Source: Thecamonas trahens ATCC 50062 (lineage: Eukaryota; Protista; Apusomonadida). From it: a stretch of DNA of 64,000 bases. The stretch spans positions 62,001-126,000 of the forward strand of contig NW_013657664.1 in assembly GCF_000142905.1 (NCBI RefSeq), read 5' to 3'. The notes under the pieces are model-generated. The model worked only from the letters and a program-made list of their open reading frames with translations. It searched no databases and had not been told where the DNA came from. Both the position numbers and the translations under genes were made by a program. How positions within the stretch are numbered: the stretch's first letter is position 1; every line of letters begins with the position of its first letter. Shown here in pieces: positions 1 to 64,000 of the stretch.

Positions 1-1023
1 TCATGCCCGCGCCACCGATGTTCCACCTCGGGGCCATGCGCAAACAAGACACAGGCAACAACAACAAGCAAGCAAGCAATCATACTCGCAAGCCAGGTTG
101 CTGGTCGCGCTATCTGTCGCGCTCGCCGTGTTATCACAGACATCGGTCTGCGAACCATGCATATCACCTTCCTCCCCACCTGAGCACTCGCTCGCCACAT
201 CCTGCCACTCAAACTGAGAACGCTCGAGCATCGGCATGGCGCCATTTTCGGCTCGGGCAGAAGGGAAGCAGAGTGAGAGACAGATGTGCCCACCATGACG
301 CCCACGCCCACCATCATGTTCACCATCACACCTTGACAAAGCAAAGTACGGATGAGGACATCACCACGCACCACGCGCTCCAACCATGTACACTTCCGAT
401 AGGGCTACGGTAGGGATTCGGCCTTTGACTACCACATGTGACAGTCGTGGTTTGCGTCAGCGTTCATTCGAGTGAGGCGTGCATCGAGCCAGAGAGCGCC
501 AGAGAGGCGAACGCGTGGGGAGGGGGGGGGGGGGGGGGGGCCGGGTCGGCAAGCTCAAGCTCAGCCATACCTGACTCTTAGACGTACGTACCTTCTGAGT
601 CTTCAGTCCATGTCATGTTGCAGCGTATTGCTTGTATGGCTGGAGTACCATGTGCGAATTGCGCAGTGTAGTCGCTGTGAGGGGTCGGGGTCAGCGGGGG
701 GAGAGGGGATCGCAGCCTTGGCGCCAACGTCACGTTGCTTTTTGTAGCCATCGTTTGTCCGGTCTTTTCTGGCAGACTGCGCAGAAAACAAGCAGCAGAT
801 CTCAGAGGCTGTCCTGAACAGACGAGCTCTAGGTGTTAGAGCTATTTGGCTGTGGCAGGAAAAAATAGCAAGAGGATGAGGATGAGGTCAAACTGTCGTC
901 ATGGGGAGGGATGTATGTGTGTCGGGAAGGTGTGATCGGGGGGGTTTTTTTTCTCCTTCATGTCAAAGAGCGCTCACCTTGATCCCTCTCTACGCGCTAC
1001 GTCTTTGGACGGCTAGGTCGAGC

Positions 1024-3558
1024 ATGTCGTCATACTCCGAGTCGGAATCTGGGTCGAGCTACGGCTATGACGACGAGTACACGTGCGTGACCGAGGAGAG
1101 CGGGTCGGAGCCGGTGGTGGCGGCGGCAGCAGGAGGATGTGACATGGAAAAGGTCGATCCGCCGTCTGTGGAGGAGACCGAGACAGTGGGCGTGGCGCTG
1201 TCGGGTGGTGGCATCCGGTCTGCATCGTTCTGCCTGGGTGGACTTCAGGAACTTGCACGTGCAGGCGTTCTGCAGCAGGCCAAGTACCTGTCGAGCGTGT
1301 CAGGAGGCGGGTACACGGCGTCGGCGATGTATGCGATGGCCAAGGTCGAGGGCAAGGCGTTCGACGAGGGAGCGGTCGAGATTGTGGACAAGGTCCACCG
1401 CAAGATGGTGAGCCGGTCGCAGTGGCTCACGCCGTGGGCGACTGAGCCGGAGAATGACGGCATTTCCGCCGGATGGCGGTTTGGCGTGCTGATCAAGTAC
1501 GCGATGCTGTACCTGACTTGCGTTGTCACGCTTTTTACCAACATTGTGTGGGGCATTGCGCTGGCGGCGCCGGTCACCATCATCATCGACGAGTTTGTGG
1601 GCGCCAAGCTGCGGGCATCGTCGTCGTCGACCTCATTTTTCAACGACCTTCTCGATCTGGAAGTTCCGCTTGCGTTTTCCATCTGTGGCGGATGCATCGT
1701 CATTACGATCGTGACCTGGCTTGTGCGGCAGAGCTTGAGCGAGAAGCCACAGTCGCGGACGCGCGATATCCTGGTGACCGGAACGGAGCTGACGACGCGA
1801 CTGGGGGCGCTGCTCTCGATGGCGGTCATCCTTCTTGTCACTTTTCTCACCATCCTTTGGCACGACGAGTTCAACTCGGAGCTGCAGCGGACGGCTTGGA
1901 CGCTGCTTGTTGTCTTTATCCTCATTTCTGTCACGCCTGCACAGGGCACGCTGCGACGGGTCTTTCTCGCTGTCGGCGGCGCGATCGTGATGGCGGCGGC
2001 GCTCTTTGGCACTGCGGCCATTGCCAAGTGGTGCATCGAGGATGCCAACGACCAGGAGACGTTTGCTAACGTCGGGGACTTTTCGGTCTGGCGCAAGGCG
2101 TACATGCTCGGCTCATTTGCTCTGCTCGCTGTCTTTCCGTTCTTCTACTACCCGGTTACCTCGCTCCTGCCGCACACGTACGAGAAGTTGCTGCGGCGGG
2201 CGTTCTTTGAGGATCCGCAGCTCAACATGGGCCACGTTGCCGAGCTCGAGAGCGAGCTCGGATGGCCGATCTGGCTAGTCGGAACGACGCAGACCGACTT
2301 TCACGCGCACATTGGCGAGCGGTACGCAGCATCCGACTTTCTCATCTCGTCCGCCAAGTCCGGCTCGGCGCGGACCGGCTTCCGCAAGACACCGAGCACA
2401 CTCAAGGCGTCACGGGCGGTCTCGATCTCAGGCGCAGTCATCTCGTTTGTCATGGGCTCCAAGGACGTCTCACTCTCGCCGTTTCGATTTCTCTTTGGCT
2501 CGCTCAACCTCGGCCTCGGGTGGTACTTTGCCTTTTCGGACCATGCCGAACTGCTCGCCCTGGTGGCCAACGGGACGGTGGCAGTCCTCGGCGCGCTCCT
2601 CTTCCTCACACTCCTCAACTTTCAACTGGTGTGGATCGCGGTCGGCAGCGTCATCCTGCTCTACATTGCCTCGTTCTTCCCGTTCCACGAGCGGAGCCAG
2701 CTGTTCTCGGCCGCGCCCATGTTCCGCACCGTCCGGGTCATGCTCGGTCTCGAATTTTACGTCCAGCCGCCGCCGTACATGTACCTCTCGGACGGCGGCC
2801 ACTTTGAGAACCTCGGCTTGCTTCCGCTCTTCCAGCGCAAGGTCACCCGCATCTACTCGTTCGACGGCGGCGCCGACCCAACCGTGGGATGCACCTCGCT
2901 GCTCCGCGCCATGGAGCTCGCCCACACCTCGCTCGACGGCTTCTACGTCTCGATCGTGCCGAGCGAGGCGGGGACCGACGTGACATCAGCCATCGCCCAG
3001 CTCGGGTTCACCGACTCGGACGCTGTTGCCGTCGACTTTGACCTCACCTACCGCGAGAACCACACTCACAAGGAGCTGGCCAAGGGCAAGCTGACGTACA
3101 TCAAGAAGATCGATGCGTCCAAGTCGCGTGACGCCGCCTTTACCAACTATTTTGCCTCGCTCGAGACCGGCCGCGCCGCTGGCGCCCACTGGGCAGACGC
3201 CTCGTTTGATGACGAGGCCATCTCGGATCCGCACTCGTGCGCCACTACGTGCTGCCCCTGGTCGACCTCGGGCGCCTTCATGTGGTACTACCCGCTCAAG
3301 GCCTGGTGCGGCTCAAAGTACCCGGCCGGCGCGTACAACAACTTTCCGCACCACTCGACGCTCCAGACCCAGAACTTTCCGTCCAAGCTCTTTGAGGCCT
3401 ACGTCCGGCTCGGCCGCGACAACGCCTACACTGCCCTCGGCGGGCGATCGTCGTCGTCGTCGTCATCGTCGTCGTCCGGCTCGTCCGAGGCCAACTCATC
3501 ATCATCATCGCCGTCGTCATCGCTGTACGCGGCGTCATACGAGGCTTCGCGCTCGTGA
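1024..3558 (+). CDS. Multi-pass membrane patatin/cPLA2-like (lyso)phospholipase
   Basis: Oxyanion motif GVALSGGGIRS, nucleophile elbow SSVSGGGY and catalytic-Asp motif LSDGGHFENLG, with many hydrophobic helices between them. ATG at 1024 preferred over 901. Confidence 0.8.
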   Translation: MSSYSESESGSSYGYDDEYTCVTEESGSEPVVAAAAGGCDMEKVDPPSVEETETVGVALSGGGIRSASFCLGGLQELARAGVLQQAKYLSSVSGGGYTASAMYAMAKVEGKAFDEGAVEIVDKVHRKMVSRSQWLTPWATEPENDGISAGWRFGVLIKYAMLYLTCVVTLFTNIVWGIALAAPVTIIIDEFVGAKLRASSSSTSFFNDLLDLEVPLAFSICGGCIVITIVTWLVRQSLSEKPQSRTRDILVTGTELTTRLGALLSMAVILLVTFLTILWHDEFNSELQRTAWTLLVVFILISVTPAQGTLRRVFLAVGGAIVMAAALFGTAAIAKWCIEDANDQETFANVGDFSVWRKAYMLGSFALLAVFPFFYYPVTSLLPHTYEKLLRRAFFEDPQLNMGHVAELESELGWPIWLVGTTQTDFHAHIGERYAASDFLISSAKSGSARTGFRKTPSTLKASRAVSISGAVISFVMGSKDVSLSPFRFLFGSLNLGLGWYFAFSDHAELLALVANGTVAVLGALLFLTLLNFQLVWIAVGSVILLYIASFFPFHERSQLFSAAPMFRTVRVMLGLEFYVQPPPYMYLSDGGHFENLGLLPLFQRKVTRIYSFDGGADPTVGCTSLLRAMELAHTSLDGFYVSIVPSEAGTDVTSAIAQLGFTDSDAVAVDFDLTYRENHTHKELAKGKLTYIKKIDASKSRDAAFTNYFASLETGRAAGAHWADASFDDEAISDPHSCATTCCPWSTSGAFMWYYPLKAWCGSKYPAGAYNNFPHHSTLQTQNFPSKLFEAYVRLGRDNAYTALGGRSSSSSSSSSSGSSEANSSSSSPSSSLYAASYEASRS

Positions 3559-4002
3559 ACTACATCATAAACTCGATCTCTTGCGCCTAAACGCCTTGAG
3601 CATGTCTGCCGTCAGTGCACAAAAACGTCGCGGCAGGAACAGTTGGGTCATGTTTACTATGTCACCACACTTTGATCATCCATCTCTTTTTGTGGTGATC
3701 TGTTTTCACTTTCAGCACCTCTTACGTCTTTCTTCTTCCGCACTGCAAACATCCAACCCAACCATCACGTTCTCCAACATCCCAGCTATAATCTCACATC
3801 ACTATTGTGCCTATATCAGGGATATCTGCCTTGTGTGAGCTGCCTGCCATGTTGCCAGCACTCGTCCCCGGTCTGATCAAATTCGCGGCAGGCGCGGCAG
3901 ACCAAGAGCGACACAGCGCGTCTCGGCTCGACGACGACGACGAGTGCAAGTCGAGACGTCGAGACAGCCAGAGAGCCACAGTCGACTCTTTTGCAGGCGA
4001 GC

Positions 4003-6102
4003 ATGGATTCAAAGCCGAGAGGACGTTCTCGGTCTCGGTCTAGGTCACCAGCACGTGGGCCAGCACCGCCACCAAGCCGAAGGCGGCGCCCGCCGTCTGC
4101 CCGAGAGGTGCTAGGACTGGCGGGCGGTGGACGTGGCGCGAGCGGAGCCGGCAGCGGCGGACAGGTTGGGTATGTGGGGAAGGATGCACGGATGCGGGCG
4201 AGTCGAACAGGCACAGTCAGCGGGTTGGGCATGGGCATGAGCATGGCTAAGACTGGCGCTAGTGGTCGATCGGGGGTGCAGACGGGTGGCCGATCGGTGG
4301 CGAGAGCCCGGGCGGGAGGAAGCAAGGCCAAGGTAGTGGCGGCGTCTGGGCTGTCATCGGACATGATCAATGCGATCAAGGAGTCGTATCTGGTCCGCGG
4401 GCGTGGCGAAGGGCTCTCGACCGGTGGAAGTGGCGAGAGAGCGGCGCGGGAGAAGAAGAAGAAGAAGCGGCAGCGGCAGAGAGTCGGCCGGTTCTCGGCG
4501 CCGAGCAAGGAGTCGATGGAGTGGGGTGACGAGGACGACACGTCCGAGGCCGTGGACGAGCTGTACGCCAATCCGCACACATTTGTGCCGGGATTTGGGC
4601 GCGGACGGTTTGGTGGCATCGATCTGGAGGTCAAGTCCGAGGGGGCCAAGTTCTACGACGAGCTGATGTCGAAGCGTGTGGCGGAGCACCCGGAGCTTGT
4701 CAAGCCCAAGGACGTGGTGGAGGTGTGGGCGCGGCGGAGCGGGACAGCGGTGGTGGGCGGCAAGCACTGGGGGGAGAAGGAGCTGAGCGAAATGACCGCC
4801 CGCGACTGGAACATTGTGCGCGAGGACTTTGACATCAAGGTCAAGGGCGCCAAGGTTCCGCCTCCGCTGCGGTCGTGGGCCGACGTGGGGCGGTACAGCA
4901 ACTTTCCGCCTTCACTCACAGCCGGCATCTACGACGCAGGCTATCGCGAGCCGACGCCGATCCAGATGCAGGCCATTCCGGTCGGGCTCGAGGCGCGCGA
5001 CATTATTGGGCTCGCCGAGACGGGTTCGGGCAAGACGGCGGCGTTCTTGCTCCCGCTCCTTGCACGGCTCTCGTATCTGCCGCGAGTGTCTCCCACGACA
5101 GCGGACTCGGGCCCATACGCAGTGGTCCTCGCACCGACACGCGAGCTTGCGCAGCAGATTGAGGACGAAGCGGTCAAGTTTGCGGCCGAGGTCGAGCCGC
5201 CGCTCCACTCGTGCGTCATCGTGGGCGGCACCGATAAGACACGACAGCTCTCTGCGCTGCGCGACGGACAGGATATTGTGATTGGGACGCCTGGGCGGAT
5301 CAATGAGCTCATCGAGTCGCGGTACCTGGTCCTCACCCGCGCATTCTACATCATTCTGGACGAGGCGGATCGGATGATCGACATGGGCTTTGCGCCGCAG
5401 GTCGGCTCGATCCTCGAGGCCATGAAGGGCGAGGTGAGCGGCGAGAACGGCAAGGCGCTGCAGCGGCAGACGGTCATGTTCTCGGCGACTATGGCGCCTG
5501 AGGTCTTCCACCTCGCCAAGGAGTACATGGTCGACGAAGTGGTGGTGGAGATCGGCAAGGTCGGGCGTGCCGTCGACCGCATCAAGCAGTTTGTCTCGTT
5601 TGTGAAGCCGACAAAGAAGCCGGCGGCGCTGCAGCGGGTGCTCTCTCGCGCGCGCAACGGCCTGGTCATTGTCTTTGTCAACGAGAAGTCCACCGTGGCC
5701 ACTGTGGCCGAGGCGCTGAGCAAGGCCGGCCACGCCGTGGCGGTCATCCACGGTGGCAAGTCGCAAGCTGACCGTGAGTCTGCGCTGCGTGCCTTCCGCT
5801 CAGGCTCGCGCAACGTAATTGTCGCGACTGACGTCCTTGGCCGTGGTATCGACGTGCCGAACGTGACCCACGTTGTCAACTACGACATGCCGCGGCAGAT
5901 GGAGGTCTACACCCACCGCATCGGGCGGACAGCCCGCGCCGGCAAGGGCGGCGAGGCGCATACCTTCCTCACCGACGCAGACTCGGGCGTCTTCTACTAC
6001 CTCAAGAAGTTCCTCCGCGAGACCAACCAGTCCATCCCGCACGCGCTGGCCAACCACGAGGCTGCCATGGTCAAGCCTGGCACGGTTCTTGATCTGTCGT
6101 AA
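4003..6102 (+). CDS. DDX23: DEAD-box RNA helicase Prp28/DDX23 (U5 snRNP)
   Basis: AETGSGKT, PTRELA, DEADRM, SAT and HRIGRTAR motifs. Prp28-specific HWxEKxLxEMTxRDWxIxRED and EWGDEDDTS segments, an RS-rich N-terminus and C-terminal LANHEAAMVKPG. Confidence 0.93.
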   Translation: MDSKPRGRSRSRSRSPARGPAPPPSRRRRPPSAREVLGLAGGGRGASGAGSGGQVGYVGKDARMRASRTGTVSGLGMGMSMAKTGASGRSGVQTGGRSVARARAGGSKAKVVAASGLSSDMINAIKESYLVRGRGEGLSTGGSGERAAREKKKKKRQRQRVGRFSAPSKESMEWGDEDDTSEAVDELYANPHTFVPGFGRGRFGGIDLEVKSEGAKFYDELMSKRVAEHPELVKPKDVVEVWARRSGTAVVGGKHWGEKELSEMTARDWNIVREDFDIKVKGAKVPPPLRSWADVGRYSNFPPSLTAGIYDAGYREPTPIQMQAIPVGLEARDIIGLAETGSGKTAAFLLPLLARLSYLPRVSPTTADSGPYAVVLAPTRELAQQIEDEAVKFAAEVEPPLHSCVIVGGTDKTRQLSALRDGQDIVIGTPGRINELIESRYLVLTRAFYIILDEADRMIDMGFAPQVGSILEAMKGEVSGENGKALQRQTVMFSATMAPEVFHLAKEYMVDEVVVEIGKVGRAVDRIKQFVSFVKPTKKPAALQRVLSRARNGLVIVFVNEKSTVATVAEALSKAGHAVAVIHGGKSQADRESALRAFRSGSRNVIVATDVLGRGIDVPNVTHVVNYDMPRQMEVYTHRIGRTARAGKGGEAHTFLTDADSGVFYYLKKFLRETNQSIPHALANHEAAMVKPGTVLDLS

Positions 6103-6532
6103 GCCAACCACCACCACCACCAGCAACCTACGCATGAACAAGATGAACTTCCCCATTTGCCGTATGGCGCCGATCTTGCTTGCCTCTGCCTCTGCCTCTG
6201 TCCCCACCACATCACAGGCCGATGCCAAGTGCCCCCCCCTGCAGCGAGCCCACATCGATGCCCACAACATGGTTAGCCGCCGACTTGAACGCAAAGCTAG
6301 CGATCAGCGCCGGGCATGTCTTTCCCGTCATCATTGCTGCCTGCGCATGGCCAACACTAACTCGATTCCGGGCTCCGCACGCGCTCCGCCGCCAGCCAGC
6401 CAAACCGTTGCGGGCGTGCGCGTGCGTCAGAGGACCAGTAGCCAAGGCAGTGTGGTGGGTGGCGAGGCGTTGGCAAAGGAACGACCACGTATCTCACACA
6501 CGTTTCGACTTTGCGGACCAAGTGGAGAAGAC

Positions 6533-7294
6533 ATGGGTGTGCAGGTGCGGTTTGTAGTGGCAACCGTGGCGGTGGTGGCGGCGTGCTGGCTGGTGGCGTG
6601 TGGGGCTGGCGAGACGTTTGACAGCAAGAAGCTCCGGCTGGTGGACTACGATGCGACGACAGGCAATTTTCTCTTCCGATCCAACGATCCTTTGACGCCG
6701 AGTGGAAGCTTTGATTGGACAGGGCTTACCGGTCGGATGGCAGAGGTGGCCGCCAATGCGTCGATCCAGTTTCCGGCTGATGACGATCTGTTCATGATGG
6801 ACTTTTCGCTCCTCTCGCCGCTGCTGCCCAAGGAGCGGGCCAATCTCAAGGTGGAGGAGGCGTACTTTGCCGCAAATGCCACTCGTGGTAAGCTCATCTC
6901 GTGGCCGCTGGTCGGCTCGGTCGATGATGCGAACAAGCTGCATGAGGCCGTGCGCAAAGATCTGGCCAAGGCCCTGCCCAAGGACATGATCGACAAGCTG
7001 CCGTCGCGCATTCCGTACCTCCACTCGCTTGTCCACACTCCGTCGAGCCACGGCAAGCCGCTAGTGGTTGTTGTTCACTGCGAGGGTGGCATGGACCGGA
7101 CTGGCGAGTCGATTGGCTCGTACTACCTGCAGTACCTCGGGTGGTCATACGCCAAGGTCCTCGCCTACAACGACGCCATCGACAACCGTAACATGTCGAC
7201 AACCACCGGCAACGCGCTCAACTGGTACTGCTGGTACCTTTACTACGCCTTTGGCTCACAGTTCTCGTATCTAAAGTGCGATCTCCCGCACTAG
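6533..7294 (+). CDS. Secreted/lumenal PTP-like (Cys-based) phosphatase
   Basis: Signal peptide (RFVVATVAVVAACWLVACGAG) and P-loop HCEGGMDRTG. ATG at 6533; the upstream part of ORF 5873 is not credible coding. Confidence 0.75.
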   Translation: MGVQVRFVVATVAVVAACWLVACGAGETFDSKKLRLVDYDATTGNFLFRSNDPLTPSGSFDWTGLTGRMAEVAANASIQFPADDDLFMMDFSLLSPLLPKERANLKVEEAYFAANATRGKLISWPLVGSVDDANKLHEAVRKDLAKALPKDMIDKLPSRIPYLHSLVHTPSSHGKPLVVVVHCEGGMDRTGESIGSYYLQYLGWSYAKVLAYNDAIDNRNMSTTTGNALNWYCWYLYYAFGSQFSYLKCDLPH

Positions 7295-7564
7295 ACAAGC
7301 GCAGGCAGCGGCGCAAGCGCCACCATGTCTTTGTCGCCGCGGGCGCCGAGCGTCGGCGACCGCCTGAGCGTCCGCTGGACCGACCGCCGGTACCTGTAGC
7401 TGATAGCAGCCGCTATGCTTACACAAACAACGACAAAACCTCCAATAGCGACGCCAGAGTTGGCCTTTGGCCGCGTCGTGCTGCTAGCGAGGCCTCCAAA
7501 CGCACCGCCGGCCATTGTCGTTGGTGGCGGGCTCGGCGGCGGCGAGCTGGCCAGCGGCGGTGGG

Positions 7565-7595
<31 letters not shown>

Positions 7596-9111
7596 GTGGC
7601 GGAGGCGAAGGTGGGGGCGGCGGCGATGGGACGGTCCCTGCACACGGCGCAGTGGTTGAGACAAAGGGATGGTCGGGCGTGCACGCCATGCACCACTGGC
7701 CAGGCTGGAGGCCGTGGCCCGCCGCACACACGACGCATGTATCGAGGGCCTCACATTCGGCGCAGCCTGCGACGGCGCACTCGCCGCGGAGCGCGGCAGA
7801 GATGTTGGCCACCGAGCACGAGGTGGGCGCAGTCCGCGCATTGCAGACGTACGGAGCCTCCAGAGCAACGTGAAAGTCGGCGCGCGACTCGCCGGTCACC
7901 AGGTCGACCGGCGTTGGGAAGCGGGTGACGACGACGTGGGCACCAGCAGCGAGGGCAGCATCGCGGGCGGCAACCGACGCAGCAGGATCGCGGTTGATTT
8001 CGGCAAGGTTCGGAGTGAATGAAAAGCCAAACGACGCTCCACCCTGGCTCTCGAGGCAGGGGATGGCTGAGAACGGGACGCCCGAGCCCGAGTCGCCGCA
8101 AGAGGCAAAGATCTGCTGCGCAACGACGGCGTGGGTAGCCGACCACGCTGCGCCGGTGGCGGTGGCAAACTCGCCCACCTCGGCGACGGTGACCAGGCTG
8201 TTGCGGTTGACATCGGTGGTGTCAAAGTACATGGCACGGACACCATCGAGGGTGTACTGGTGCGAGCCGAGATAGCCACCGTCGACACCGGCGACGACCA
8301 TGTAGCCTTGGTCAGCGGCGGCGGCGATGTCGGTGGCGACAGAGGCCGTGACAAAGGGAAAGTACACAAATGCGACGCGAGAGTCATCTGCACCTGCGCT
8401 GCCGTCCATCAGCGGCCAGGCCAGCCGTCGCGGGCCGTCGATCGGCTGGTACGACAGGCCGTGATCGTACATCAGGACCGCGAGGTGCGAGCGGACCTGA
8501 CGGACGGCTGGCCAGGCGTTCTCACGCGCCATGGCTCTCACATCAGTTGAGCCAGAGCGATGTGCAAGAGCAAGCGCTTTGTCAGGACTCAGCAGCTCGT
8601 CGGTAGGCCATCCGGCGGCGAGGACGGCATCCAGAGCATCCCATTGAAACGAGGCAAACTGAACCAAATCAGCGTCCCTAATGCGGAGCATGAGCAAGAT
8701 CAAAGGATACTCAGCATGACCATGTAGCGATGACGATGAGGCGTTGCCTGGTGCCGCGGCTTGCTGAAGCGTGGCGTTGCGGAGAGAGAGCAAGCACGAG
8801 GTCAAGGAGGAGCAGAGCGAAGCATGATCATAACCATCGACATTCCAAACGGACCACCTACCAGCATCATACCAAACATCCAAGTGTAGAGCACGAACCG
8901 AGGCATTGGCCAAGGCCACATGCCAGGGCATACTGGTGAAGTTCCATTGCGGGAGGTAGGGATACTCCATACGGAGATGATACGATGCCTCACTGGCGAC
9001 TGTTGTCACGCCATTCACAGCCAGTCCGTCACACCCATGGAGCAACGAGATGGAGGTCATGACCACCATGACCACCACCACACACCCCATGCCCACCATG
9101 CCAATACACAT
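7291..9111 (-). CDS. Type I membrane protein with degenerate PI-PLC-like (bacterial Ca-dependent type) domain, EF-hand-like insert, Cys-rich region and Pro stalk
   Basis: Signal peptide; NGVTTVASEASYH and VRALHLDVWYD resemble PI-PLC-X motifs; AALAAGAHVVVTRFP; DVNRNSLVTVAE EF-hand-like loop; CAECEALDTCVVC; SPPPP stalk; C-terminal TM followed by YRYRR. Confidence 0.65.
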
Positions 9112-9934
9112 ACTATATGTATGGGGGAAGGGGGAGGGAGAGGAGAATGTTCTACTTGCTGTACTGGTGGCTTCCACGGTGCGTTGCCCGGTCGGTTGGC
9201 CTCGGGAGCTGCCTCGCTCGACCCGGAGGATGAGGACGGCGTATCGGGGGGGGGGGGGGGGATCGGAGTATGGGATGGGGATTAGGGGGTGGGTGGGTGG
9301 GTGGGTGGGCTAGGGGGGGGGGACGACCTGTGATTGTAGGTGAAGGACATGGGTGTTGACTTGTGGGATAAGATATGTATAGCAGGGAGGGGGGGGGGGG
9401 GGAAGGAGGGTGATGGTGACGGCGATCAGGGGCGGTACAGGGTTGGCGGGTCGACTATAGGCAAGCTGGTTAAGGAGTTTCGGATGTTGGTTGGTTGAAG
9501 AAGTGGGGGACTTTCCCTACGTGTGATATCGTCAGCGATGTCATGTTGTGTTCCATCGAGTCGCCGAGTCACGCGTGCCTAGGAGTGGATGTCTGTGAGC
9601 CATAGATACCGGCCGTCATTCCCCACGCCCATTCTCCATGTTCCTCCTCCTACCACCACCACCATGCCAACTCCTACCATGGCGGCCTACCCTCCTACCC
9701 ATGTAGTACCTTTGGATGGTGAAAGTGAGGCTCTTTCACCAGCTATGCGTTGCGAGGCAGAGGAAGATCTCATCGGGCGATGTTCCATATTTGCAAGTCA
9801 TTGAAGAAGTCGTGAATGGCATTTCGTTCGTTGGCCTAAATCGCTTGACCTCGGTACCACTCCACTCGTTCCGAGGGGTAAGTAGCCAACCAATGAGAGG
9901 GGAGCAGGGAGGGAGGGGAAGGAAGTGAGATGAG

Positions 9935-10659
9935 TTAGAACAAGGTCTTGATGTTGGTCATGGTGTAGACGCTTGTCGGTTGCTTGTTGTCATGGTGGCG
10001 GTGTGGCTGGTGGCAGGTGTGTGTGTGTGGGGGGGCTGCTTGTGTATGGCCGAGCCATGGGCCGTCTTGCTTGCTTGGCTGGCTGGCACCGGCTGTTTTT
10101 GGTTTTTGGTCGTGGTGTTCCCCCCCTTCCTCCCTCCCTCCCCCGGAGGAGAAGCAACACTGTGGACGAAAGAGCGGCGTGAAGGGAGAACAAAGTAGAC
10201 CTTGGTGTAGTTGAGCTTGTTGGCTATCTGTTGATGTGGCGGGTGGGGTTGGTTTGGGCTTATTTAGCAACACCTGCATGGTTATTGGCTCGCCGAACGT
10301 GTTCCACATGACGTGGAAGTCTCTCGTGCCAAGCCGCTCACCGGCAGTTCAAGCAACTGCCCATGGTGAAGCGGGCTCCACGCCCTTGCCCAACACACCC
10401 TTGCTCAATGGATACACGTAAGCATGCTACGTTGTATATGACGGCGCACGAGGTCCTCCTCGAGTTGCTTCCGCCTGGTCAGGCCTTGCCGCACACACGC
10501 GTGCGTTGGCTAAGTTTTGGTCGCCACCGCCACCACCGCCACCGCCGAGTCCCCTCCCCCCCTTCCCCCTCCCGCCACTTTGGCAGGTAGCACGAGAGAA
10601 AGGGGATGGGGAATGTAGGCAGGGAAGCCACTTACCACAGAGTGCGGGGTGTGGACATG
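9935..10659 (-). other. Possible small multi-exon gene (unresolved)
   Basis: Minus-strand ATG (MSTPRTL) followed by a GTAAGT donor near 10635 and a coding-like terminal segment SVYTMTNIKTLF* ending at 9935. The exon chain could not be reconstructed. Confidence 0.25.
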
Positions 10660-10765
10660 CGGGGTGTGACGGAACATGCAGATTGAGCAAGCACTTGACC
10701 ACCCATAGGCCAAGGAAAAAGTAAGCCGAAGAAGTGACTAGCAACAACAGCATTATCGATTAATC

Positions 10766-11029
10766 ATGGCAGACGGGTCGCAGACCGATTTTGGCATGTC
10801 GCTCCAGTCGGCACTGGCGTCCATGGAGACCGAGACAGACGGGTCCACGCCCATGGCCATGGCCGGCCGGCGGCGGGGTGCACCCCGTGGTGGTGATGGC
10901 ATGCTCGGATCGTCCATGGATGAGTCCGGCGTCGTCGCCATGGGCGTCTCGCCCATGATTCCCGACACGCCTCAGAACACGCCCAACACCATGTCGTGGG
11001 CTTCGTCGGCAGCGCAGGGCCGCAAGTAA
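10766..11029 (+). CDS. Small disordered hypothetical protein (87 aa)
   Basis: ATG-initiated ORF with the high third-position GC seen in neighbouring genes, preceded by an AT-rich stretch. No recognisable domain. Confidence 0.45.
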   Translation: MADGSQTDFGMSLQSALASMETETDGSTPMAMAGRRRGAPRGGDGMLGSSMDESGVVAMGVSPMIPDTPQNTPNTMSWASSAAQGRK

Positions 11030-11110
11030 GCAATATTACGTATTGGCTTTGTGAAATACATCCTCTCTTTCTCTTCTGGGCATCCATGGTTCTCCTTGCC
11101 GCGTAGTATG

Positions 11111-11210
11111 NNNNNNNNNNNNNNNNNNNNNNNNNNNNNNNNNNNNNNNNNNNNNNNNNNNNNNNNNNNNNNNNNNNNNNNNNNNNNNNNNNNNNNNNNN
11201 NNNNNNNNNN
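11111..11210. other. Assembly gap
   Basis: Run of N. Confidence 1.
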
Positions 11211-11307
11211 TGTCCCATGGTATGCCCCCCCCCCCCCCCCCCCGGCCCTGCACCCTTTCCTTTGTTCCTGTCTCCCCGCCATCTCTCTCTCGTGTTGAGA
11301 CTCGGCG

Positions 11308-13162
11308 ATGCGGCTGGTCGTGTGGCTGTGCTTGGTAGCGACGGCCATGGTCATCCTAGCCACACTCCCCATCTCTGCTTCATCCCTCACAGCAAAACAA
11401 AAGCGTCTTCAAGCAGACGACCTTGTCAAGGCGGGAAAGTACTCGGCTGCCATCCGTGCTTACACCCAAGCCGTCGGTACGTCTTGCAACTCGGTTCATG
11501 ATCCTGCCCCCTTCTCCCCCTCCCCCCCCGCCGTCTCCGCCCCTATCCTCATCCTTTCAAAATGCCCACCTCATCTTCACTCACTCTACTGCATACTACT
11601 TATACACTTCTACCTCTCTGTTTATTTTTGTTGTCATGGCTATCTCCTATCGCTCTCTCTGGCTCATGCGGTGGGCACCGGCTGTCACCTGGTTGGCCGG
11701 CGGGTCGGTTGGTTGGTTGGTTGGCTGCACCCGCTGACCTCATGCCTCTCATGGTGAACCGCCAACCATGGCCGGGACGGGGATGGTTGATGGTCAACTG
11801 TGTGGGTATCCAATGCAACTTGGCTCCCCCACCGCATGGCCTTGCTTGCTCTGATGGCGGAGAGTAGACATTGATCCGCAAGATGAGATGAACTACTACA
11901 AGCGAGCACTGGTCAAGCTCGCCCTGGGTCAGTTCAAGCGGGCGCTGACCGACTTTGGGGCGGCAATCGAGGTGGCGCCTGAGTTTACCAAGGCGCGGCT
12001 CCGGCGCGCGGGCATTGAGCTGCAAATGGGCTCCTTTGACGCGGCGACGGCGGACCTCAACGCGGTCATTTCGAGCGGGACGAGCGGAAAGGCGGCTGGC
12101 GAGGCCACGAGCAAGCTGCAAGAGGTGACGACGTGCGCCAACCTGGCGAGCGCGGGGCGGCTGGCGGCGACACGGGCGGCGTGGGCGGCGGCGCGGGAGA
12201 AGCTGACCGGCGCGGTCGAGTGTGCGTCCAAGGACGCGTCGCTCCGGATGGACCGCGCGCAGGTGTTGATGAACCTCGGCGAGTGGGAGGCGGCCATCGG
12301 CGATGCGGCCCGAGCGGCCAAGCTTCAGACGGCCGATCTTGAGCCGCTGCGGCTGCTGTCGGAGCTGTACTGGAAGCGCGGCGACCTCGACGATGCGATG
12401 ACGCAGCTGCGGAGCTGTCTGCAGTCGGACCAGAGCCACAAGGGCTGCCGCCAGCTGTACAAAACGGTGAGAGCGGTGAAGAAGGCGTGGGACAAGGGCG
12501 AGGCGTTTGCTGCGTCAGGCAAGCACGCTGACGCGGCCGACAAGTTTGAGTTTGCGCTCGGCGTCACCGGCCTGGCGCCGGTCTATCTCGGGCGGCTCAA
12601 TCTGGCCCTTGCGCGTGCGCTGACCAAGGGCGATTCCCGCTCTGCGCGTGCTGTCGCGGCCGTCGACGCCGCGCTCGCAGCTGAGGACAACATGCTCGAC
12701 GCCTTGCTGCTCAAGGGCGACTTGCATGTTGCTCGCGAAGAGTACGAGGCGGCGGTCCAGATCCTGACGCGGGCCAAGCAGGCGTACTCGTCAAACCAGG
12801 CCGTGGCCAACAAGCTCCACGAGGCGCAGCGGCTGCTCAAGATCTCGCTCCGCAAGGACTACTATAAGATTCTGGGCGTCTCCAAGTCGGCGTCCAAGAG
12901 GGAAGTCAACCGCGCGTACCGCAAGCTCGCCCGCCAGTGGCACCCGGACAAGTGGAAGACGCCTGAGGACAAGGCCAAGGCCGAGGAGATGTTCAAGGAC
13001 ATCGCAGCCGGCAAAGAGATCCTCTCCGACCCACAGAAGAAGGCCATCTACGACCGTGGCGACGACCCGTTCGACCCCAATGCCGGAAGCGGCGGAGGCG
13101 GAGGCTTTGGCGGCGGCTTCCCCTTTGGCGGCGGGACCCATTTCACGTTCCGGACCGGGTAG
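11308..13162 (+). CDS. DNAJC3: ER co-chaperone P58IPK (TPR repeats + J domain); exons 11308-11476 and 11868-13162
   Basis: Signal peptide; GTACGT...TAG intron 11477-11867 joins in frame (YTQAV-DIDPQDEMNYYKRA); TPR repeats; KDYYKILG and HPDK J domain; G/F-rich tail. Confidence 0.92.
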
Positions 13163-13240
13163 CAGCCTGGGCTCCGCAACGAGCGGGCGTGGGTGGTCGC
13201 CATCAGACTCGTGATAAACTCGTGTTGGGCCATCGTGAGC

Positions 13241-14698
13241 TCACAGGACAAACTCGCCGTCAAACACGTTGGACATCTTGCGGGTCCGGTACTCGGCCTC
13301 GGAGATGGCGTGCTGCGTGGCCGAGTGGAAGCCGACGTGCTGGAAGAGATGCGGGACGTGCATGTAGGTGTTGTACGGGTCGGCAAGCGGCGTGTGCAGG
13401 TACGAGTTGTAAGCCGTGTCTTTGGCCTCGCCGTCGTGCGCCGTCACCCGCCAGTACTTGATGACTGACTCGGCGTTGGCGTTGTTGAACAGGTATGCTG
13501 TCGTCACCATTCCGTTGCGGATCGGATACGTGCCTTGCGGGAGCGGGAAGATGGCCTGCTTGGAGGAGAGGCGGATGACACCAAAGCCGACGGCGCCGCC
13601 CCAAAGGAAGAGGAAGAGGAACGGGAGCGACCAAAGCCGAAAGGTCACCCGCCTCGTCCGCGCCAGCCAGAACCGGGCCGCCAACGCGTACGCCACGCCG
13701 ATCTGCGATGCAACAGCAAGGATGAATGGCGCGTCTTCTGCGCCCCAGTTCGACGGGTAGTACAGCTTGGCCGAGAGCCACTGCGGGTCGCGGCCCTCGA
13801 GCTCGTACGCCACCGCCAGCGCCTTGACGTCCCATCGTGGCGCGGCAAAGGCGTCGTCTTCGATCGCCAGCGTGTACTTGCACCAGTGCGAGTTGGCGTA
13901 GAGCGAGTACGCGTAGTCGAGCGTCTGCAGCCGGAACGCAGACCGGCACTGGTCCTTGCGCAGGTGCGCCACGTTGGCCTGCGCCTTCTTGAGGTCAAAG
14001 TTGAGGCCCGCTGGCTTGGGCGAGCCGGACTCGATGCTCTCTGACTCCCACTCGAGCTCGTCGTAAACCGGCGGACGGAAGACCATGACCGGGCTGCGTT
14101 CGGCCACAATGTCGGCGTGCTGGTTGTCCTTGCACAGCTCGGCATCAAGCACGTTGTAGAACACATCGGTCTTGTCCAGCACGCCGTCGGCAGCGTTGCG
14201 GACGAGTGAGTTGAGCGAGTGGATGAGATAGCCCTGATTGTGTCTCCGATGCGAGGCAATGAACGAGACACACAGCTGAGCCTTGCCCTTGCCATCTTCC
14301 TGCGCCTTTGACCTCTCCTTGAACGAAGCCAGCTTTGCAACCTTATCATCCAGCTCCACCGATGACGGCAGTGGTCTCAACCCACGACCCGTCCAGTACC
14401 ACGAGTACGGATTGCGGCACTGCGAGAGATACATAGCTGAAAAGGCAATGGCAGCAAAGACCAGACCGAGCTTGACGGCAGCAACATAATGACGACTTTC
14501 AAAGGAACCTCTAAGACGAAGACCACCAGGGCCAGGGCCACCAGGACTAGAACCACCAGGACTAGGACGACCAGGACCAGGACCAGGACCAGGACCAGGA
14601 CCACCACCAGGAAGAGGAGCCAGACCATGATGACCATGACCAGCACCACTACGACCACCTCCGTTCACCCCCACACCTCCGACTACAACATGTTGCAT
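13241..14698 (-). CDS. PGAP4: GPI-GalNAc transferase PGAP4/TMEM246-like glycosyltransferase
   Basis: N-terminal TM; LDYAYSL..YTLAIEDDA; AKLYYP followed by a tandem TM hairpin inserted in the GT-A fold; AKDTAY; HVPHLFQHVG. This matches the TMEM246 motif order. Start tentative because of the upstream gap. Confidence 0.75.
   Translation of the reverse strand: MQHVVVGGVGVNGGGRSGAGHGHHGLAPLPGGGPGPGPGPGPGRPSPGGSSPGGPGPGGLRLRGSFESRHYVAAVKLGLVFAAIAFSAMYLSQCRNPYSWYWTGRGLRPLPSSVELDDKVAKLASFKERSKAQEDGKGKAQLCVSFIASHRRHNQGYLIHSLNSLVRNAADGVLDKTDVFYNVLDAELCKDNQHADIVAERSPVMVFRPPVYDELEWESESIESGSPKPAGLNFDLKKAQANVAHLRKDQCRSAFRLQTLDYAYSLYANSHWCKYTLAIEDDAFAAPRWDVKALAVAYELEGRDPQWLSAKLYYPSNWGAEDAPFILAVASQIGVAYALAARFWLARTRRVTFRLWSLPFLFLFLWGGAVGFGVIRLSSKQAIFPLPQGTYPIRNGMVTTAYLFNNANAESVIKYWRVTAHDGEAKDTAYNSYLHTPLADPYNTYMHVPHLFQHVGFHSATQHAISEAEYRTRKMSNVFDGEFVL
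14523..14610 (-). repeat. Coding (GGTCCT)n repeat encoding Gly-Pro runs; (AAC)n run just upstream at about 14716-14755
   Basis: Direct inspection. Confidence 0.8.
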
Positions 14699-14721
14699 GT
14701 GAAGATGGAGATGGCTGTTGC

Positions 14722-14755
<34 letters not shown>

Positions 14756-14821
14756 GGAGTGGTGTGTGTGTTTTGTGTGAGTGGGGGGTGGGGGGTGGGG
14801 GGTGGGGGGGGGGGAGAGGTG

Positions 14822-15097
14822 NNNNNNNNNNNNNNNNNNNNNNNNNNNNNNNNNNNNNNNNNNNNNNNNNNNNNNNNNNNNNNNNNNNNNNNNNNNNNNN
14901 NNNNNNNNNNNNNNNNNNNNNNNNNNNNNNNNNNNNNNNNNNNNNNNNNNNNNNNNNNNNNNNNNNNNNNNNNNNNNNNNNNNNNNNNNNNNNNNNNNNN
15001 NNNNNNNNNNNNNNNNNNNNNNNNNNNNNNNNNNNNNNNNNNNNNNNNNNNNNNNNNNNNNNNNNNNNNNNNNNNNNNNNNNNNNNNNNNNNNNNNN
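14822..15097. other. Assembly gap
   Basis: Run of N. Confidence 1.
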
Positions 15098-15354
15098 GCT
15101 CGCCTCGGTGGGGGGATCTGGCATGGGCATAGAGATCGGGAATGGCCATGGTGGTGTTGATGGGATGAGATGAAATTGCATGCTTCACTGCCATGTACAG
15201 CATATCTAAATATCATTGAGCAATGCCCATACGTCCTCCCTTCCCCCATCCCGCATCCCCCATGTCCCCCTCCCCCCCTCCCCCCCTCCCCCTCCCTTCC
15301 CCCCCCCTCTCCCTCCTCCCTCCCTACCGTGCAGTAAATCCACCACATCTGTCT

Positions 15355-16305
15355 ATGACGACACCCGGGGAGATGTTCCACGTAGCGGCTCCTGAGAGGG
15401 TTCTTCGCGCCAGACAAAAGGACGGACAGCATGTATCTGAGCTGCGTGGACGGTTGGAGGAGCTGGTCCGTGGCATGGTCGGCGGAAGAGCGAGCGAAGC
15501 GGCGGCTGGGACCGTCTCGCTCGTCGCATCGCTGGTGTACTATGGTCTGACAAAGGGTCTTTGCCAGCCATCGGTCGGCGAAGAGTATGGTTATGTGCTG
15601 GCGACGCGGAGCTCGGCGCCTCTTGAAGGCATCGTTCCGGCGGCTGGTCCGCTCTCGGCTCCTGGTCGCGTCCGCGCGGCGAATGGCTCCATCAAGTGGG
15701 CGCCGTCGGACGTGCCGCTGGTGCGCATGTGGCTGGCGTTGCTGCTCAAGATCGTAGCACCGCTGCTGGTGGCTCGCGCCGACGTCCGAGCTGCAGTGGC
15801 ACGCTTGATCGGCGCCTGGGTCGATCGCCACTGGCCGCTGATCCAGCGCCTCGCCGCCGCGGTCATCGCTCTCCACGAGGCCTGGTTCTTTGCCGTCGGC
15901 TCGTACGCTTCGATCGCTGACCGGCTCTTGGGCATTGTCCACGCTGATGTGGCGCCCTCGACCTCGCATCTGGCCCGAACTCGCAACCAGGGCTACGTCG
16001 GCATGGCGGTCCTCCACGCCATCCCGCCGGCCATCGACCTTGTCTCTGCCCTCCGCACGCTCGCCACACCGCCGGCCGGCGAGTCGACCGACGACAGTGA
16101 GCATGTGCGTGGCGCACAGCTGCTCGCCCCCGAAATCGACTGTCCCATCTGCTTTGAGGACATGTCGCACAACGTCTCAGCCACGCTCTGCGGTCACGTC
16201 GCTTGCTGGGACTGCCTTATCCAGTTTACCGCCTCGGACGCTTGCTGCCCGACCTGCCGCGCGCCGACCAAGCCCTCTGATGTCGTCCGTCTGTACAACT
16301 ACTGA
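15355..16305 (+). CDS. PEX10: Peroxin 10, RING E3 ligase
   Basis: AAPERVLRARQKD N-terminal motif, (T/S)VGEEY motif and C-terminal C3HC4 RING (CPIC..CGH..CWDC..CPTC). Confidence 0.88.
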   Translation: MTTPGEMFHVAAPERVLRARQKDGQHVSELRGRLEELVRGMVGGRASEAAAGTVSLVASLVYYGLTKGLCQPSVGEEYGYVLATRSSAPLEGIVPAAGPLSAPGRVRAANGSIKWAPSDVPLVRMWLALLLKIVAPLLVARADVRAAVARLIGAWVDRHWPLIQRLAAAVIALHEAWFFAVGSYASIADRLLGIVHADVAPSTSHLARTRNQGYVGMAVLHAIPPAIDLVSALRTLATPPAGESTDDSEHVRGAQLLAPEIDCPICFEDMSHNVSATLCGHVACWDCLIQFTASDACCPTCRAPTKPSDVVRLYNY

Positions 16306-16528
16306 GGACGAGATCGAGATCGAGATCGAGATCGAGCATGCAAACCCCGCCCTCCCCCCCCTCCCCAATTCGATCGCATCCCAAGAAGCCCATCGCCTGC
16401 CATCACCCAGAAACCCCACGCCTACTCTCTCTCTTCGCATTCCCCTCACCCAACTCTGTACCCCCCCCCCCCCCCCCCCCCAAACGCCGACCGCCGCCTG
16501 CCACTCGTCGCACCGACTCTCAGCCGAG

Positions 16529-18375
16529 ATGGAAGTCGATGCCGAGGACCTGGCCAGGTTCTCTGTCACGTACCACATACCGACAGCATCAAGTCAAGCA
16601 TTTCCCAAGCCAAGCTATGTCCCCAACCGAGACTCTGACTCTGACGACAATGTAGAGACCGTGGCCCGAGCGAGTAGAGCTGGCCCAAGTCAGGATGGGC
16701 TCGGATCGACTTCCGAGAGCAGAATGCCGGCTGACTCTGCCACGAGTCAGAGCCGCATTGAGGAGCGATTGGCCATGGCAACGGGTGGACGAGTCTCTGC
16801 GCTCTCGCGATCCGAGCATGAAAGCTATCTTGGCGCTCTGGCTGCTCTCCGGGAGGATCCAACCCGCCAAGACGCGCTCGCTGCCATCGCTGCTCTTCAT
16901 CCTGTGGTCGAGCGCGAGCAGGCAGCGTTCCGCAAGGTCATGGAGCAAGTGTATGCCCATGCTGGCCGGTACAACATCCTGCATCCGCACGTCCGGTCGA
17001 CCATGGCCAGCTATCTGGCCGCCAGAGCCGCCGCGCAGGCCGAGTGGTACCCAGCATCGGTGCGGTACTCGGCGGGCGAGACGGTGTATCTCGGGCGCAA
17101 GGCCGGACCGGACACCGGCGAGGCTAGCTTTGAGTGTGTACAGCCCGAACTGGCAAGAAGGGGCCTCCGCTGAGGGAGCTCACCCACCTCGATCGGCCGT
17201 ACACCTTTGCGATGGGCAAGAACGACCCGCTGCCCATGCCGTGGCACGCGAGCGACGGCGCGCCGCGGATTCTGCCGCCGATCTCGCTTGATACCGAGGC
17301 GGAGGGCGCAGCGGCGGCGTTTGAGGCCGACGTGGTCATTGACGCTGAGACGCTAGAGACGCTGTTTGGCGTGGCCACGCCCAACCGCGATCCGGCGTGG
17401 ACGCTGCCTGTAGTGGTTGACGCTGCCGGCGTGGCCTTTGTCGATCCACCAGCCCTGCCCGCATCGGTGGACAAGCTCCATCCGAGGACACTCAACCAGA
17501 TGTACTTTGAGGGTGCGTACGAGAGCCTGCTAGCAGCGAACATTGAGCCAGTTGTTCACTTCCGGTACTCGGGATGGCGGCTCGGATCACTGCGGATGGT
17601 TGTCCGCAGCCGCTGCCTCGGCCTCGATCCGGCGACACCCGAAGCTGTTCTGGGCGCTGCGGTCAAGCTCGAGTACCTGCGACCAAACGCGTGGGAGCAC
17701 ATGGAGCCGACAGCGGCGATCAAGCTCATCGTGCACTCGCTCACCCGCGGGAGCGGCCGGGTCTCACTCGCACACATTGCGCCGTCGTCCAACACCGTCG
17801 AGGCAACTGAGCCGGTCGACGCGTCGTTGGTGGCGTCGGTCGAGAGCTTTGGCGCGGCATGCGCTCTGGTGGCGGCTGTGCTGGGCAAGGTGGCGCGGTC
17901 GCCACAGGGTCGGTGCATCATCTCGCACGCGCACCGACACGCGTCGGCGGCCATCCTTGTCGGCGATGACGACGGGCCGCAATCGCTTCAGGGAGCCATC
18001 CACGTGGCACTGGCCGGATCACGGTCGTCGGTGCCGTACATCAAGCCGCTCTGGCAGAACGGCTCGGCCATCGAGGACACATTCCCTGTCGACGAGCGAC
18101 TCGACTCGAAGCGAGCGGCAATCAAGATCCGGCCGGACGGCTCGCGCTTTGTCGACTGCTGCCACTACTACGCGCGGACCGGATCGTGTGCCCGCGACGA
18201 CTGCGTCTTTCCGCACATCACCGAGGCCGAGGTCCGCGAGCTCTGCGCCCGCCACAATCTCGAGTGCCCGGCGCTGACTGCCAAGCCGGCGCGCGGGCGG
18301 GCCAAAAAAAAGCGCTGGCGTGCGCGCAAGGGCAAGGGCAAGGGCAAGGGCAAGGGCGAGGCTGGGGGCAGTTAA
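16529..18375 (+). CDS. ICE2/NARG2-like (little elongation complex subunit 2) with C-terminal CCCH zinc finger; frame break near 17160-17163
   Basis: WTLPVVV..VAFVDPP, YSGWRLGSLRMVVRS and VKLEY resemble the NARG2_C domain. CHYYARTGSCARDDCVFPH is a CCCH finger, followed by a basic NLS-like tail. Two ORFs (16529-17173 and 17134-18375) join on adding one base. Confidence 0.6.
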
Positions 18376-18401
18376 AGGCAGGCTTTAGCAGAGGCTGGCG
18401 G

Positions 18402-19928
18402 TTAGACATCGTCTAGTGAGCCCGGGGTGGCGCGGGCGACGGGGATGAGCTGCTCGGCCATCTCGAGCGGGAGATACTCGCGGATGAGGTCGTTGATGGC
18501 ATCGTGCGACGGCGCAAGGCCCTGAGCGATGAGCATGTTCTTGACGCGCTCCTCGCGGAGCTTGACAGACGCGCCGTTGCCCGAGTGCGAGCCATACGCG
18601 TTGAGGCCTTCGGCAAGCTGCTCGAGGTACTCGTACGAGCCGGCGAGCAGGGTCTTGGCGGCGGCCTGGTCGATGGTCGAGCCGAGGTAGCGCTCAAAGA
18701 GGACCTTGATGGTGGTCCGCGGCAGAGAGGGAAGTGGCTTGCCCGAGGCTGCGCGCGGCGCAGGGGTCTTGGGTGGGAGGCCGATGCCGAGGTCTGCCAT
18801 GAGCTCCTCGACAGCGGAGCGAGAGGCGGCGTCGGCCTTGTTGCGTCGTGCAACGCGGAGGCCTGTGGCACGGACCGGAACTTGGGGCGCCGATGGGCGG
18901 TGCTTGGCAAACGCCGGCGTTTTGCCCTTAGTCACGTCGACTGGGGTGAGCGGGCGCGGCGGGGTGAAGGGCATGCCCTCGGGGCGGTCGCCAGCGCGTG
19001 GACGGACCCGCGCCGGAACTGCTGACGCCGGACGGAGCGGCGGCTCAGGCGAGTCGCCGAGCACGTCGCCAGCGGCCTGGTACGCGGTGTGGTCCTCCCA
19101 GCCAGCGTCATCGTCGAACTCGGCGGCAACGAGGTCTGCGCCTGCGGCCAGGGTTCGCGGCTTTTTGGCGGCGCCGGCGTCGGACGGGGCGGTCAGGCTC
19201 CGCTTGCGTGAGGGTGTCAGATCCTCGCCAGGCGTCGCCGTCATGGCCACCATTTGGAGCAGCGACTTTGGGGTGGCGTTGACGGCTGGGCGCGGGCGGA
19301 TGGCGCCGACTTTGCCGGCGAGCATCGGGGCCACAAACGGGGCCGACGACGCCACCGGCGCCGGCGCACCGTCGGACCCGCCGCTCGCCAGCAGCGCTTC
19401 AGCGGTGCGGACCAGCAGTGAGCGCGGGGTGATGCCCCCGTTGTGAGCCCTGTTCATGGCCGGGAGCGAGCGGATGGAGGTGTACGGGCCGGACGACGGC
19501 GCGCCGTTCTGCCGCGGCGGGAGGTTCTCACTAGCGCCCGTAGCACTTGCGCTTCCGCCGCCACTTGCCGGCGACGGCATAGCCAGAGCCATGGCTGTCT
19601 TGACGAGCATAGTTCGCGGCGTGTCGCCACCCTTGACGGCCACCGATGACGCTCTCCGCGAGGCCGAGCCGCCCATGCGGGCCGAGACCCTGGCGCTGGC
19701 CAGCCTGTCGGCCGAGGGCGTGGCAAACGTCCGGCCGGCCGATGCTGGAGGCCGGGGCAAACCATGCAAAGCTGTCCTTGTTGTCGAGCCTGTCAAGCCT
19801 GTCGAGGCTGTGGAAGAGGAAGTCGTCGATGCCCCGCTGCGAGTAGGCGTGTGTCGGGCGCCTGGGGTAGCGGTCATGGCCATGGCCCGAAGCAGGCCAC
19901 GTGGGGTGGCTCCTGGCCGTGACGACAT
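18402..19928 (-). CDS. CENPT: Centromere protein T (histone-fold C-terminus)
   Basis: C-terminal YLEQLAEGLNAYGSHSG..MLIAQGL..LIREYLPLEMAEQLIPVA matches the CENP-T histone fold and extension. The disordered N-terminus carries TPRxLL helical motifs. Confidence 0.85.
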   Translation of the reverse strand: MSSRPGATPRGLLRAMAMTATPGARHTPTRSGASTTSSSTASTGLTGSTTRTALHGLPRPPASAGRTFATPSADRLASARVSARMGGSASRRASSVAVKGGDTPRTMLVKTAMALAMPSPASGGGSASATGASENLPPRQNGAPSSGPYTSIRSLPAMNRAHNGGITPRSLLVRTAEALLASGGSDGAPAPVASSAPFVAPMLAGKVGAIRPRPAVNATPKSLLQMVAMTATPGEDLTPSRKRSLTAPSDAGAAKKPRTLAAGADLVAAEFDDDAGWEDHTAYQAAGDVLGDSPEPPLRPASAVPARVRPRAGDRPEGMPFTPPRPLTPVDVTKGKTPAFAKHRPSAPQVPVRATGLRVARRNKADAASRSAVEELMADLGIGLPPKTPAPRAASGKPLPSLPRTTIKVLFERYLGSTIDQAAAKTLLAGSYEYLEQLAEGLNAYGSHSGNGASVKLREERVKNMLIAQGLAPSHDAINDLIREYLPLEMAEQLIPVARATPGSLDDV

Positions 19929-20173
19929 AGACAAGAGAAGAGCGACAAAGTATGTCTATGTCTATGTATGTGTGTGTATGTGGCTGGGTGGGTGGGTGTG
20001 GCCGTGGAGAGTGGGAGTGTAGTAGTGGCCGTGTGCCTGGTGTGGCTCTTTGGCGCGCTTTCCCCCTTTGGCGCCGCCATTCGGTCAGCTGCTGGAAATG
20101 AATGGCCACCGCTTACCGCCCACCGCCCGCCGCCCGCCGCCCGCCGCCTGCCGCCAGCCGCCCGCCGCCCGCC

Positions 20174-20273
20174 NNNNNNNNNNNNNNNNNNNNNNNNNNN
20201 NNNNNNNNNNNNNNNNNNNNNNNNNNNNNNNNNNNNNNNNNNNNNNNNNNNNNNNNNNNNNNNNNNNNNNNNN
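20174..20273. other. Assembly gap
   Basis: Run of N. Confidence 1.
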
Positions 20274-20346
20274 GGTCCTCCCTACTTCGCCCTCCGACGG
20301 TCACTCCTCCCCCCTCCCCCCCCCTCCCCCCCCCCTCTCTCCCGCC

Positions 20347-23300
20347 ATGGACATGTCAGCATGGTGGCTGGCAGTCGGGGTGGCTGCTGGCCTGACCTGC
20401 TTAGTAGCTGTCGGCTATGCTATTGTTGCCTCGCTTCGGCCACGCCATGCTCGCCTCGCCCGTCACACGACGACGACGACGACGACCACCACCACTGGCA
20501 CTACGTCTACTGCCTGTGTCTCGCCCCCGGGTCTGCCTCTACTGCCGCATGCACTACGTGGTGCGCTGCCTCTCCCAGTCCTGCCGCCATCAGCAGAGCC
20601 ACAGGTGGCTCCTGCCATCGCTCACGCTCGCCTCGCCCGCTCGACTGTTGCCTATGACTCACGTTACACAGACGACATTGTGCCGGCACTCATACTGCCG
20701 CCGCTGCGTGATTCCCACGTCCGCCGCCTCGTGGATTTGCTTACGCCGCAGCCACTGCAGCGCCCGCGCTCCTCTGTTCCATCATCAGCACCTCGCTCCT
20801 CTCCTCCCTCCTCCTCCTCCTCCTCCTCCGACTCATCGTCGCACCCAGAGTCTGGCTCGTCCGAGTCGGAGCCTGGATCGGTGCCCGGCGCGCACCGTGG
20901 CACCTCCGTGCTGCGCTCCGAGAGTAGACAAGGCTCGCGTGGGATAGGAGACTCGTCGGGCTCGACAACCTCACACGAGAGCTCGTGCGCTTCGTCGATC
21001 TCAGGCCACGAGCGAGCGTCGTCTCTGCAGCCGCAGCGGAGCCCCGACATTGTCGACGACGAGGCCGCTGCTGTGCTTTCGGCCATGCGCGCGGCCCGGA
21101 GCAAGTCGGCTTCGCTGGCCTCGCTCAACGGCGCCAAGGACCGCCCCAGTATCGGTGTGCCCGCCGCACCACAGAAGCACGTCCAGGAGGCTCGCGCAGC
21201 GCTGTCCGCGGCGCGTACCACGCTCGGCGTCATCGCCAACCCACAGGCTACCGGCGTTGTCCTCACCCGCGTCAACTCTTGCTCGGCCGCACACCGCGCC
21301 GGCCTTCGCAAGGGCGACGTTATCAAGTACGTCGACATCTTCCCGCGCGACGACGAGGACGCAGTCCTCGACCGCATCATTTCGCACGACCCGCTCGAGC
21401 TCCTCAACTCGTCCATCCATATCGGGCCGGAGCCCGAGTCAGTCTCAATTGCCGTCCGCTCGCACTCAGACTTGCGCAACCTTCTCGACATCACCTTCCC
21501 AGGCGAGCACCAGCGGTTCCACATCATTCGCTACGCCGAGGACGTGGTCGTTGACGTTGTCTTTGGCGCCAAGGGTATGACTATGCAAAAGGTGGCCGAC
21601 TACCGCTCTGCCGCCGGTGACCGCTGGGTTCATGCCATGGAGGCCAAGAAGAAGCCCGTCGACTACGCCACGCTCTTCACACGCGCCGCATACACAGCAG
21701 AGCGCGAGGAGATGCACACATCGTCGTCTGACTCACGCGAGCTCATTCGCTCGCTCTCGGGCTCCATTCAGCCACTCGCCACTGACTCGCTCGCCAGGAA
21801 CTCTGCCGCCGCGGACGTCGCCCAGCATGCGCTCGGCGGCGAGCTCTTTGCCGAGGCCCGCTCTCTCGGCGAGCTTTCCCACTCGATTGCCGCCTCGATG
21901 CTCACCGACGCCTCACTCACTTGCCTCCTCGACGAGCTCCTTGTCCGCGATCTCAACTCGCTCGGCTTCAAGCCTTACGTCTCTCGGCTGTCAGCCCGTG
22001 GTGCCGAGCGGCGTGCTCGCTTCATCATCGGCGGCATCCCAGTCCACCTCCGGGTCTCGCCTACCCGTCACCGCATGCTCGATGTCGCCGAAATTGACGC
22101 CCAGATCTCGACCGGCCGCGCCGCCTCGCCCACCCGTCCGCCCTCAGTCCTCGAGACCCGCACCGCCTTCCGCGCCCCCTCCGGCGTCCACACCTCGGGC
22201 CTTGACGACACGCTACCCTGGAAGACGTGGGCAGATTTTGTTGCCGACCACATGGCCGAGTTTATCACCGACTCAACCCTCTGCACAGGCTGCGGCCGCG
22301 TCTTCCCGCCAAACTCAGAGGTGCTCATGGTGTGCGGCCTCCCGTACCATGTGCCATGCGCCCGCTGTCTCGAGTGCCAGCGCCCGCTGCAGGAGACCGG
22401 CGTCGTCCCGCCGCCACCGTTCCCGGCGGCCCACCCAGATGCCGCTGGCGACGAGGTCGTCCGTCCCGACCCGGGAGCCCTTTTTGCACCTGCCGTCCGC
22501 TCGCGCCTCGCCACCACCGCTCCATCGCGCGCTCATGCTCACGGTCGGTCTGTCGGCCTCTACTGCCCCTCGGACTGGTTCTTCAAGTTTGGCACAAAGT
22601 GCGCTCGCTGCGCCGTCACTGTGACGGACTCGCAGCATGTCGTTGCCCTCCGCCGCCTCTGGCACGCTGAATGCTGGAAGTGCACCGCTTGCGACGTCGC
22701 TTTTACCCGCGATGCCCGCGTCGCCGCCCACTCGGCCCAACCTGCCCGTCCACGGCCAGACCTGTCGCGGAGTCTTCTTCCCGTCCACGTCTCACCGACC
22801 ATCTCTGGCCTCGGGCCGTGCCTCGGCCTGCGAGCGCCCGACGCTCCGGCTCATGCCTGGCCGCTACTTCCATTCTGCGAAGACTGCTCAGACGCCCTCG
22901 CGTGCGCTGCCTGCAACGGCGTCGCATCGCCCACCGGCGGCCCAGACCCGCTCCTCACCGTCACCTTGCTCGACTCTCTTCCCACCACTTCGCCACTTCG
23001 GAACTCAAACTCGGACGAAGAGGCCCCGCCCGTCGCTGGTCCGGGCCCGGTCTCGTCCAAGCTCCATGCCTCGTGCTTCATGGCACTCGTCGAGGAAATC
23101 GACAGCGGCGAGCGTCCGCAGTGTGTCGCCTGCGGCCAGCCGTGCCTCGACGGCATCGACGCCCTCGGCGGCCTCTTCCATCGCAAGTGTTTTACCTGCG
23201 CCAACTGCAAGCTCCCGGTCGACTTTGACGAATGCTTTGTCTTTCGCGGGGTGCCGTACTGCTCGCGGCGCCTGTGCAAGGCCACCGTCCCTACCTCCAT

Positions 23301-23646
23301 CTACTCGATGCCAGCGCCGATCGTCCGCAACCGCCCCTCCTACTCGTACTCGACCACGCCGTCTTCGTATCTCTCCTACTCGTCCGATGGAGACGGCGGC
23401 AACGAGCACGACCCACGCTCGCAGACGAATGCGAACCAGCCGCATGCCTCGGACTACTCGGACTTCTACTCGTACTCGAACGACTATTCGAACGCCGTCG
23501 TCTACGTCAAGCCACAACTCGCCGACTATCACCAGAATCGCGGCCGCGCCGGCTTTTTCTCCTCGTTTGTATCCTTTGAGTGGGGCACAGACCTTGCGCG
23601 CACCCGATCGCGGCCCATGCTTGCCCGCACGCCGAGCAGGCGCTAG
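20347..23646 (+). CDS. N-terminally anchored PDZ + multi-LIM domain protein
   Basis: N-terminal TM (WWLAVGVAAGLTCLVAVGYAIV); PDZ (GVVLTRVNSCSAAHRAGLRKGDVI); LIM signatures CxxC..HxxCxxCxxC (three clear, one degenerate). Confidence 0.75.
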   Translation: MDMSAWWLAVGVAAGLTCLVAVGYAIVASLRPRHARLARHTTTTTTTTTTGTTSTACVSPPGLPLLPHALRGALPLPVLPPSAEPQVAPAIAHARLARSTVAYDSRYTDDIVPALILPPLRDSHVRRLVDLLTPQPLQRPRSSVPSSAPRSSPPSSSSSSSDSSSHPESGSSESEPGSVPGAHRGTSVLRSESRQGSRGIGDSSGSTTSHESSCASSISGHERASSLQPQRSPDIVDDEAAAVLSAMRAARSKSASLASLNGAKDRPSIGVPAAPQKHVQEARAALSAARTTLGVIANPQATGVVLTRVNSCSAAHRAGLRKGDVIKYVDIFPRDDEDAVLDRIISHDPLELLNSSIHIGPEPESVSIAVRSHSDLRNLLDITFPGEHQRFHIIRYAEDVVVDVVFGAKGMTMQKVADYRSAAGDRWVHAMEAKKKPVDYATLFTRAAYTAEREEMHTSSSDSRELIRSLSGSIQPLATDSLARNSAAADVAQHALGGELFAEARSLGELSHSIAASMLTDASLTCLLDELLVRDLNSLGFKPYVSRLSARGAERRARFIIGGIPVHLRVSPTRHRMLDVAEIDAQISTGRAASPTRPPSVLETRTAFRAPSGVHTSGLDDTLPWKTWADFVADHMAEFITDSTLCTGCGRVFPPNSEVLMVCGLPYHVPCARCLECQRPLQETGVVPPPPFPAAHPDAAGDEVVRPDPGALFAPAVRSRLATTAPSRAHAHGRSVGLYCPSDWFFKFGTKCARCAVTVTDSQHVVALRRLWHAECWKCTACDVAFTRDARVAAHSAQPARPRPDLSRSLLPVHVSPTISGLGPCLGLRAPDAPAHAWPLLPFCEDCSDALACAACNGVASPTGGPDPLLTVTLLDSLPTTSPLRNSNSDEEAPPVAGPGPVSSKLHASCFMALVEEIDSGERPQCVACGQPCLDGIDALGGLFHRKCFTCANCKLPVDFDECFVFRGVPYCSRRLCKATVPTSIYSMPAPIVRNRPSYSYSTTPSSYLSYSSDGDGGNEHDPRSQTNANQPHASDYSDFYSYSNDYSNAVVYVKPQLADYHQNRGRAGFFSSFVSFEWGTDLARTRSRPMLARTPSRR

Positions 23647-23941
23647 TCTTCACCACTCACCACTCTCCGTGCTGCCTGATGGTCTCCCATGCTGACACTG
23701 AACAAAACTACATACCCCCCCCCCCCCATCCTTTCCACCGCTTGCATCTATCCGAGCCAGATCGCGTCAGCTCGTCACGCTGACGGCCCAGCGCAGCCAA
23801 AAATGCCACATGTAATGCTAACCTGCCCAAACTCGACCTCTCTCGCACCACACCAGCCCACTCTTCTGCACCCGTGACACCTCAACTCGACGACCTCCGC
23901 CTCAACAGCGTTCTCATCTCGACTGACTCACCTCTTTAGCC

Positions 23942-25387
23942 ATGTCGGCCACCAAGCCGGTGGACGAGTCGTGGCCGCTCGAGAATGACGTTCTGTGGTT
24001 GCAAGCCGAAATGGCAGCGCTCGGCGAAGAGGGAAAGGAGCGTCTGGAACAGCTGTCAAGGGCAGAGTCCGCAGCGCTATCCAACTCTTGTGAGCTGGCG
24101 GTGGATGATCTGTTGCTGGATGCACTTGCTGATGACTCGGTCATATCGTCGAGCTTTGAGGACTTGCACGTCGCTGCTCTTGGCGTTGCCTTGGATGACC
24201 TCATCCTCGAGCTTCGCCATCCTGAGTTTGGTCTGGAGATCAAGAAACGGACGTATCATCTGCGCAAGTACCACGACTGCTTTGTGGGCTCGGAGGCGGT
24301 GGACTGGATGCTTGAGCGGTATGGCGGTGTGGTGGCATCTCGGGAAGATGCTGTCGTTTTCCTTCAGCGCTTGGTCGACATCAAAGTCATTCGCCACGTC
24401 TGCGACGATCACCCGCTCCGCGACGGCTACTTCTTTTACCGTTTCCTCGTGGACGACGCAAGCTACTCGCTCAACACTGCGCGTGTGGTGTCGTCGATGG
24501 AGACAGAGCCGCTCAGCCTCATCACTAACCTGCGGAAGACCCTGCAGCGGATTTACGGCAACTACCTCCTCGACGACGGCTTGCTGAATCTCGATGCATT
24601 GGCGGCTTCGCCCTCGTTTGCGCACTTTCAAGACAACGTCGCCGAGCTTCAGTCGCTGCAGCTCAACACGCTCACCACCCAAGAGCGCACAACGTTCTTC
24701 ATCAACACTTACAACATACTTGTCGTCCACGCCGCTATTGTGTACGGGCACCCCACCAACCGGTTCCAGCGTGCATGGTTCTTCTCCAAGCCGCACTATC
24801 TCATCGACGGGCATGTCTTCTCACTCTCTGTCATCGAGCACGGCATTCTCCGCGCCAATACCAAGGCGCCCGGCGCGCTCCGCGCTCCGCTGCGCCAGGA
24901 TGATCCGCGGCTTGCCTATGCCTGCGACGGCGTTGACCCGCGCATCCACTTTGCACTCAACTGCGGCGCGATCTCCTGCCCGCCCATCCGCGTCTACCTC
25001 CCGCACAACGTCGAGGCTGCCCTCGAGCTCTCGGCGCACAGTTTCTGCGAGCATGAGGCTTGGGTGGTGTCACTGGCCAGCGAGCGCGGCGCTGCCGCCG
25101 GTGCCACTGGCAAAGACGACGCCTTGCTCGATGCGTCGGACCACGATGCCGTTTTCGCCGCCAACCCGATGACCCTGCCATCGCCAGCTTCGCGATATGG
25201 TGTTTCGCTCTCCAAGCTCTTCTCGTGGTACAACTCGGACTTTGCCACGTCGGACAGAGAGCTCCTTCTCTTCATCGCCCGCTACGTCAACGACATCCGC
25301 GCTGCTGTCCTCCACAATCTTGCTACAACCGGCAACTACAAGATCAAGTACCGCAACTACAACTGGACGGCCAACATCCGTGGTTGA
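23942..25387 (+). CDS. DEP domain + DUF547 protein
   Basis: DEP (RTYHLRKYHDCFVGSEAVDWM..FYRF) and DUF547 (FFINTYNILVVHA, IEHGILR, DPRIHFALNCGAISCPPI, SKLFSWY, YNW). Confidence 0.9.
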   Translation: MSATKPVDESWPLENDVLWLQAEMAALGEEGKERLEQLSRAESAALSNSCELAVDDLLLDALADDSVISSSFEDLHVAALGVALDDLILELRHPEFGLEIKKRTYHLRKYHDCFVGSEAVDWMLERYGGVVASREDAVVFLQRLVDIKVIRHVCDDHPLRDGYFFYRFLVDDASYSLNTARVVSSMETEPLSLITNLRKTLQRIYGNYLLDDGLLNLDALAASPSFAHFQDNVAELQSLQLNTLTTQERTTFFINTYNILVVHAAIVYGHPTNRFQRAWFFSKPHYLIDGHVFSLSVIEHGILRANTKAPGALRAPLRQDDPRLAYACDGVDPRIHFALNCGAISCPPIRVYLPHNVEAALELSAHSFCEHEAWVVSLASERGAAAGATGKDDALLDASDHDAVFAANPMTLPSPASRYGVSLSKLFSWYNSDFATSDRELLLFIARYVNDIRAAVLHNLATTGNYKIKYRNYNWTANIRG

Positions 25388-25536
25388 TGGTTGATGCACC
25401 ACACGCTCCATTTGCCAACCCGAGGCGTGATTGCGGTCGATCACGGCGAGCACCTTTCAATATCAAACCACTCCTTCCCCCCGTACGTGCCTGCGCCCCG
25501 CGCCTCCCGCCAACGTCCCACCACCTCTCTCAAACC

Positions 25537-26735
25537 ATGTCGCTCCGGCTCGACGACCTGACTTCCAGCCGAGGGTGGATCCAAGGCGGGGTACGTACCT
25601 CTCACATTTCCCTCACTCGCAGTCTCTAGCCAGTTTGTTACTGCCACACTCATTGGGCTATCTGCGTGTGTGCGGTGCGGCGGAGCAGGAGACAGTGCCG
25701 TCGCTACGGGCCGGGTCGGCTGGGAGCCGGCGGCGGGAACGGACTGGCGCTCAGACACCACCGCCGGGTTTGGGAGCTGCTGACAGGGAGAGAGCCGAGC
25801 TAGTAGAGGTTGATCTGGGAGGATTGGGAGGAGTATGGATTGCTACGCTGGGATCATGTCTCAAGTCGCTTGTGGCTGCTATGTGGAGAGCGTATCAGAA
25901 GAGAGCACGTCGTGTCCATGCCGAGCATGTCTTGCAGCAGATCAGGGGCCGGATGGAGGTAGCGGATCCAGTCCTCCTCGCTCTCGTCCAAGACTTGCAT
26001 GAGGTGTGCAGCGCAGGGCTGGATGCGGTGGCGCATGTGGCTCCACTGGCTACCTCGTCGCCGATGGGCTTTCTTGGCGTCATTACCCTCGGCGAGCGGA
26101 AGGCCTGGCTGGCCAAGGTTGCGGATGCTGATCATGTCGAGCGGGCCCCATCCGCGAGGGCCTACTGCGTCCGCGTCGGCAACGCATGGGTTGATGTCCT
26201 CCTCTTGACCCTCGAGTGCAAGTTGAGGGAGGCGCGATCGTTTGTGGCGTCGTCACGGAAAAAGTCGCTTGCTGGCGCTCTGCGTAGCCTTGAGACCTGG
26301 GCCGCCGAAGTTCACACCTCGCTCGCCTCGGCGCGTATCGAGTCCGCTGTCGACGAGGCCCTCGGCGATGCCGACGCTGAGGTGGAAAAGGCAGCAAGCC
26401 CGAGTCCGGTGCCGACCGCGATGCCATCGACTGTGCTGTCGGCGAGTCGGGAGCAGACGCCCGCCACGCCACCACCAGTTCCGGCGTTGCCCAGCTCGCC
26501 GATCCTAGCTGTGCTTTCGACTCGCAGCGAGGTGACGCCGCTTCAGTCGGTGGAGGAGATTGAGGGCTGGATAGCGGCCGGCGAAGCCAACCGCGAGGCA
26601 ATGCAGGCCGAGGGCGTGACGGCGACCGCGGCGCTCAAAGTGTGGCGGGAGGAGCAAGCCCGCGCAGCGGTGCTGCGGGCGACGCTGGCACATATTGCAG
26701 GAGAGCTGCGACAGCTGCAAACCGACGGCAAGTGA
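25537..26735 (+). CDS. Hypothetical helical/coiled-coil protein; exon 1 25537-25590
   Basis: ATG exon ends at a GTACGT donor (25591), with in-frame acceptors at 25622 or 25688. Long ORF with a C-terminal coiled coil. Confidence 0.55.
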
Positions 26736-26745
26736 GAAGCTTGTT

Positions 26746-28293
26746 TTACTTGCGCGCCTTAAAGGCGAACTTGGTGGCCTTGAATCGCTCAAGGATGCTC
26801 TGGGCGAGCGCGGGTTCCGGTGACTTGGATCGGACGACGGGCGCTAGCGAGGCGTCAACCTTGCCGGTCGCAAGTAGCTTGTCGATCAGGTCCGTGGCGT
26901 GACTGGCAACAGCAGTGCGGAGCGGGGCATTGTCTCGGGCGGCGGGGTCGACTCGGGAATCAGCCAGAAGAAGCTCGACGACGTCGGCGTGGCCGAGGCG
27001 AACAGCCTCGCAGATGGCCTGATTGTCGCGGGCGGTTGGGTCGACCCGCTCGTCGGCGAGGAAGAGTGGGATTACCGACGCGGCGCCATGAGCCACAGCT
27101 GAGAGCAGGGGCTCGTTGTCGCGAACGGCCGGGTCGATCCGGGCATCAGCAAGAAGAATGGCGATGATGCCGACCGCCCCGGTTCTGGCGGCAAGCCGCA
27201 GAACGAGACAGTTGCGTTCAGCCGGATCAACGCCGCCATCGGCAAGGAGGGCGGCGACAGCCTTGTCGGCGCCAAGCTTGGCGAGAGCACACAGTACATT
27301 CGAGGTCTTGTAAAGCAGCGGAGCAAACCGCTCGGATGAGACGAGCGCACGGGCAACGCGGGAATGGCCCAGCGACATAGCAAGCTCAAATGCGGAGTTG
27401 TACACCTTTTGCGAGTACTCGACGTCATCGAGAGTAAGCAGATGGGAGACACACAAGAGCGCACCGTCCTCAACCGCCGCACACAAAAGACGACCGTGGT
27501 TGACGGACATATGATCGGTGAGAGGAAGCAGAGTGGAAAACGCAGAGATAGCATCCATAGAAAAGGGGCGTCTCAGATAGGTGTGGCTCGTGAGTACCTG
27601 GCGAGCGTTCAGGCAAGACGAAAGGGCAGCGTTGATGACAGCAGGCGATCCCGAGTCGACGATGCACTTGACCACAATCGAGTGGGCGGTTTGCAGCTCA
27701 AGGCCCACAGCGCTGGCCAGAATGGTAAAGAGTGAGACACAGCCCTTGCGAGCAACCAAGGCGGTTGCGATGCTCAAGTCTCTTGCGACCTTTGGCGAGG
27801 TGGTGTCGATGGACGACAGGACCTGGTTGAGCAGTTCGTTGCGAGCGGCATCGACATTGTCCGCTCCCTTACTCTTTGCCGAGCTTACAGCATGCTGGGC
27901 AATGGACCAAACAACGGCGATACCAGGGCGATCCGAGACTGATTTGCAGACCGAGGCAAAGACAGACTGATCATCATCAGGAGAGATCTCGCTAAGATCG
28001 AGACGCGCCATGGGAGTCTGAAGCGCAGTCGCAGCCATCAGCTCACTCTGACGCAACATCCATGACACACATCGGTACCTCTCCCACTCCAAGTTGTTCG
28101 TCAGTCCAGCCATGGCAAACCACTTGTTTTCAAAGAACGGATCATGGAGAACGGTGTGAAAGTGCTTGGAGGTGGCCGAAAGCGCCGCCATGTCTTTCGC
28201 CCGCAGCACCTTGCTCTCCACCACAATCCGATGCAGGACCTCCGGAGGCATGTCTTTCAGCGATGTACAGCCTGTGCTTCCGTCTGTCGACAT
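26746..28293 (-). CDS. F-box + ankyrin-repeat protein
   Basis: SLKDMPPEVLHRIV F-box; C-terminal ankyrin repeats with a recurring VDPAARDN consensus. Confidence 0.82.
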   Translation of the reverse strand: MSTDGSTGCTSLKDMPPEVLHRIVVESKVLRAKDMAALSATSKHFHTVLHDPFFENKWFAMAGLTNNLEWERYRCVSWMLRQSELMAATALQTPMARLDLSEISPDDDQSVFASVCKSVSDRPGIAVVWSIAQHAVSSAKSKGADNVDAARNELLNQVLSSIDTTSPKVARDLSIATALVARKGCVSLFTILASAVGLELQTAHSIVVKCIVDSGSPAVINAALSSCLNARQVLTSHTYLRRPFSMDAISAFSTLLPLTDHMSVNHGRLLCAAVEDGALLCVSHLLTLDDVEYSQKVYNSAFELAMSLGHSRVARALVSSERFAPLLYKTSNVLCALAKLGADKAVAALLADGGVDPAERNCLVLRLAARTGAVGIIAILLADARIDPAVRDNEPLLSAVAHGAASVIPLFLADERVDPTARDNQAICEAVRLGHADVVELLLADSRVDPAARDNAPLRTAVASHATDLIDKLLATGKVDASLAPVVRSKSPEPALAQSILERFKATKFAFKARK

Positions 28294-28517
28294 GATGATG
28301 GTGATGAAGATGGAGGGGGGTGGGTGGGGGTGGGGGGGTGGGGGGGGGGGGGGGGTGGGGGTGACGGTAGGGAGAGGTGGTGGTGGGTGCACGGACACGA
28401 GGAAGAGCAGGCCGGTCACAGGGTGTAGGAGCGGGTGGTCATCGGTTTGGAACGGATCGGGTGTACGGGGTGCCGATGGGCGGGGTATTGGGGTTAGTGA
28501 TGATCAAGTTGGGGCTT

Positions 28518-28547
28518 GGATGGATGGATGGATGGATGGAAGGATGG

Positions 28548-28596
<49 letters not shown>
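28518..28596 (+). repeat. (GGAT)n and (GT)n microsatellites
   Basis: Direct inspection; lies in a divergent intergenic region. Confidence 0.95.
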
Positions 28597-28597
<1 letters not shown>

Positions 28598-29085
28598 TCC
28601 CGGGGTAGTGGTAGGGGGTGATGCGTGCGATGTGGGCGATGTGGGCGGTGGAACAGTTACAGAGCGACAAGGAACGAGATGAAAGACAACATACCGATGG
28701 ATATCTTCTTGAGAAGACTGCCTTGCTGAGTGTGGCATTGTTGTCGGCAGCTCGAATGCGATCATCCGCACAAGTCGGCGATCGGAAGGCAAGTGATGCC
28801 ATGCCATGCCGTGCGATGCGACGAGCTACATCACGATGCAAGGCGATGACGTAAGGGCATATGGCATTAAAATGAGGGAGAATATATGGATGTGTGTGTT
28901 TGTGTGTGTGTGTGTGTGTGGGGGGGGGTTGTGTCGATCGCCGACTCGGCCAAGTCCATTGCTTGACCATGTCCGCCACCAACGCTGCAGCACACGTCGC
29001 CCGCCTCCGTCTCAGCCTCAGCCTCAACCACAGCTACAGACAGACCTCTCTCCAGGTTTCCAAAGACGGAGAGGAGGGAGCACAT

Positions 29086-31977
29086 ATGGCTGCGACACAG
29101 GCAGTGTGGACGGGAAACGAGACCGGGAGCGAGTCTGGCTCTGCGACCATATCTGGTGGTGAAGTTAGCGGTGGTAGCGGTGACATCGGTGGTGGTGGCG
29201 GTGGCGGTGGTGGCCGAGGTCGTGGTCGTCCGAGTCGCACAGGTGATGGAGGAGGAGGAGGAGGGAGTGCTATCATGGCGCGCCTTGTGGGTGATGGGGA
29301 TTGGAGTGGTCATGAGTATGATCTGGTGGTCGGTCGGAATACTGTACTGAGAGCTGCGCAAGATGGTGATGATGATGATGTGAGTAGGGTCAAGGCGGAA
29401 GTGGCCAAGCTGCCTGTCACTGATGCTATCGTTGCTGTGGCTGACATACAGATCTCCCGTCCACATGCCTGCATCATGGTGGGTGCGAATGGGAGAAGGG
29501 TGTACATCGAAGACCTTGGCTCTCTCAATGGCACTTGGGCAGCTGCCGATCCCATGTCGGATGCCATGGAGAAGCTCGATCTCCGCGTCCGTTACGTCTT
29601 CTACTTTCCACCCGACGACGACGAGGGCATCCGCATCCGCTTTGGTACCATGAAGATGCGCATCCTGAAAGGCTCTGGTCGCCGAGTTGCCTTTGCCTCG
29701 GACGTCGGACTCAAAGGGCTTGGAAGCTCCGACGTCGGTGGCGCCAAGCGCGACGACAACCACCACAACGACGACGACGTCATTGAGGACGACGATGATG
29801 GGGAGGATAGTGATGCCACTCTCTCTGCAGAGCCCGAGCTCGAGCCCAAGTCAGGCTTGCACAGTCAGCCCCCCACTGCAGCTGGCAACGCCGACGCCGA
29901 CGCCGAGATCGACGAGACTCTGGCTACGCTCCCGGTCACCCATACGGGCGAGCCGCGTGCAGTCTCACCGACCCTGCTCGTCGCTTCGCCACCCAGATCA
30001 CCGTCCCCGACCCTGCTCGTCGCTTCGCCACCTAGACCGCCGTCCCCTACCTTGCTCATCGCTTCGCCACCCAGACCACCGTCGCCGACGGTGCCCGTAG
30101 CCTCGCCACCCAGACAACCGTCGCCGACGGTGCCCATAGCGTCGCCACCCAGACAACCGTCGCCGACGGTGCGCGCTGTCTCGCCCACAATGTGCGCAGC
30201 GTCACCAATTGTCGATGATGACGATGAGTCGACCACGGACGCAGGCACTGCTCCCATGCCACAGGTTCCGACCACCGGCAGCAAATCCGAGAGCGGCTCG
30301 GATGCCACCGTTGGTGACGGTGACTCGGTTGGGGCACTGCTAATTCCGATGGACTGCCCGCCGCCGTCGCAGCCGTCATCGCTGATCCACGCTGCTTCGC
30401 ACTCGGTTGTCATCTCAGATGAGTCGTCGGACATTGCGCTTGGTGACAATGACGGCTCGGTCACCGACGATGGACAAACCGGCTCCGATTCGGAGGCCAA
30501 CGCGTCGTCCGAAGCACCGCCGCTGGTGGGCCCAGGCGCCGACTCGGAGGTGACACTTACGATGCATGCAGCAACGGCGTCGATTGGCTCGGCGGCCGGT
30601 GGCGTGCCGGCGCCGCCAGCGAAGCCGCAGCGGTCGAGACGGCGAGTCATCACCGACACGCTCGACATGGACGACGAGAGCGATGAGAGCGACAGCAGCG
30701 CGACCGCCGGCGGTGCTGACCGCGCCGCTGCAACCACTGAGGCTGTTGCTATGGACCTCGTGACATCCGACGCTGCACTCGACACCGATGATGAGACCAC
30801 AGACGGCGGCGAGGAAGGCTCTACCACGGCCCCGGCTGACGCAATAACCGTCTCGTCGACTGCGGCTGTCGGCACCGACCTCGCGACCTCCAACGCTGCC
30901 GTCGACAAGGATGCCGAGATCGCGAGCAGCGGCGCGGAAGACACTACCACTGATTCGGTGGATGATGTCGCTGCTGCAGAATCCATCGTCATTCTGCCGG
31001 CTGTCGATCCTCCGCCGCCACCTGCCGACCCCTCACCTGCGCCACCGGCGTCGGTGGCAGACGCGTTTGCGGCCGTGGCAGGCGACCTCTCCACTCCCCC
31101 CTCCTCCCTCACGGTGGCCAAGCTCAAGGCCGTCTGCACCGCCGCTGGCCTCTCCACCACCGGCCGCAAGGCAGATCTCGTCTCACGTGTTGCTGCTGCC
31201 CTCCCAGCGGCCGCTGCCCCGGCGTCCGATCCCACGGCTGGGCCCAAGCGCAAGCGCAAGCGGTCGAAAAAGGCGTCGCCGCCTCCCAGAGCGCCGCGGG
31301 CCAAGCGGGCCAAGCGGGCCAAGCCGAACGCGCCGGCTGTGTCCAAGTCCCAGGCCACCACGACAGTGGCGGCGTCGCCAGCTGCCACTTCATCGTCAGC
31401 GGCAATCGCCGTCATGCTGACCGGCATCACTGACTCGGAGGCAGAGCGCATGGTTGCATCGCTCGGTGGGAGCATGGCGACTGAGCCAGCCGGTGCCACC
31501 CACCTCATCACCGACAAGGTTCGGAGGACGGCCAAGTTTATGGCTTGCCTCGCGCGCGGCGTCCCCATTGTGTCGGACAAGTGGCTCGATGACTCGTTCC
31601 GTGCCGGCCACGCCCTCGCCGCCGACACCTACATCCTTCGCGATCGCCCTGCCGAGCGCAAGTTTGGCTTCAAGTTGCAAGACTCACTCGCTGCCGCCGC
31701 CGCTCATAATCTCTTTGGCGGCCTCTGTGTCTATGTCACGCCCAGGACTGTGCCGCCGCCGGCCATGCTCCACGACATCATCATCGTGACCGGAGGCACG
31801 GTTTGCAAGAGCAAGGCGGCGGCGCTGCGGAGCGCGGCGACAATTGTTGTCGCCTGCGATGCCGACGCCGCCTTTGCCGCCAAGGCCGCCTCCAAGGGCC
31901 ACACGGTTGTCTCGTCTGAGTTCGTACTCTCGGGCCTGTTGCGCTACAAGCTCGAGGCGGAGGCCTTTGCGATGTAA
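29086..31977 (+). CDS. MDC1: MDC1-like DNA-damage mediator (FHA, S/T-P repeats, SAP, tandem BRCT)
   Basis: MAATQA start resembles MDC1 MEDTQA. FHA: VGRN..ISRPHA..EDLGSLNGT. SAP: LTVAKLKAVCTAAGLSTTGRKADLVSRV. BRCT: THLITDKVRRTAKFMACLARGVPIVSDKWL. Confidence 0.78.
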   Translation: MAATQAVWTGNETGSESGSATISGGEVSGGSGDIGGGGGGGGGRGRGRPSRTGDGGGGGGSAIMARLVGDGDWSGHEYDLVVGRNTVLRAAQDGDDDDVSRVKAEVAKLPVTDAIVAVADIQISRPHACIMVGANGRRVYIEDLGSLNGTWAAADPMSDAMEKLDLRVRYVFYFPPDDDEGIRIRFGTMKMRILKGSGRRVAFASDVGLKGLGSSDVGGAKRDDNHHNDDDVIEDDDDGEDSDATLSAEPELEPKSGLHSQPPTAAGNADADAEIDETLATLPVTHTGEPRAVSPTLLVASPPRSPSPTLLVASPPRPPSPTLLIASPPRPPSPTVPVASPPRQPSPTVPIASPPRQPSPTVRAVSPTMCAASPIVDDDDESTTDAGTAPMPQVPTTGSKSESGSDATVGDGDSVGALLIPMDCPPPSQPSSLIHAASHSVVISDESSDIALGDNDGSVTDDGQTGSDSEANASSEAPPLVGPGADSEVTLTMHAATASIGSAAGGVPAPPAKPQRSRRRVITDTLDMDDESDESDSSATAGGADRAAATTEAVAMDLVTSDAALDTDDETTDGGEEGSTTAPADAITVSSTAAVGTDLATSNAAVDKDAEIASSGAEDTTTDSVDDVAAAESIVILPAVDPPPPPADPSPAPPASVADAFAAVAGDLSTPPSSLTVAKLKAVCTAAGLSTTGRKADLVSRVAAALPAAAAPASDPTAGPKRKRKRSKKASPPPRAPRAKRAKRAKPNAPAVSKSQATTTVAASPAATSSSAAIAVMLTGITDSEAERMVASLGGSMATEPAGATHLITDKVRRTAKFMACLARGVPIVSDKWLDDSFRAGHALAADTYILRDRPAERKFGFKLQDSLAAAAAHNLFGGLCVYVTPRTVPPPAMLHDIIIVTGGTVCKSKAAALRSAATIVVACDADAAFAAKAASKGHTVVSSEFVLSGLLRYKLEAEAFAM
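29965..30207 (+). repeat. 39-nt coding tandem repeat (SPTLLVASPPRxP) x about 6
   Basis: Units begin at 29965, 30004, 30043, 30082, 30121 and 30160. Confidence 0.95.
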
Positions 31978-32017
31978 AGGCCGACTCTCGCTGCTTCGAC
32001 TCCGACCTTTAATCAAG

Positions 32018-33550
32018 CTAGCTGTCGCGAAGCAGATGCTCGGCGCCGTACCGCGCCGCAAAAGCGCGGCCCGAGGTAGGCATGGTAAGCCCGGCGGTCC
32101 CGAGATGATGAACAACGAGCTTGGCGACTTCAGGCGCCTCGACGCGAATCGCCTTCTTGAACACGGTCTCCAGCGCCACCACCGGAACCGCCACCTTTGC
32201 CGCCGCGGCGTCGGTCAGCATGGCCTCGACCGTCTCTAGCGTCTCAGACCGAACCGCTGCCAACAGCAGCGCCGCATACGATGCCGGCGACCGGGAAAAG
32301 CCCGAGTCGGCCATGAGCTTGTCGTAAAAGCCCACCTCGTGCATCTGCCCAAACGTGGCGTAGCCGAGGAGCAGCGCGTCAAAGGTCTCGGCCGTCGGTA
32401 CCACGCCCTGCGCCACAGCCTCCTTGAACGTGGCAGCCATGCGCTCAGTCTCGCCGATCCGCGCGCAAGCTTGCAGAATAACGTTGAACGCACTAATGGT
32501 GGGCGCACTGCCATCGGCTATCGCCGCCTCCAGCACGTCGCACGCAGCCTCGGCAGTCTCGGGCGAGGCACCAATGGCGTCGACCACAGGCATCAGCTCA
32601 TCGACGCTCAGCACTTCGCCGCATCCGTTCTCGTCGGCCTCGCACATCAGTCGCAGCGCCGTCGACACATCGTTCGCCTGCGCAGCGCTGTTGATGAGCG
32701 CAAGCTCCGCCTCGCGCGGCTCGTACCCGGCCTCTAGCCACAGCTCGGACCCCGCCCGGGCCAGCTCCAGCTCACCGGAAGCGACAGCTGTGTCTAGCAC
32801 GGCGGCCAAGATCCCTCGGTCGAGCCGACTGCGACAGCCGCCGGTCGTTTGGGCGGCGGCAACGAGCTCGTCTGTCCGCGCCGCGACCTTGTCGAGCGCA
32901 AAGGCGGTGCCCTCTGCATGCAAATGGGTGGTAAAGAGCGAGAGCGCCCGCCAGTACACGTTGTTGGCCACTGACGCGCCTGTCAGCTCGAGCTCGCGAA
33001 GGACAACCAGCGCCGCTGGCGGATCGGCGTGCCTGATGGCGGCGTTGAAGAGGCCAAGATAGACGGCCGAGTGCGGGAGATGGCCATCATCCAGGACGTC
33101 CTGCAGCAGACGGAGGGCCACATCCAGCCTCCCGCCCTCTGCGGTCGCCAGCAGCAGCGACTCACGAGTCCGGAGCGTCGGCTTGAGCTTGAACCGCCTC
33201 TGCATCATCTCGTAGAGAGCAAAGGCGCGCTTGACATCAAAGGGAGAGGAGCAGCATCTGAGCAGAGCGTTAAAGGTAGGCACTGTAGGAGCCAATCCTG
33301 CACGAGTCATTTCCTCCAGCAGAGCATATCCAGTAACAATGTCTCTTTCACTTGCCAGTGCGTTCATCAAACCATTGTATGTCCCCACATTGGGCACGAT
33401 GCCCTTGGCCTTCATCTCCTCTGCCAACGCCAGTGCCTTGCTCCCACTACCACGACCACGGGCCTTGGCTATGGCTGCGTTGTACCCACTCACCGAAGAC
33501 ACCAGACGCACACCGTCCTTCACACATACACCTCGACACAAGTGGAGCAT
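32018..33550 (-). CDS. Pentatricopeptide repeat protein (probably mitochondrial)
   Basis: 35-aa repeats such as GIVPNVGTYNGLMNA, GLAPTVPTFNALLRC, PTISAFNVILQAC and GVVPTAETFDALLLGY. Confidence 0.9.
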   Translation of the reverse strand: MLHLCRGVCVKDGVRLVSSVSGYNAAIAKARGRGSGSKALALAEEMKAKGIVPNVGTYNGLMNALASERDIVTGYALLEEMTRAGLAPTVPTFNALLRCCSSPFDVKRAFALYEMMQRRFKLKPTLRTRESLLLATAEGGRLDVALRLLQDVLDDGHLPHSAVYLGLFNAAIRHADPPAALVVLRELELTGASVANNVYWRALSLFTTHLHAEGTAFALDKVAARTDELVAAAQTTGGCRSRLDRGILAAVLDTAVASGELELARAGSELWLEAGYEPREAELALINSAAQANDVSTALRLMCEADENGCGEVLSVDELMPVVDAIGASPETAEAACDVLEAAIADGSAPTISAFNVILQACARIGETERMAATFKEAVAQGVVPTAETFDALLLGYATFGQMHEVGFYDKLMADSGFSRSPASYAALLLAAVRSETLETVEAMLTDAAAAKVAVPVVALETVFKKAIRVEAPEVAKLVVHHLGTAGLTMPTSGRAFAARYGAEHLLRDS

Positions 33551-34264
33551 CTTGCTGTCTCTTGAGTCGGGTGCTGTGCCCCCCCCTCCCCCCTCAAGTC
33601 GCCGTCTGCCCTGGCTGTAGCCGTAGCCCAACCGAGCGAGCGAGCCAAAGGGTGCTGACCCGTGGATCGAGCGAACTCGGCCCTCGGGGACGACAAGGCG
33701 ACCAAGCTGAGATCGCCACCACACACATGATCATGATCATGATCAAATAGCCCCCCCCCCTACATCGCCCATATCCTTCCCCTCCTCTCCTTCCTTCACT
33801 CCATCCTTCCCTTTTCTCTCAACCACATGTCCCCACTCCCCCCCCCCCCCCCTCCCTTTCCCCTCGTCACACCCGTCACACCCTTCATCACCACGTCGTC
33901 GCCTTTCCTCCAATCATCAAGCCTTCTTAAACTCTCTGATCTGACGGCTGCATCAGCACCATCTTCTCCTGAAGTAGTGACTGGTCCAGGTTGTGATTCT
34001 GGTGGAGAGACTCCTGAATTGCGAGCCAGATGGCGGCATTGGTCCCTGAGGCAGCAGAGTCTGGTGATGGTTGGGCGGAGCGGAGGGGCAATGGCCCAAT
34101 TCCACCAAATCCTCGTCCCCTCCCCTGCTGCCGCTGCCGCTGGCCTTGACTGACACCGCTCTCTGTACAGGCTCTATTGAGAGGATCAGTTGGACAAGTG
34201 ACATGTGGAGAGGAAGGGTATTGGAAAAGGTGGTAGAGGGAAGGAGGAGGAGTTGTGTGCTGCT

Positions 34265-35130
34265 ATGGACCATGGTGGCAGTGTGGGTCACCGCTTCCCT
34301 CCCCACCTCGACCACTCCCGTCTTCCGCAGGTGACAGCTGTTCGTAGTCATGGCGGACGAAGGAGTTCAAGTGGAAAGTCATCCGGTGGGCAACAACAGC
34401 TCGTAGTGGCTCTCGCTAGTAGCCATTATGGATCGAGTGCCAGTGGTAGTGGGCTGTTATTTTCCTCGGACATCGATGTGGTCGAACAGGAGGAGGAAGA
34501 TGACGATGATGATGTTCTCTCGTTCTCCTCTGATGCTGAAGATGATGATGAAGATGAGCCCGGCACCGGAGGAGGTTGCACTGGTCAAAGTCGAGACGAC
34601 GGCCGCCAGTCGACTACCGATGCGGATGCGATTGGAGATGTTTCGACAACTAGGGATACACGCGGCGGCTCCTCGTCGACGACATCGTCGTCGGCATCGT
34701 CGCGCTCCAAGTCGTCGTCACCCTCGCTCTCCGGCGGCGAATCCGAGTCTTCTGACTTGTCCGACTCGCCCAACTCGTCCGACGTTGATGTCCGCCTGCC
34801 GGCGGCGAGAGTCAGCACGCCCGATGGCACCGACGCCGCGAGCGAGACCCAGACCCAGACCCAGACCCAGACCCAGAGTGTGGCGCCCGAGTCGTCGGTC
34901 AAAGCCAAAAGTCGTCGCGGCTATTCCGCCTCCGTAGCCGCAAGTCCAAGTCCAAGTCCAAGACCAAGACCAAGACCAAGACCAAGACCAAGTCGCCTTC
35001 ACTCTCAAAGTCCAAGTTCAAATCCAAGTCTCGCACAGCGGCCAAGGTCTCCGACTCGTCGTCGGCCTCGGGGCCCGACAACCCTTCGCCCAAGTTTACG
35101 CCCAAGCCCCAGCAGGCATCATCGTCATCG

Positions 35131-35162
<32 letters not shown>

Positions 35163-36798
35163 ATCGTCGTCGTCGTCGTCGGGTCCCTCGTCCACACAGG
35201 CCACCGCTGCTGGTGCTGTAGTGCCGACCTCGACAGCTAGCAAATCCAGCCGCAGCGGGCGGTCGAAGCGGTCTTCACGCGAACGGACCGGATCCGGGAG
35301 CAAGCTGTCGCGCGGAACGTCCAAGTCCAAGCACCGGCGTTCGCGCGGGAGCAAGGCCAAGATCAAGTCCAAGGCGGCCAAGCGCAGTCGCCACAAGTCT
35401 CGGCCCGAGCCGATACAGGCCTACGAAGACTCGTACCAGGACGCCGTCGCCCGGTTTGAGCAGTACGACCAGTACGAGTCGCGGCTGCTCTCCATGGCAG
35501 CCACTGACGATCCGATCACAGCGTCAGACTCGGGCTCGGGCTCGTCGTCGACCTTCTCCTCGCTCTCGGGCTCGTCGTCGAGCTCAGGCTCGCAGCTCGC
35601 AGTACAGCCGGGCGGAGGCCGCATGGGCTCGCATCCTGTGGTGATCGAGGAAGACAAGGTGCTGGGCAAAGGCAACTTTTCCACCGTCTACCGCGGTTAC
35701 CTTGGGGATGTCGCAGTGGCCATCAAGATCCCACGCGTCCCACCGGAGCTGCAAAAGCCCGACGCCAACATGTCAGCCGCCAAGCTGCAGGCCCGTATCA
35801 AGCGGCGGAAAAAGGTCAAGTCACCCGAGTGGCTGTGGAACCAGGAGCTGTCTATGCTGCGCGCAGCGTGCGCCAGGCCACGCTCCAAGTACGTCTGCCG
35901 CCTTGTCGGCGAGGGCACGTTTGTACGGCCAGGCAGCGACGACGATGATGTGGTCAAGGGCCTCATCTTCAAGATGTATGTCGGCGGCACGCTCACCGAC
36001 CACATCAACAAGCGGAAGGGCGAGCACGGCGGCCTCCCGCAGGCCGCCTTTCTCAAGCACGCCCGCGAGATGGCCGACGGCCTCGCCTTTCTCCACGCCC
36101 GGAACATTGTCTTCCGCGACCTCAAGCCCGACAACTGCCTCATCTCGCAGCCGGTCGGTGGCCACCTGGTCCTCGCAGACTTTGGGCTGGCCCAGAATGC
36201 AGGGCTGCCGTCGCTCCACGGCATCCTCGGGACCCGAACCTACATGGCGCCCGAGGGCTTCTCCGGCAAGCGGCTTGTTCAGCCGGCGCTCGACGTCTGG
36301 TCCTTTGGTTGTTGCCTCATCCACATGTGGTGCGGCGTCCGGCCGTGGAACGACTACTCGCGCGACGAGTTCCATGAGGCCCGACACAACTTTGAGACGC
36401 CCGAGCTGCCCATCGATGACTTTGACCAGCACAAGATGATGGTCCGTGATTACCGCCAGCTCTGGCTCGAGCAAAAGGTGCGCGACCTCATGGAGCGAGC
36501 CGTCGTCTACGACGCCGACGACCGCACCCTCACTGCCGCCCTCGCCGCCCGCATCCTCCGCCACCTCATCCATGTCGTCGCCTCGGAGCGCAAAATTGCC
36601 CAGAAGAGCTCGGCCTCGTTCTCCTCGCGCTCCCGTCGCTCCACCTCCAAGCGCTCGTCCTCCCGCCGCCACACCCGCGACCGCGATCGCAGCGCCAAGC
36701 GCCGCTCGCGCCAGTCCAAGCACACACCGCCGCGCCCGACCACCGCGCCTCCCGCCTCGTCATCTTCGACAACCTCGTCGTCGTCGACGTCTTCGTAG
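34265..36798 (+). CDS. TKL-like Ser/Thr protein kinase with long Ser/acidic/basic N-terminus; frame break at about 34907-34910
   Basis: LGKGNFSTVY, VAIK, FRDLKPDN, DFG, YMAPE and DVWSFG motifs. The upstream Ser-rich ORF joins the kinase frame on adding one A. Start uncertain. Confidence 0.8.
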
Positions 36799-36915
36799 CC
36801 CTCTTTCTGCCATACTGCCATCTTCAAAGCACAGGGCTAGCCGCACCTGTCTCCACCTGACTCCACCTGACTCCATCAGACTGACTACATCGCCTCGGAG
36901 GCACGCGCCACAGCC

Positions 36916-39900
36916 ATGGATGCCGAAGAGCTTCCGCTACTCGGAGGAGAGGAACGCGGCATAGTAGGGCATGGCAGAGGGTGGCAGGAGTGTCTGTACG
37001 GTGGGCTGGAGAGCAGACTCGCCGATGACCTTGTGCTTGTTCTGGTGGCGGTCAACGTGATCTCGTTTGTGCTCTCGACAGTGGATGCCATCGACGACAA
37101 AGTGGGGACGGTGTTTGATGTCATCGAAGCTGTCTCGGTGGCCCTCTTCACCATCGAGTATGGTCTACGGATGGTGGCGATCGGCGTAGAAGACAAGTAC
37201 GCTGGTTGGTCTGGTCGCGCAAAGTGGATGGTCTCATTCTTCTCGCTCGTCGATCTCGCTGCCATCATGCCGTTCTACGTCGGCTTGGCTATCGGCGATG
37301 ATGTCGGCACCACGCAGTTTGTGCGCATCTTGCGTGTCTTTCGCATGTTTCGCGCCGAGGGCCGGCTCGTCGAGGCCTTTACTCTGCTGGATGATGTGGT
37401 GCGGGCGAACCGGGCTCTCCTGGCTACTTCGTCGTTCATGGGCGCTGCGCTATGGCTTCTTCTTGCCGGCGTGTTGTATGCAACCGAGAAGGACAACCCC
37501 GATGTGGCTGGAGAGTACGATACCTTCTTCAAGGCACTCTGGTACGCGCTGCTCAACTTGCTTGGCGAGTTCCCGATCGCTGCCGAGCTGTCTAGCGCCG
37601 GCAAGGCGGTCTCTTGCTTCACTGTCGTCTTTGCAGTCGGATTCTTCTCGATCCCAACCGGGATTATCGGCGCGGGCCTGCTTGACATGCTGACCGAGCG
37701 GCGCAATGCGCGTGCTGTCGCAGATGACAGCCGTGATGCCGCCAACGTCAGTCGAGAACATAGTCTCTGCCGTGGATGTGAAGCTTCCGCCCGTCAAGCT
37801 CACATTGCCGCCAAGGGGCTCGGTGGCCGCCTTTATCTTGTACTCGACGGTGTCGGCGTTTGGGGCAGGATCATCGAGGCCTGCATCATGGCTCTCATTG
37901 TTGTCAACGTGGTAGTGTTTTCGATCTCGACTCTACCAGACATTGGCTACGACGGTGCGTTCTTTGTGTTTGAGGCAATGACGGTCGGCCTGTTTTCGGT
38001 CGAGTACCTGCTCCGGCTGTGGACAGTGGCGTTTGGTACAGCTGGCGAGGGCGAGACGAGCTGGCAGGCTCGGGCGCGATGGGTTGTCTCGTTTGAGTCT
38101 GCCGTGGATCTAGCGTCGATTGTTCCGTTCTACGTCGACCTCGCGTTGACAGGGACGGATGTCTCGCCGACGACGCTGCTGCGAGTGCTGCGGCTAGTTA
38201 GGCTGCTCAAGGCCGACTCGTATGTCCATGTCTTTGATCTGATGGACGATGTGGTGCGGGCAAACGGGGCGATGTTGGCGACAACGGCGTGGGTGGCGCT
38301 GGTGGTGTGGATACTGGCGGCGTCGCTGATGTATGCCACCGAGCGGCACAACAGCAATCTCGAGGTTGCGTCCGAGTTTGAGTCTGTGCCCGAGGCGCTG
38401 TGGATCACCTTTCTCAACCTGACTGGCGAGTACCCGCTGGCAGACTACACTCCGTGGGGCAAGGTTGTGTCGTCAGTGGTGGCACTCGTGGCCATCGGCG
38501 TCGCCGCGCTACCGACCGGCATCTGGGCGGCCGGCTTTGAGGACGCGCTCGCCGAGGCCAAGGCGCACACGGCCGAGGACACCACCGAGTGCGAGCAGTG
38601 CATCTCGCCTGAGCTCGCAGCATCATCGGCGCGGCTGCGACTGCGAGCGGCGGCGTTTGTGCCGCTGGCGGCGCACTCGCCACAAAGGGCGGCGCAGCTA
38701 CGGAGCTCGGGACAATCTGCGGCGGCTCGAGCACCGGACTGGATACGCAGCCTGTACGCCTTTGTCTCGGGTGCAACTCGTGCCGGAGCAGCGGCCGAGC
38801 TTGTGGTGGTGGGCCTCATCTTTGTCAACACCATCACGTTTGTGCTCGGCTCGGTCGACTCGGTGGCTGCAAGCGCGACTGCGGTCAAGGTCTTTGAAGT
38901 CCTCGAGGGCTGCACGATGGCGGTGTTTGCGGTCGAGTACGCGGCGCGGGTGATAGCGGCGGGAGCAGATGCCAAGTACGCTCGGTTTGGCTGGCCGCGA
39001 CTACGGTACTGCTGCTCACTCTTCGCGCTCCTTGATCTGGCGTGCCTTGTCCCGTATGGCGTGGAGCTTGTAACGCGAACCGAGCTGAGCTCGACGGTTG
39101 TGTTCCGGCTGTTTCGGCTGATGTTCCTGCTCAAATCAGAGTCGTTTGTGAGTGTCTTTACGCTGCTTGACGATGTGTTTGTGGCCAAAGCGCCACTGCT
39201 GCTGTCGTCGGCGTTTGTGGCCGGTGTGTGCTTGATTGTCTTTGCCACACTCTTGCACTACACCGAGCAGCACAACGAGATTGTGGTGAACGATCTAAGC
39301 ATGGCGGCACGATACGAGAGCATCCCGTCGGCGCTGTGGTACACGCTGGTCCACCTGACGGGCGACTACCCGCTGTACCAGTACACGTGGTGGGGCAAGG
39401 GCGTCAACTTTGTGTCTGCGCTCACGGCGGTGGGCGTTGTGGGCATTCCGTCGGCCGCGATTGCTTCGGGCTTTGTCTCTGCGCGGGCGGCAATTGACGG
39501 TGGCGAGTTCGGCGGTGAGCGGGACGACGCACTTCCGCTGATCCCAGCAGCGGGCGACGACGCGCGGTGCCGGCAATGCCGGGTGGAGAGGGCACGCGCC
39601 ACAGGCGTCGCCGGCTGGCTCCACGCACTGTTTGTTGGCGATCTACGCGTCGGCCACTGGCCCAACTACCTCCTCAACGGGCTGATTGCGGTGAATCTTG
39701 TGGCGTTCGCGCTCGGGACCGAGCCAAGTGTCCGCGCGGGAAGCGGCGGGCGGGTGGGCGACGCGCTTGACGTGGTCGAGTGGATCTCGGTAACGGTCTT
39801 TACGATCGAGTATGTGGCACGGCTTGTAGCTGCCGACGCAGATCCTGACTGGGGCTACTCGCGGCTGCGGTACGGGTGCTCGTTCTTTGCGCTCGTTGAT

Positions 39901-40434
39901 CTTACGGCGATCGTGCCATTCTACGTGAGCGTGGCCATCGGTGACAGGACATCTGTATCGACGCTCCTTCGCGCACTGCGAGTGGTGCGGGTGCTCAAGG
40001 GTGAACACTCTGTGGAGGCGTTCACGCTGGTGGACAACGTGGTGGCGGCGACGGGCCGGGTGTTGGCGACGACTGGCTTTGCAGCCGCTCTGGTATGGAT
40101 CATCTCGGCCTCGCTGTTCTACATTGCGGAACGCTCACAGGCGTACACGGATGGCGCTTTTGACAACATGCTTCTCTCGCTCTTCTTCACCATGATCTTC
40201 CTCGGAGGCGAGTGGGCGGTGGTGGACTTTACGCCGTGGGGCGAGGCTGTGGGTGCGTTCACCATCGTGCTCGCCATCGCCATCTTTGCGGTTCCAGGCG
40301 GCATTCTCTTTGACGGCTTTGCCGACATTGCCAATAAGCGGCGTGAGCTGCGAGACCAGCTAGCTTCACGCGATCTGCTCTGCTCTGGCTGCGGCGCGCA
40401 CATCCAATCGTTCGTCCGCCATCACGTGGCCTAG
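36916..40434 (+). CDS. Four-repeat (4x6TM) voltage-gated-like cation channel built from Kv-type units, with non-GYG acidic filters
   Basis: Four repeats each with S1 (..VN..), S2 (F.IEY..R), S3 (VDL.AI.PFY), an Arg-rich S4, pore helix plus G[ED][FYW], and S6 (G..V...IP.G). Confidence 0.88.
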   Translation: MDAEELPLLGGEERGIVGHGRGWQECLYGGLESRLADDLVLVLVAVNVISFVLSTVDAIDDKVGTVFDVIEAVSVALFTIEYGLRMVAIGVEDKYAGWSGRAKWMVSFFSLVDLAAIMPFYVGLAIGDDVGTTQFVRILRVFRMFRAEGRLVEAFTLLDDVVRANRALLATSSFMGAALWLLLAGVLYATEKDNPDVAGEYDTFFKALWYALLNLLGEFPIAAELSSAGKAVSCFTVVFAVGFFSIPTGIIGAGLLDMLTERRNARAVADDSRDAANVSREHSLCRGCEASARQAHIAAKGLGGRLYLVLDGVGVWGRIIEACIMALIVVNVVVFSISTLPDIGYDGAFFVFEAMTVGLFSVEYLLRLWTVAFGTAGEGETSWQARARWVVSFESAVDLASIVPFYVDLALTGTDVSPTTLLRVLRLVRLLKADSYVHVFDLMDDVVRANGAMLATTAWVALVVWILAASLMYATERHNSNLEVASEFESVPEALWITFLNLTGEYPLADYTPWGKVVSSVVALVAIGVAALPTGIWAAGFEDALAEAKAHTAEDTTECEQCISPELAASSARLRLRAAAFVPLAAHSPQRAAQLRSSGQSAAARAPDWIRSLYAFVSGATRAGAAAELVVVGLIFVNTITFVLGSVDSVAASATAVKVFEVLEGCTMAVFAVEYAARVIAAGADAKYARFGWPRLRYCCSLFALLDLACLVPYGVELVTRTELSSTVVFRLFRLMFLLKSESFVSVFTLLDDVFVAKAPLLLSSAFVAGVCLIVFATLLHYTEQHNEIVVNDLSMAARYESIPSALWYTLVHLTGDYPLYQYTWWGKGVNFVSALTAVGVVGIPSAAIASGFVSARAAIDGGEFGGERDDALPLIPAAGDDARCRQCRVERARATGVAGWLHALFVGDLRVGHWPNYLLNGLIAVNLVAFALGTEPSVRAGSGGRVGDALDVVEWISVTVFTIEYVARLVAADADPDWGYSRLRYGCSFFALVDLTAIVPFYVSVAIGDRTSVSTLLRALRVVRVLKGEHSVEAFTLVDNVVAATGRVLATTGFAAALVWIISASLFYIAERSQAYTDGAFDNMLLSLFFTMIFLGGEWAVVDFTPWGEAVGAFTIVLAIAIFAVPGGILFDGFADIANKRRELRDQLASRDLLCSGCGAHIQSFVRHHVA

Positions 40435-40717
40435 AGCGCAGTGTCGGGCGTGGGCGAGGTGATTCCGAGTACCTGCGGAAGGCTACCTACGATGAACTTG
40501 GCAGCAAGGAGTCTAGAGCCTGGGACAACGAGCCAGGCTGATAGGATTTGTTGGGAGAGCCCAGCGAGTGTGAGCTAGCTGATTCGGCCGAGCTGGCGTG
40601 ACGAAGGCTGGTCAGCGAACAAGCGAACACGACCTGGCCAGGTTGGCGACTCGTGGCCGGGCGAGGCTACCGGGGGCACAGCACGAGTACGACACCTGAC
40701 TCTATAGACGAGAGAGT

Positions 40718-41701
40718 ATGTCTGCAGACGGCGGTTCATGCTCAGGCTCGGGGTCTACCTCGGGCGACGAGAAGGTTGTGGACCTGACGTACCAGGCGCC
40801 AGGGGTAGCGGAAGCGCTGGACGCCGAGGTGGAGGTGGTGGACGCGACAGGGAATGGGTGGACGGAGATGGAGCTGCTGAAGGGACTGGCCAAGTTGCAG
40901 ACTGTGTGCTTGCGGAACAACAGGGTGAGCAAGGTGGAATGTCTGGAGGCGGCCACAGAGCTGGAGGAGCTTGACCTGTATGGCAACTCGGTCAAGGTCA
41001 TCGAGGGTGTGGCTCACCTCTCCAAGCTCGTCATCCTCGACTTCTCGTTCAATCTCATCCGGTCGATGGCCCCGCTCGGTGTGCCCGACATTTCGTTTAC
41101 CGGCCTGCGCAAGCTGTATCTGTGTTCGAACAAGATCACCAAGATCGAGGGGCTGGAGAAGCTGACGGCCCTGGAGATGCTCGAGCTCGGATCGAACCGG
41201 CTGCGGACGATCGAAGGCCTGGAGACGCTCACAGCGCTGCGGGAGCTGTGGCTTGGGCGCAACAAGCTCGAGAAGATCACCGGGCTGGAGAACCTGACCA
41301 ATCTGGAGATCTTGGACTTGCAGTCGAACCGGCTGACCAAGCTCGAGGGGCTCGAGGCCAACACCAAGCTGACGGACCTGTACCTGGCACACAACGCGAT
41401 CGAGAGCCTCGAGGGCATTGCGCAGCTTGTGGCGCTGGAGACGTTTGACATCTCAAACAACGCGCTGTCGGCGATTCCGGCCGACGAGCTCCCGCGAGCA
41501 GCGCTGACCGAGTTCTGGATGAACCACAACACCGTGAGCGACTGGGCCGACGTCGAGGTGCTCAAGGACGCACCTCAGCTCGAGACGGTGTACTTTGAGG
41601 GCAACCCCATTGCCGAGCACCCGCGGTACCGCGCCATCATGGCCGACACGCTCCCGCAGATCAAGCAGATCGACGCGACGCTGATCCGGACGCGGATGTA
41701 A
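40718..41701 (+). CDS. PPP1R7: PP1 regulatory subunit SDS22 (LRR)
   Basis: SDS22-type LRRs (LDFSFNLIR, LELGSNRLR, LWLGRNK, LQSNRL) and LRRcap YR..IMADTLPQIKQIDAT. Confidence 0.93.
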   Translation: MSADGGSCSGSGSTSGDEKVVDLTYQAPGVAEALDAEVEVVDATGNGWTEMELLKGLAKLQTVCLRNNRVSKVECLEAATELEELDLYGNSVKVIEGVAHLSKLVILDFSFNLIRSMAPLGVPDISFTGLRKLYLCSNKITKIEGLEKLTALEMLELGSNRLRTIEGLETLTALRELWLGRNKLEKITGLENLTNLEILDLQSNRLTKLEGLEANTKLTDLYLAHNAIESLEGIAQLVALETFDISNNALSAIPADELPRAALTEFWMNHNTVSDWADVEVLKDAPQLETVYFEGNPIAEHPRYRAIMADTLPQIKQIDATLIRTRM

Positions 41702-41770
41702 ACTGCCGGCTCGACGGAGGACGCGCTGGCCAATAACATGCACGACGCGGGCCGCCTTGCGCATGCTTTC

Positions 41771-42603
41771 TCACACAATAGTGCCCAGCGAGGCAGCCTG
41801 CTGATGTGCATGCTCCTTGACCTTGGCCACAAGAACTTCGTGGATGAGAGCGGCGCCCTTCATAGCCAGCGAGACGAGAGCGTCGTAGACGTCGAGCGGG
41901 ATGCGGTCGTTGATCTTGACCAGCGAGAGCGTGGCCTCGGTGGGGAGCATGGCCAGCAGCAGCTCGGGGCCGCCACCGGACGAGTCCTCCAGATAGTTGA
42001 GATCCAGCACGTTGGCGCCGTCGATGTGGCCGGCCGAGCAGGCGACGACAAAGTCCTTGAGCGGGATGCCAGCGTCGATGAGCGCCAGAGTAGCCGCGTT
42101 GATGGCAGCAGCAACGTTGCCACCATCCGCCTGCAGAACATGGACAAAGATGTCGATTTGTGAACGCGGGAAGAGCTCTGTCAGAATGACCGGCTCAAAG
42201 GTAGCCACCAGCATCTGCGAGACCTCTGCCGACCGCTTGTCGCCCTTTGAGCTCTTCTTCCGCTCGCCTGTGGCAAAGGTAGCCATACCAAACTCTGCAC
42301 GAACAACAGCACGATCATGCTTGGCCATCGAAGCCCGCCGCACTTCCCGGGGTCCGTACACTGCCGCCACCACCTTGGTATTGCCCATCTCCACATAGGC
42401 TGATCCGTCGGCCCGCGAGAACAGATCCATCCGGGCTTGCAGCTTACGGAGCTCGTCCGGCCGCCGTCCGTCCAGCCGCAAGCCTTCTGGGGACACAAAC
42501 TCTCTCCGGGACTGTATACAAGGAAGGGGGAAGGGGAGGGTGAGTGTAGGGGGGGGGGGGGGCAAGGAGGGCATGGGGTCGGTCAAGGCTTGCGGCGTAC
42601 CAT
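41771..42603 (-). CDS. EXOSC4: Exosome subunit Rrp41; exon 1 is ATG only (42603-42601), exon 2 is 42511-41771
   Basis: EFVSPEGLRLDGRR, ADGSAY.EMGNTKV, VLQADGG and ALIDAGIP motifs. GTACGC...ACAG intron 42600-42512 gives MSRREFV. Confidence 0.95.
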
Positions 42604-42827
42604 GGTACGAAGGCGCTGGAGTGGGGTGATCCTGATCCTGATCCTGATCAAGTTTGTGTGGGCAGATTCGATGGTCGAGTGGGCGGACAGGGATAGCGGA
42701 TGAGTAATGCGTGTAAGATGGTATGTGTGCTAGAGACAGGAGAAGGTGAGTGTAGTTGGAAGGGGGTTAGATCTTTGGGTCGTGGCCTGATTGAAGCAGA
42801 GTGAGGTACAGCGGAGAGCACCGCAGT

Positions 42828-42880
42828 GGAGAGTATCGCAGCGGAGAGCACCGCAGCGCGGCGCAGCACAGCGCGGCGCA
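42828..42880. repeat. Short degenerate 15-nt tandem repeat (GCAGCGGAGAGCACC)
   Basis: Three or more units upstream of RRP41. Confidence 0.7.
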
Positions 42881-42970
42881 TGGCTGGTGGGGGCGGGACG
42901 TCTGGGTGGGCCGAGAGTGACATGCTCAATCGGGGCGGCGTGTGCTCGCGGAAGGCGAAGATTTGAGAGC

Positions 42971-44425
42971 TTACAATCTCACGACGTTGTTGATAACAAG
43001 GCAAGAATCGGAGGAGCGCTTAGAGCAGAGAGCGACGAGGTTGTGGATGGCGCCGGTGAAGATGTTGTTGGCAACCATGATCGCACCTGAAGACTCACGA
43101 GTGCGGTCGATCTGCGAGAAGCACGTGCCCGAGATGCAGTTGTTCTGCAGAAAGAGCGAGTCGGTGATCGAGACCGCGGTGGCGCCCGCGATGGTGACGG
43201 CAGGCAAACCCTTGTGATGGACGTCCCACTGGGTAAAGGTGCATCCAGAGAAAGAGACCATGCCGGAGCCGGCGACCGAGGCAATCGAGTACGATGGGCC
43301 CCAGAAGGCGGTGTTGGAGACGGTGACAGTGCCCGAGTTGGTCGGTGCGACAACGAGCTCGATCGAGGTGACCGAGACATTGGCCCATTGCGGCGAGGCG
43401 AACGAGGTGAACTCACAGGCTGCGATCTGCAGGCCCCACACGTCGACTTGCTCGATCAAGACCGACGCGTTGTACGCCATGTCAGCGCCACTCTCCTCGA
43501 GAATGCCATTGGTGGCGCCGGCTGCGGTCTCGATAAAATGGAACCCGACCGAGTAGGCAAAGGCAAAGAGGCGGGTGCAGAACTGCCAGTCAGAGCGGCC
43601 AAGGACAAATGCCCGTCCTCTAGTCAGCTGCAGCCGCATGTACTCGGGATGCTGCGAGTACCAGGGGTTAAAGTGGATGTCAATCATGCGACCGATGTCA
43701 GTCACATCGTCGACGTAGATGCCGATGAGCGACGGCTGACCGTAGACCCGGGCGATGTAGTGGCGGGCGGCGCCAACAGCCGAAATGAACTGGTACGGAT
43801 TGACGCCCTCGACATCGATGACGGCAGAGTTGACCGAGAGCGAGAGAGTGAATGGGTACGGGGTCGGCGCAGCCTTGGGGTCCTGGTCTGGATAGTAAAG
43901 GACCACGCCGCGGAGGGTGGCGTCCTGCTTGAGGGTGGCGAATGGAGTTCCCGACGCCTCGCCGCGGCCACCCACCACCAGCAGCACCGATCCATGTGTG
44001 GGCGGCAGCCCACCCTCGCCAACGTTGTGTGCTGGTGGCGCGCGATACGTGCCCTCGAGCGACACGCCGACGGGCACGGTGATCGACGAGTGGAAAGTGA
44101 ACTGGCCGGCCGGAACCCAGACGATGCCGCCACCTGCAGCCAGAGCAGCGTTGAGAGCCGCCTGGAACGGCACCGCGTTGTCAAACGAGCCATCACCGGC
44201 CCTGGCACCATGATCCAGCACGTTAGTCACGGAGTTTTGCTCCGTCGTGCCTCTGCGAGCCGGGCCAACGCTAGATCCATGCCATCGATCGTGTCGTGCC
44301 TCGAGCGCACGGGCAAGGAGGCGGCCTTGGACGCGCCGTGCTGACGACATGCCGACGGAGAGGGAGACAAGAACGAGCAAGAGAGGTAATATAGTCCGCA
44401 CAGCAATGCGCGTGGTACCAGGCAT
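42971..44425 (-). CDS. Secreted pectate-lyase-superfamily right-handed beta-helix protein (putative glycoside hydrolase)
   Basis: Signal peptide; NVLDHGARAGDG..DN..FQAALNAA..GGGIVWVPAGQF matches the Pectate_lyase_3 N-terminal motif; beta-helix-like periodicity follows. Confidence 0.8.
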   Translation of the reverse strand: MPGTTRIAVRTILPLLLVLVSLSVGMSSARRVQGRLLARALEARHDRWHGSSVGPARRGTTEQNSVTNVLDHGARAGDGSFDNAVPFQAALNAALAAGGGIVWVPAGQFTFHSSITVPVGVSLEGTYRAPPAHNVGEGGLPPTHGSVLLVVGGRGEASGTPFATLKQDATLRGVVLYYPDQDPKAAPTPYPFTLSLSVNSAVIDVEGVNPYQFISAVGAARHYIARVYGQPSLIGIYVDDVTDIGRMIDIHFNPWYSQHPEYMRLQLTRGRAFVLGRSDWQFCTRLFAFAYSVGFHFIETAAGATNGILEESGADMAYNASVLIEQVDVWGLQIAACEFTSFASPQWANVSVTSIELVVAPTNSGTVTVSNTAFWGPSYSIASVAGSGMVSFSGCTFTQWDVHHKGLPAVTIAGATAVSITDSLFLQNNCISGTCFSQIDRTRESSGAIMVANNIFTGAIHNLVALCSKRSSDSCLVINNVVRL

Positions 44426-44714
44426 GTGACTGTCGGACTGTGTCGGGTGTGCGTCGCCGTTGTTGCCCCGTTGCCAGGCGCTGCGCCACAGGTGCGCGTG
44501 CGCGTGCGCGCAAACTGGTTGCTGGTTGAATGGGGGGGTGGAGGGGGGGGGGGGGGGGGGGGGGGAGGGTGAGGGGAGTGGCGACAGGGCGAGACTATGC
44601 CACACCACTCTTTCCGAGCTTACGGAAGCAGAAAGCAGAGTGGGTGTACTGGTGCTGGTGTGGTGCACGGGTGTGGTGACTGTGTTTGTGGCTGGAAGCT
44701 GGAGCTAGAACGCG

Positions 44715-44759
44715 GCGACCTGACCGACGACCTGACCGACGACCTGACCGACGACCTGA
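44715..44759. repeat. 12-nt tandem repeat (GACCTGACCGAC) x about 4 in a divergent promoter region
   Basis: Direct inspection. Confidence 0.9.
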
Positions 44760-44816
44760 TCCACTCCTCGTCATCGACCGGGCTGCGACAACAGTAGCAA
44801 GGCACGTGATTGCATC

Positions 44817-45908
44817 ATGCAGCTGCTGCGAATCCTGAGGGGAACGCTGGCTGTGGCGGCGACCTGGGCGTTTCTGGCAGTCTCGTTTGTCATCATGCTG
44901 CCATTCTTCCTTGTGGCGCTAGTGTGCGGCGGATGGTCGATGGCACGCCGGTGGGTTGGCTATCCGGCGGGCGCGTGGGTGGTGTTTCCGGGTATGGCGG
45001 CAATCGCCGAGTGGTGGGGCGGCTCGACGCTGCGGGTCCACACGTCGTCGCCTGCGGGCGCCAAGTCCCCCGACGCCATTCTGGTGCCTGGCGAGTCTGC
45101 GCTGGTCATGGCCAATCACGTGTTTGCGCTCGACTGGTGGGCCATCATGCGGCTGGGCGTCCGTATTCGGTCGGCCGGCTGGCTTGTGTTCCTGGCCAAG
45201 GACTCGGTCAAGTACATCCCGGTGGTGGGATGGGTGGTGGCCATGGCGGGCGTGCTGCTGCGGCGGTCGTGGGACTTGGATGCGGCGCGGCTGTTTGCCG
45301 CCTTTCGCGCTGCGGGTGCCGCCGGCCAGCCGGTCTGGCTCATGTGCCACCCCGAGGGCACCCGCATGTCGCCGGCCAAACTTGCGGCGTCGCAGGCGTG
45401 GCTGGAAGCTCAAGGCCGTGACCAAATGGACCATGTACTCGCACCGCGGGTCAAGGCTGTCATTGCCGCCGTTGCCGCGCTCCACTCGCGGTTCGCGGCC
45501 ATCTACGACCTCACACTCGCGTATCCTGACGGCACGCCGTCGATCTGGAAGGTTGCTTGCTCTTGTGCGCCCGATGTCCACCTCCACGTCGACCGCATCC
45601 CGATTCCGGTGCTCTTCGAGCAGATTGCCGCCGCCGGCGGGCTAGACGCTGCCGCCGTGCCGGATCTGTTTGACGCGACCGCGTCGGGTGACGCAACGGC
45701 TGCCGCTGTCATCCTCCCGCTCATGAAAGAGTGGGTCCGCGCTCGCTGGCAGCTCAAGGAGCGGCGGCTGCGCGAGTTCCACGCCCGCGGCGGGCAGTTT
45801 GACCCCGACGAGGCGCGCGAGCTTCCGTTGCCGAGTCTTTCGCAGCATGGCGCGTTTGTGCGCGATGGACTGACACGGACATGGCCGCGGCAAGCAGTGG
45901 CTCAGTAG
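44817..45908 (+). CDS. Lysophospholipid acyltransferase (AGPAT3-5/LCLAT1 family)
   Basis: ANHVFALDW (NHxxxxD), FLAKDSVKYIPVVGW, HPEGTR, HVLAPRVK and IYDLTLAY motifs. Confidence 0.9.
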   Translation: MQLLRILRGTLAVAATWAFLAVSFVIMLPFFLVALVCGGWSMARRWVGYPAGAWVVFPGMAAIAEWWGGSTLRVHTSSPAGAKSPDAILVPGESALVMANHVFALDWWAIMRLGVRIRSAGWLVFLAKDSVKYIPVVGWVVAMAGVLLRRSWDLDAARLFAAFRAAGAAGQPVWLMCHPEGTRMSPAKLAASQAWLEAQGRDQMDHVLAPRVKAVIAAVAALHSRFAAIYDLTLAYPDGTPSIWKVACSCAPDVHLHVDRIPIPVLFEQIAAAGGLDAAAVPDLFDATASGDATAAAVILPLMKEWVRARWQLKERRLREFHARGGQFDPDEARELPLPSLSQHGAFVRDGLTRTWPRQAVAQ

Positions 45909-45932
45909 CGGTTTCCAGCTTTATCACCTCGT

Positions 45933-48142
45933 TCACTTCTTGCTGAGCGCGTCGTTGAGCAGGGCATCAAGGCGCTTGACCATAGAACGCGGGTCCTCAA
46001 GTAGGCCAGCAGAAATCATGGCGTTGTCAAAGACCTGCTGGGCAACACGCAGAGCGAGGTCGGGCTCCTCGACACGGGCAGAAACCAGCTTGGAGATGAT
46101 AGGCGACTTGGGGTTGATCTCGAGAGTGTAGCTCTCCTCCATGTCGTTGACGCCGGTCCGGGCGCCAACCATGCGGATCATCTGGCGCATGGTGGCCGAG
46201 TCGTGCTCGACAATCAGCGCCGGCGCCGAGGTCACGCGCTTGGTTGCCTTGACCTCGGACACCTTCTCGCCGAGCGAATCCTTCATCCACTCGAGCAAGC
46301 CGTCGAGGGCCTCGCCCTTGGGCGCGGCGGCAGTGTTGTCGCCGTCGTCCGCCGATGCATCGTCGTCGCCGGCCTCGGTCGCCTTAAACTCGTCGCCAAT
46401 GTCCTCAGACTCGATCGAGACCAGCTTCTTGCCGGCGTACGAGCCGAGGTGGCGCATGACAAACTCGTCGACCGGCTGGTCGAGGAGAATGACCTCGGTG
46501 CCCTTGGAGGCAAAGGCGTCCATGTAGGGCGAAGCGAGTGCGAGCTCGCGCGACGGCGCGACCACGTAGTACAGCTTATCCTGCTCCTCGGGTGTGCCCT
46601 CGAGCACCTCGTCGAGAGTCTTGTTGCCCTCGCCTGACGTGGTCGGGAAGAGCATGAGCTTGCCGAGCGCGTCCTTGTACTGATCGGTGGCGCAAATGCC
46701 CTCCTTGAGGAAGTTGCCAAACTCGCCAAACCACTTGGCGTACGCCGTCCGGTCGGCGGCCAGCTCCTCCGAAAAGTGCTTGAGAATGCGCTTGGTGAGG
46801 ATGCGGTTGAGGTTGGCGATGAGCGCGTCGTCCTGGGTAAACTCGCGCGAGAGGTTGAGCGGAAGATCCTCCGAGTCCACAACGCCCTTGACAAAGCGCA
46901 GCCACTCGGGAAGGAGCTTGGTCGGCTTGGGATCAATCAGCACCTTGCGCGAGTAGAGCTGGACGCCCGGCTCGAGGCGGCCCGAGCCAAACTTGTACTC
47001 AAAGTGGGTCTGCGGAAAGTAGAAGAGCGACTTGATGTCGACCGGCACGTCGGTCGAGAACTGCAGGCGGAAAGCCGGCTCGTCGTACGCACCCGCGATG
47101 AACTGGTAGAACTCGGTGTGCTGCTCGTCGGTCACCTTGGACTTGGGGAGCGCCCACAGCGGCTCGATGACGTTGACTCGGTCGCCGTCGACCTCGATGG
47201 GGAACGAGACAAAGTTGGAGAACTGCTTGATGATCTCCTTGATCCGGAAGCTCGAGGCAAACTCGTGCGAGTCGGCGTTGAGGTGGATGGTGATGGCGGT
47301 GCCGACCGGTGCGTCGGGCGCCTCAGTCACCGTGTACGTGCCCGACCCGTCCGAGCTCCACCGGTACCCGGTCTCGGCGCCGGCCTTGCGCGTTGTCACG
47401 CTCACGTGGTCGCCCACAATAAACGCCGAGTAAAAGCCGACACCAAACCGGCCGATGACGTTGGACTTGGCGTCGCCGGCCGCGCCCTGCCCGGCCGTCG
47501 CCATCTCGTCCACGAACGCTGCAGTTCCCGACCGGGCAATGGTCCCGAGGTTCTCCACCAGCTCGTCCTTGGTCATGCCAATGCCCGAGTCGGAAACCGT
47601 CAGCGTCTTGGCGTCCTCATCGATGGCGATGGAGATCTTGAGCTCGCGATCGACGTCAACGCCGTCGCTCACCTGCGCATACCGCATCTTCTCCAGCGCA
47701 TCCGACGCGTTCGAGACCAGCTCACGCACAAAGACCTTCTTGTCCGAGTACAGTGACTTGGCCACAATGTCTAGCAGCTTGCGGGTCTCGGCCTGGAACT
47801 CGTGCGTCTCCTCCTCCTGCGCATCGAGCGCTCCAGCCACCGATCCAAACTCGCGGGCAGCGCTGCCTGCTCCACCAGCACCTGCTCCAGACCACCGGCT
47901 GGCCATCATCGCCACGCTAGGAACTGCCAGACCCGTCACTGCCGCCACACCTGCCATCCGCACAGCACTCTGCGCGCCAGCCGTCCGAGCCAAGCTCGTC
48001 GAGGCCACACGCGCCCGCCGAGCTGTCCACCAGCCGAGCCAGCCGAGCCGCTCGAGGCAGAGCGACGAGCACCATGGATAAGCCGAGACGAGGCCCGGGC
48101 GAGGAACCGGGTAGCCATGCGGGAAGCAGCCTGGGTAAACAT
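45933..48142 (-). CDS. TRAP1: Mitochondrial Hsp90 (TRAP1/Hsp75); probable frame break in the presequence near 48014-48028
   Basis: HEFQAETRKLLDIVAKSLYSDK, RELVSNASDALEK, GRFGVGFYS and LEINP motifs, with no charged linker or MEEVD. A transit-peptide-like MFTQAASRMATRFLAR starts at 48142, one frame off; the in-frame alternative ATG is near 47957. Confidence 0.9.
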
Positions 48143-48398
48143 GCTTGTTTCGAGCCTGACGAAAAGTATGCTTCTCTATCCCCTCCCTCGCCTTACCTTG
48201 CCTGACGCCACCAGTGACCGCCTCACTCCGCCAGCCGGGATGGGATCGCCCCATGTCGCGTTGAGCCGACTGCGCGACCTTCGCGAAAAACGTCACTGAA
48301 GGCTGGGGCGCGCGACGGGGAAGGCCACGAGCGGGCTCATCGTGGGTGCAATGCTACATGAGAGCAAGTTCAATGACAGTGGAAAGGGAAAGACACGC

Positions 48399-51300
48399 TT
48401 ACGCGGTATCGGCGTCGTTGTCGTTGCGGATGGCGGCGACGCGGGAGTTTGAGGCCGCGGTGTGGAGTCGCGGAGGGGAGGCGGCGGCTTCTCGAGGCAG
48501 CGAGAGGGCTGCGGCAGACTCAGCGCGCCCGAGAGCGGCAATCGATGAGTTAGGACGGCTGCTGGGGCGGCGCGATGAGGAACGGCGGGAAGAGAGTACA
48601 CCGCGGCCAGGCGACCTGGACGACCGCAGTGAGCCGCTCATCGACATATTACGCCGCAGCGACGGTGACGAGGTGTTGAGGTCGCGGGAGAGCGCCGGGC
48701 GCGCAATCACAGTCGAGGACCGCGCCCGAGACAAACTGGTCGTTGAGCGAATGCGCGAAAGCGCCGAGAGCGCCCGCGATGCAGGGCGACGCGCCGAGGG
48801 GGAAGCAGCAGATCCAGGCTTGATGTTGCGCGAGGCGGGACGCTCCGTCGAGCGAGACGAAGACGACGAGAGGCGCGAGGAATCGTCCTCACCGTCCGAC
48901 GCCTCTCCGTCCGACGCCTTGACGTCGGACGTGGGCATCAGGAGCGATGCAGCAGTGGCAAGCCGTTGCAGCGGCGAGACAACAGCTTTTCGTGAGCCTG
49001 CTCGCGAGCGCGAAGACGCCGACAGCGCCCGCGTGCGGATAGCTGCACGGGCCGACCGTGCCCGCCGTGAGCCGAGACGCTCTCGGAGAGCAGCAACTCG
49101 GGCTTTGGTCGACGTGGGGTCGATCTCGCTCTCGTCCGGGTTGGTCATTTGGGCCCAGTCACCCGACCACACGGCGTCCGCCGCAGCCGACTTGGCCTGC
49201 TCGGCGAGCTTGGCCGACACAACCGCGTTGATGTCAAACGACGGCAGCGAGTCGGTGGAGACAAGCGTTGTCTGCGACGTTGTGCGGTGCAGGTTGGGCT
49301 GGGAATCGAGGTCTGCTGCAACGAGCTCGACGCCGCGGAGATCGGCAGCGGTGAACCCGCGCCCGGCGAGGCTCTTGGGCACTGCAGAGTACAGCTCCAC
49401 ATCAAACGACGTCCCAGTCTCCATCACATGCCGGAACACGCCCATCCGCTCGAGCGAAGCGCCGAGCTCACTGGCAGTGACAACATCAATGCGGCGGACA
49501 GCGTCGCCAGAGACCACAATCTGGCCTCCGCCACCGCAGTCGCCCACCACCTGCGCCACGTTCATCGCCCCACCAAAGTACTCGTACCGCTGCGTTCGCT
49601 CCGAGAAGCTCCGCGACGGCTCGCACCAGTGGATTCCGATCCGTACACGCAGCCCACGGAAGAGCAGCTCGCCGGTGGCTTCGTCCTCCACAACAGGCAC
49701 CTTTCTGTCCTGCAGCACGTCCGCCGGCCACTCGAGATCGAGCAGCTTGGTCTGCAACTCGATCGCCGTCCGCACCGCCTCGGCTGCGGTGTGGAAGGCG
49801 ACCACAAACGAGTCGCCCTCGGTCCGCACCTCGTACCCGCGGTGCTTGTCAAGCAGCTCCCGGAAGAGCTTGTTGTGTATGTCAATGGCGATCTCCATTG
49901 ACTCGGAGTAGTGCTCCCACAGATGCGTCGAAGCCTGCACGTCCGAAATGAACATGGCGATCGCGCCTTTCGGCGCCTCCTCGGCTGCAGCCGCCATCTT
50001 CTCGGCCACATACACCTTGGCAGCCCGCTTGCGACGGACAATGAGGAGGAAGGCCACACCTGCAACAATGCAGACCATGAACGACGCCGTCGAGCCAGCA
50101 ACAATCGGCAGCATGCGTGACGGCGACGCCACAGACGCGCCAGCACCTTGGCCGAGACACTCGCTCAAGCCGCCGCACACGCCGCACTCATCGACGACCA
50201 AACCCGAATTGGGGACGCCGTCGCAGCCGGCGCAGCTGCTCGAGTTGCCGTAGCACACGCCGCACACATCCTGATGCCGATCGGTGCCAAAGCACACTCC
50301 GCACGAGTCCAGCGCCTCGTTCTCGCCGCGGCACACTCCGCACGAGTCGCGGAGCAGGTTGTTGCCAAAGCACATGCCACAGCCATCGACATTACGGTTA
50401 CCGCCGAAGCAAACTCCACACGAGTCGAGCATGGCGTTCGGCGCCACCGTCGTTGTTCCGCCCGTGCAAAAGCCACAGTCGTCGATGATCGCGCTGCCTC
50501 CGCACACACCGGCACAGTCGAATGTTGCAGTCAGCGAGATCTTGACATCACACGAGAGCGCACATGACGAATTGTCGCCGCCACACACGCCGCACGCGTC
50601 GACAACCAATCCACCGGGAAGACCGTCACAGCCGAGACAGCTTGATCCGTCACCGTTGCACACGCCACACACGTCAATGGAGTCTGGCCCGCAACCCTCG
50701 CACCGCTCGAAGCACTTGTCACATGCATCAAGATGCATCTTGGGCACCAGGCCGGTCGTACCACCCACGCACACGCCGCAATCATCGATAAATGCGGTCC
50801 CGTTGCACACGCCAGCACAGTCAAAAACAGAAATGGCTCCGGTCGAGTTGTCGCACGAAGCGACGCAGATGTCCACGGCAGAGCCGCCGCACTTGCCGCA
50901 AGCATCAAAGTAAGCGCCACCGAGTGGGATGGGCACGCCATCACAGCCAAGACAGGTATCGGACGAGCCACCGCAGACGCCGCACACATCAAAAACCTCG
51001 CCCGAGTAAGGCACACCATCACATCCGGCGCAGGTCGAGTTGTCGCCCCAGGGCACGCCGCAAGCGTCAACACACGCGTTGTCCCCGTGACACACACCAC
51101 AAGCGTCCATGTCGGCATCGTTCCCGTGGCAGACGCCACAGGCGTCCATGTCGGCGTTGAAAGCGCGATCGGGCCCAAAGCAAGCGCCGCAGGTATCGAA
51201 CGGTTGCCCGTTGAGACAAGGTGGCGGAGGAGGTGGCGACGGCGGAGGAGGAGGAGGAGAGGGTGGCGGCGGTGGCGGGGAAGGTGGCGGCGGCGGCGGT

Positions 51301-51559
51301 GACGGCGGTGGCGGCGGCGATGGCGGCGGCGGGGGGGGAGAAGGAGGTGGTGGAGGCGGCGGCGGGGAAGGCGGCGGAGGTGGCGGCGACGGTGGTGGTG
51401 GCGACGGAGGGGGGGACGGCGGCGGCGATGGTGGCGGCGGCGATGGCAGCGGCGACGGCGGCGGCGACGGTGGCGGTGGTGGCGATGGGGGCGGCGGTGG
51501 TGATGGGGGCGGCGGCGGTGACGGTGGAGGAGGTGATGGCGGCGGCGGCGATGGTGGCG
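48399..51559 (-). CDS. Receptor-type class III (fungal/trypanosomatid-like) nucleotide cyclase with Cys-rich D-x-C-G-V-C-x-G ectodomain and SPPPP stalk; 5' end lost in gap
   Basis: Many DxCGVCxG repeats, a single TM (IVAGSTASFMVCIVAGVAFLLIV-RRKR), FISDVQASTHLWE, YEVRTEGDSF, RGLRVRIGIH and a Ser/Arg-rich tail. Confidence 0.85.
51221..51559 (-). repeat. Ser-Pro(n) extensin-like coding repeat
   Basis: (SPPPP)n running into the gap. Confidence 0.9.
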
Positions 51560-52456
51560 NNNNNNNNNNNNNNNNNNNNNNNNNNNNNNNNNNNNNNNNN
51601 NNNNNNNNNNNNNNNNNNNNNNNNNNNNNNNNNNNNNNNNNNNNNNNNNNNNNNNNNNNNNNNNNNNNNNNNNNNNNNNNNNNNNNNNNNNNNNNNNNNN
51701 NNNNNNNNNNNNNNNNNNNNNNNNNNNNNNNNNNNNNNNNNNNNNNNNNNNNNNNNNNNNNNNNNNNNNNNNNNNNNNNNNNNNNNNNNNNNNNNNNNNN
51801 NNNNNNNNNNNNNNNNNNNNNNNNNNNNNNNNNNNNNNNNNNNNNNNNNNNNNNNNNNNNNNNNNNNNNNNNNNNNNNNNNNNNNNNNNNNNNNNNNNNN
51901 NNNNNNNNNNNNNNNNNNNNNNNNNNNNNNNNNNNNNNNNNNNNNNNNNNNNNNNNNNNNNNNNNNNNNNNNNNNNNNNNNNNNNNNNNNNNNNNNNNNN
52001 NNNNNNNNNNNNNNNNNNNNNNNNNNNNNNNNNNNNNNNNNNNNNNNNNNNNNNNNNNNNNNNNNNNNNNNNNNNNNNNNNNNNNNNNNNNNNNNNNNNN
52101 NNNNNNNNNNNNNNNNNNNNNNNNNNNNNNNNNNNNNNNNNNNNNNNNNNNNNNNNNNNNNNNNNNNNNNNNNNNNNNNNNNNNNNNNNNNNNNNNNNNN
52201 NNNNNNNNNNNNNNNNNNNNNNNNNNNNNNNNNNNNNNNNNNNNNNNNNNNNNNNNNNNNNNNNNNNNNNNNNNNNNNNNNNNNNNNNNNNNNNNNNNNN
52301 NNNNNNNNNNNNNNNNNNNNNNNNNNNNNNNNNNNNNNNNNNNNNNNNNNNNNNNNNNNNNNNNNNNNNNNNNNNNNNNNNNNNNNNNNNNNNNNNNNNN
52401 NNNNNNNNNNNNNNNNNNNNNNNNNNNNNNNNNNNNNNNNNNNNNNNNNNNNNNNN
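51560..52456. other. Assembly gap
   Basis: Run of N. Confidence 1.
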
Positions 52457-52587
52457 GATGAGTCAATGTAATTATATTGGCTCTGTCCAGCCGTGCGTGC
52501 GGTAGGGGCCTCGTTCGGGGACAGCTTGATCATATGCATTCACTTACAGTAGAACGATAGGCGGCGACGTTGTGGGGCGCGCAGAGG

Positions 52588-53757
52588 TCACGATCGTCGG
52601 GGCGGCGACGGCGGTGGGCGTGGCGGTGGCGGCGATGGTGGGGGCGGCGACGGCGGTGGGCGCGGTGGTGGCGGCGATGGTGGGGGCGGAGATGGCACAG
52701 GGGCCGGCGTTGGAGCGGGTGTGGGTGCAGGCGTAGGCATGGGGAAAGGAGAAGGCGTGGGTGACGGACCACACGGCCCACATAGAGTACATGGCTCCGA
52801 TATGCTCACGGGAATATAGCCGAGCGCGCCGTTGTGGACAACAGGATGCCAGCCAGCAGGCGCGAATCGAGCATAATCGCGCCTGGAGAAGGCATGCATC
52901 TTCTCCTGAGCGGAGACTCTGACGGAGTGGCTCCCCAGAGAGGGCGTCCGGTAGACCGAGACCGGATCTTCTGGCGCAAACATGCAGCTCGTGCAAGACG
53001 AGGCATCAGCCGGCAGCGGCGCAACGTCCGAGGAGTGGACATAACCGTAGTGGTCGCCAGCCCGGACGTAGACAAACTCGTCATCGGGGCCAGACAACAG
53101 ATCGAGGCGGTTGTTGGAGAGATGGGTCCTACGCGAGAGGACAACCGTGACTTGTTCGCCCTCGGCGAGCTTGGTCACCACTCGCGACGAGTCGGATGCC
53201 TTCGCCCGGACCACGGCTCGGCCCTTGGATGGCGCAGGGGCGATACAAGGTTGGGTGGTCGGCGGAACGGCCCGCGGGCGGAAGTGAGGCGACGACGGTC
53301 CTAGTTCCGGTGTAGGACCAGGATGGCGAACGGGTGCATGACCACTCGAGTCTTGAGCAAGGTCATCGCCGCCATGGCCATGCCGCTGCCTTTTGGCCAA
53401 AGTGGCAACGATGCAACGACCCAATTTTGGCGAATTGGGAAAGGCGACGGGTGGCAAGGACAGGACAGCAGGAGGAGCACAGGCGGAGCAGTTGCTAGCC
53501 ATACGCGAGCAAGCCATGCATGAGATGTCACATGGCTCACAGGGCGAGCTTCCGCCCTCAGAGAACGTTCCATACGGACACGGGAAGCAAGTACCGGCTG
53601 GGGTTAGCGCAGCGTTTGCCTTGCAACTTTTGCAAACACTTGTGCCGTCGTCCGCACTGCTCGCGCAGAGCGCGGAGGGATGGACAGCCATAGCAGCGAG
53701 TGTGATCGAGGCAAAAAGGAACACAATGCATACCTGGTGGTATGACAAAGTAGGCAT
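52588..53757 (-). CDS. Secreted protein: signal peptide, furin-like Cys-rich region, two SH3b-like domains, Pro-rich stalk (may be the 5' part of the cyclase gene)
   Basis: CFPCPYGTFS..CEPCDISCMAC; VVRAKASDSSRVVTKLAEGEQVTV..FVYVRAGDHYGYVHSSDV; VYRTPSLGS..GWHPVVHNGALGYIP. Confidence 0.65.
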   Translation of the reverse strand: MPTLSYHQVCIVFLFASITLAAMAVHPSALCASSADDGTSVCKSCKANAALTPAGTCFPCPYGTFSEGGSSPCEPCDISCMACSRMASNCSACAPPAVLSLPPVAFPNSPKLGRCIVATLAKRQRHGHGGDDLAQDSSGHAPVRHPGPTPELGPSSPHFRPRAVPPTTQPCIAPAPSKGRAVVRAKASDSSRVVTKLAEGEQVTVVLSRRTHLSNNRLDLLSGPDDEFVYVRAGDHYGYVHSSDVAPLPADASSCTSCMFAPEDPVSVYRTPSLGSHSVRVSAQEKMHAFSRRDYARFAPAGWHPVVHNGALGYIPVSISEPCTLCGPCGPSPTPSPFPMPTPAPTPAPTPAPVPSPPPPSPPPPRPPPSPPPPSPPPPRPPPSPPRRS

Positions 53758-54465
53758 GGTGTGGTGAAAGATGTGGAGAAAGCAAAGGCACAGTAGGGGG
53801 TGCCCTCGGTGGTCACAGCGCACTGGCCGGAAAGTGAAGTGCTACCACACAAACGCGAGCAAGCAATTTTATGGCTGAGCTGGTGGTGGAGCACGTGTCT
53901 CACGTGCCAACTCGTGTCACGGTGGTCAACAGCACGGCATGCGCCAAAGTGCTGCCACGGCTGCCACCAATCGCTTGCACTCGCGGGCGGCTGAGCGATG
54001 CGAAGCATCTTACTTCACAGAGAGCTCCAATGGCGTCGACTTGATTGGCTCCGGGTAAGCGGGAAAGGGCATGATCTCGTGTGTACGCGAGCACGCGGCT
54101 GTGGCTCATGTACACGCGGGCCACCGTGCCAATCGGCACGATGTGCTGGCACAAGGAAGCCAGCGCAGTGCATGCGAGGAAATCTCAAGTCTTCGTGCCG
54201 GTGGAGCGACTGCTCGGCCGGCAACCGAGAGGGTGCTTGCCATTGCAAGGCTATGATCTGCTGTTGCGCTCCGAGTAAACGGTCTTTGAGACGATATGCT
54301 CCTGCGCGCAAGCCCGACTACTCGCCATCAAACCGAAGAAGCTCCTCTTGCCACGAGTGTCGATACCAAACATCATGACATTTGCACCCGTATGATACAA
54401 ACTGCACGTTGCATGAGTGCCTTGCTTGTCATGATGGCACATGCATTGCTCTTGGTACGGGGGTT

Positions 54466-54498
<33 letters not shown>

Positions 54499-54681
54499 TT
54501 CTGGTTTTTTTTCTCCAGCCAACAATGCCCAACACGGCCACATGCATACACATGCACATACACATACACACCACTCACTCACATCACACACACACACACA
54601 CGCGCCACACACATACACCATATATACCTCCTCCTACGCTTCCCCTCCTCCCTCCTCTCTCTCTCTCTCGACGGGCTCGCT

Positions 54682-54918
54682 ATGGCAGCACGCACACGAG
54701 GCGACGACGACAAGCAGCAGTTCCTCCACCACCTGGCACAGGTGGGAGAGATGGCACAGGGCAACAGGGATATGTGTGATAAGATGACCGAAGACTCGAA
54801 TGCCGTCTCACGGAGGCTAGCTGCTCTGGAAACAGCACTTCAGTCCACAGATACCCGCCTCGACGCCACCCGTGACGCCTACAAGGAGCTGAAGGAGCTA
54901 CACTTAAAGAAGCCATGA
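54682..54918 (+). CDS. Small coiled-coil hypothetical protein (78 aa)
   Basis: ATG follows a pyrimidine tract; heptad pattern and coding-like codon usage. Confidence 0.55.
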   Translation: MAARTRGDDDKQQFLHHLAQVGEMAQGNRDMCDKMTEDSNAVSRRLAALETALQSTDTRLDATRDAYKELKELHLKKP

Positions 54919-55371
54919 CCGTGTCACCTCCTCACCGAGGACCATCTATAGACAACGACATCCCGATCGTCACTGTACATGGCACATTGTAGATCATCAT
55001 GCTCTTGAGACTGTCTCTCTCCCTCTCTCTCTCTCTCTCTCTCGACTTTGCTACCGTGTCATGAGTTCTGCCGCAGCTCTCGTCACACGCTGGACACGCA
55101 GCAACCCCCCCCCTTCTCCAAGTGGAGCAACTCAGGCCCAAATACACACGCAATTCACCCCCCACATCACATCCCCGCCACCAATGTGCAAACCAACAAC
55201 ATACACGATCGTGTCGATCAGCCTCGTTCACACCCGCCACGACCGGTGACCACAGCGCCAGCCGTTACGCAGCCACACTCCACCACACTCCACCACCACC
55301 ACCACCACCACCACACCCACCACACCCAACACACCCAACACACCCAACACAGTCACATACACACAGTCACT

Positions 55372-56238
55372 ATGCACGACGGAGAGGGCAATGGGCTGGC
55401 AACGACATACCTGGCGGCACACAGTGGACGTGCTGAACTGAGCTTGCCAAGCGTGCCCAACGGCCATGTGGTGCGACCCAAGCAGACGCTCGATGCGAGT
55501 GCGGTCATCAATACTGAGGCCCGCAACGCTTTCCATGAGACGGATGCGACGGCTGAAAAGGTGGTCGCCTCGCTGGCGGGTTCTGTCGTCACTCCCTCGC
55601 AGTATGTGTACTCGGCGGCTGGCAAGGCTGCCATTGCCCGCTCGGGCATCCGCCCGCCGTCTGGCAGTGATGGCGACGCCGGGCTCGACAGGCTCATCCA
55701 CCAGCTGACCGAGGACGACGAGAATGGTGTCGTGGGATACTTTTCTCGCACTGCGCCCATCGAAGACGGCCGTCTCGGTGGATCGCTCTCGGCCTACGCC
55801 GCTGCTGCCAACGCGTGGGAGGCATCGGTGACAGAGGCCACGGCAGGCAAGGCGCTCGGCTTTGGTCGCTCTGCCAAGGAGGTCGAGGCCCAGATCTCCG
55901 AGCTCAAGCGGCTCTCTACTCGCCCGATCCTCAAGGCTGGCCGGCCGACCATGCTCTCTACCTACGACGTGACATTCAACAAGGACGACGCCATCAGCGA
56001 CGCCATCGACGCCGCGCTCACCGCCCGCCTCGCCGCTCGGGCCCGCAACGCTGCCTCGTTTGTCGCCCCACCAGCCGCCGCCAGCGCGCCTGCTGGCACT
56101 GGCGGTAGTCATGCTCCGGCCGCCTCCACCAAGCCGCAGCTCAACGATCTGGTCCGCGACTCGATGGTCCGCGGCGCCCTCGCCGAAGAGTATGGCGAGC
56201 GTGTCGCCGATGCTGCCCTACCGCTCCCGCGCGCATGA
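55372..56238 (+). CDS. Hypothetical protein
   Basis: 288-codon ORF with high GC3 after a (CAC)/(CA) low-complexity leader; no family recognised. Confidence 0.65.
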   Translation: MHDGEGNGLATTYLAAHSGRAELSLPSVPNGHVVRPKQTLDASAVINTEARNAFHETDATAEKVVASLAGSVVTPSQYVYSAAGKAAIARSGIRPPSGSDGDAGLDRLIHQLTEDDENGVVGYFSRTAPIEDGRLGGSLSAYAAAANAWEASVTEATAGKALGFGRSAKEVEAQISELKRLSTRPILKAGRPTMLSTYDVTFNKDDAISDAIDAALTARLAARARNAASFVAPPAAASAPAGTGGSHAPAASTKPQLNDLVRDSMVRGALAEEYGERVADAALPLPRA

Positions 56239-56442
56239 TTCATTCCCCACCCCCCACCTGGCATAAAACCATTCCCCCGCCTTGCCCTCGCCACATGCCG
56301 CCCAACCCGGGCGCCGCCCCAAACCGGGCGGGTGTGCCACCACGCCGCCAGCCCGTTCCGTCGGGGCCAGCTGCTCGCCTTTGCGAGCCAGGGTGGCCAG
56401 CCAGCTCACTCGAGAGTAAGCAAGCACGCAGATAATAGCGGG

Positions 56443-57287
56443 ATGAGCAGTGGAGAGGGTGTGGTCGGGGAGAGCGAGTTCCAGGACCGTGTGGTCAAGC
56501 TCAACGTCGGTGGCGTGCGGCACATGACGCACCTGTCGACGCTGACGGGCGGCGGGAAGCAGAATAACTTTTCTCGGCTCTGCTCTCCGGCCGGCACGCG
56601 GTAGAGACCGACGATGATGGCTATGTGTTCATCGATCGGAACGGCAAACACTTTGATGCCATCCTCGACTTTCTTCGCTCCGGATCGTTCGAGGTCCCGC
56701 CCGGCTGCTCAGAGACGAGGCTCATGGAGGAGGTCGAGTACTATGGCCTGATGTCGTTTGGATCGCTGTCTCAGGCCTCACCGGTTCCCCCGGTCTCAGA
56801 CGCCGATATTGAGGAGATGCTGGTCGAGCGCAAGGCTGCAGAGTACGAGGCCAATGCGCCGATGCTGGATCCCATCCGCGATGTCATCTTTGCCACCTTT
56901 CGCGATGCTGTCGAGAGCGGCAACCCGCTGTCGTTGACGATTGTGCCGTCGCGAGAGCGCCTGCGCGCCATCGCCGAGGTCCGCGACGGCGAGGTACAGT
57001 ACTCGGACCGGCTCGAGTACTCGCTCGTCGGGCCTGACAACGATCGCCCGCGCACAGTCCTCATCCGCGACGACGATGCCATCGCCACCCTCGAGGTCCC
57101 GGACAGCGTCAACACCCTGCTCTTCTCGCTCAAGCACACCCACGGTCTGAGCGTCGACGTGGGTGAATTTGTTCTTTATCTCAAGCGCAACGCAACCGGT
57201 GCTTTCTGGCTCACTGACATCCGCGCTGGCGCCTGGTCAGTGCACACACGATACTACGTCTTCTCGTGGGCACGCAAGGCGGTGTGA
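56443..57287 (+). CDS. KCTD-type BTB/POZ protein; frame break at T4 56569-56572
   Basis: VVKLNVGG..T..STL and FIDRNGKHFDAILDFLR..EEVEYYGL. Adding one T restores NNFFSALLSGRHAVETDDDGYVFIDR. Confidence 0.85.
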
Positions 57288-57320
57288 TCGACTCTGGCTT
57301 TGTCACCCTTGGCGCATGGT

Positions 57321-58208
57321 TCAAAATGCCAAGAAAGTGTCGAGAGCATAGTCAACGCTGGCTTCGCGTGGCGCCTTGTAGGGGCGCTCGAGGCAAGTCT
57401 GAATGGCCTCATTAAGACCTTCGAGGCACGGCATGATCAAGCTCGAGAGGCACGTGTCTGTAAGTCCCGCATGATTAACATGCTCCTCGCTGGCGTGCGC
57501 CATGGCCATGGAGATCAAGTCAACCACACGGCTCTTGAAGCACTTGGCCCAGCTCTGGCCGTTCGTCCGATCCGAGAGGCTAAAGTTGACACTGGCCGGT
57601 GTCGGGTCCATGCCCGCCATAGCCAACATCAGGCCAACATCTTCCAAGCTGAAAAAGGCATTGGGTTTGGAACCGAGCTGATCGCGAGCAGTGCTGACAA
57701 TGTCGCCGTACGTGATGAACCCGTGATGGTCCTTATACTCGTCATTGATGCGGGTCGTGAGCTGAGCAAGGAAGGCTTCCACAGCGGCTGTCGACGGAAA
57801 GAAGGCGAGGCCGACGTGAACCGCCAGGCAAGGCGCCGACCACCCGAGCATCTGAAACCTGGGGTCCGCCCAGCATGCCGCGCACGCGAGCATGGCCTCT
57901 GGGCTGAATGCTATTTCTATCAGTATGATCAAGAGCTGGAGAGGTTGAGATGAATGCCTCGGGCGACCTGGCCGAGGAGTAAAGAAGGCAGGAGACGGAC
58001 GACCGACTGGCATGTGCGGCAATGTGTGACGGCAGCTCCTGGTCGCCACGCCATGCTTTTCATCGCTCGTCGGACCACCCGGCAAACGAGACTGTGAATA
58101 CCTTGCCGAGATGTCGCCCACACCACGTCGGGGTGTGAGAGGAGGACGGAATGGATGGGAAGACGATGGAGGAGGTGTGTGCCGTGTGCATGCGCGAGCT
58201 GCTGTCAC
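57321..58208 (-). CDS. Hypothetical protein (start and exon structure uncertain)
   Basis: Long ORF ending 33 nt from the convergent KCTD stop. The 3' half looks globular; no family recognised. Confidence 0.35.
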   Translation of the reverse strand: MTAARACTRHTPPPSSSHPFRPPLTPRRGVGDISARYSQSRLPGGPTSDEKHGVATRSCRHTLPHMPVGRPSPAFFTPRPGRPRHSSQPLQLLIILIEIAFSPEAMLACAACWADPRFQMLGWSAPCLAVHVGLAFFPSTAAVEAFLAQLTTRINDEYKDHHGFITYGDIVSTARDQLGSKPNAFFSLEDVGLMLAMAGMDPTPASVNFSLSDRTNGQSWAKCFKSRVVDLISMAMAHASEEHVNHAGLTDTCLSSLIMPCLEGLNEAIQTCLERPYKAPREASVDYALDTFLAF

Positions 58209-58440
58209 GATGGCATTGTCCTCCTCCTCCCGCCCCTTTGCGTCGCGATAAGTGTGGCAAGAGTAGCCCCCAGGGTTGCGTCAAGTGGGAAGAAGAAGAA
58301 GAGGAAGAAGTGTTCAATGCCGGTGTTGCGCAAGTGTGGGAGAAGCTTGAACCATCAAGTGCCAAGCCAGCTCGTCATCAAGCAGAATCCCGGCTTGATG
58401 AAAGGGAGTAGACGACAACAGAAGCGATAGCCGAAGAGCA

Positions 58441-58815
58441 TCAGAGTAGCACGCATGAGCCGCCAGCACTTGCACCCGAGCCGGCCTCGTTGACCTTGAG
58501 CAACTCGACATCAAAGACCAGATCTGCGTTGGGCGGAATAGCCTGGCCGGCTCCTGACGCGCCGTAGCCGTAGTCCGAGGTCATTGTGAGGACAGCACGC
58601 TCACCAAGCGACATCTGCATGACGCCCTCGTCAAAGCCACGGATGCAAGCCCCAATGCCGACGACAAAGGTGAAGGGCTTGCCACGATCACGCGACGAGT
58701 CGAACTGCGACCCGTCGGCCTTGAGCGTGCCCACGTAGTGCATCACCACCGTGTCTCCCGTCTTGGGGAACGTCTCGCCGTCGCCGGCCTTGGTCGTCTC
58801 CTTGGTAACACCCAT
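58441..58815 (-). CDS. FKBP12: FKBP12-type PPIase with C-terminal Gly/Ser linker and CaaX box (CVLL)
   Basis: [44 protein letters not shown], plus a [13 protein letters not shown] tail. Confidence 0.93.
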
Positions 58816-59343
58816 GCTTGAGATAGAGTTAAGTCTGCCCTCTGCTCGCGCTCGCTGCCGTCTTACCTCCGCCGCTCCGTCTCTTGTCGAGTCGTCGTCG
58901 CCCAACCGGTCTCCGCCCTTCCGCTGGTCTGAACGCGCCCCCCCCCCTCCCCCTCCCCCGCTACGCTCCACAAGCGACCAAGTACGGTCGCACGGTTGTA
59001 CAATCGTAGGGTCATCCATCTTTCCGGGTCACCCGATCATTCAGTCGCCCACTTGTCTATACTCACAACCGATCTCATCAACTCACAACAATACAACAAT
59101 GGTCCAAGCGGTCTGGGGGGGGGGGGGGGGGGGGGCCAATCGTAGGCGACATGCTGACATGATACTCGTGACACGTGGAGCCGCCAAAAATATTCTGCAC
59201 AGGGCGAGAGTGTGCCGAGCCGGCAAAGATGCAACGTGGCGGGCAGGGAGATAGCTGCGAGGCCGAGTCGCGGAGCGAGGCTATGGACGGGCGAGTGGAG
59301 GGAGGAGGGGAAAGCACACGTCTCCGCAACCAGGTGCAGAAGG

Positions 59344-60432
59344 ATGCGGATGACTGTACGGAAGAATGTGGTTGTGGTGGGCATGGTCTTGTGTCTCATG
59401 GCTGTGGGTATGCTAGCTGAGGCAGCGGCGACGGCCGGGCCGGGCCGGGCGGCGGGAGGCACGCCGCCTATGAGCAAGGCTGACGGGATGGGCAAGAGCA
59501 AGAGCAAGAGCAAGACGGTGGGCGATGATGGTGGGCGCGTGGATCGGCGTCGTGGCGGAGGAGCGGTGAGTGGAGGCAGCAAGGATGGCGACGTGGTCGG
59601 CTCGGCCAAGGGCAGCTCACAGACGGCGGCGGCGGCCAACGACGACGACGGTTTTGTGGCGTCGTCGATGGCGGCGCTCTCGATGATTATTGTGTCTGAG
59701 ATTGGCGACAAGACGTTCTTCATTGCTTGCATTCTCTCGATGCGGCACCCGCGGATGATTATCTTTCTGGCAGCGCTGGCAGCGCTCGGCTTTATGACGG
59801 CCATCTCGGCGGCCATGGGCTGGGTCGTCCCGCTCCTCGTTCCGCGGGAGTACACCCACTGGATCGCCACGATTTTGTTTGCCATCTTTGGCGTTCGCCT
59901 GCTCAAAGAGGCGCACGAGATGCAGGGCGATGAGGAAAACGACGAGCTGATCGAGGTGCAGGACGAGCTTCGCGAGAAGCACCTCATGTCATCTGACTCG
60001 GAGGAGGCCGACGTCGAGGCTGGGCTTGCCGGCGGCGCAACCAACTTTGGCATTTCACTGCAGGACGCCGGGCCGGGCACGCCGCGGCGGCCGCGGTCGG
60101 GCAAGAAGGCGCGCAAGGGCTCGGCCGCTCCGTGGTATGCCATGCTCGTCTCGCCCATCTTTGCGCAGTGCTTCCTGCTCACCCTCCTCGCCGAGTGGGG
60201 CGACCGCTCGCAGATTGCAACCATCATCATGGCCGCCTCGCGCAATCCGTATGGTGTCACCTTTGGCGGCACTCTCGGCCATGCGCTCTGCACCGGCGTC
60301 GCTGTTGTCGGTGGCCAGGTCCTCTCCGAGCGCATCTCGGTCAAATCGGTCTCGTACGTCGGCGGCGCGCTCTTTGTTCTCTTTGCCATCACTTCACTTG
60401 TCCAGGGGCCCGACGACGGCGGCTCAGTGTAG
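59344..60432 (+). CDS. TMEM165: GDT1/TMEM165 (UPF0016) Ca2+/Mn2+ transporter
   Basis: Signal peptide; SEIGDKT and AEWGDRSQ motifs; GHALCTG; acidic central loop. Confidence 0.95.
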   Translation: MRMTVRKNVVVVGMVLCLMAVGMLAEAAATAGPGRAAGGTPPMSKADGMGKSKSKSKTVGDDGGRVDRRRGGGAVSGGSKDGDVVGSAKGSSQTAAAANDDDGFVASSMAALSMIIVSEIGDKTFFIACILSMRHPRMIIFLAALAALGFMTAISAAMGWVVPLLVPREYTHWIATILFAIFGVRLLKEAHEMQGDEENDELIEVQDELREKHLMSSDSEEADVEAGLAGGATNFGISLQDAGPGTPRRPRSGKKARKGSAAPWYAMLVSPIFAQCFLLTLLAEWGDRSQIATIIMAASRNPYGVTFGGTLGHALCTGVAVVGGQVLSERISVKSVSYVGGALFVLFAITSLVQGPDDGGSV

Positions 60433-60473
60433 CCACAATGAACACTCTCTTTAAGCCAGTGTCGATCCGGGCG

Positions 60474-61556
60474 CTACAACCCAAACATGTCATTCTGCGC
60501 CGCTGCCATCCGCCGCTGGACGTTGGACTTGACCACACCGACCGACGACGGGCCGCCCAGTCGCGGGCCGGCACGCACTGATGCGTCGACAAGCCCAGAC
60601 TCAAAATCATCGAGTCCGGACGAGTCGGAGCGGCTCTCGTCGTCGAGCTCGGCCTCGAGCACAGTCTGAGCCCGCGCCCGCTGCGTTGCGCGTGCGCTGG
60701 ACGACGCCACCGCCGCAGCCGACGTCATCGAGTTGGTTAGCGCCGCGTTGGAGCGGTTGATCGAGGCTAGCCGCGCATTCAGCGCCGCCAGCGAGTCGAG
60801 AACCGACGAGCCTGATGCTCCTGCCAGCGAGATCTTCTTTGCGCCATTGCCGCCATCATCGTCAAGCTTCTCGTCGTCAGGACCAGAATCGGCGCCGCCC
60901 CCAACCATGCGCGGGACAAGCGTCGCCGGCGCTGCTGCCTGCGGTACAGCAAAGCCTACGCCCGCGCCTGCGTCAGCCACGCCTGCGCTAGCACTGGGCC
61001 TGGGCTCTGTGGTAGGGACCAGGAGGGTCGATCGCGCGTGCAGGCCAGCGTCCGACACCAAGTTGTTGATCCGTCGCAAGTCCGCCGCGCTGCATCCATG
61101 CCTCAGCGCGATGCCCTGTCACCATCCCCCTCATCAACGTGAACCAGCAATGTGTGAGTCAACACCCTGCCCTGCCCTGTGCTGCCGTCACGCCGCTCTG
61201 AGTCATCGACTCGCACGTGACAGCGTCCGACGCACTGCTACGCAGCCACGACCGACGACAGCAGAGACAGCCATGGCAGCGAACAGCATGGAGAAGCACA
61301 TGTGCTGTCCTATGTTGCTCTAGCAATCCGGCACATCGTTGCAGTCGTCGCCATTGTTGTCGTCGTCGTCACCGCCATCGCCCTCTCGTCATCGCCTACG
61401 GGCTGTCCCCTGCAGCCCGTCGTCGCGCTCGGTGACCATGTTCGACAAGCCCCCCACCTCCCCCAACCACACACACACACACACACCATGCCTTCCCTTC
61501 CCTACACCTACCGCCAATGTGTCTCCAGGTGCAATGATATAAGTCTGGGTCTCCAT
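60474..61556 (-). CDS. LysM-domain protein (LysMD-like); exons 61556-61512 and 61115-60474
   Basis: GTAGGT...ACAG phase-0 intron joins YIIAPGDTLA to GIALRHGCSAADLRRINNL..LLVP, a complete LysM domain. Confidence 0.85.
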
Positions 61557-61787
61557 ACCAGCCTTATTGCTCGGTAGTGCCTGTGTGAGCCTCGTGCCGG
61601 TCACGACGAGTCTGCCTCGTCCAATGACTGACAAGTTGGAGGGAGGGGGGGGGGGGGGGGGGGGAGGGAGGGGTTGATCATGATCACGACACCACGCCCT
61701 TACAGAAGCACATACACACACCAACACACACATACACATACACACACACGGATAGAGTTCTTTTGTTTTTGTTTGCTGCTCAAGCAC

Positions 61788-62800
61788 TCAGGAGCGCGGG
61801 GCACCACGGCCAGCGCCACGGCCGGCGCCGCGGGCACCATGGAAGGTGGCCGACTTGGAGTCGAAGCCCGAGGTCTTCTTGTCCTTGCCCTCACCGCGGA
61901 ACGAGTCGCGGTCGCGGGAGCGGCGGTCGCCGCGGCCACCACGGCGGTCATCGCGGCCGCCGGCATTGCGGACCTGCGACTGCTGGGTCTTCTTGAGGGT
62001 GGCCGGGATGATGGTGGCCGGGAGGTGAAGGAACTCACGGATGTAGTCGAGGCCCTCGTCGGTGAGGAAGTAGTACGAGTACTGCCACGCGTACGTCTCA
62101 CGGACAAAGCCGCGCGACTTCAGCGACTTCATCGTGTTCATGACCTCCAGGTTGGTCGCCGCCATGCGCGGGTGCTTGGGAGGGCCGTGTCCTTCTTGAC
62201 GACGCAGACGCCGTCTGCACACACACACACACACAGACACACACACAGACACAGACACACAAAGCGAGCACACATATACCACACCAATGAGTTACACGAC
62301 CAGCTACTTGCGCCATGCACCCTTACGCGTCTGGACAGACATGCTCTACACCGCTACTTTCCCGCCACCTCGGCCTTGCCCATGGCTTTAGGGCTGACGC
62401 CCCGCAGACACAAACAATTTTGCACCATCCACGGCCTCACGCCGACAGACCCGGTAGCCACTCCAAGGATCCAGCCGGAGCCCAACCAGGCGAAGCGTGC
62501 AGAGCTCCATGTGGAAGAGCTAGCAGTGGGGTCAGGTCGCTGCATACTGAGCGGTGTCGGCCCCTAGACTTAGAGGTAGCGGTGCGAGGCCCGCAAAAAC
62601 GTCGATGCCCATCACCGCCACCGCCGCTGACCCTGCCAGCGGCCGCCACCGATAACGGGCTAGCGGGTGGCCAGGGCCGAGCAGGTCGGTATGGAGTGCA
62701 TGGGTGTGGAAAGGGGAAAGGGATGCCTTATTCACCTAGTGTACGTACCCTGGAACAGCTTCTTGTAGATACCAGCGCGGACCTTCTTGGCAATGAGCAT
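61788..62800 (-). CDS. RPS10: 40S ribosomal protein S10 (eS10); exons 62800-62749 and 62214-61788; frame break at 62178-62180
   Basis: MLIAKKVRAGIYKKLFQ-DGVCVVKKD..KHP..NLEVM..MKSLKSRG.V.E.YAWQY.YY.LT.EG..Y.RE.LHLP..I.PATLK; GTACGT...GCAG intron. Confidence 0.95.
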
Positions 62801-63447
62801 GGTGAGGCAGTGAGAGAGATACCAAAGTGAAAAACAGTGTGACTCATTCCATTCATTCGCGCGAGCTCAATTGCTCCGCCGTTCGTTCGAAACGAACCGG
62901 CTCAGCCACCAGCCGCTCGCCGCACTGCCCCAGATGCTGCTGTGGCAGGCCGCGAGTACAGCGAGCTGCAATAGGTAAAAGGAGAGAGGGTCAGAGGGGG
63001 ATTCGGCCTTCAAGCTCGCTGTGCGATGTAGGGACCAATGTCGTGAAACAGCTCTGATCAGCGGCGTCATGGCCTTGGCTCGAGAGCTGCGCGGTAGCCG
63101 GGACCGACTCGTACCGACCGATCTCCCCGTTCGCACATCGCGCTCACTCTACAGTAAGATGGCAATAGCTCTGCAGGCCACTGCCATGAACCGTGATAAC
63201 GATGTCTCTGTAGTTTGAAAGAGCAGCGGACACAGCGCAGGATCGATCGATTCTGTGCGTTGCACCCTGACCGACCGAGCAACCGAGCAACCGAGCGAGG
63301 GAGCGATCGATCGGTGGTGTCGAGGTGAGTGAGAGTGCGAGTCAGCCATCGTTGACGGAGGTGGAGGAGGACGTGGAGGATGAGCCGTCCGGTAAAGCTA
63401 CTTGAACCACCCACACACCCGTCGTGAGTACAGAGTAGAGGAAGGCA

Positions 63448-64000
63448 ATGCCGCGTCTGAGCAATGATGAGTTTCTTGCTGAGATGGGCAAGCTCCTTCG
63501 CAAGGCTGGCGAGAAGGACAACCCGTCGTCTGTCTCGCTCACCATGAAGCACGGTAGGTGTGGGAAGGTGGAGCAGGGGGGGGGGGAGGGGAGAGGCGGG
63601 GGGGGAGGGGGTTAGGGATGACTTACATGTGTTATGGGTATTGTGTTGATCTGGATGTATGGGGGTGGCCAACGTGGTGGTCTTGGGCCTTTGGTTTGGG
63701 TGTGGTGGACTTGGACGTTCGTCGCTCCGCTCTTCTCCCTCGTCATCGTCGTCGCTCCGCTCTTCTCCGTCGTCACCGTCGTCGCCCCACCCTTCCCCCT
63801 CGTCGCCCCGCTCTTCTCCCTCGTCACCATCGTCACCATCGTCGCCCCCACCCTTCTCCCTCGTCGCCCCGCCCACCCTTCCCGTCATCGTCGTCACCCC
63901 TCCCATCTTCCTCACCATCGATTGCTCGTCATCAATCGTCATCGAGACAATCGCAGTCGTGGAAGAGGTGGTGCAGAACAAGGGTAAGAAGAACGAGAAC
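63448..64000 (+). CDS. SRP14: Signal recognition particle 14 kDa protein, partial; exon 1 63448-63553, exon 2 from 63957
   Basis: MPRLSNDEFLAEMGKLLRKAGEKDNPSSVSLTMKH matches the SRP14 N-terminus. GTAGGT...GCAG intron continues in frame. Absent from the ORF track. Confidence 0.8.
63718..63870 (+). repeat. Intronic degenerate tandem repeat (CGTCGCTCCGCTCTTCTCC / CGTCACCAT units)
   Basis: About five related units in the SRP14 intron. Confidence 0.75.

What the first reader, a model, noticed from the sequence alone, without database searches (positions are those of the whole stretch)
36916..40434. Compact four-domain channel assembled from Kv-like units: an independent origin of 24-TM architecture
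Seen: four complete 6TM repeats in only 1172 aa, uninterrupted by introns. Each has Kv/prokaryotic-Kv hallmarks: IDL.AI.PFY in S3, F.SIP.ALW-type turret and pore helix, T.WGK.V at the start of S6, and an IP.G hinge. None has the T-x-E/D-x-W filter with second pore helix of Nav/Cav/NALCN/TPC. Known: characterised 24-TM channels are Nav/Cav/NALCN/Cch1 and CNGK, while Kv-type channels assemble from four separate subunits. Inference: a distinct pseudo-tetrameric channel family that arose by separate duplications from a Kv-like ancestor.
Basis: partly seen in the sequence, partly recalled or inferred. Interest (0 to 1): 0.92.

Follow-up and report, generated by a model that had tools for sequence, protein, structure and literature searches.

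The report
Four-repeat cation channel built from Kv units
This Thecamonas gene encodes a 24-helix voltage-gated channel whose four repeats descend from potassium-channel-like units, not from sodium/calcium channels, so the four-in-one channel design with an acidic pore ring evolved a second time.

Summary
Window 36916-40434 (+) is one open frame of 1172 aa with four Pfam Ion_trans repeats (E 6.8e-67). It is Thecamonas trahens XP_013759166.1, annotated only as 'ion transporter'.

- The four repeats are 31-44% identical to each other.
- A profile of them finds only Kv channels among the 60 best PDB matches (KCNQ2 105.8 bits). It scores the genome's six Nav/Cav/NALCN-type loci at 35.5 bits or less.
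- In domain trees all repeats of the family form one clade (95/95). Its sister (97/100) is a eukaryotic single-domain channel family with an MLTGQG pore.
- Nav/Cav, TPC and TxDxW domains lie across a 100/100 branch. Forcing the repeats together with Nav/Cav domains is rejected (p-AU 6.9e-5).

The gene belongs to a large, unnamed four-repeat family found in an apusomonad, Mesostigma, dinoflagellates, diatoms and chrysophytes. Each repeat has its own conserved pore motif (GEFP / GExP / GDYP / GEWA), giving an E/E/D/E ring in place of TVGYG.

I infer a voltage-gated, non-K-selective, probably Ca2+-permeable cation channel. No paper I could reach describes the family. Selectivity, location and expression were not tested. 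Other first-stage notes of this scan cover parts of this same stretch.

The parts
36916..40434 (+). Complete ORF, 1172 aa plus stop. It encodes a four-repeat (24-TM) voltage-gated-type cation channel, Thecamonas trahens XP_013759166.1 / KNC47682.1.
37003..37740 (+). Repeat I (aa 30-275). S4 at aa 135-150 has four arginines at every third position. The pore loop is LLGEFP with E218.
37828..38580 (+). Repeat II (aa 305-555). S4 at aa 421-435 carries R,R,R,K. The pore loop is LTGEYP with E505.
38749..39525 (+). Repeat III (aa 612-870). S4 at aa 728-743 is charge-depleted: R,R, then M where the third charge should be, then K. The pore loop is LTGDYP with D817.
39658..40365 (+). Repeat IV (aa 915-1150). 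S4 at aa 1017-1031 carries R,R,R,K. The pore loop is LGGEWA with E1099.
37567..37569 (+). Codon of E218, the first member of the E/E/D/E ring. The other three are E505 (38428-38430), D817 (39364-39366) and E1099 (40210-40212).
   Evidence: The four acidic positions are conserved, repeat by repeat, in nearly all family members listed.
37768..37779 (+). CxxC motif (CRGC) about 25 residues after S6 of repeat I. Equivalent motifs follow the other repeats: CEQC (38590-38601), CRQC (39568-39579) and CSGC (40381-40392).
   Evidence: All four motifs occur only in this protein and its closest homologue P0002 (39% identity), and are absent from 21 other family members. AlphaFold2 confidence is below 50 in these linkers.
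36925..36942 (+). N-terminal EELPLL, an acidic dileucine-type motif.
   Evidence: 10 of 36 N-terminally complete family members match [DE]xxxL[LIVM], and others carry a similar ..PLL. L8 is nearly invariant in alignment A2. A sorting function is inferred only.
36964..36987 (+). In-frame 24-nt GT..AG segment (aa 17-24) that the RefSeq gene model treats as an intron.
   Evidence: Not tested against RNA.

Best explanation
The gene encodes a single-chain, pseudo-tetrameric, voltage-gated cation channel. It belongs to an unnamed family that is widespread in protists and algae.

Origin:
- The family's four 6TM repeats arose by internal duplication of a Kv-like single-domain channel.
- This happened independently of the duplications that produced Nav/Cav/NALCN/Cch1 and TPC channels.
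- The four-repeat state predates the split of the sampled lineages, because repeats I, III and IV are each orthologous across species.

How it most likely works (inferred):
- Four S4 sensors drive a Kv-type S6 gate with a P-x-G hinge through long helical S4-S5 linkers, in a domain-swapped arrangement. Three sensors carry four basic residues. Repeat III carries three. All four keep the S2 F/E and S3 D of the charge-transfer centre.
- The K+ filter is gone. The pore loop is two residues shorter than TTVGYGD, and an acidic residue sits at the position of the GYG tyrosine in each repeat (E218, E505, D817, E1099).
- This gives a G-E-x-P loop like the T-I-G-E-T-P of CNG channels and an asymmetric E/E/D/E ring like the Cav EEEE locus.
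- The pore should therefore not select K+. It should pass cations and bind divalent ions, making it either Ca2+-permeable or a monovalent pathway blocked by Ca2+.

The confidence given (0.7) is for the whole statement. I put the evolutionary and architectural part at about 0.9 and the selectivity part at about 0.55.
For: Shown:
- Four Ion_trans repeats in one ORF.
- Repeats 31-44% identical to each other.
- phmmer and profile searches of the PDB: the 60 best matches are all Kv, from KCNQ2 at 105.8 bits over the whole repeat through Kv4, Kv2, Kv1 and Kv3. No Nav, Cav, TPC, BacNav or CNG chain appears among them.
- Own-genome scan with the repeat profile: the single-domain C78 channel scores 149 bits, the two TVGYGD Kv genes 85 and 78 bits, and Nav/Cav-type domains 35.5 bits or less.
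- Nearest single-domain proteins of repeat length: bacterial Ion_trans + Ion_trans_2 K+ channels at 30-35% identity.
- Trees: family repeats form a clade at 97* (142 rows) and 95/95 (careful tree). Family plus the MLTGQG single-domain family 97/100. Nav/Cav + TPC + TxDxW split off at 100/100. Repeat III clade 100/96, repeat IV 97/98, repeat I 89/83.
- AU test rejects a common clade with Nav/Cav domains: delta lnL 113.3, p 6.85e-5.
- Repeat-specific pore motifs and the E/E/D/E ring are conserved across the family in a library of 1.84 billion representatives (582 proteins at E <= 1e-30; most of the 150 best hits inspected are family members).
- The AlphaFold2 model (pLDDT 74, pTM 0.74, pore regions 82-92) is a 24-TM pseudo-tetramer. 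It superposes over its full length on Cav2.2, Cav1.2, Nav1.7 and NALCN (TM 0.58-0.65 at 12-14% identity). It has one pore helix per repeat and helical S4-S5 linkers.
- Complete transcripts of homologues encode all four repeats.

Inferred from established knowledge (my own, not retrieved here):
- An acidic residue after the filter glycine and loss of GYG give non-selective, Ca2+-binding pores in CNG channels.
- Rings of four acidic residues give Ca2+ selectivity in Cav channels.
Against: - No electrophysiology, localisation or expression data exist for any member.
- Selectivity cannot be read reliably from a filter sequence.
- The polarity of gating (opening on depolarisation or on hyperpolarisation) is not predictable.
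- Trees of ~250 columns with long branches are fragile. Repeat II is not resolved as a clade, and the order of the duplications is unresolved.
- With sparse sampling the single C78 row jumped inside the family.
- No CNGK, animal Kv or KvAP sequences were in my trees. Their relation rests on PDB profile scores and on Thecamonas paralogues.
- Verret et al. 2010, cited by Fux 2018 (PMC6259924) for 'EEDE' pores in non-animal 4x6TM channels, could not be read. Members of this family may already have been counted as 'Cav-like'.
Confidence: 0.7

Rival explanations
1. It is a very divergent member of the canonical four-domain lineage (Nav/Cav/NALCN/Cch1). On this reading the 24-TM architecture has a single origin, and the Kv-like look is convergence or a tree artefact.
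For: - The whole-chain model superposes on Cav, Nav and NALCN chains (TM 0.58-0.65).
- The acidic four-residue ring resembles the EEEE/EEDD loci.
- Fux 2018 mentions EEDE pores among non-animal 4x6TM channels.
Against: - Only single-chain four-domain structures can align over the full length, so that match reflects architecture alone (12-14% identity).
- The repeat profile scores Nav/Cav-type domains of the same genome at 35.5 bits or less, against 78-149 bits for Kv-like genes.
- All 60 top PDB sequence matches are Kv.
- A 100/100 branch separates the two groups.
- The AU test gives p 6.85e-5.
- There is no T-x-E/D-x-W motif and no second pore helix.
Confidence: 0.03
2. [quoted passage not shown]
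For: - The scaffold is Kv7-like from S1 to S6.
- Four-repeat proteins with true TTxGYGD filters exist in the databases: P0112 and P0121.
Against: - No repeat has T-V-G-Y-G.
- The loop is two residues shorter than in the K+ channels, and an acidic residue replaces the tyrosine.
- Pfam's K+-pore model Ion_trans_2 does not match this protein, the family members scanned (P0005, P0008, P0141) or any family hit in the precomputed table. It matches P0112, P0121, P0185 and the bacterial relatives.
- The published tandem channels keep TVGYG.
Confidence: 0.1
3. It descends from a CNGK-type (tetraKCNG) four-repeat cyclic-nucleotide-gated channel that lost its four CNBDs.
For: - CNGK is the one published four-repeat channel of the K+-channel/CNBD side.
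- The G-E-x-P loop resembles the CNG filter.
Against: - No CNBD or C-linker is present. The gaps between repeats and the tail after repeat IV are 19-51 aa, and Pfam finds only Ion_trans.
- The S4-S5 linkers are long and helical, whereas CNBD channels have short ones (criterion from PMC7576140).
- No CNG, HCN or KCNH chain is among the 60 best PDB matches.
- Thecamonas CNBD-type channels form a separate 100/100 clade.
- The sister group is a single-domain family.
- No CNGK sequence was in the tree, so this exclusion is indirect.
Confidence: 0.03
4. The locus is an annotation or assembly artefact (four tandem single-domain genes read through), or a decaying pseudogene.
For: High G+C favours long chance ORFs. 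I obtained no RNA evidence for this locus.
Against: - 3516 nt without a stop.
- A homologue at 39% identity over 97% of the query, plus many more four-repeat homologues, including complete transcripts.
- Repeat-specific motifs are conserved.
- The charge-transfer-centre and S4 residues are invariant across the repeats.
Confidence: 0.02

Closest known systems
Kv7/KCNQ and prokaryotic 6TM Kv channels (Ion_trans + Ion_trans_2)
   Same: - Best sequence relatives of each repeat: KCNQ2 at 105.8 bits over S1-S6, bacterial Kv at 30-35% identity.
- S4 with R/K at every third position.
- S2 F/E and S3 D of the charge-transfer centre.
- Long S4-S5 linker and a single pore helix.
- The '..T..GK' entry to S6 and the P-x-G hinge.
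   Different: - Those channels are tetramers of separate subunits with a TTVGYGD filter.
- Here four diverged repeats sit in one chain.
- The loop is two residues shorter, with E/E/D/E in place of the GYG tyrosine.
Nav/Cav/NALCN/Cch1 four-domain channels
   Same: - 24-TM single-chain pseudo-tetramer.
- The model superposes over its whole length (TM 0.58-0.65).
- An asymmetric ring of four acidic residues at the pore mouth.
   Different: - Separate origin: 100/100 split and AU p 6.85e-5.
- No T-x-E/D-x-W motif and no second pore helix.
- The repeats are far more alike (31-44% identity).
- In Thecamonas the extracellular loops are short and the whole protein is only 1172 aa.
[quoted passage not shown] 2020, PMC7576140)
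   Same: Kv-like 6TM units concatenated in one polypeptide, with position-specific divergence of the repeats.
   Different: - Two repeats, not four.
- A TVGYG-type K+ filter.
- The two-repeat proteins in my trees (P0185, P0171, P0191) fall outside this family.
CNGK / tetraKCNG
   Same: A four-repeat pseudo-tetramer that arose outside the Nav/Cav lineage.
   Different: - CNGK has a CNBD after every repeat and a K+-selective filter, and it belongs to the CNBD-channel group with short S4-S5 linkers.
- None of these features is present here.
CNG channel pore (T-I-G-E-T-P)
   Same: A G-E-x-P loop with an acidic ring at the position of the K+-channel tyrosine. This comparison rests on my own knowledge of CNG channels.
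   Different: Resemblance of the filter only. No CNBD is present, the two-residue shortening lies on the other side of the glycine, and the ring is asymmetric.
Eukaryotic single-domain 'MLTGQG' channels (Thecamonas C78 = P0229 and relatives), undescribed as far as I could find
   Same: - Sister clade of the four-repeat family (97/100).
- Shares the shortened L-T-G pore loop.
- C-terminal EF-hands occur in some members of both groups.
   Different: One 6TM unit per chain, and Q-G in place of E/D-aromatic after the glycine.

Membership tests
Pfam Ion_trans (PF00520), voltage-gated ion channel superfamily | Match to the 6TM Ion_trans profile above the curated cut-off | tested here: met
   Four stretches, 225.6 bits against a cut-off of 25
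Four-domain Nav/Cav/NALCN/Cch1 channels | Four 6TM repeats in one polypeptide | tested here: met
Four-domain Nav/Cav/NALCN/Cch1 channels | Repeats share ancestry with Nav/Cav domains I-IV | tested here: not met
   100/100 split from six Thecamonas Nav/Cav-type loci. AU p 6.85e-5. Profile score 35.5 bits or less.
Four-domain Nav/Cav/NALCN/Cch1 channels | P-loop T-x-E/D-x-W with a second pore helix | tested here: not met
   The loops read GEFP / GEYP / GDYP / GEWA. The model has one pore helix per repeat (prediction only).
Kv-like channels (sense of Pozdnyakov 2020) | 6TM unit with a charged S4 and a long S4-S5 linker, closest to Kv rather than to CNBD channels | tested here: met
Kv-like channels (sense of Pozdnyakov 2020) | T-V-G-Y/F-G selectivity filter | tested here: not met
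   No Ion_trans_2 match.
Kv-like channels (sense of Pozdnyakov 2020) | One (or, in the published tandems, two) 6TM units per chain | tested here: not met
   Four units per chain
CNGK / tetraKCNG | A cyclic-nucleotide-binding domain after each repeat | tested here: not met
   Only Ion_trans is found, and the inter-repeat gaps and C-terminal tail are 19-51 aa
CNGK / tetraKCNG | Repeats group with CNGK/CNBD-channel repeats in a phylogeny | tested here: inconclusive
   No CNGK sequence was available. Thecamonas CNBD-type channels are a separate 100/100 clade.
Two-pore channels (TPC) | Two repeats with ..NxPD.. and ..NW.. type filters, clustering with TPC repeats | tested here: not met
   Thecamonas TPC-type loci (C51, C60, C34, C12x, C58) lie on the Nav/Cav side of the 100/100 split

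The most novel reading that the evidence does not exclude
This would be a third, ancient class of pseudo-tetrameric voltage-gated cation channels. A potassium-channel scaffold would have independently reinvented both hallmarks of Cav channels: four fused, specialised repeats and an asymmetric acidic ring (E/E/D/E). It would act as a voltage-gated Ca2+-permeable channel in many protist and algal lineages, and its surviving single-domain sister family (MLTGQG, often with EF-hands) would mark the ancestral state.
Probability: 0.45. Interest if true: 0.85.

Novelty: new variant of a known kind. Interest (0 to 1): 0.72.

Why it matters
Textbook accounts derive all 4x6TM cation channels (Nav, Cav, NALCN, Cch1) from one pair of duplications. 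CNGK is treated as the lone outsider.

This family shows that the fusion of four subunits into one chain, followed by specialisation of each repeat, happened at least once more. It started from the Kv side of the superfamily and again ended with a ring of four acidic residues in the pore.

That gives a natural replicate for asking why pseudo-tetramers evolve, and how an acidic ring behaves on a one-pore-helix K+-channel scaffold.

It also adds a candidate Ca2+/cation entry pathway to surveys of excitability in protists and algae, including diatoms, dinoflagellates and early streptophytes. Those surveys currently count only Cav, TPC, EukCat and TRP-type channels.

The Thecamonas protein is compact (1172 aa with short loops), which makes it an attractive target for expression and cryo-EM.

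Tried and rejected
I made no expression or splice check and tried no other route.
- The protein-atlas search did not hold the window's exact sequence. With P0001 it returned only generic 'ion transport' clusters from diatoms, haptophytes and bacteria, all below 0.9, so these are leads only.
- The AU test on the 142-row alignment did not finish in two 300-s runs. I replaced it with a 63-row set.
- EukCat single-domain channels were considered as relatives and rejected. They are BacNav-like with T-L-x-x-W filters (PMC6509283).
- CxxC after every S6 as a family-wide feature was rejected. All four motifs occur only in this protein and P0002.
- Two-round duplication pattern: repeats III+IV pair at 94 SH-aLRT in the big quick tree, but this is not recovered in the careful tree. 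The order of duplications is unresolved.
- Verret et al. 2010 is not held, so the origin of the 'EEDE' remark in Fux 2018 is unchecked.
- Literature searches by accession, 'EEDE', 'Kv-like four repeats' and 'CNGK pseudotetrameric' found no description of the family.
- One misread of my own: the first pore-motif extraction picked the wrong reference row and printed nothing. I repeated it correctly.
Full report
**What is there.** Window 36916-40434 (+) is a single open frame of 1172 codons.
- Pfam finds Ion_trans four times (E 6.8e-67) and nothing else.
- The protein is Thecamonas trahens ATCC 50062 XP_013759166.1 / KNC47682.1, named only 'ion transporter'.
- The RefSeq model differs in one respect. 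It removes an in-frame 24-nt GT..AG segment (aa 17-24) in the cytoplasmic N-terminus.
- The neighbours are unrelated genes on the same strand: a protein kinase (35221-36798) and an LRR protein (40718-41701).
- The frame closes 15 codons upstream of the ATG (1187-aa open frame).

**Anatomy of the repeats.** The repeats (aa 30-275, 305-555, 612-870, 915-1150) are 31-44% identical to each other. From my own knowledge, that is far more than the domains of Nav/Cav channels.
- Invariant across all four are the S2 F..EY..R and S3 DL....P of the gating charge-transfer centre, two S4 arginines, the filter glycine, and the S6 proline and glycine.
- S4 carries R,R,R,R in repeat I, R,R,R,K in II and IV, and R,R,-,K in III.
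- The pore loops read LLGEFP, LTGEYP, LTGDYP and LGGEWA. The acidic positions are E218, E505, D817 and E1099.

**Predicted structure.** An AlphaFold2 model built on 22 family sequences has pLDDT 74.1 and pTM 0.74, with the pore regions at 82-92.
- Each repeat has a helical S4-S5 linker of about 13 residues.
- Each repeat has one pore helix, then a 10-11 residue loop, then S6. There is no second pore helix.
- Foldseek superposes the whole chain on Cav2.2, Cav1.2, Nav1.7 and NALCN (TM 0.58-0.65, 12-14% identity). This shows the same 24-TM pseudo-tetramer architecture. It does not show kinship, because only single-chain four-domain structures can align over the full length.

**Whose relatives are the repeats?**
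- By sequence, the 60 best PDB matches of the protein and of a profile of its four repeats are all Kv channels. KCNQ2 scores 105.8 bits over S1-S6, followed by Kv4, Kv2, Kv1 and Kv3. No Nav, Cav, TPC, BacNav or CNG chain appears.
- The closest proteins of single-repeat length are bacterial Ion_trans + Ion_trans_2 K+ channels at 30-35% identity.
- Thecamonas has at least 89 Ion_trans matches. From their pore motifs I could label six canonical four-domain loci with T-x-E/D-x-W pores, five two-repeat TPC-type loci, four single-domain TxDxW channels, two TVGYGD Kv genes and several CNBD-type channels.
- The repeat profile scores the Nav/Cav-type domains at 35.5 bits or less and the two Kv genes at 85 and 78 bits. 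One single-domain gene on contig 78 (L031, = P0229) scores 149 bits.

**Phylogeny.**
- In a 142-row domain tree, all 68 repeats of 17 four-repeat proteins form one clade (97*). A 100* branch of length 1.83 separates Nav/Cav + TPC + TxDxW domains from everything Kv-like.
- With the C78 family sampled densely (72 rows, careful IQ-TREE under LG+C20 PMSF), supports are ultrafast bootstrap / SH-aLRT:

| Group | Support |
|---|---|
| Four-repeat family | 95/95 |
| Single-domain family | 100/100 |
| The two as sisters | 97/100 |
| Nav/Cav + TPC + TxDxW split | 100/100 |

- Holding the family's repeats and the Nav/Cav domains as one clade costs 113.3 log-likelihood units (p-AU 6.85e-5).
- Repeat I (89/83), III (100/96) and IV (97/98) are each clades across species, so the four-repeat state is ancestral to the sampled family. 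Repeat II and the order of duplications are unresolved.
- With sparse sampling, the single C78 row moved inside the family. The sister relation therefore rests on the denser tree.

**The family.**
- A profile search of 1.84 billion representatives gives 582 proteins at E <= 1e-30. Most of the 150 best hits I inspected are four-repeat proteins or fragments of them.
- Named sources include Mesostigma viride, Amphidinium massartii, Amphora coffeiformis and Paraphysomonas.
- Each repeat has its own conserved pore motif: I NLFGEFPL, II NLSGExPL, III HLTGDYPL, IV FLGGEWA. The E/E/D/E ring is therefore a family character.
- Aligned to bacterial Kv channels, the loop is TTVGYGD minus two residues, with the acidic residue at the tyrosine position. 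The '..T..GK' entry to S6 is kept.
- The sister single-domain family has LMLTGQG.P.G.LPWYTK, which shares the shortened L-T-G loop.
- Some members of both families end in EF-hands. The Thecamonas four-repeat protein does not.

**Mechanism (inferred).** This is most likely a domain-swapped, voltage-gated pseudo-tetramer on a Kv scaffold. Its pore has lost K+ selectivity and carries an asymmetric carboxylate ring. By analogy with the CNG T-I-G-E-T-P filter and the Cav EEEE locus (my own knowledge), I expect cation conduction with divalent binding. That means either Ca2+ permeation or a Ca2+-blocked monovalent current. Gating polarity, selectivity and location are untested.

**Is it known?**
- The accession occurs in no searchable paper.
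- The 2018 survey of four-domain channels lists seven Thecamonas entries, two of which have identical S4s. None of their S4 sequences match this gene, and the six distinct entries correspond in number to the six canonical loci I found.
[quoted passage not shown] That survey reports only two-repeat tandems with TVGYG filters.
- Fux 2018 treats Nav/Cav/NALCN-type channels and CNGK as the known 4x6TM types.
- Caveat: Fux 2018 cites Verret 2010 for 'EEDE' pores in non-animal 4x6TM channels, and I could not read that paper.
- Subscription journals are mostly outside the library.

**Verdict.** Observation confirmed and interpretation supported. This is a new, independently evolved variant of the pseudo-tetrameric voltage-gated cation channel, and it belongs to a widespread but undescribed family. 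The evolutionary claim is strong, about 0.9. The functional claim (non-K-selective, Ca2+-permeable) is an inference at about 0.55. First-stage notes on the E/E/D/E ring, the CxxC motifs, the N-terminal dileucine and the weak repeat-III sensor cover parts of this same stretch. I checked each against the sequence and the family.

Noticed in passing
L031:1997-3625 (+) = G000 contig 78, about 42496-44124: A single-domain 6TM channel (P0229, RefSeq model 405 aa) with pore MLTGQGIDYSG. It belongs to a eukaryote-wide single-domain family with a conserved LMLTGQG.P.G.LPWYTK pore, and some members have C-terminal EF-hands. It is the sister group of the four-repeat family, and I found no description of it.
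   Followed up: partly
P0006 (1253 aa, JGI metagenome): This family member carries its repeats in the order I-II-IV-III: GGEWAK in third place and LTGDYPL in fourth. The tree confirms it. This would change the order of subunits around the pore, or it may be an assembly error.
   Followed up: partly
P0112 (1493 aa) and P0121 (1748 aa): Two other predicted four-repeat Kv-like proteins have canonical TTxGYGD/N filters in every repeat and no CNBD (Ion_trans + Ion_trans_2 only). They are unrelated to this family. The P0112 repeats are almost identical to those of the two-repeat P0191, and P0121 sits next to Shaker-type Kv genes. They may be further independent concatenations, or fused gene models.
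   Followed up: partly
P0139, P0141, P0148, P0152, P0160 and others (1200-2100 aa): A long-branch sub-family of the four-repeat channels. In repeat I the glycine before the acidic residue is usually replaced by K, R, C or H (e.g. NLVKEHPL). Repeat II reads HGEWPW and repeat IV reads GEWAN. A basic residue next to the ring may alter selectivity.
   Followed up: no
window 37768-37779, 38590-38601, 39568-39579, 40381-40392: CxxC follows S6 of every repeat (CRGC, CEQC, CRQC, CSGC). The same four positions carry CxxC in the closest homologue P0002 (39% identity) but in none of 21 other members. Eight cysteines below the gate could bind metal. AlphaFold2 confidence there is below 50.
   Followed up: partly
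window 36925-36942: An N-terminal acidic dileucine-type motif (EELPLL). Similar ..EPLL / ..TPLL motifs recur near the N-terminus of many family members, which suggests a conserved sorting signal.
   Followed up: partly
alignment A2 (family consensus), S5-to-pore loops of repeats I, III and IV: Most family members carry cysteine-rich insertions in the extracellular turrets. The Thecamonas protein and P0002 lack them, which accounts for their compact size.
   Followed up: no
G000 whole genome: Thecamonas has at least 89 Ion_trans matches. They include six canonical four-domain loci (C12:280k, C11:268k, C28:62k, C24:24k, C32:8k, C12:50k), five two-repeat TPC-type loci and four single-domain TxDxW channels. 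That is a very large channel set for a 28.7-Mb genome.
   Followed up: partly
window 35221-36798 (+) and 40718-41701 (+): The flanking genes are a protein kinase (Pkinase, E 1.2e-33) and a leucine-rich-repeat protein. They lie 117 nt and 283 nt from the channel ORF, and I see no evident functional link.
   Followed up: partly

What the first reader, a model, noticed from the sequence alone, without database searches (positions are those of the whole stretch)
37561..40218. Asymmetric acidic selectivity filter E-E-D-E in a potassium-channel scaffold
Seen pore loops: LLGEFP (37558-37575), LTGEYP (38419-38436), LTGDYP (39355-39372) and LGGEWA (40201-40218). The TVGYGD signature is shortened, with GYG lost. 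Known: CNG channels lose K+ selectivity through a similar shortening (TIGETP), and acidic EEEE/EEDD rings confer Ca2+ selectivity in Cav. Inference: a Ca2+-permeable or non-selective cation channel convergent on the Cav ring.
Basis: partly seen in the sequence, partly recalled or inferred. Interest (0 to 1): 0.82.

Follow-up and report, generated by a model that had tools for sequence, protein, structure and literature searches.

The report
Kv-built four-domain channel, E-E-D-E pore
A Thecamonas trahens gene encodes a compact four-repeat ion channel made of potassium-channel-type repeats whose K+ filter has been replaced, in a widespread and apparently undescribed protist/algal family, by a strictly conserved Glu-Glu-Asp-Glu ring that probably makes it a Ca2+-binding, non-K+-selective cation channel.

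Summary
ORF 36916-40434 (+), 1172 aa, is XP_013759166, an uncharacterised "ion transporter" of the eukaryote Thecamonas trahens. It has four Ion_trans repeats. LLGEFP, LTGEYP, LTGDYP and LGGEWA lie at the stated coordinates, one per repeat, with the acid always three residues after the predicted pore helix.

The potassium-channel scaffold is real. Each repeat matches only Kv channels in the PDB, KCNQ2 best. The nearest single-repeat relatives are bacterial Kv-like channels with TVGYGD, and the filter here is two residues shorter. The AlphaFold model folds as a Cav/Nav-like 24-TM pseudo-tetramer, but the repeats are not orthologous to Thecamonas' own Nav/Cav-type repeats, so the architecture probably arose independently.

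E-E-D-E defines the family:
- It occurs in 59 of 63 four-repeat relatives.
- Repeat III carries Asp in 90 of 92 cases and never Glu.
- One member lost all four acids together.
- Members come from Mesostigma and Chrysoparadoxa, probably also diatoms and haptophytes.

Loss of K+ selectivity and a cation-binding acidic ring are well supported inferences. Ca2+ permeability and side-chain orientation could not be tested here.

Two protist channel surveys omit the family, though "EEDE" is mentioned once for unnamed algal channels. The scan noted this same stretch twice before and found nothing on other DNA.

The parts
36916..40434 (+). Intact 1172-codon ORF plus stop. It is a compact four-repeat (24-TM) channel, XP_013759166 / KNC47682 'ion transporter' of Thecamonas trahens.
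   Evidence: ORF list; translation; four PF00520 stretches, E 6.8e-67; 99% identical to P0001; single copy in the genome.
36991..37752 (+). Repeat I (residues 26-279): S1-S6 of a Kv-type 6TM unit.
   Evidence: HMM envelope; KCNQ2 alignment over residues 40-264, E 1.4e-19; AF2 helices.
37822..38616 (+). Repeat II (residues 303-567).
   Evidence: HMM envelope; PDB hits are Kv only, KCNQ2 3e-16.
38740..39510 (+). Repeat III (residues 609-865).
   Evidence: HMM envelope; PDB hits are Kv/KcsA only, KCNQ2 6e-9.
39619..40395 (+). Repeat IV (residues 902-1160).
   Evidence: HMM envelope; PDB hits are Kv only, KCNQ2 1.4e-11.
37558..37575 (+). Pore loop I, LLGEFP. E218 (37567-37569) lies 3 residues after pore helix 204-215.
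   Evidence: family consensus NLFGEFPL; Glu in 78/81 DI repeats.
38419..38436 (+). Pore loop II, LTGEYP. E505 (38428-38430) lies 3 residues after pore helix 491-502.
   Evidence: consensus NL(T/S)GExPL; Glu in 94/98 DII repeats.
39355..39372 (+). Pore loop III, LTGDYP. D817 (39364-39366) lies 3 residues after pore helix 803-814. This is the asymmetric Asp.
   Evidence: consensus HLTGD(Y/F)P; Asp in 90/92 DIII repeats, never Glu.
40201..40218 (+). Pore loop IV, LGGEWA. E1099 (40210-40212) lies 3 residues after pore helix 1085-1096.
   Evidence: G1098 and W1100 are invariant and E1099 is >=90% conserved; Glu in 75/76 DIV repeats.
37315..37365 (+). S4 of repeat I, with Arg at 137, 140, 143, 146 and 150.
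   Evidence: Sequence; R137 and R140 invariant, R143 nearly invariant in the family.
38176..38211 (+). S4 of repeat II, with R423, R426, R429 and K432.
   Evidence: Sequence; R429 nearly invariant.
39094..39144 (+). S4 of repeat III, with R731, R734 and K740. Phe 737 stands where the family has Arg, so this S4 is charge-depleted in Thecamonas.
   Evidence: Sequence; R734 invariant and position 737 Arg in >=90% of the family.
39955..40005 (+). S4 of repeat IV, with R1019, R1022, R1025 and K1028.
   Evidence: Sequence; R1019 invariant, R1022 and R1025 nearly invariant.

Best explanation
The gene encodes one polypeptide that folds into a pseudo-tetrameric 24-TM, voltage-sensor-bearing cation channel. 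Its four repeats are Kv/KCNQ-type 6TM units. They carry the KCNQ-like S2-S3 linker, Arg-rich S4 segments and the KCNQ/bacterial-Kv S6 'P-x-G' hinge. In every repeat the K+ signature T-V-G-Y-G-D is replaced by a filter two residues shorter: (T/F/G)-G-(E/D)-aromatic-(P/A). This puts one carboxylate per repeat three residues after the pore helix: E218, E505, D817 and E1099. Shown: the architecture, the Kv ancestry, the loss of the K+ filter, and the position-specific conservation of E-E-D-E. Inferred: the four carboxylates form a single ring at the narrow part of the pore, a high-field-strength cation site. The channel therefore no longer selects K+. It conducts cations with little discrimination among monovalents, and it binds and probably passes Ca2+, as in CNG channels (G-E-T-P) and Cav (EEEE/EEDD). 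The shorter Asp in repeat III would tune the ring's geometry. Opening is presumably driven by depolarisation through the S4 segments of repeats I, II and IV. The four-repeat architecture arose by internal duplication of a Kv-like unit, independently of Cav/Nav, so the acidic ring is convergent.
For: - Four Ion_trans repeats are present and no PF07885 K+-pore match. GYG-bearing relatives do match PF07885.
- PDB sequence hits are exclusively K+ channels for the whole protein and for repeats II, III and IV.
- Alignment with bacterial Kv-like channels shows the 2-residue shorter filter and the shared S6 motif.
- The AF2 model (pLDDT 70, pTM 0.68) has a pore helix, a loop and then S6 in each repeat, with the acid at helix end +3.
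- The whole chain superposes on Cav2.1, Cav2.2, Cav1.2 and Nav1.7 at TM 0.60-0.65.
- E-E-D-E occurs in 59/63 four-repeat relatives. By position, Glu/Glu/Asp/Glu is kept in 337 of 347 typed repeats, with no Glu in DIII and no Asp elsewhere.
- P0016, sister of the E-E-D-E member P0010 in repeats II-IV (unresolved in repeat I), lost all four acids at once (A/Q/N/A). This is as expected if they act as one unit.
- On the trees, Nav/Cav-type repeats of the same genome split off at 100*. Repeats cluster by position across proteins. All 36 E-E-D-E repeats form one side of a branch at 96* in the smaller set.
- An engineered EEDE locus in Cav3.1 still gives a working Ca2+ channel (PMC2217349).
Against: - No functional data exist for any family member.
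- Side-chain orientation could not be measured because model coordinates are not exposed. In the sequence alignment the acid lies opposite Tyr of GYG, whose side chain points away from the pore in K+ channels.
- An acidic ring is also compatible with Na+ selectivity (BacNav EEEE, PMC5824947).
- There is no Trp at +2 and no extra 'beacon' acid at +1 as in Cav.
- Model confidence is moderate (pLDDT 70) and it rests on a 14-sequence alignment.
- In the larger mixture-model tree the GYG clade nests among the E-E-D-E repeats with supports of 82-91, so monophyly of the repeats is not firm.
Confidence: 0.6

Rival explanations
1. The ring makes a Na+-selective or purely monovalent-cation channel, as in BacNav or EukCat-type EEEE pores. 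Ca2+ would block at most, not permeate.
For: BacNav channels with an E/E/E/E filter are Na+-selective (PMC5824947). The family has aromatic residues, not acids, at +1. Some members put Lys next to or in the ring: subfamily B has K-E-H-P in DI, and P0212 is K/E/D/E.
Against: The filter context G-E-x-P resembles CNG, not T-L-E-S-W. A further acid is conserved five residues after the ring residue (D1104 invariant in DIV), which would attract divalents. Engineered EEDE in Cav3.1 conducts Ca2+.
Confidence: 0.2
2. The acids are structural. They would point away from the permeation path, stabilising the filter as E71 or the GYGD Asp do in K+ channels. Selectivity would be set by backbone carbonyls, and the channel could still prefer K+ or be weakly selective like HCN.
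For: MAFFT and HMMER align the acid with Tyr of GYG. The scaffold is Kv-like throughout.
Against: The T-V part that builds K+ sites S3/S4 is missing; DI has F-G and DIV has G-G. The Pfam K+ pore model no longer matches. The strict Asp-versus-Glu choice by position and the all-at-once loss in P0016 fit a ring that acts jointly better than four independent braces.
Confidence: 0.12
3. It is an ordinary, divergent member of the canonical Cav/Nav/NALCN four-domain family. On this view the Kv resemblance is noise.
For: The whole-chain fold matches Cav/Nav. L-T-G-E resembles the Cav domain II motif (my knowledge). 'EEDE' is listed among algal 4x6TM pores by Fux et al. 2018, citing Verret 2010.
Against: No Nav/Cav chain appears among the listed PDB sequence hits, even at E<=1. 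A Kv-like repeat HMM scores 155-289 bits on Thecamonas Kv-like genes but 8-37 bits on its canonical four-domain genes. The canonical repeats split at 100* with a branch length of 1.56. There is no Trp at +2 and no P2 helix in the model. The protein is not among the seven Thecamonas channels of the 2018 survey.
Confidence: 0.04

Closest known systems
Cyclic-nucleotide-gated (CNG) channels, filter T-I-G-E-T-P
   Same: Both have a K+-channel-derived pore that lost GYG, a G-E-x-P pattern and one acid per subunit after the pore helix. CNG channels are non-selective with Ca2+ permeation and block (my knowledge; TIGE noted in PMC7576140).
   Different: There is no cyclic-nucleotide-binding domain. 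The four repeats sit in one chain. The ring is asymmetric (Asp in repeat III). The deletion appears to lie before the Gly rather than after it. The repeats are Kv/KCNQ-like, not CNBD-family.
Four-domain Cav/Nav/NALCN channels (EEEE, EEDD, DEKA, EEKE rings)
   Same: Both have 24 TM in one chain with the same overall fold (TM 0.60-0.65). Both place one filter residue per repeat, forming an asymmetric ring directly after the pore helix. An engineered EEDE Cav3.1 is a functional Ca2+ channel (PMC2217349).
   Different: The repeats are not orthologous. There is no T-x-E-x-W with Trp at +2 in all repeats, and no P2 helix in the model. The protein is much shorter (1172 aa) with short turrets and linkers. 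It is absent from the 277-sequence survey.
Kv7/KCNQ and bacterial Kv-like 6TM channels
   Same: These are the best sequence matches for every repeat. The S2-S3 linker, S4 and the S6 P-x-G hinge are shared.
   Different: Those are single-repeat tetramers with TVGYGD. Here four repeats are fused and GYG is gone.
CNGK channels and tandem Kv-like channels
   Same: These are precedents for independent concatenation of K+-channel-type repeats: four in CNGK and two in dinoflagellate, oomycete and chlorarachniophyte Kv-like channels (PMC7576140).
   Different: Those keep a GYG-type K+ filter (in the survey TVGY/FG is kept by all but metazoan CNG, and CNGK is K+-selective), and CNGK repeats carry CNBDs. 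This family has neither. Two four-repeat GYG proteins turned up here (P0123, P0155), but their repeats cluster by protein inside the GYG clade, so they are separate events.

Membership tests
Voltage-gated ion channel superfamily (Pfam Ion_trans PF00520) | 6TM unit with S1-S4 voltage-sensor and S5-P-S6 pore, matching PF00520 above threshold | tested here: met
   225.6 bits against a cut-off of 25, in four stretches.
K+-selective Kv channels | T-V-G-Y/F-G signature filter (Pfam Ion_trans_2 pore) | tested here: not met
   None of the four repeats has GYG. There is no PF07885 match, while the bacterial relatives and P0123 do match it. The filter is 2 residues shorter.
K+-selective Kv channels | Sequence kinship of the 6TM repeat with Kv channels | tested here: met
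   PDB hits are Kv only, with KCNQ2 best for every repeat. Identity to bacterial Kv-like channels is 35%.
Canonical four-domain Cav/Nav/NALCN (FVCC) | Four 6TM repeats in one chain forming a pseudo-tetramer | tested here: met
   Four repeats. The AF2 model superposes on Cav/Nav chains at TM 0.60-0.65.
Canonical four-domain Cav/Nav/NALCN (FVCC) | Repeat-by-repeat homology with Cav/Nav repeats | tested here: not met
   No Nav/Cav chain appears among the PDB sequence hits listed. HMM scores are 8-37 bits on canonical repeats against 155-289 bits on Kv-like genes. The canonical repeats form a separate group at 100*.
Canonical four-domain Cav/Nav/NALCN (FVCC) | Filter T-x-[ED]-x-W with Trp at +2 in all repeats, followed by a P2 helix (Fux et al. 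2018, PMC6259924) | tested here: not met
   F, Y and Y follow the acid at +1 and Pro sits at +2 in DI-DIII. Only DIV has Trp, at +1. The model shows a loop, not a helix, between filter and S6.
CNG channels | C-terminal C-linker and cyclic-nucleotide-binding domain | tested here: not met
   No cNMP-binding family appears in the Pfam scan. The linkers after S6 are 40-60 residues of low-confidence coil.
CNG channels | Shortened filter with G-E-x-P and a pore-lining Glu | tested here: inconclusive
   The G-[ED]-x-P pattern is present in DI-DIII. Pore-lining orientation is not measurable with these tools.
CNGK / tandem Kv-like channels | Concatenated repeats that retain GYG (plus CNBDs in CNGK) | tested here: not met
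   The protein has no GYG and no CNBD.

The most novel reading that the evidence does not exclude
This would be an ancient second lineage of 24-TM channels. It arose from a Kv-type unit independently of Cav/Nav and converged on a Cav-like acidic ring. It is spread across eukaryotic supergroups: an apusomonad, the streptophyte Mesostigma, the ochrophyte Chrysoparadoxa, and probably diatoms and haptophytes. In protists and algae it would serve as a voltage-gated Ca2+-entry or Ca2+-release channel. That could include lineages such as pennate diatoms, which lack canonical four-domain Cav.
Probability: 0.3. Interest if true: 0.85.

Novelty: new variant of a known kind. Interest (0 to 1): 0.66.

Why it matters
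Cav and Nav channels are the textbook case of a four-repeat pore whose asymmetric ring of side chains sets Ca2+ or Na+ selectivity, and they are usually treated as a single invention. This family offers a natural replicate. It has the same architecture and the same kind of ring, but it is built from a potassium-channel repeat. It shows position-specific conservation (Asp only in repeat III) and has a natural 'all neutral' member as a control.

It could make three questions directly testable:
- which features of an acidic ring suffice for Ca2+ selectivity in a K+-channel frame;
- how concatenation permits asymmetry;
- what carries Ca2+ currents in protists and algae that lack canonical Cav.

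The gene is short and has no introns (NCBI models one 24-nt in-frame one), so it is easy to express.

Tried and rejected
- NCBIfam scan: no family.
- AU test of monophyly of all E-E-D-E repeats on the 106-row mixture-model set: not finished after three 300-s runs. I replaced it with a 53-row LG+G4 tree.
- The look-up of encoding contigs for P0074 and P0165: not on record, so their organisms stay unknown.
- ESM Atlas: best hits score 0.88-0.89, under the 0.9 guide. The diatom and haptophyte attribution is only a lead.
- Literature: the accession numbers appear in no paper. The motif strings LTGDYP, FGEFP and similar gave no channel paper. Searches for four-repeat Kv-like channels returned only the known surveys.
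- Verret et al. 2010, the source of the 'EEDE' mention, is not held. I could not check whether its EEDE channels belong to this family.
- Membership in canonical Cav/Nav was considered and rejected (see membership test).
- Measuring carboxylate orientation or pore radius in the model was not possible, because coordinates are not returned.
- Complex prediction was not used. No protein-protein claim is made and the chain exceeds its size limit.
- A bacterial origin of the window was rejected. The neighbours are eukaryotic (PPR, BRCT/FHA/SAP, F-box/ankyrin, HSP90) and the genome is 28.7 Mb.
Full report
WHAT IS THERE

The window is eukaryotic. Its neighbours encode PPR, BRCT/FHA/SAP, F-box/ankyrin, HSP90, LRR and kinase proteins, and the assembly is 28.7 Mb in 131 contigs. 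The ORF at 36916-40434 (+) is uninterrupted and 1172 codons long. It is 99% identical to XP_013759166 / KNC47682, 'ion transporter' of Thecamonas trahens ATCC 50062. The only difference is that the NCBI model removes 24 nt (36964-36987, GT...AG) near the N-terminus. Pfam finds four Ion_trans repeats and nothing else. The gene is single-copy in the genome.

CHECK OF THE OBSERVATION

The acids are E218, E505, D817 and E1099. G-[ED]-[FYW]-[PA] occurs only eight times in all six frames of the window, and four of those are here, one per repeat. In the AlphaFold2 model (pLDDT 70, pTM 0.68) each repeat has a pore helix: 204-215, 491-502, 803-814 and 1085-1096. Each helix is followed by a loop and then S6, and the acid is always at helix end +3.

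IS THE SCAFFOLD A POTASSIUM CHANNEL?

Yes, by sequence.
- The whole protein and repeats II, III and IV searched alone hit only K+ channels in the PDB. KCNQ2 is always best, followed by Kv4, Kv1.2/2.1, Shaker and even KcsA. No Nav, Cav, TPC or NALCN chain is among the hits listed, even at E<=1.
- The KCNQ alignment covers the S2-S3 linker, S4 and the S6 P-x-G hinge.
- The nearest single-repeat proteins are bacterial Kv-like channels (PF00520 + PF07885, about 35% identity) with TVGYGD. Against them all four Thecamonas repeats show a two-residue gap at the filter.
- A repeat HMM scores 155-289 bits on Thecamonas' own single-repeat Kv-like genes. It scores only 8-37 bits on the genome's canonical four-domain genes. 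One of those genes has the D/E/E/A ring of the Thecamonas Nav2 homologue named in the literature.
- Mean identity of these repeats is 23-25% to bacterial Kv and 15-16% to the canonical repeats.

THE FOLD

The whole chain superposes on Cav2.1, Cav2.2, Cav1.2 and Nav1.7 at TM 0.60-0.65 with 12-14% identity. AlphaFold therefore arranges the four repeats as a 24-TM pseudo-tetramer.

THE FAMILY

Word-based and exhaustive searches found compact four-repeat relatives of about 1100-1900 aa at about 30% identity. There are 177 clusters at E<=1e-30. Named members come from Chrysoparadoxa australica and Mesostigma viride. Atlas look-alike clusters are mostly diatom and haptophyte, which is a lead only.

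E-E-D-E is found in 59 of 63 four-repeat sequences. In repeats typed by position among the 50%-identity representatives the counts are:
- DI: Glu in 78 of 81
- DII: Glu in 94 of 98
- DIII: Asp in 90 of 92, never Glu
- DIV: Glu in 75 of 76

The exceptions are informative.
- P0016 has A/Q/N/A. It is sister of the E-E-D-E member P0010 in the clades of repeats II-IV (unresolved in repeat I), so it lost all four acids together.
- P0212 has K/E/D/E.
- P0123 and P0155 are four-repeat proteins with GYG in every repeat. Their repeats cluster by protein inside the GYG clade, so they are separate concatenations.

ORIGIN

- In a 106-row tree of single repeats, the canonical Thecamonas repeats split off at 100* on a branch of length 1.56.
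- The GYG channels form a clade at 96*.
- The E-E-D-E repeats cluster by position across proteins (10 label changes against 70 when shuffled). The four-repeat order therefore predates the family's radiation.
- In a 53-row tree all 36 E-E-D-E repeats are one side of a branch at 96*.
- In the larger tree the GYG clade nests among the E-E-D-E repeats with supports of 82-91, and the AU test did not finish. Monophyly of the repeats is therefore likely but not firm.

All four repeats share the same shortened filter. The simplest history is one deletion in a single-repeat ancestor, then two rounds of duplication, then Glu-to-Asp (or the reverse) in repeat III. The architecture and the ring would then be convergent with Cav/Nav.

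HOW IT LIKELY WORKS

Shown: K+ sites cannot be built as in Kv. The Thr-Val part is gone (F-G in DI, G-G in DIV), and the Pfam K+ pore model no longer matches. A carboxylate sits at the same place in every repeat and is fixed by selection.

Inferred:
- The four carboxylates form a ring at the narrow part of the pore. The channel would be non-selective among monovalent cations, and would bind and probably pass Ca2+, as in CNG channels (G-E-T-P) and Cav.
- A further acid five residues downstream (D1104, invariant) may add an outer negative ring.
- S4 carries 4-5 basic residues in repeats I, II and IV and three in repeat III, so voltage gating is likely.
- An engineered EEDE locus in Cav3.1 still conducts Ca2+ with altered gating (PMC2217349). 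This shows that such a ring can work, though in a different frame.

Weak points:
- Orientation of the side chains could not be measured.
- The alignment puts the acid opposite Tyr of GYG.
- EEEE pores can be Na+-selective (PMC5824947).

WHAT IS KNOWN

- The 2018 survey of 277 four-domain channels lists seven Thecamonas sequences. None of their S4 strings match this protein, and none of the family's S4 or pore strings occur in that survey's supplement.
[quoted passage not shown] Its main text does not name Thecamonas.
- A diatom Ca2+-channel survey and the 2025 NALCN study do not describe the family.
- One caveat: Fux et al. 2018 mention 'EEDE' among algal 4x6TM pores, citing Verret et al. 2010. 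I could not read that paper.
- The scan itself noted this same stretch twice before, as an independent 24-TM origin and for CxxC motifs. It holds nothing similar on other DNA.

VERDICT

This is a new variant of a known kind: a four-repeat channel built from Kv-type repeats with a conserved asymmetric acidic ring.

Noticed in passing
window 37768-40392 (CxxC at residues 284-287, 558-561, 884-887, 1156-1159); alignment A2: Each Thecamonas repeat is followed by a CxxC motif about 15-40 residues after S6. Bacterial single-repeat Kv-like relatives end with C-P-H-C-G at the same place. The other 13 eukaryotic family members aligned do not have it. It may be an ancestral tail kept only here, or it may have been re-acquired.
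   Followed up: partly
window 36916-36945: The N-terminus E-E-L-P-L-L fits an acidic di-leucine signal. An acid...P-L-[LI] motif recurs near the N-terminus in at least 8 of 29 family members with a Met start. This hints at an endomembrane location.
   Followed up: partly
window 36964-36987: The NCBI gene model removes these 24 nt (GT...AG, in frame, 8 codons) as an intron. The ORF is open with or without them.
   Followed up: partly
L012:1186-2814 (G000:C78): This is the nearest paralogue, a single-repeat Kv-like protein of 542 aa. Its filter L-T-G-Q-G-I-D-Y is non-canonical, with no GYG. It branches outside the rest of the GYG clade.
   Followed up: partly
proteins P0099, P0100, P0106, P0121, P0125: These are proteins of about 600 aa starting with Met that hold only DI-DII-type or only DIII-DIV-type repeats with the matching filter residues. 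They are either true half-channels (two-repeat stage or split genes) or fragments from short contigs.
   Followed up: no
proteins P0156, P0165, P0174, P0201, P0205 and others: A second subfamily is longer (1100-1900 aa), with filters L-x-K-E-H-P, H-G-E-W-P-W, F-G-D-Y-P-E and T-G-E-W-A-N. It still has E-E-D-E, but with a Lys next to the repeat I Glu.
   Followed up: no
proteins P0123 and P0155: These are four-repeat proteins with GYG in all repeats. P0123 also has four PF07885 matches. Their repeats cluster by protein, so they are further independent concatenations of K+-channel units.
   Followed up: partly
L001, L002, L007, L008 (G000:C12:280625-284502): This canonical four-domain channel of the same genome has filter residues D/E/E/A (T-M-D-E-W, I-G-E-W, T-F-E-G-W, T-A-S-G-W). 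It looks like the published Thecamonas Nav2-type channel.
   Followed up: partly
window 39094-39144: S4 of repeat III has Phe 737 where at least 90% of the family has Arg, so this sensor is charge-depleted in Thecamonas specifically.
   Followed up: partly
window 28894-48296: The neighbours are unrelated housekeeping or signalling genes: a BRCT/FHA/SAP protein, a PPR protein, a protein kinase directly upstream (35221-36798), an LRR protein downstream (40718-41701), RNase PH, a beta-helix protein, an acyltransferase and HSP90. There is no channel-related cluster.
   Followed up: no
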